Positions 1 through 14,325 of a DNA stretch of 14,325 nucleotides are shown in pieces. The stretch comes from Deferribacterales bacterium (lineage in GTDB: Bacteria; Chrysiogenota; Deferribacteres; Deferribacterales; Geovibrionaceae), in contig JBFWJG010000053.1 in assembly GCA_050253335.1 (NCBI GenBank), forward strand, positions 1 through 14,325, written 5' to 3'. The number at the start of each line of letters is the position of its first letter. Positions within the stretch are counted from its first letter, which is position 1. Below the pieces are notes generated by a model. The model was not told where the DNA came from, made no database searches, and saw nothing but the letters and a program-made list of their open reading frames with translations. The position numbers and the translations under genes were made by a program.

Positions 1-182
1 CCAACCTTAGATTGCACAATACAAGATATACGTTTAGTGGAGTAAAATCAACCCTAATATGCACAACAGAAACACTCGCGCGATTTTAATGCATTAATAT
101 CTTTCAACCTCTAAATGCAAATAGCCTATTAAAAAAGTGATTTGATGCAGTATATTTGCGCGGATATTCAAGGAGGGAGCTT

Positions 183-476
183 ATGGTGGAAGTTGCTGTT
201 GAGGGAAACAGTGTTCATATTAAAGGAAATATCAAAAGCATAGATGACTATCTCGCTGTGAAGAATTCTCTTCAGGAACTAGCGGACAAGGGAGTCCGCT
301 CCATTGAGGTCTGCTTCACTGATTCAGTATCAATTACCTCCTCTATCATCGGCTTTATGCTGAAGCTGATCAATGTCGACAAGATAGACCTCAGTGTGAC
401 CGCAGGGGACAAAAAGCTTCTGGCTCTTCTGGAAGAGCTTGAACTGCAGGGAATATTTAAAGTCCGCGGGCTGTAA
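183..476 (+). CDS. Small STAS-like (anti-anti-sigma-factor-like) protein, 97 aa
   Basis: AGGAGG at 171-176 precedes ATG 183, preferred over the TTG at 156. Size and pattern fit STAS; DSVSITSSIIGFMLKL resembles the STAS phospho-Ser motif (D...IDSSGLG); C-terminal LLEELELQGIF is STAS-like. Confidence 0.65.
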   Translation: MVEVAVEGNSVHIKGNIKSIDDYLAVKNSLQELADKGVRSIEVCFTDSVSITSSIIGFMLKLINVDKIDLSVTAGDKKLLALLEELELQGIFKVRGL

Positions 477-515
477 ATAAATCCTCTGCCTGCGGGCTTT
501 CTTAGCCTTAATTTA

Positions 516-544
516 TTGCCGTCATCCTGTTACGGTAGTATAAT
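516..544 (+). promoter_or_regulatory. Sigma70-type promoter for the receiver-luxP-sensor operon
   Basis: TTGCCG (516-521), 17 bp spacer, perfect TATAAT (539-544); 65 bp upstream of ATG 610. Confidence 0.65.
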
Positions 545-609
545 ATTATCAGATATACCAATTTGAATTATCGACATGGCGTATTGCCGTAAGGCACTGG
601 AAGGATAAA

Positions 610-969
610 ATGAAAGATATATCTGTACTGATTGTTGAGGATGAACCGGCTGTGGCGGGGGCTCTTGAACTCAGGCTGAAGCGTACTTTCGGCAGGGTTT
701 TCAGCGCGTCCGATGGACGAAAGGGTCTGGAAACCGCAATTGCGGTGAAGCCCGATGTCATAGTTACTGATCTGCGAATGCCCCATATGGAGGGGCTGGA
801 GATGATAGAGGAGATCCGAAAATCTCTTCCTTATGTCCATGTGATAGTTCTCACCGCATCCAGCGACAGGTTTGACCGAAAAAAAGCCGAAGAGCTCGGT
901 GTAGAGGGGTATTTCACCAAACCCCTCATGGTGAATGAGCTTATCACTAAAATTCAGGAGCTGGTTTAG
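610..969 (+). CDS. Single-domain response regulator (REC, CheY-like)
   Basis: LIVEDE acidic pocket, PDVIVTDLRMP phospho-Asp, VLTA Thr, FTKP Lys-Pro; no output domain; GGAAGGA RBS upstream. Confidence 0.93.
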   Translation: MKDISVLIVEDEPAVAGALELRLKRTFGRVFSASDGRKGLETAIAVKPDVIVTDLRMPHMEGLEMIEEIRKSLPYVHVIVLTASSDRFDRKKAEELGVEGYFTKPLMVNELITKIQELV

Positions 970-970
970 T

Positions 971-2077
971 ATGAAAAGGGCGCAAGCGCTCTTTTTTGCC
1001 GTTATCCTCAGCGCATTTTCAGCGTTCGGCGCGCAGAAGGATTTCTTCACTGTTTCGGAATATATGCTCATGCACCCCGAACAGGCGTGGAAGTTTGACA
1101 GCTTCGTAAATATTGTCCGCAGTGCCCCTGTGCCTCTGAAAACAACAAACGCAAAACCGGCTAAAATAGCCGTTGTGTATCCCGCGGTTCAGGCGTCCGA
1201 TTACTGGCGGCGCAGTGTTAAGGTGCTGGAAAAGAGGCTTGCGGAACTTAATGTGAACTATACCCTGACAACCTATTTCAGCAGGCCGTCCGGAGATTCG
1301 AGGCTGCAGATGGCGCAGCTTGCGGAGGCCGCGGCGGGCGGAGCTGACTTTATCATAGTTTCGGCAGATTCATCACAGATGCGGAAGGCTGTCGGAAGGC
1401 TGCTTTTTGAGGGGAAACACGAAATTATCATACAGAACCTCACCACCCCGCTCAGAGAGTGGGAGCCTTCCCGTCCGCTTCTGTACACAGGGTTTGACCA
1501 TATAGCGGGCTCCGCCATGCTGGCGGACGCAGTTGCGGACACTGTTCCTCAGAACTCATCCTACGCTGTTCTCAACTGTTCCGGCGGAGAGGTGGGCTAT
1601 CTCAGAACCAAGGGCTTCACAGACCGCCTTGCCTCAAGGGGCAGATATGTCAGGAAGGCAGAATATATTACAGACTTTGACAGGGAAAAATCAAAGATAG
1701 CAGCAAAAGAGATTCTGAGGGTTCACCCTGACGTTTCCTTTATTTTCGCCTGCGCCACTGATGTGGCTCTCGGGGCGGCAGATGCCCTGCGGGAGGCCGG
1801 CGCGCAGAAGATAATCCTCAACGGATGGGGAGGCGGAAACGCTGAACTGGAGCTTATAAAACAAAAAGAGCTTGACCTTACTGTCATGCGTATGAATGAT
1901 GAAAGCAGTGTTGCTGCCGCGGAGGCTGTGAAGTTTGTTCTCTCCGGAAGGGCGAATGATGTGCCCGTTGTTTTCTCAGGGGATTTCAGCCTTGTTACCT
2001 CCGCCGACAGCGCAGACGAGATAAAAATGCTCAAAAAAAGGGCTTTCAGGTATTCGGGTGAAAATGAGCAGGATTAG
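971..2077 (+). CDS. luxP: Autoinducer-2 binding periplasmic protein, LuxP family
   Basis: Signal peptide MKRAQALFFAVILSAFSAFG from ATG 971. LuxP-specific motifs VVYPAVQASDYW, QNLTTPLREW, GFDH, ACATDVALGA, NGWGGG, TVMRMND, SGDF and LKKRAFRYS match Vibrio LuxP as recalled. Confidence 0.88.
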   Translation: MKRAQALFFAVILSAFSAFGAQKDFFTVSEYMLMHPEQAWKFDSFVNIVRSAPVPLKTTNAKPAKIAVVYPAVQASDYWRRSVKVLEKRLAELNVNYTLTTYFSRPSGDSRLQMAQLAEAAAGGADFIIVSADSSQMRKAVGRLLFEGKHEIIIQNLTTPLREWEPSRPLLYTGFDHIAGSAMLADAVADTVPQNSSYAVLNCSGGEVGYLRTKGFTDRLASRGRYVRKAEYITDFDREKSKIAAKEILRVHPDVSFIFACATDVALGAADALREAGAQKIILNGWGGGNAELELIKQKELDLTVMRMNDESSVAAAEAVKFVLSGRANDVPVVFSGDFSLVTSADSADEIKMLKKRAFRYSGENEQD

Positions 2078-5000
2078 ATCTGTTAAAATATCCTCATTTC
2101 TGGCCATGCTTCTGGCGGGTTTTTCCGTCATTCTCTCTGTGGTTATTTTCATCTGGAGCAGTCTGGATGCCGGAAATCTCATAAAGCGCGAACAGACAAG
2201 GCTTCTGGAGAGGAACCACCACACAGCGTCCATGATTTTTGAAAAGGAACTGGAACAGCTGAACTGGGTCACAAGAGACCTGCGGGTAAGCCTCAGGCAG
2301 CTTCTTGTGAAAACCGCCGATCCTTCTTCGGATGAGTTCAAAAGCGGCTTTGAATCAATATACGATCTGAGCGTGGGTGAAAACGCCGATTTGATGATTT
2401 TTGTTTCTTACGACGAAAACAATGTCATTGACGCAGGCTCTCCCCTCTTTGATACATCAGGAATAATCAGTTTTCTTAAAAACAGCGGGCAGAGCGTCAC
2501 GGCCTCCGGCTCTGTGTACTCTGTTGAGACAGCGGGCGGAGCTGCCCCGCTTGCGGTCATTCTCGGCTATACGCAGGTGAACCACCCCGCAACGGGCGAG
2601 GTTCTGGGCAGGGTCTACACAGGCAGAATAATTAACGGCGCGCCGGATCTCATCAGGAAAACAGCGGCAGAAGCGGGCTCCGGCATAGCTTTCGTAGCGG
2701 GGGGAAGGGTTATCTCCTCCTCGGACAGGTTCAGCATGAGCGATTTTCTTCCTGAGGCCTGTGAAAGAGCCGGAGAAGCCTTGAAAGTCAGGGCAAGCTT
2801 CACTGCCTACTGCAGTCCTCTGGAGCTGAAAGGTTCTGCCATGCCTCTCATGATTTACCAGCTTACGGATAATCAGTCTCTGACACTCATGAAAAAGCAG
2901 ATAACAGCGAGAGCCGCCGCCGCGGTTATCCTTATTATAATCATGACAGCAATCTCTGTTTACTGGTTCCACCGGATTACAGCACGGTCTCTCATGTATC
3001 TTATCGACTATACCCACAGCATAAGCGCCTCCGGCAGCATTGACGGCTTCAGCCCCACCCCTGTTTATGAGTTCAACCGTCTGGGCGAGGCTGTTTCCGC
3101 AATGAACAGGGAACTGCGTGAAACACAGGCATATCTGGGCAATTTTCTGAGTTTCGCTAAAGTTCCGCTTATCGCGTGGGACACGGAAAACAGGATAGTT
3201 ATTTTCAACAAATCCATGGAAGAGCTCTCAGGAATTGAGGAGGCGCAGGCGGTCGGCCATAATCTCGAGATTATATTCTCATGCCTCACCGGAGACAGGC
3301 TCAAGGAGCTTCTGCTGAAGGCGGCCGGAAACGCGGACACCCTTTCCAACTTTGAATCCATGGTGAAGAATGTCAAAACAGGCGAAATGAAATATATCCT
3401 CTGGAATCTCTCCATGGCGGGAACAGGCGAAAAAAGCTTCGGGGTTGTTCTTCAGGGGATTGACATCACTGACAGGAAATCCTCGGAGGAGAAGCTTCTG
3501 CTTGCTTCCAAGGTTTTTGAAAATACCATAGAAGCCATTTATATAACCAACACAAGAGGGATTATCCTGAGTGTCAACAAGGCCTTCCTCCGGATTACAG
3601 GCTTCAGCGAGGAAGAGGCCATAGGCAATAAAACCAGCATTCTCCGTTCCGGCAGGCACGCAAATCACTTTTACAAGGGTCTGTGGAATTCCCTGAAGGA
3701 AACAGGCACATGGCAGGGTGAGATATGGAACAGGCGCAAAAACGGAGAGCTTTATCCGGCGCTTCTGAATATATCCAGCATAAGAGACTCAAACGGAAAT
3801 ATCTCCCATTTCATAGGCGTGATGCACGACATAACCGAAAGGAAAAAATACGAGGAACAGATCAAGTATCAGTCCCATTATGATCCGCTAACGAATCTGC
3901 CTAACCGCTATCTCTTTCAGGACAGGCTGAGCATGGCTATTTCCAGAGCGCGGAAAAACCATAATTATGTCGGGCTGATCTCCATCGATATAGACAGATT
4001 CAAAAACGTCAACGACACACTGGGGCATAATGTCGGGGATATACTGCTTCAGAAAATAGCCGACAGGATAGTGGGCACAGTGGGTGACAGCATCACGGTG
4101 AGCAGGCTTGGCGGGGATGAGTACACAGTCATAATTGAAGACCTTTCTGACAAGAACAGGGCAGTGACGGTGGCGTACAATGTCATTAAACAGCTTGAGA
4201 AGCCTTTTCAGGTGGATGATTACGAGCTTTTCCTTAAATGCAGCGCAGGGCTGAGCTTTTATCCGGATGACGGAGAAGATGTTTTCACCGTGGCCAAAAA
4301 CGCCGATGCCGCAATGTACCGTGCGAAGGCGAAGGGGCGCGGAATGCTCCAGATTTACACCACAGACTTTAACGACACCGCAAAAGACAGGCTCATTGTA
4401 GAAACCAAGCTTAACCGCGCGCTGGATAACGGCGAGTTTGAAGTTTACTATCAGCCTAAGATAAATCTCAAAACCCTTCAGATGACCGGGATGGAGGCGC
4501 TGATCCGCTGGAACAACCCCGATCTCGGCAGGGTTTTCCCTGATATGTTCATTCCCATCGCGGAGGAAACAGGGCTCATTGTTCCCATCGGTCACTGGGT
4601 TTTAAAGAGATCCTGCGAGGATCTCATGAGATGGCGCTCCAAGGGCTACGACCTCAAGGTGGCGGTGAACCTTTCCCTCAAGCAGTTTATCCAGAAGGAT
4701 CTCTACATGTCCGTGCGGAACGTTCTGCAGGAAACCGGAGTGAATCCTGAGCACCTTGAACTTGAGATTACCGAAAGCACAATCATGGTGGATACTGAAA
4801 ATACCCGGGATATTCTGGATAAGCTCAGCTCACTGGGAATATCTTTCGCTATCGATGACTTCGGCACAGGGTTCAGTTCCATTGGTTATCTGACAAGAAT
4901 ACCCATAGATACCATAAAGATAGACAAAACTTTCACTCAAGGGATAGACAGCAGTGAGGACTCGCTTTCCATAGTTCGCTCGGTTATTCAGCTTTCCAGA

Positions 5001-5192
5001 AACCTGAACATCGAGGTTGTTGCCGAAGGGGTGGAGAATGAGGTTCATCTTAGACTGCTCCGTGAGATGGAGTGTGATCTGGCGCAGGGTTATTATTTCA
5101 GCAGGCCTGTTCCGGCGGGAGAGTTCGAAAAGCTTCTTGAAGGCTGGAGTGAAAACTTTTCCCTTGAGATCAACAGCTTAAAAAAGGCTTAG
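2058..5192 (+). CDS. Membrane sensor: TM, LuxQ-like periplasmic domain, TM, HAMP, PAS, PAS/PAC, GGDEF, EAL (diguanylate cyclase/phosphodiesterase)
   Basis: Two TM segments; PATGEVLG (2586-2609) and TDNQSL recall LuxQ; PAS motifs ending DITDRK and DITERK; HYDPLTNLPNR, DIDRFKNVNDTLGHNVGD, GGDEY (4110-4124); EAL (4494-4502), ELEITES, DDFGTGFSS (4854-4880), IKIDK, AEGVE, QGYYFSRP. Start may be GTG 2058 or ATG 2064; overlaps the luxP stop. Confidence 0.93.
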   Translation: MKMSRIRSVKISSFLAMLLAGFSVILSVVIFIWSSLDAGNLIKREQTRLLERNHHTASMIFEKELEQLNWVTRDLRVSLRQLLVKTADPSSDEFKSGFESIYDLSVGENADLMIFVSYDENNVIDAGSPLFDTSGIISFLKNSGQSVTASGSVYSVETAGGAAPLAVILGYTQVNHPATGEVLGRVYTGRIINGAPDLIRKTAAEAGSGIAFVAGGRVISSSDRFSMSDFLPEACERAGEALKVRASFTAYCSPLELKGSAMPLMIYQLTDNQSLTLMKKQITARAAAAVILIIIMTAISVYWFHRITARSLMYLIDYTHSISASGSIDGFSPTPVYEFNRLGEAVSAMNRELRETQAYLGNFLSFAKVPLIAWDTENRIVIFNKSMEELSGIEEAQAVGHNLEIIFSCLTGDRLKELLLKAAGNADTLSNFESMVKNVKTGEMKYILWNLSMAGTGEKSFGVVLQGIDITDRKSSEEKLLLASKVFENTIEAIYITNTRGIILSVNKAFLRITGFSEEEAIGNKTSILRSGRHANHFYKGLWNSLKETGTWQGEIWNRRKNGELYPALLNISSIRDSNGNISHFIGVMHDITERKKYEEQIKYQSHYDPLTNLPNRYLFQDRLSMAISRARKNHNYVGLISIDIDRFKNVNDTLGHNVGDILLQKIADRIVGTVGDSITVSRLGGDEYTVIIEDLSDKNRAVTVAYNVIKQLEKPFQVDDYELFLKCSAGLSFYPDDGEDVFTVAKNADAAMYRAKAKGRGMLQIYTTDFNDTAKDRLIVETKLNRALDNGEFEVYYQPKINLKTLQMTGMEALIRWNNPDLGRVFPDMFIPIAEETGLIVPIGHWVLKRSCEDLMRWRSKGYDLKVAVNLSLKQFIQKDLYMSVRNVLQETGVNPEHLELEITESTIMVDTENTRDILDKLSSLGISFAIDDFGTGFSSIGYLTRIPIDTIKIDKTFTQGIDSSEDSLSIVRSVIQLSRNLNIEVVAEGVENEVHLRLLREMECDLAQGYYFSRPVPAGEFEKLLEGWSENFSLEINSLKKA

Positions 5193-6019
5193 AGCTTTGA
5201 TGGGCCGGCCATGCCGAACCCTTGAGTGGTTCTGATGCCTATGCCTGATTCCACAAGAAGGGAAAGATCCTCCGGATGACCGCTGAGCTGAAATGTTCCT
5301 GTTATTCCGGTGAGCATCATGAGAGATTTTCCCGTTTTTTCCCTGAATTTGTCCAGTGTGTGCTTGATTACGGTCTTGCGCAGCTTAACAGGCCTGAACA
5401 CTATGGGCTCCAGCGGGTATTTTCCCGTCATGCCGAAAATGCGCATGGAGGAGATTTCCGCAAGCCTGTCCGAGTATTCCTTTTCGGAAACCTCCAGTTC
5501 ACAGTATCCGTCCTCCACGGGGGGGATGATAGGCTTCTTCGAGTTCTGAGCTTCAAGAAGGACAGGCGAGTGCGTATGAAGGGTGACTTCCGGAGCTTCA
5601 ATGGCAAAAGGCCTGTTGAGAAGCTTTGAGTTCTCAAGCATATAAGTAAGCTTTTTGCCTCCCACCAGAATCTGCCCGTTTCGGGAAAAATCTATATCCT
5701 TCTTTCTCTCAAACCCTTCCTGCACTGCAAGAAGAAATTTCTCATACGGACTTGAAATGTATAATGTGACAAACTTGTTCTCGGGGATATAAAAAACAGT
5801 ATCGTGAACTTCAAAGCTGTTGTCGAAGACGATGGCTTCTTTCCTGAATTTGTCTCTGGAGAAGGCGAGATTGAACGTGAAGAATTTGAAGCTTTTATCA
5901 GTAAGCCCCATATTCAGTGATTCATAGCCGCTTTCAGCGGCTGATTTGATGATTTCGGCTATTCTGTTTCTGAAAATGACCGGTACTTCTGTTGCGGTAA
6001 GAGTAAGTTTCAAAAGCAT
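5189..6019 (-). CDS. cas6: CRISPR-associated endoribonuclease Cas6 (orphan; type I-B/III-like)
   Basis: C-terminal G-rich loop GIGIRTTQGFGM, plus KFFTF, ISSP, HSPVLL and GTFQLSG..EDL RAMP/Cas6 motifs; AGGAG RBS 9 nt before the ATG. Confidence 0.87.
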   Translation of the reverse strand: MLLKLTLTATEVPVIFRNRIAEIIKSAAESGYESLNMGLTDKSFKFFTFNLAFSRDKFRKEAIVFDNSFEVHDTVFYIPENKFVTLYISSPYEKFLLAVQEGFERKKDIDFSRNGQILVGGKKLTYMLENSKLLNRPFAIEAPEVTLHTHSPVLLEAQNSKKPIIPPVEDGYCELEVSEKEYSDRLAEISSMRIFGMTGKYPLEPIVFRPVKLRKTVIKHTLDKFREKTGKSLMMLTGITGTFQLSGHPEDLSLLVESGIGIRTTQGFGMAGPSKL

Positions 6020-6502
6020 CGTGGAAGTCTCCTGTCAAAAGAAAATTCACATTTAAGTATGTATCCTCTTTGATATTAACATAAAGATAATGAAAGAACA
6101 ATCTCAACAAAGTCTTATATAACAAATAATATTGACTGAATTAATGAAATGGCAATATAAAAAATGAATACACGTGAAAAAAGACAGCGGGAAAATGATT
6201 ATTAGATTCATGAATGTGCTTTCTTATAAATATGATAATGCTTATTGACATTATTTAGGCAAGTTAGCCTGTTAATCAAGACCGCCCCAACCGCCTGTCA
6301 GCGTACCTTAACATATGTACACGCTGCGTTTGTCATCAGTCTTTTATAAATTATGAATTGTGAAAATTTATGACTGCAGGTTTTGTGAATAAATATATCC
6401 CTAAGAATGTTTCAGCATTTTTTCAAAATCTTCGCAGGAAGGTGTCCTGAGCCGGATTCTGTAAAAATATAAAATTGCTGTTAAACAAATTTAAGCGGCA
6501 GG

Positions 6503-6531
6503 TTTACGCCGGACTTATTTGGTGATATAAA
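6503..6531 (+). promoter_or_regulatory. Putative sigma70 promoter directly before the exonuclease ATG (possibly leaderless)
   Basis: TTTACG (6503-6508), 17 bp, TATAAA (6526-6531) with TGn extension; ATG 6 nt later; no good SD. Confidence 0.45.
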
Positions 6532-6537
6532 GAAAGA

Positions 6538-7182
6538 ATGGATGAAGCACTTACAATATCTACACAAAACAGACTGAGTAAAGAATATGTAGCTTCTTTG
6601 GAAGCAGTCAGATTTGACGGAGAAATCATTACTGTTACGGAACCTGAACATGCCGAAGAGGTTTGCAGGGAGCTCAGCGGAACCGGCGAACTGGGTTTTG
6701 ATACGGAAAGCAGGCCTTCCTTCAGGAGAGGGGAAAGCTACCCTGTTTCCCTTGTTCAGCTTTCAACCCTTGAGAAGGCTTATCTTTTTCAGCTTAACGG
6801 CGGAAGTCTGCCCGAAGGTCTGGTTAGGATTTTCTCGGATTCTTCAATAAAAAAAATCGGCGTAGGCATAAGGGACGATATAAAAAAGCTGAAAGAGCTT
6901 GCCCCTTTTGAAGAAAAGGGATTTATCGACCTTGGCGATATAGCTGCCGAAAAAGGGATAATCCAGTTCGGCGCCCGTGCTCTGGCTGCCAGATATCTTG
7001 GGCGTAAAATTGTCAAATCCGCGCAGAAAACTAACTGGGCCCGCAGAGACCTCACTGAAAAGCAGAAAAATTATGCCGCGACGGACGCGTGGGTCTGCCT
7101 GACGATTTACCCTCTTCTGCTGAATGATCCCAACGACTACAGGGAATGTCCGGCGGAGGCTCCGGAAGAGGCAGATGGATAA
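6538..7182 (+). CDS. 3'-5' exonuclease, DEDDy (RNase D / WRN-exonuclease-like)
   Basis: ExoI GFDTES, SLVQLST, ExoII KIGVGIRDD, FIDL, ExoIII TNW...LTEKQKNYAATDAW. Confidence 0.9.
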   Translation: MDEALTISTQNRLSKEYVASLEAVRFDGEIITVTEPEHAEEVCRELSGTGELGFDTESRPSFRRGESYPVSLVQLSTLEKAYLFQLNGGSLPEGLVRIFSDSSIKKIGVGIRDDIKKLKELAPFEEKGFIDLGDIAAEKGIIQFGARALAARYLGRKIVKSAQKTNWARRDLTEKQKNYAATDAWVCLTIYPLLLNDPNDYRECPAEAPEEADG

Positions 7183-7597
7183 CCCATTTGTTTTCACGAA
7201 AGAGATTGAGATTCAGGGTTATGACATTGATTACGGCGGTGTTGTGAGCAATATTGTCTACATCCGCTGGATGGACGACCTGCGGAGCGCACTGCTGAAG
7301 GCTCATTATCCTGTTGATGTGATGGCAAAGGACGGCATTGCCCCTGTGGTAAATAAAACCCATGCCCATTATAAACGCTCCTCATTTTTCGGTGACAGGC
7401 TGACAGCGGAAATCCGTATGACAGCCCTCGAAAAAGTGCGCTGGGAAATACAGGCGGTTATAACAAACGGAGACGGCAAAACTGTCTTCACTGCTGTTCA
7501 GTCCGGTGCGTTTGTTGACCTGAGGAACGGAAGGCTCGCACCTGTTCCGCCTGTGCTGGCTAAGCTTTGGGCTGCCTGTCAGGCGGAGAAACTGTAA
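7175..7597 (+). CDS. Acyl-CoA thioesterase, 4HBT/YbgC hot-dog family
   Basis: DIDYGGVVSNIVYIRWMDDLR signature, HYKR..FFGD, GAFVD...GR..PVP. ATG 7175 follows GGAAGAGG and overlaps the exonuclease stop. Confidence 0.88.
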   Translation: MDNPFVFTKEIEIQGYDIDYGGVVSNIVYIRWMDDLRSALLKAHYPVDVMAKDGIAPVVNKTHAHYKRSSFFGDRLTAEIRMTALEKVRWEIQAVITNGDGKTVFTAVQSGAFVDLRNGRLAPVPPVLAKLWAACQAEKL

Positions 7598-8178
7598 ATA
7601 TCCGTAACCGACCAGCTTATATTTCCGTTTTTATCCATGCGCATACTTACGCTTTTTTCTTCCGTGTTATCAAACAGGCTCGCATATTTCATAACTGCCG
7701 CGACCTGATTTACCGCATACTCCTCACTGAACTTCATGTGCCTGTCAAATGCGTCTATAATTGCGCGGTTGCCTGAAATTCCCCTGAAAAGGTTTTCTAG
7801 TTCCTGATTATCCCGAAACATTTGTTCTATCTCAGCTTTCTGCGGATGATCCCCTTTCACGTACACGTGTCCGTCCGTGCCTGTGGTCAGCTCAAATGAC
7901 GGGTCGGAAGAGATGCCCCTCTCCTCCATTATTGCCTTCATGCTGTCGGAGAAAATGTTTTCAAGTTTTGCTGTACGTTCCTGAATACTCTCACTTGAGG
8001 AAGATGGCAAGGTATAGGGCTCGCCCAGTTCGCCGTGCCTGCCGTTTTTCGGCTGTTCAGCCTGCAGGCTATTAATGATGTCGATAAATTCCTGTTCGGC
8101 CTTGCTTTTGTCTGTTTTTTGGGTTGCGTTAGGGGACTGAACCCCGCTGAGGTTGGTTTGGGAAATATCACTGATCAT
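7579..8178 (-). CDS. Hypothetical protein, 199 aa
   Basis: Long ORF filling the gap between thioesterase and htpG terminator; AAGGAAAGG RBS; low-complexity S/Q/T N-terminus, then a globular-looking region FELTTGTDGHVYVKGDHPQKAEIE. Family not recognised. Confidence 0.75.
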   Translation of the reverse strand: MISDISQTNLSGVQSPNATQKTDKSKAEQEFIDIINSLQAEQPKNGRHGELGEPYTLPSSSSESIQERTAKLENIFSDSMKAIMEERGISSDPSFELTTGTDGHVYVKGDHPQKAEIEQMFRDNQELENLFRGISGNRAIIDAFDRHMKFSEEYAVNQVAAVMKYASLFDNTEEKSVSMRMDKNGNISWSVTDIYSFSA

Positions 8179-8246
8179 TTTTTCCTTTCCTTGCGCCGAA
8201 AGAAAATATTTTAATACTTATAGCAAAAAACATGCTGAGTAAGGGG

Positions 8247-8279
8247 AAAATAAAGCAAAGGGGGCTTGAAGCCCCCTTT
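8247..8279 (-). terminator. Rho-independent terminator of htpG
   Basis: Inverted repeat AAAGGGGGCTT-G-AAGCCCCCTTT (8257-8279); the minus strand continues TTTGCTTTATTTT; 11 bp after the htpG stop. Confidence 0.85.
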
Positions 8280-8290
8280 CTGAGTTTAAG

Positions 8291-10174
8291 TTATCTCATT
8301 CCTTTGATCATGAGCTCTGCTGTTTTCCCTGCAAAAAGCGAAGGATTCTCCGGGGCGGAGCCTTCCACAATCAGCGCAAGGTTGAAGAGGATGTCCGCAT
8401 AATCTTTTATCAAGGAAGACTTTGCATCTGTCTCGTGGAGTTTTTTCATTTCAGCGAAAAGTGCGTGCTCGGGGTTTATTTCCAGAATCTTCTTGGATTT
8501 CGGGATAAACTGCCCCATGGCCTCCATCATGCGCGCCATGTGCGGATCAATGTCGTTGTCATCGCCTACAAGGCAGCAGACGGTGTTTTTCAGCCTTCCG
8601 GAGAGGCGCACATCCTTAACCTTTTCCTTGAGAGCGTCCTTTATGCTGTCAAGCAGTCCGCCCAGCTCTTTTTTCTGTTCCTCGGCTTTCTCTTTGTCAT
8701 CAAGGCTTATGTCCCCTTTGACCACGGAGCGGAGCTTTTTGCCCTTATACTCGCCAAGGGAGGGGATGACTATCTCGTCCACCTCATCGGTCATGAAGAG
8801 GACTTCAATGCCTTTTTCGGTGAATGATTCAAGATAGGGGGATTTTTTCAGTTCGGCTATATTTCCCCCCGTGATGTAGTAGATCTCTTCCTGATCCGGC
8901 TTCATTTCGGCGAGATAAGTCTCAAGGTCGGTGAATTTGCCTTCCTCGGTTCTGCTTGAGCGGAACATGAGCAGGGATGCTATCTCCTCTTTTCTGGTGA
9001 ATTCGTAGTGCAGGCCCTCCTTGAGGATTTTGCCGAACTCCTTATAGAAAACGGAATAGCTGTCCGCCTCGTTGGCTTTCATCTCTTTCAGGGTATCCAG
9101 AACCTTTTTGGTGATGTTTTTTCTGATGACGTCTATCATCTTATTGTTCTGGAGAATCTCCCTTGAAACGTTCAGGGGCAGGTCGCTGGAATCCGCCAGA
9201 CCTTTTATGAAACGCAGATACAGCGGGAGAAGCTGCTCGCAGTGCTCCATTATCTGCACTTTTTTAACGTAAAGCGCGGGGCCGAACTTGAAATCCTTGT
9301 ACAGAATGTCAAACGGCGCCTTGGCGGGTATATACAGCAGAACAGTGAACTCCGCCGTGCCTTCCGCGCGGTAGTGTATTGTTTTCAGCGGATTAGTGAA
9401 ATCGTGGGAGATGTGCTTATAGAACTCGGTGTACTCCTCTTCCGTCACTTCCGATTTGTCTTTCAGCCAGATGGCCTTCATGGAGTTGAGGGTTTCTTCC
9501 CTGACAGTTGTTTCGGTCTTGCCGTCCTTTTCCTCTTCTTCCGTGATGTCCATTACCACGGGGTATTCTATGTAATCTGAATATTTTTTGATGATGCTTC
9601 TGATCCGGTACTCGTCCAGATATTCTTTGCCCTCGTCCTTGAGATGAAGGATGATGTCCGTCCCTCTGGATGACTTTTCCGCGGGCTCAACAGTGAATGT
9701 GCCGTCTGCGGCTGATTCCCACTTAACTGCGTCCTTTTCCCCGGCTTTGCGGGTGATTACCGTTACCCTGTCCGCCACCATGAATGCGGCGTAAAAGCCG
9801 ACACCGAACTGGCCGATGAGTTCAGGGTTGTTTTTCACCTCTTCCGATCTGAGCTTGTTGAGGAATTCCTTGGTTCCCGAGTGGGCAATTGTTCCGAGAG
9901 CCTGCACGGCCTCTTCTTTCGTCATGCCTATGCCGTTGTCGGACACCGTGAGTGTGTTGTTTTCAGGATCGCAGAACAGCCTGATCCTGAAGTTTCCGTC
10001 CCCTTCCAGTATGCTGCCGTCAGTTAGTGAAAGATAACGAAGTTTGTCGATAGCATCGGAAGCGTTTGAAACCAGTTCTCTTAAAAATATTTCCTTGTGC
10101 GAGTAAAGCGAATTTACCACAAGGTCGAGCAGACGGCTTACCTCCGCCTTGAACTGAACAGTTTCCTGCGCCAT
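8291..10174 (-). CDS. htpG: Molecular chaperone HtpG (Hsp90)
   Basis: FKAEV..LLDLVVNSLYSHKEIFLRELVSNASDA, DNGIGM, LGTIAHSGT, IGQFGVGFY, DLPLNVSREILQ, ILEINPEH; GGAGG RBS. Confidence 0.98.
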   Translation of the reverse strand: MAQETVQFKAEVSRLLDLVVNSLYSHKEIFLRELVSNASDAIDKLRYLSLTDGSILEGDGNFRIRLFCDPENNTLTVSDNGIGMTKEEAVQALGTIAHSGTKEFLNKLRSEEVKNNPELIGQFGVGFYAAFMVADRVTVITRKAGEKDAVKWESAADGTFTVEPAEKSSRGTDIILHLKDEGKEYLDEYRIRSIIKKYSDYIEYPVVMDITEEEEKDGKTETTVREETLNSMKAIWLKDKSEVTEEEYTEFYKHISHDFTNPLKTIHYRAEGTAEFTVLLYIPAKAPFDILYKDFKFGPALYVKKVQIMEHCEQLLPLYLRFIKGLADSSDLPLNVSREILQNNKMIDVIRKNITKKVLDTLKEMKANEADSYSVFYKEFGKILKEGLHYEFTRKEEIASLLMFRSSRTEEGKFTDLETYLAEMKPDQEEIYYITGGNIAELKKSPYLESFTEKGIEVLFMTDEVDEIVIPSLGEYKGKKLRSVVKGDISLDDKEKAEEQKKELGGLLDSIKDALKEKVKDVRLSGRLKNTVCCLVGDDNDIDPHMARMMEAMGQFIPKSKKILEINPEHALFAEMKKLHETDAKSSLIKDYADILFNLALIVEGSAPENPSLFAGKTAELMIKGMR

Positions 10175-10196
10175 GTAATTTACCTCCGTAACTTGA

Positions 10197-10243
10197 TTGA
10201 TTATTGCAACTTACAAATATACAATAAGCGCCATGAATATCAA
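10197..10243. promoter_or_regulatory. Overlapping divergent sigma70 promoters for htpG (-) and the serine hydrolase (+)
   Basis: Plus strand: TTGATT (10197-10202), 17 bp, TACAAT (10220-10225). Minus strand: TTGATA (10243-10238), 16 bp, TATATT (10221-10216). Confidence 0.5.
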
Positions 10244-11366
10244 CAGTTTTGGCAGCAGTCTGCGGCTTATCCCCCTTAGGATTTCAATTATTTTTTTCCT
10301 GTTTGTTTTCAGTGCTTTTGCGGATCAGAGACTGGACAGTCTGGGGGAAGCGGCCGTGAAAAACGGACTCACGGAAGGCGCTGTTATCCTCGTGAGGCAG
10401 AACGGGCGGGTTCTTCATTCAGGCGCATACGGAACGGCGGAAGAGGGGAGCGTTTTTGATCTCGCGTCTCTCACCAAGGTCTATGCGGCAACGCTTGCAG
10501 TGATGAGGCTCACTGACTTGGGTCTTGTTGATCCTTCTGATAAAGCCGGCAGGTTTTTCCCGCAGTTCAGGGAAGGGGAGAAAGCCCGTGTGACAGTGGA
10601 GCATCTTCTCCGGCACAGTTCCGGCCTGCCTGCGTGGAAGCCGCTTTACTGTGCGGAGAACCCGAAAGAGCATCTGCTGAATATGCCTCTTCAGTATTCA
10701 CCGGGAACAGCGAGAGTGTACAGTGATCTCGGGTTCATGCTTCTGGGAATGATAGTTGAGCAGGTAAGCGGAATGCCGCTGGATGAGTTTGCCGATAATG
10801 AGTTTTATAAACCCATGGGGCTGAAAACCGCAGGGTTTAGACCTGTTGATGTTTCCGGCGTTATGCCCACTCTGTTCGGCGGTTTCGAGGCGGCAATGGC
10901 TGATGATGCCTCATGTGATGAAAAATTTAAGAAAGAAGTTCTGAAAGGGCAGGTGAACGACGGAAATGCGCGGATGGCTTTCGGCGGTTCCGCCGGACAC
11001 GCGGGACTTTTCAGCAGTGCGGAGGACTTGGCGGCGCTCACTGAAATGATCACTGACGGAAAATACATTAAGCCGGAAACAGTAAGACGTTTTATGCTGA
11101 AAGATGAAGCCGGACAGGGGATGGGTTTTGCCATGACAGAGCAGTCTCTCCATGCGGAAGGCATAACAGAGGCTGCATTTGGGCATCTGGGCTTTACGGG
11201 AACATCCGTCGTGAATGTTCCCGAGAAGCGGCTGACAGTGATCATCCTCACGAACAGGCAGATGAAGGGGCTTGATGAAAAAGGACGCTATCCGGATCTG
11301 AGAGAGTTCAGAAAAGCGGTTTTCAGTGAAGCAATGCGTCTTTCAGAAAAAAACATGTTAAAATAG
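10233..11366 (+). CDS. Exported serine hydrolase, beta-lactamase-related (class C/AmiE-like) family
   Basis: FDLASLTK (SxxK), LLRHSSGL, PG...VYSDLGF, VNDGNA..FGG.AGHAGLFS, FGHLGFTGT, LTNR; signal peptide ending SAFA. Start uncertain; ATG 10233 chosen. Confidence 0.88.
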   Translation: MNINSFGSSLRLIPLRISIIFFLFVFSAFADQRLDSLGEAAVKNGLTEGAVILVRQNGRVLHSGAYGTAEEGSVFDLASLTKVYAATLAVMRLTDLGLVDPSDKAGRFFPQFREGEKARVTVEHLLRHSSGLPAWKPLYCAENPKEHLLNMPLQYSPGTARVYSDLGFMLLGMIVEQVSGMPLDEFADNEFYKPMGLKTAGFRPVDVSGVMPTLFGGFEAAMADDASCDEKFKKEVLKGQVNDGNARMAFGGSAGHAGLFSSAEDLAALTEMITDGKYIKPETVRRFMLKDEAGQGMGFAMTEQSLHAEGITEAAFGHLGFTGTSVVNVPEKRLTVIILTNRQMKGLDEKGRYPDLREFRKAVFSEAMRLSEKNMLK

Positions 11367-11387
11367 TTTTTTGAACGGAGAGATATA

Positions 11388-12344
11388 ATGAAAAAATTTC
11401 TGATGATTCTTCTCACAGCGGCTTTTATCCCGCTGAATGCGCAGGCTCTGGATGCGCCTTTTATCGTGGGCGGAAATACTGCCTCGCAGGGCGAATATCC
11501 TTTTATGGTTGCGGTTGCTCAGGCGGGCGGAACTCCGCTTACCTCAAGGCAGTTCTGCGGAGGGGTGCTTATCGCCCCCGAATGGGTTCTGACAGCGGCT
11601 CACTGCGTCGCAACCGAGGCGGGGGGAGTTGTGACCGTTGATGACCCGTCATCGATCACCCTTTACATAGGCGAATTTGACCTTGCGAACCCAAGCGGAA
11701 CGGAAAGGTCGGTATCCGCAATTCATGTTCATCAGAGCTATATCGATAATTCCGCCTTTGGCAACGGATACCGTGATATTGCCCTGCTTGAGCTTTCGTC
11801 TCCGGTCGGTGCGGAGTACGCATCTGTTCTGAGGCCTGCTGACGCCTTTTATTACGCCCTGCCGGGAGATTCTGTCAGGGTCATAGGCTGGGGAAGCACT
11901 GACGGTAATATTTATACTTATCCCGACAGGCTTCAGGAAGTTACGTTGCCTGTGGTTTCCAACTCCGTATGCGCTGCCGCAATGACGCCCAGCAATGTTT
12001 ATGATTATGAAATCTGCGCTGGCTATCAGGCCGGCGGAAAAGACTCATGCGCAGGAGACAGCGGAGGGCCGATGCTTGTTTCGAAGAACGGAGGCTGGGT
12101 TGTTGCAGGTATAGTGAGCTGGGGCCCTGTTGAGTGCGGAGTGGCGGGTGCATACGGCGTTTATGCCCGTGTAGCCGACAACCTTGACTGGATAGAAAGC
12201 CGCACAGGCGAGCTTGACTACGGAAATACTGCTTCCGGCGGAGGCGGCGGAGGATGCTCGGCTTCTGAAAACGGCAATATATCATTGCTGCTTATGTCTG
12301 CCGCACTTGCAGTTTTTATAATAAGAGGCAGAAGAAAAGCTTAG
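11388..12344 (+). CDS. Secreted trypsin-like serine protease (S1A) with C-terminal Gly-rich/Cys membrane sorting tail
   Basis: Signal peptide ending AQA; IVGG mature N-terminus; CGG, TAAHC, DIALL, GKDSCAGDSGGP, VSWG, YGVY; tail GGGGGGCSA-TM-RGRRKA; GGAG RBS. Confidence 0.95.
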   Translation: MKKFLMILLTAAFIPLNAQALDAPFIVGGNTASQGEYPFMVAVAQAGGTPLTSRQFCGGVLIAPEWVLTAAHCVATEAGGVVTVDDPSSITLYIGEFDLANPSGTERSVSAIHVHQSYIDNSAFGNGYRDIALLELSSPVGAEYASVLRPADAFYYALPGDSVRVIGWGSTDGNIYTYPDRLQEVTLPVVSNSVCAAAMTPSNVYDYEICAGYQAGGKDSCAGDSGGPMLVSKNGGWVVAGIVSWGPVECGVAGAYGVYARVADNLDWIESRTGELDYGNTASGGGGGGCSASENGNISLLLMSAALAVFIIRGRRKA

Positions 12345-12389
12345 TAAGGAATGTTCCCCGCTTTTACGGAGATTCAGACTGATGACAAA

Positions 12390-12470
12390 CATCCCCCCTT
12401 GCTGAATGGGGATGCTGTTGCCGCTGAGAGCAAAGCCCTCCTTTCTTAAAAGGAGGGCTGGGGAGTATTT
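12390..12470. repeat. REP-like palindromic element between convergent genes
   Basis: Stem CATCCCC/GGGGATG (12390-12414) and perfect 11-bp stem AGCCCTCCTTT/AAAGGAGGGCT (12434-12459), followed by a G-run. Only one copy is visible, so repeat status is inferred. Confidence 0.4.
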
Positions 12471-12520
12471 ATGCAAATATATACTTTTTACTTTGAGAAG
12501 AGTTGTGCCGACAAACTGAT

Positions 12521-12547
12521 CCCCTGCTTTTGCAGGGGTTTTGTTTT
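12521..12547 (+). terminator. Rho-independent terminator, possibly bidirectional, between the two protease genes
   Basis: CCCCTGC-TTTT-GCAGGGG followed by TTTTGTTTT; lies 9 bp past the subtilisin stop on the other strand. Confidence 0.75.
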
Positions 12548-14325
12548 CTATACCTTTCTTCTCATTAATATTATCCCTGAAACCAGCATCAGAATAATCA
12601 GGGCGTAGTCTGCTTCCGCTCCCGCGGAACATCCGCCTCCGCCTGAACCTCCGGAAGAGCTTCCGCTTTCATTGTCGTCACCATCGTCCGTCTCGTTGTC
12701 TTCTCCGCCGTCTGTCTGGTTGTCGTCCGTATTGTTGTCATCCGTATCGTTGTCATCCCCGCCCTGAGCGGCAAGGGTCACAAAGAACGACTGGAATTCG
12801 GGGCTGAGCTGATTTCCAGCCTGATCCCTGATTCCGTCTGTAACATTAACCGTGTAGGCGGTGCCGGAGCTTAAATCCGCTGAGGGGTTGAAGGTCACGT
12901 TGTTGCCGGAAACGCTCAGATCGCCTTCTGTCACTGGGGTCATGGTTGACTGATTTACAAGGGATAGGTGCGCTGAGCTGAGTGTGGAAGAGAGTATGCT
13001 TTCGCTGAACTGAACACTTATATTTGTAGTGACTGCCACATCCGCCGAGTTATTGGAAGGGGAGACACTGACAACATAAGGCGCTGTTGTGTCCAGAGTT
13101 ATGCTGTCCGATGCCGCGGCGCTTATATTGCCTGATCCGTCTTTGAGCCAAGCGTATACGGTTTTTGTTCCGTCAGCCCCTGTGAGGGAGAAGGTGAGGT
13201 TGAGATTTAAGCTTACTGTACCGGAAACAGGGCTGAAGTCGGCTGCATCGGGCGTTGTTCCGCTTTCTGATACGTAGTAGCCGTCTATCCCCGTTCCGTC
13301 TGAACCGCTGAGACTTACTGTCACACTGCGGCTGTTTGTGAATACACTGCCGTTGTTTATGTTTACTGTCACATTGTATGGAACTGTCGTGTCAACGCTG
13401 TCTGCAATGCTGTTTATAACCGAGTCAACGTTTATGCGCCCCTCTGTTCCGTGGGGTGTGCAGCCGTAGGTTACGGCAGAGCGTGTGTTCTTCATGACAG
13501 TTTCAAGCTGATCCACCGTGAGAGTATTGTTCTTCTCTCTGAAAACTGCGAATGCACCTGCCACATGGGGTGTCGCCATGGATGTTCCGTTCCATGCCGC
13601 ATAGTCCGTGTCTCCGCTGCCGACCGCTGAGTTTATCGTCACCCCGGGCGCGAATATGTCCACAAGGTTTATCTGATAGTTGCTGAAGCTCGCTTCAACA
13701 TCAAGAACGGTCACGGCTCCCACTGCGACAGCCTTTTCTATGCAAGCCGGAGATGAAATGTAGCCGCAGTAGCTTTCATTTCCGGTGGCAATGGCGACTG
13801 CTATTCCCGCTCCGGTGAGAACATTGATGTAGTTGGTGTATGTGAGGTCGTCATTATCGCAGTATCCGCTCTCCTGACCGCCGCCAAGGCTCATGTTTAT
13901 TGCGGCTATGCTGTGGGTGTTTTTCAGTGTGTCATAGATATAGTCAAGGGCGGCCATCTGGTCAGAGGTGTAGGACAGAACACAGTCGTCATACAAGGGG
14001 AGGGTTCCGCCGCAGAGGGAATTGTTTTCGAATCTGGAAAACACCTGAATCGCTATAATGTCTGCGTCCTTCGCGACCCCTTTCTGGACTGCGCTGTTTC
14101 CCGCGGCGATTCCCGCCACATGGGTTCCATGGTCGTATGCTTTATATGATGATTCATAGTGCGCGGCAGATCCCGTCCCGATCATCTCACTGCTTCCGTC
14201 AGGGCAGTCGTTATTAGAGAAGCAGGCTTCGGTTATATTTTTCCCCGCGAACATTTCGTGGGTGCGTCTTATGCCTGTATCAATAACGGCGACATACCAG
14301 CCGTCTCCGGTGTATCCTGCCGCCC
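12548..14325 (-). CDS. Subtilisin-like serine protease (S8), 5'-truncated, with Ig-like domains, acidic stalk and Gly-rich/Cys sorting tail
   Basis: The frame stays open beyond ATG 14254 to the window edge (AAGYTGDGWYVAVIDTGIRRTHE, containing the catalytic Asp). HGTHVAGIAAG, INMSLGG, ATGN and GTSMATPHVAG complete the triad and oxyanion Asn. DTTAPYVVSVSP...FSE...YTV.V..GIRD.AGN is an Ig-like (Big_5-type) domain; tail GGGGCSA-TM-RRKV. Confidence 0.93.
   Translation of the reverse strand, partial: AAGYTGDGWYVAVIDTGIRRTHEMFAGKNITEACFSNNDCPDGSSEMIGTGSAAHYESSYKAYDHGTHVAGIAAGNSAVQKGVAKDADIIAIQVFSRFENNSLCGGTLPLYDDCVLSYTSDQMAALDYIYDTLKNTHSIAAINMSLGGGQESGYCDNDDLTYTNYINVLTGAGIAVAIATGNESYCGYISSPACIEKAVAVGAVTVLDVEASFSNYQINLVDIFAPGVTINSAVGSGDTDYAAWNGTSMATPHVAGAFAVFREKNNTLTVDQLETVMKNTRSAVTYGCTPHGTEGRINVDSVINSIADSVDTTVPYNVTVNINNGSVFTNSRSVTVSLSGSDGTGIDGYYVSESGTTPDAADFSPVSGTVSLNLNLTFSLTGADGTKTVYAWLKDGSGNISAAASDSITLDTTAPYVVSVSPSNNSADVAVTTNISVQFSESILSSTLSSAHLSLVNQSTMTPVTEGDLSVSGNNVTFNPSADLSSGTAYTVNVTDGIRDQAGNQLSPEFQSFFVTLAAQGGDDNDTDDNNTDDNQTDGGEDNETDDGDDNESGSSSGGSGGGGCSAGAEADYALIILMLVSGIILMRRKV
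12713..12757 (-). repeat. Imperfect 15-bp tandem repeat x3 encoding DDNxT
   Basis: Plus strand TGTCTGGTTGTCGTC / CGTATTGTTGTCATC / CGTATCGTTGTCATC encodes DDNDT-DDNNT-DDNQT on the minus strand. Confidence 0.8.

What the first reader, a model, noticed from the sequence alone, without database searches (positions are those of the whole stretch)
971..5192. LuxPQ-like AI-2 receptor rewired directly to a c-di-GMP enzyme
Seen: a luxP homologue overlaps a two-TM sensor ending in GGDEF-EAL, with no histidine kinase. Established: in Vibrio, LuxP docks on the periplasmic domain of the hybrid kinase LuxQ and signals via LuxU/LuxO. From memory, the LuxQ resemblance covers the periplasmic part (DAGSPLF, PATGEVLG vs PSTGEVLG, TDNQSL vs QDNQSV) and continues through HAMP and the first PAS (YTHS..F....EF..LG...EL....NF..FA..P...W). 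Inference: the whole LuxQ input module was grafted onto a PAS-GGDEF-EAL output, so AI-2 would control c-di-GMP without a phosphorelay. I know of AI-2-responsive dCACHE proteins but not of a characterised LuxP-dependent c-di-GMP enzyme; novelty needs a literature check.
Basis: partly seen in the sequence, partly recalled or inferred. Interest (0 to 1): 0.87.

Follow-up and report, generated by a model that had tools for sequence, protein, structure and literature searches.

The report
LuxP-coupled LuxQ-like c-di-GMP enzyme
A Geovibrio-like bacterium that cannot make the interspecies signal AI-2 carries the Vibrio-type AI-2 binding protein LuxP next to a membrane sensor whose LuxQ-like outer part is joined to a c-di-GMP-making/breaking enzyme instead of a kinase, an uncharacterised but widespread way to link eavesdropping on neighbours to biofilm/motility control.

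Summary
Window 971-2077 encodes a full-length LuxP orthologue (E 1.8e-89 to solved V. harveyi LuxP), and all eight AI-2-contact positions are invariant in 11 of 11 Deferribacterota copies. It overlaps a 1044-aa two-TM sensor (2058/2064-5192). The sensor's first ~480 residues are co-linear with V. harveyi LuxQ (BLASTP 5e-20; hhalign 99%; fold search top six hits are all LuxQ periplasmic domains). The rest is PAS-GGDEF(GGDEY)-EAL with no kinase domains. The genome (99.94% complete) has no luxS and no second LuxQ-like sensor. luxS was found in 0 of 68 genomes of the phylum. Sensor and luxP co-occur in 10 of 10 genomes. A predicted complex passed its controls (0.69 against 0.03), though a like complex is solved. 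The architecture is not unique: 15 of 80 sampled luxP loci, in Neptuniibacter, Oceanospirillum, Psychromonas, Roseibium and Deferribacterales, have the same GGDEF-EAL partner. A 2025 paper showed AI-2 retention by Denitrovibrio LuxP but named no partner. My six full-text searches found no characterised LuxP-dependent c-di-GMP enzyme. Best reading: an AI-2-eavesdropping, binding-protein-gated c-di-GMP enzyme, a new variant of a known kind. The direction of the response is unknown.

The parts
516..544 (+). Promoter-like site (TTGCCG-17-TATAAT, 10 of 12) upstream of the receiver gene; possible start of the transcription unit
   Evidence: Consensus scan only, which found 18 such sites against 8.2 expected in shuffles. 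A terminator-like hairpin at 494-508 precedes it. This is weak evidence.
610..969 (+). Stand-alone 119-aa response-regulator receiver domain; its stop lies 1 nt before the luxP start
   Evidence: Pfam Response_reg 5.8e-26. Conserved directly upstream of luxP in the same-genus loci L003-L005 (87-89% identity) and in L006 (47%), but not in the other loci. In L024 a cytoplasmic PAS histidine kinase precedes it. Its role in this system is unknown.
971..2077 (+). luxP orthologue: periplasmic AI-2-binding protein, 368 aa with signal peptide
   Evidence: E 1.8e-89, full length, to solved LuxP. Peripla_BP_4. Q74, S76, W79, N156, R212, T263, W286 and R307 (V. harveyi Q77, S79, W82, N159, R215, T266, W289, R310) are invariant in 11 of 11 Deferribacterota copies.
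2058..5192 (+). Two-TM sensor, 1044 aa (start GTG 2058 or ATG 2064): LuxQ-like input joined to a PAS-GGDEF-EAL output
2160..2906 (+). Periplasmic LuxQ-type double-PAS/dCache-like domain (residues 35-283), flanked by TM1 (2088-2156) and TM2 (2910-2972)
   Evidence: Pfam LuxQ-periplasm scores 23.5 bits in hmmscan (cut-off 25.7) and 27.7 bits in the six-frame search. AF2 model pLDDT 83.2. The Foldseek top six hits are LuxQ periplasmic domains. The predicted LuxP interface uses residues 97-128 and 192-221, counted from ATG 2064.
2973..3500 (+). Cytoplasmic linker plus first PAS (residues 306-481), still co-linear with LuxQ
   Evidence: The LuxQ_Vibrio model match runs 11-481 against 5-459 of 843. 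BLASTP to V. harveyi LuxQ runs to residue 477 against 469. Taken alone, PAS1 scores best as a generic PAS.
3513..3845 (+). Second PAS domain (residues 486-596); the DibA-like output module starts near residue 468
   Evidence: Pfam PAS/PAS_9. NCBIfam DibA 468-1023 against 65-621 of 623, 657.7 bits, below its 980 cut-off.
3873..4340 (+). GGDEF domain (residues 606-761) with the signature GGDEY and no RxxD inhibition site
   Evidence: Pfam GGDEF 1.3e-43. GGDEY is conserved in P0002-P0010; other relatives have GGDEF, and one has SGDEF. The DIDRFKNVNDTLGHNVGD substrate-binding stretch is present (that it is the substrate site is recalled).
4407..5108 (+). EAL domain (residues 784-1017) with all signature motifs intact
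   Evidence: Pfam EAL 1.7e-75. EALIR, NLS, EITES, DDFGTG, KIDK, EGVE and QGYYF are conserved in all 14 aligned relatives, apart from ESLIR for EALIR in P0004.

Best explanation
This is a three-gene unit: receiver, luxP, sensor. LuxP is a periplasmic receptor for the borated form of AI-2. It docks on the LuxQ-type periplasmic domain of a dimeric two-TM sensor. By analogy with LuxPQ, ligand-induced closure of LuxP changes the symmetry of the sensor's periplasmic dimer. The change passes through TM2, the LuxQ-like linker and PAS1 to a PAS-GGDEF-EAL module. There it shifts the balance between c-di-GMP hydrolysis (intact EAL) and possibly synthesis or GTP sensing (GGDEY). No histidine kinase or phosphorelay is involved. 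The organism and its whole phylum lack luxS, so the signal must come from other species (eavesdropping).

Shown: gene order and overlap, domain make-up, homology to LuxP and LuxQ, conservation of the ligand site, co-occurrence, absence of luxS, and the spread of the architecture.

Inferred: AI-2 as the ligand of this copy, physical binding, enzyme activity, and the direction of the c-di-GMP change.
For: LuxP:
- E 1.8e-89 to solved LuxP.
- Eight of eight AI-2-contact positions are invariant in 11 of 11 copies. N159, R215 and R310 are named as contacts in PMC6452917 (passage) and R215/R310 in PMC3794749 (passage). The other five are recalled.
- PMC12268683 (supplementary sheet Fig 2c): Denitrovibrio acetiphilus LuxP gave 47-55-fold AI-2 reporter induction when made in LuxS+ cells and about 1-fold from LuxS- cells. 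A record titled Denitrovibrio sp. (L065) has a LuxP 43% identical to the window's and lies in the same clade.

Sensor input:
- LuxQ_Vibrio is the only NCBIfam hit for residues 1-345 (72 bits).
- BLASTP to V. harveyi LuxQ: 5e-20, 23% identity over 405 residues, co-linear. hhalign: 99.0%, 433 columns.
- The Foldseek top six hits are all LuxQ periplasmic domains.

Sensor output: EAL motifs are intact, and no kinase domains were found.

Pairing:
- The two genes overlap.
- luxP lies within the flank of 9 of 10 sensor loci. The tenth is split by a DDE transposase.
- The sensor N-term is in 10 of 68 and luxP in 11 of 68 Deferribacterota genomes, and all 10 sensor genomes have luxP.

Complex model: score 0.69, best of 3 controls 0.03. 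This mark was reached by 116 of 157 solved complexes and 2 of 215 mismatched pairs. These counts hold only roughly because my own alignments were used. Runs agree in at least 91% of contacts, and partner pLDDT is at least 84.

Genome content:
- No luxS in the own genome (99.94% complete), and luxS in 0 of 68 genomes of the phylum.
- This gene is the only one in the genome that covers LuxQ model positions 5-460.

Same pair elsewhere: 15 of 80 luxP loci. Nine of the nine partners that I scanned have LuxQ-periplasm above the Pfam cut-off.
Against: - No experiment exists on this protein pair.
- The window's LuxP is only about 42-48% identical to V. harveyi LuxP and 43% to the LuxP of a record titled Denitrovibrio sp. 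(L065); the identity to the tested D. acetiphilus protein itself was not measured.
- Pfam LuxQ-periplasm is just under its cut-off in hmmscan (23.5 against 25.7). Identity to Vibrio LuxQ periplasm is about 15-16%.
- A LuxP-LuxQp complex is solved (1ZHH, 2HJ9), so the complex score may reflect memory of that structure rather than show that this copy binds.
- The GGDEF signature is GGDEY, so cyclase activity is uncertain.
- A phylum without luxS has no self-made AI-2, which leaves room for a different natural ligand.
- One relative's sensor has an in-frame stop and another is separated from luxP by an IS, so the pair is not under uniform constraint.
- The role of the co-located receiver is unexplained.
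Confidence: 0.62

Rival explanations
1. The architecture is as described, but this LuxP clade senses another small diol, furanose or borate ester made by the organism or its habitat, not AI-2. The system would then be a nutrient or environment sensor feeding c-di-GMP.
For: luxS is absent from 0 of 68 genomes searched in the phylum, so none can make AI-2 by that route. AdoHcyase is also missing from the own genome, so SAH metabolism is unusual here. Identity to any tested LuxP is only 42-48%. Most non-Vibrio LuxP homologues are untested.
Against: All eight AI-2-contact positions are invariant in 11 of 11 copies. A LuxP of the same family retained AI-2 in a reporter assay (PMC12268683 supplementary sheet). 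Organisms without luxS that sense AI-2 are known: P. aeruginosa PctA/TlpQ (PMC7584622 abstract; that P. aeruginosa lacks luxS is recalled).
Confidence: 0.15
2. LuxP here mainly serves uptake or another partner, as PMC12268683 implies ('for transport into the cell'). The sensor would respond on its own through its Cache-like domain or its cytoplasmic PAS domains, and the adjacency would be historical.
For: The sensor has two cytoplasmic PAS domains that could take other inputs. In one genome an IS separates the two genes, and both remain open.
Against: No ABC permease or ATPase gene lies in the window. The start and stop of the two genes overlap. Co-occurrence is 10 of 10. LuxP and sensor identities fall together across genomes. 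The complex model scores 0.69 against 0.03 for controls. From recall of the LuxPQ structure papers, Vibrio LuxQ's periplasmic domain binds LuxP rather than a ligand.
Confidence: 0.1
3. The sensor is enzymatically dead or is only a c-di-GMP-binding scaffold of the LapD type, so no c-di-GMP turnover is controlled.
For: GGDEY is a departure from the canonical GG(D/E)EF. NCBIfam gives a weak LapD-like hit (140 bits against a 1020 cut-off).
Against: All EAL signature motifs are intact and conserved in 14 of 14 relatives (EALxR, N, ExxE, DDFGTG, K, EGVE, QG), apart from ESLIR in P0004. The best NCBIfam matches are active phosphodiesterases: DibA at 657.7 bits and PRK10060 at 445 bits. The Phe-to-Tyr change is conservative.
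Confidence: 0.08

Closest known systems
LuxP-LuxQ AI-2 receptor of Vibrio harveyi / V. cholerae (PDB 1JX6, 1ZHH, 2HJ9, 3C38)
   Same: LuxP is an orthologue-level match with an identical ligand site. The gene order is luxP then sensor, with overlap. The sensor is co-linear with LuxQ residues 32-469: TM1, double-PAS periplasmic domain, TM2, linker and first PAS. The best fold matches are LuxQ periplasmic domains.
   Different: There is no HisKA, HATPase_c or receiver domain. After about residue 480 a PAS-GGDEF-EAL module replaces the kinase. The score is far below the LuxQ_Vibrio cut-off (106 against 1200 bits). The host is a Deferribacterota without luxS. The output would be c-di-GMP, not LuxU/LuxO phosphorelay.
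Binding-protein-gated GGDEF-EAL enzymes: NspS-MbaA (V. cholerae, polyamines) and ScrB-ScrC (V. parahaemolyticus, S-signal)
   Same: The logic is the same: a periplasmic solute-binding protein encoded beside a two-TM, dCache-like GGDEF-EAL enzyme whose activity it sets. ScrABC even responds to a secreted signal (PMC8050422, Tables 1 and 3 passages).
   Different: The binding-protein families differ: SBP_bac_8 and SBP_bac_3 against Peripla_BP_4/LuxP. The ligands also differ. That review lists LuxP only with the kinase LuxQ. Homology of the sensor domains to MbaA/ScrC was not tested here.
Direct AI-2-to-c-di-GMP sensors: dCache diguanylate cyclase rpHK1S-Z16 (R. palustris), GAPES1 cyclase YeaJ, and AsrK-AsrR (V. 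furnissii)
   Same: AI-2 perception changes c-di-GMP (PMC7584622 abstract; PMC12268683 passages; PMC11796354 abstract).
   Different: Those receptors bind AI-2 themselves through dCache_1 or GAPES1 domains, or act through a two-component pair, and prefer non-borated AI-2. Here a separate LuxP would bind borated AI-2 and act through a LuxQ-type domain.
DibA-like PAS-GGDEF-EAL phosphodiesterases (NCBIfam NF045675)
   Same: Residues 468-1023 align end to end with the model (65-621 of 623), at 657.7 bits.
   Different: The score is below the 980-bit equivalog cut-off. DibA-type proteins lack the LuxQ-like membrane input.

Membership tests
LuxP (AI-2-binding periplasmic protein) | Type I periplasmic binding fold with full-length, family-specific similarity to solved LuxP | tested here: met
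   Peripla_BP_4 at 3.6e-22. LuxP chains score E 1.8e-89 over residues 27-363, against 1.4e-10 for the next family.
LuxP (AI-2-binding periplasmic protein) | Residues that contact S-THMF-borate (V. harveyi Q77, S79, W82, N159, R215, T266, W289, R310) | tested here: met
   All eight are identical in the HMMER alignment and invariant in 11 of 11 Deferribacterota copies. N159, R215 and R310 are confirmed from PMC6452917. The other five are recalled, but the residue types fit the numbering.
LuxP (AI-2-binding periplasmic protein) | Export signal and a LuxQ-type partner gene immediately downstream | tested here: met
   Signal-peptide-like N-terminus. The downstream gene overlaps and has a LuxQ-like periplasmic domain.
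LuxP (AI-2-binding periplasmic protein) | Measured binding of AI-2 | not testable with these tools
   Only a same-family relative has been tested (Denitrovibrio acetiphilus; PMC12268683 supplementary sheet Fig 2c).
LuxQ (NCBIfam NF041947, AI-2 sensor kinase/phosphatase) | LuxQ-type periplasmic domain between two TM helices | tested here: met
   Pfam scores 23.5 bits (just under 25.7) and 27.7 bits in the six-frame search. It is the sole NCBIfam hit for residues 1-345. hhalign 99%. Foldseek top six hits. TM segments.
LuxQ (NCBIfam NF041947, AI-2 sensor kinase/phosphatase) | HisKA + HATPase_c + receiver (hybrid kinase) output | tested here: not met
   None of these domains was found at E<=0.01. 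The total score is 106 bits against a 1200 cut-off. It is therefore not a LuxQ, only LuxQ-like in its input half.
EAL c-di-GMP phosphodiesterases | Catalytic signature motifs (EALxR, N, ExxE, DDFGTG loop, K, EGVE, QG) | tested here: met
   All are present in the window protein and conserved in the 14 aligned relatives, apart from ESLIR in P0004. Pfam EAL 1.7e-75. Activity was not measured.
GGDEF diguanylate cyclases | GG(D/E)EF active-site signature; RxxD inhibition site | tested here: inconclusive
   The signature reads GGDEY, conserved in the Geovibrio/Limisalsivibrio clade. The position of RxxD reads GDSI. Pfam GGDEF 1.3e-43.
Binding-protein-gated GGDEF-EAL sensors (MbaA/ScrC type) | Adjacent solute-binding protein gene plus a two-TM periplasmic-domain GGDEF-EAL enzyme | tested here: met
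   This is a functional class, not a homology family. Sequence relatedness to MbaA/ScrC was not tested.

The most novel reading that the evidence does not exclude
LuxP-type AI-2 perception is not a Vibrio kinase speciality. It is a modular receptor system whose LuxQ-like input is wired to at least four outputs: kinase, GGDEF-EAL, chemoreceptor and SpoIIE phosphatase. The GGDEF-EAL form is an uncharacterised, cross-phylum class seen in Deferribacterota, Oceanospirillales-type Gammaproteobacteria, Psychromonas and Roseibium. It converts borated AI-2 directly into a c-di-GMP change. In bacteria that make no AI-2 themselves, this would let them set biofilm and motility by listening to their neighbours.
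Probability: 0.5. Interest if true: 0.72.

Novelty: new variant of a known kind. Interest (0 to 1): 0.6.

Why it matters
As late as 2020 a primary paper stated that LuxP is 'present only in Vibrio spp.' and acts through the kinase LuxQ (PMC7584622 introduction). A 2025 survey treats LuxP as a sensor-only or transport protein (PMC12268683).

This locus and its relatives give LuxP a second, direct route into c-di-GMP signalling. The hosts span three phyla, and some of them cannot make AI-2.

If the route is confirmed, it would explain how some luxS-less bacteria respond to AI-2. It would add a third binding-protein-gated GGDEF-EAL system with a known, purchasable ligand. It would also offer cultured organisms to test it in: Geovibrio thiophilus, Oceanospirillum beijerinckii DSM 7166 and Neptuniibacter strains.

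Tried and rejected
- Word-index homologue search with residues 1-480. It found only 8 close relatives and did not reach Vibrio LuxQ.
- Profile search of 1.84 billion representatives with A1. It was swamped by multi-PAS proteins: 22,813 hits, and only 31 of the best 150 covered the N-terminal domain.
- The search for related loci with the periplasm alignment A3. I used the LuxP alignment A2 instead.
- align_proteins with L009. It failed because of an in-frame TAA. L009 was dropped from A1 and A3.
- phmmer of the N-terminal 481 residues against PDB. It found only V. cholerae LuxQ, at E 5.6e-4, which is weak on its own.
It was not found in this protein. Some relatives have sub-threshold HAMP hits.
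- Generic dCache/CHASE assignment. Rejected: there is no such Pfam hit, and dCache structures rank below all six LuxQ structures.
- ABC-transporter role for LuxP. There are no transporter genes in the window.
- The search of earlier findings near this place. Nothing was returned. The one word match, on another genome, did not bear on this locus.
- Metatranscriptome contigs. Parts of the locus without cover say nothing. Contigs cannot show a single transcript, and DNA may be present in RNA libraries.
- Small-share DNA runs.
- Not done: a comparison of the predicted interface with the 1ZHH/2HJ9 interface (no coordinates at hand), and a search for luxU/luxO.

Full report
WHAT IS THERE. The window is contig C53 of a 2.58-Mb assembly that is 99.94% complete. 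Three genes on the + strand are packed head to tail. The first is a 119-aa stand-alone receiver (610-969). The second is a 368-aa periplasmic binding protein (971-2077). The third is a 1044-aa membrane protein (2058 GTG or 2064 ATG to 5192). The receiver's stop lies 1 nt before the luxP start. luxP and the sensor overlap by 14-20 nt. Relatives favour the ATG at 2064. A promoter-like site lies at 516-544, by consensus match only. The closest named homologues of both proteins are from Geovibrio thiophilus (76-77% identity) and Limisalsivibrio acetivorans (43-49%). The host is therefore a Geovibrio-like member of the Deferribacterota.

THE BINDING PROTEIN IS A LuxP ORTHOLOGUE. Against all PDB sequences, the four V. 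harveyi LuxP entries score E 1.8e-89 over residues 27-363. The next family, ribose-binding protein, scores 1.4e-10. The residues I recall as contacting S-THMF-borate are Q77, S79, W82, N159, R215, T266, W289 and R310. N159, R215 and R310 are confirmed in a passage of PMC6452917, and R215/R310 in PMC3794749. In the alignment these map to Q74, S76, W79, N156, R212, T263, W286 and R307. All eight are invariant in an alignment of 11 Deferribacterota copies that are 38-77% identical to the window's.

Experimental support exists for a relative. PMC12268683 states that three LuxP proteins 'in the proteobacteria and deferribacterota' bound AI-2 (passages). Its supplementary sheet Fig 2c lists Denitrovibrio acetiphilus WP_013012133.1 with 47-55-fold reporter induction from LuxS+ producers and about 1-fold from LuxS- producers. 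Its genome table lists G. thiophilus and D. acetiphilus as having LuxP and no LuxS. I read passages and parts of one supplementary file of that paper, not the figures.

THE SENSOR IS LuxQ-LIKE IN ITS INPUT HALF AND A c-di-GMP ENZYME IN ITS OUTPUT HALF. Two hydrophobic segments (about 11-33 and 285-305) bracket a 250-residue periplasmic domain. Pfam finds LuxQ-periplasm (40-276 against 3-237 of 239). The score is 23.5 bits, just under the 25.7 cut-off, but 27.7 bits in the six-frame search. No other sensor family is found. Pfam then finds PAS, GGDEF and EAL, with no HisKA, HATPase_c, REC or HAMP.

NCBIfam's LuxQ_Vibrio model aligns residues 11-481 to positions 5-459 of 843 (1e-30). Residues 1-345 alone still hit only that model among 18,950 (72 bits). 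PAS1 alone looks like a generic PAS. With V. harveyi LuxQ itself (fetched as L044:5089-7668), BLASTP gives 5e-20 and 23% identity over 405 residues, co-linear from 97-477 to 83-469. PATGEVLG is identical in both proteins, and TDNQSL aligns with QDNQSV. hhalign of the nine-sequence profile gives 99.0% probability over 433 columns.

An AlphaFold2 model of the periplasmic domain has pLDDT 83.2 and pTM 0.75.

From residue 468 on, the protein aligns end to end with DibA-like PAS-GGDEF-EAL phosphodiesterases (657.7 bits, below the 980 cut-off). The two likenesses thus meet between PAS1 and PAS2. All EAL signature motifs are intact and conserved in the 14 relatives, apart from ESLIR for EALIR in one of them. 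The GGDEF signature is GGDEY in the Geovibrio/Limisalsivibrio clade, GGDEF in four other relatives and SGDEF in one. There is no RxxD site.

PAIRING.
- In the phylum scan, the sensor's N-terminal 341 residues were found in 10 of 68 genomes, counting the own one. By genus, not counting the own genome: g1 3/3, g2 4/4, g3 1/1, g4 0/7, g21 1/1.
- LuxP was found in 11 of 68 genomes. All ten sensor genomes have luxP.
- luxP lies inside the 1.5-kb flank of 9 of 10 sensor loci.
- In the tenth (G023), a DDE transposase ORF sits between the two genes.
- One copy (L009) has an in-frame TAA in the periplasmic domain.
- LuxP and sensor identities decline together: 75/70, 73/69, 70/66, 49/35 and about 43/25%.
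- The eleventh luxP (G009, 38% identity) is followed by an overlapping 791-aa hybrid kinase whose best NCBIfam hit is LuxQ_Vibrio (391 bits). It is flanked by REC-HD-GYP and REC-GGDEF genes. Both output types therefore occur in the phylum.
- The complex model of mature LuxP with sensor residues 33-282 scored 0.69, with the best of 3 controls at 0.03. That mark was reached by 116 of 157 solved complexes and 2 of 215 mismatched pairs. The counts hold only roughly because my own alignments were used. Runs agree in at least 91% of contacts, and partner pLDDT is at least 84. LuxP-LuxQp is a solved complex, so this shows likeness to it, not that this copy binds.

NO SELF-MADE SIGNAL, NO KINASE ROUTE. 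LuxS (PF02664) is absent from the own genome and was found in 0 of 68 genomes of the phylum; 53 of these are at least 90% complete. The control genomes rang as expected. The window's gene is the only LuxQ-periplasm match in the genome. It is also the only match covering LuxQ model positions 5-460; the other 63 matches cover kinase or receiver parts. luxU and luxO were not searched.

HOW WIDE IS THE ARCHITECTURE. Among the 31 N-terminus-covering proteins in the best 150 of the representative search, Pfam gave:
- 6 GGDEF-EAL,
- 17 kinases,
- 2 chemoreceptors,
- 1 SpoIIE phosphatase,
- 5 with no output domain, mostly short.
One GGDEF-EAL cluster holds a 789-aa Chrysiogenes arsenatis protein.

The gene just downstream of luxP was:
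- GGDEF-EAL in 15 loci: Neptuniibacter x7, Oceanospirillum x2, Oleiphilus, Psychromonas x2, Roseibium and Deferribacterales x2;
- a kinase in 60 loci: 59 by BLAST probe and 1 by Pfam;
- a chemoreceptor in 1 (Vecturithrix);
- SpoIIE in 1 (Desulfobulbaceae);
- missing or broken in 3.
I Pfam-scanned 9 of the 15 GGDEF-EAL partners, and all 9 have LuxQ-periplasm above the cut-off, at 29.5-67.2 bits. The 80 loci are those most like the window's LuxP, so these shares are not a census. Three rows duplicate genomes of the phylum scan.

A quick IQ-TREE of 91 LuxP rows (SH-aLRT support only) gave three main clades:
- a Deferribacterota GGDEF-EAL clade (13 rows, support 95),
- a separate gammaproteobacterial GGDEF-EAL clade (13 rows, support 100),
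- a Vibrionaceae kinase clade (57 rows, support 100).
The GGDEF-EAL label needs 3 changes on this tree, but starred branches force only 1, so one or several origins remain possible. For the ten Deferribacterota rows I set the label, including the two disrupted copies.

EXPRESSION HINT. Four metatranscriptome runs of one study hold contigs about 95-96% identical to the locus. One contig spans 560-1844 and another 599-1129, bridging receiver and luxP. A third spans 1911-2425, bridging luxP and the sensor. Contigs do not prove a single transcript, and DNA can be present in RNA libraries, so this is only a weak hint that a close relative expresses the unit.

MECHANISM. Established knowledge of LuxPQ is summarised in PMC8050422 (passage). 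LuxP sits on the LuxQ periplasmic domain with or without ligand. AI-2 drives an asymmetric (LuxPQ)2 assembly that displaces the TM helices and flips the enzyme state. Two binding-protein-gated GGDEF-EAL enzymes are known, NspS-MbaA and ScrB-ScrC (same review). The most likely working of this locus combines the two. AI-2-loaded LuxP repositions the sensor dimer, and the signal runs through the LuxQ-like linker/PAS1 and PAS2 to change EAL phosphodiesterase activity. The near-canonical GGDEY domain would act either as a second catalytic state or as a GTP-sensing regulator. The sign of the response cannot be read from sequence.

NOVELTY. I ran six full-text searches. The terms included LuxP/LuxQ/GGDEF, LuxQ-periplasm/EAL and LuxQ/GGDEF-EAL/AI-2. 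None turned up a characterised LuxP-dependent c-di-GMP enzyme.
- The binding-protein review lists LuxP only with the kinase LuxQ.
- The Cache census of 2016 counts 1 c-di-GMP-type protein among 115 LuxQ-periplasm proteins, in a table without comment (PMC4822843).
- PMC12268683 records LuxP in Deferribacterota, Chrysiogenota, Desulfobacterota, Campylobacterota and Bdellovibrionota, but treats it as sensor-only or transport.
Subscription journals are not in the library, so prior work there cannot be excluded. The parts and the logic are known. The combination is uncharacterised but common, so I rate it a new variant of a known kind.

Noticed in passing
window 5189-6019 (-): A Cas6 endoribonuclease gene converges on the sensor and overlaps its stop by 4 nt. 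It is conserved at the same place in a same-genus genome (L023:1883-2713). Tandem Repeats Finder found no CRISPR array in the window, and no other cas gene was seen there. The flanking region 5500-7000 is low in G+C (0.38-0.39).
   Followed up: partly
own genome (G000), whole: Neither LuxS (PF02664) nor S-adenosylhomocysteine hydrolase (PF05221) was found in a 99.94%-complete genome. How S-adenosylhomocysteine is recycled is therefore unclear. Pfs and alternative routes were not searched.
   Followed up: no
window 11388-12344 (+) and 12548-14254 (-): A trypsin-like protease and a subtilase with a Big_5 domain both end in a JDVT-CTERM sorting signal (NCBIfam 26.6 and 21.5 bits, just under the 27 cut-off). 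This suggests a shared surface-anchoring system.
   Followed up: no
L025 (G009:C62) 1350-13274: In another Deferribacterota family, a luxP homologue (38% identity) is followed by an overlapping LuxQ-like hybrid kinase. The pair sits among a protoglobin kinase, REC-HD-GYP, REC-GGDEF and a PAS hybrid kinase with Hpt. This looks like an AI-2 phosphorelay that may also end in c-di-GMP.
   Followed up: partly
L009:1471-2919 and L008:2601-3983: Two relatives have damaged pairs. In L009 the sensor has an in-frame TAA in its periplasmic domain. In L008 a DDE transposase lies between luxP and the sensor.
   Followed up: yes
L028:5104-7068 and L029:5099-7333: luxP is followed by a LuxQ-periplasm chemoreceptor in a Candidatus Vecturithrix MAG. 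In a Desulfobulbaceae MAG it is followed by a LuxQ-periplasm-PAS-SpoIIE phosphatase. These are two further uncharacterised output types for LuxP.
   Followed up: partly
window 610-969 (+); L024:8134-9405: The stand-alone receiver upstream of luxP is conserved only in the Geovibrio and Limisalsivibrio-like genomes. In the latter a cytoplasmic PAS histidine kinase precedes it. Whether it talks to the sensor is unknown.
   Followed up: partly
P0067 and P0225 (metagenome proteins): A 910-aa LuxQ-periplasm-PAS-GGDEF-EAL protein and a 345-aa LuxP homologue are both reported from a Logan contig of the same length (4972 bases). They may be another adjacent pair. This was not verified.
   Followed up: no
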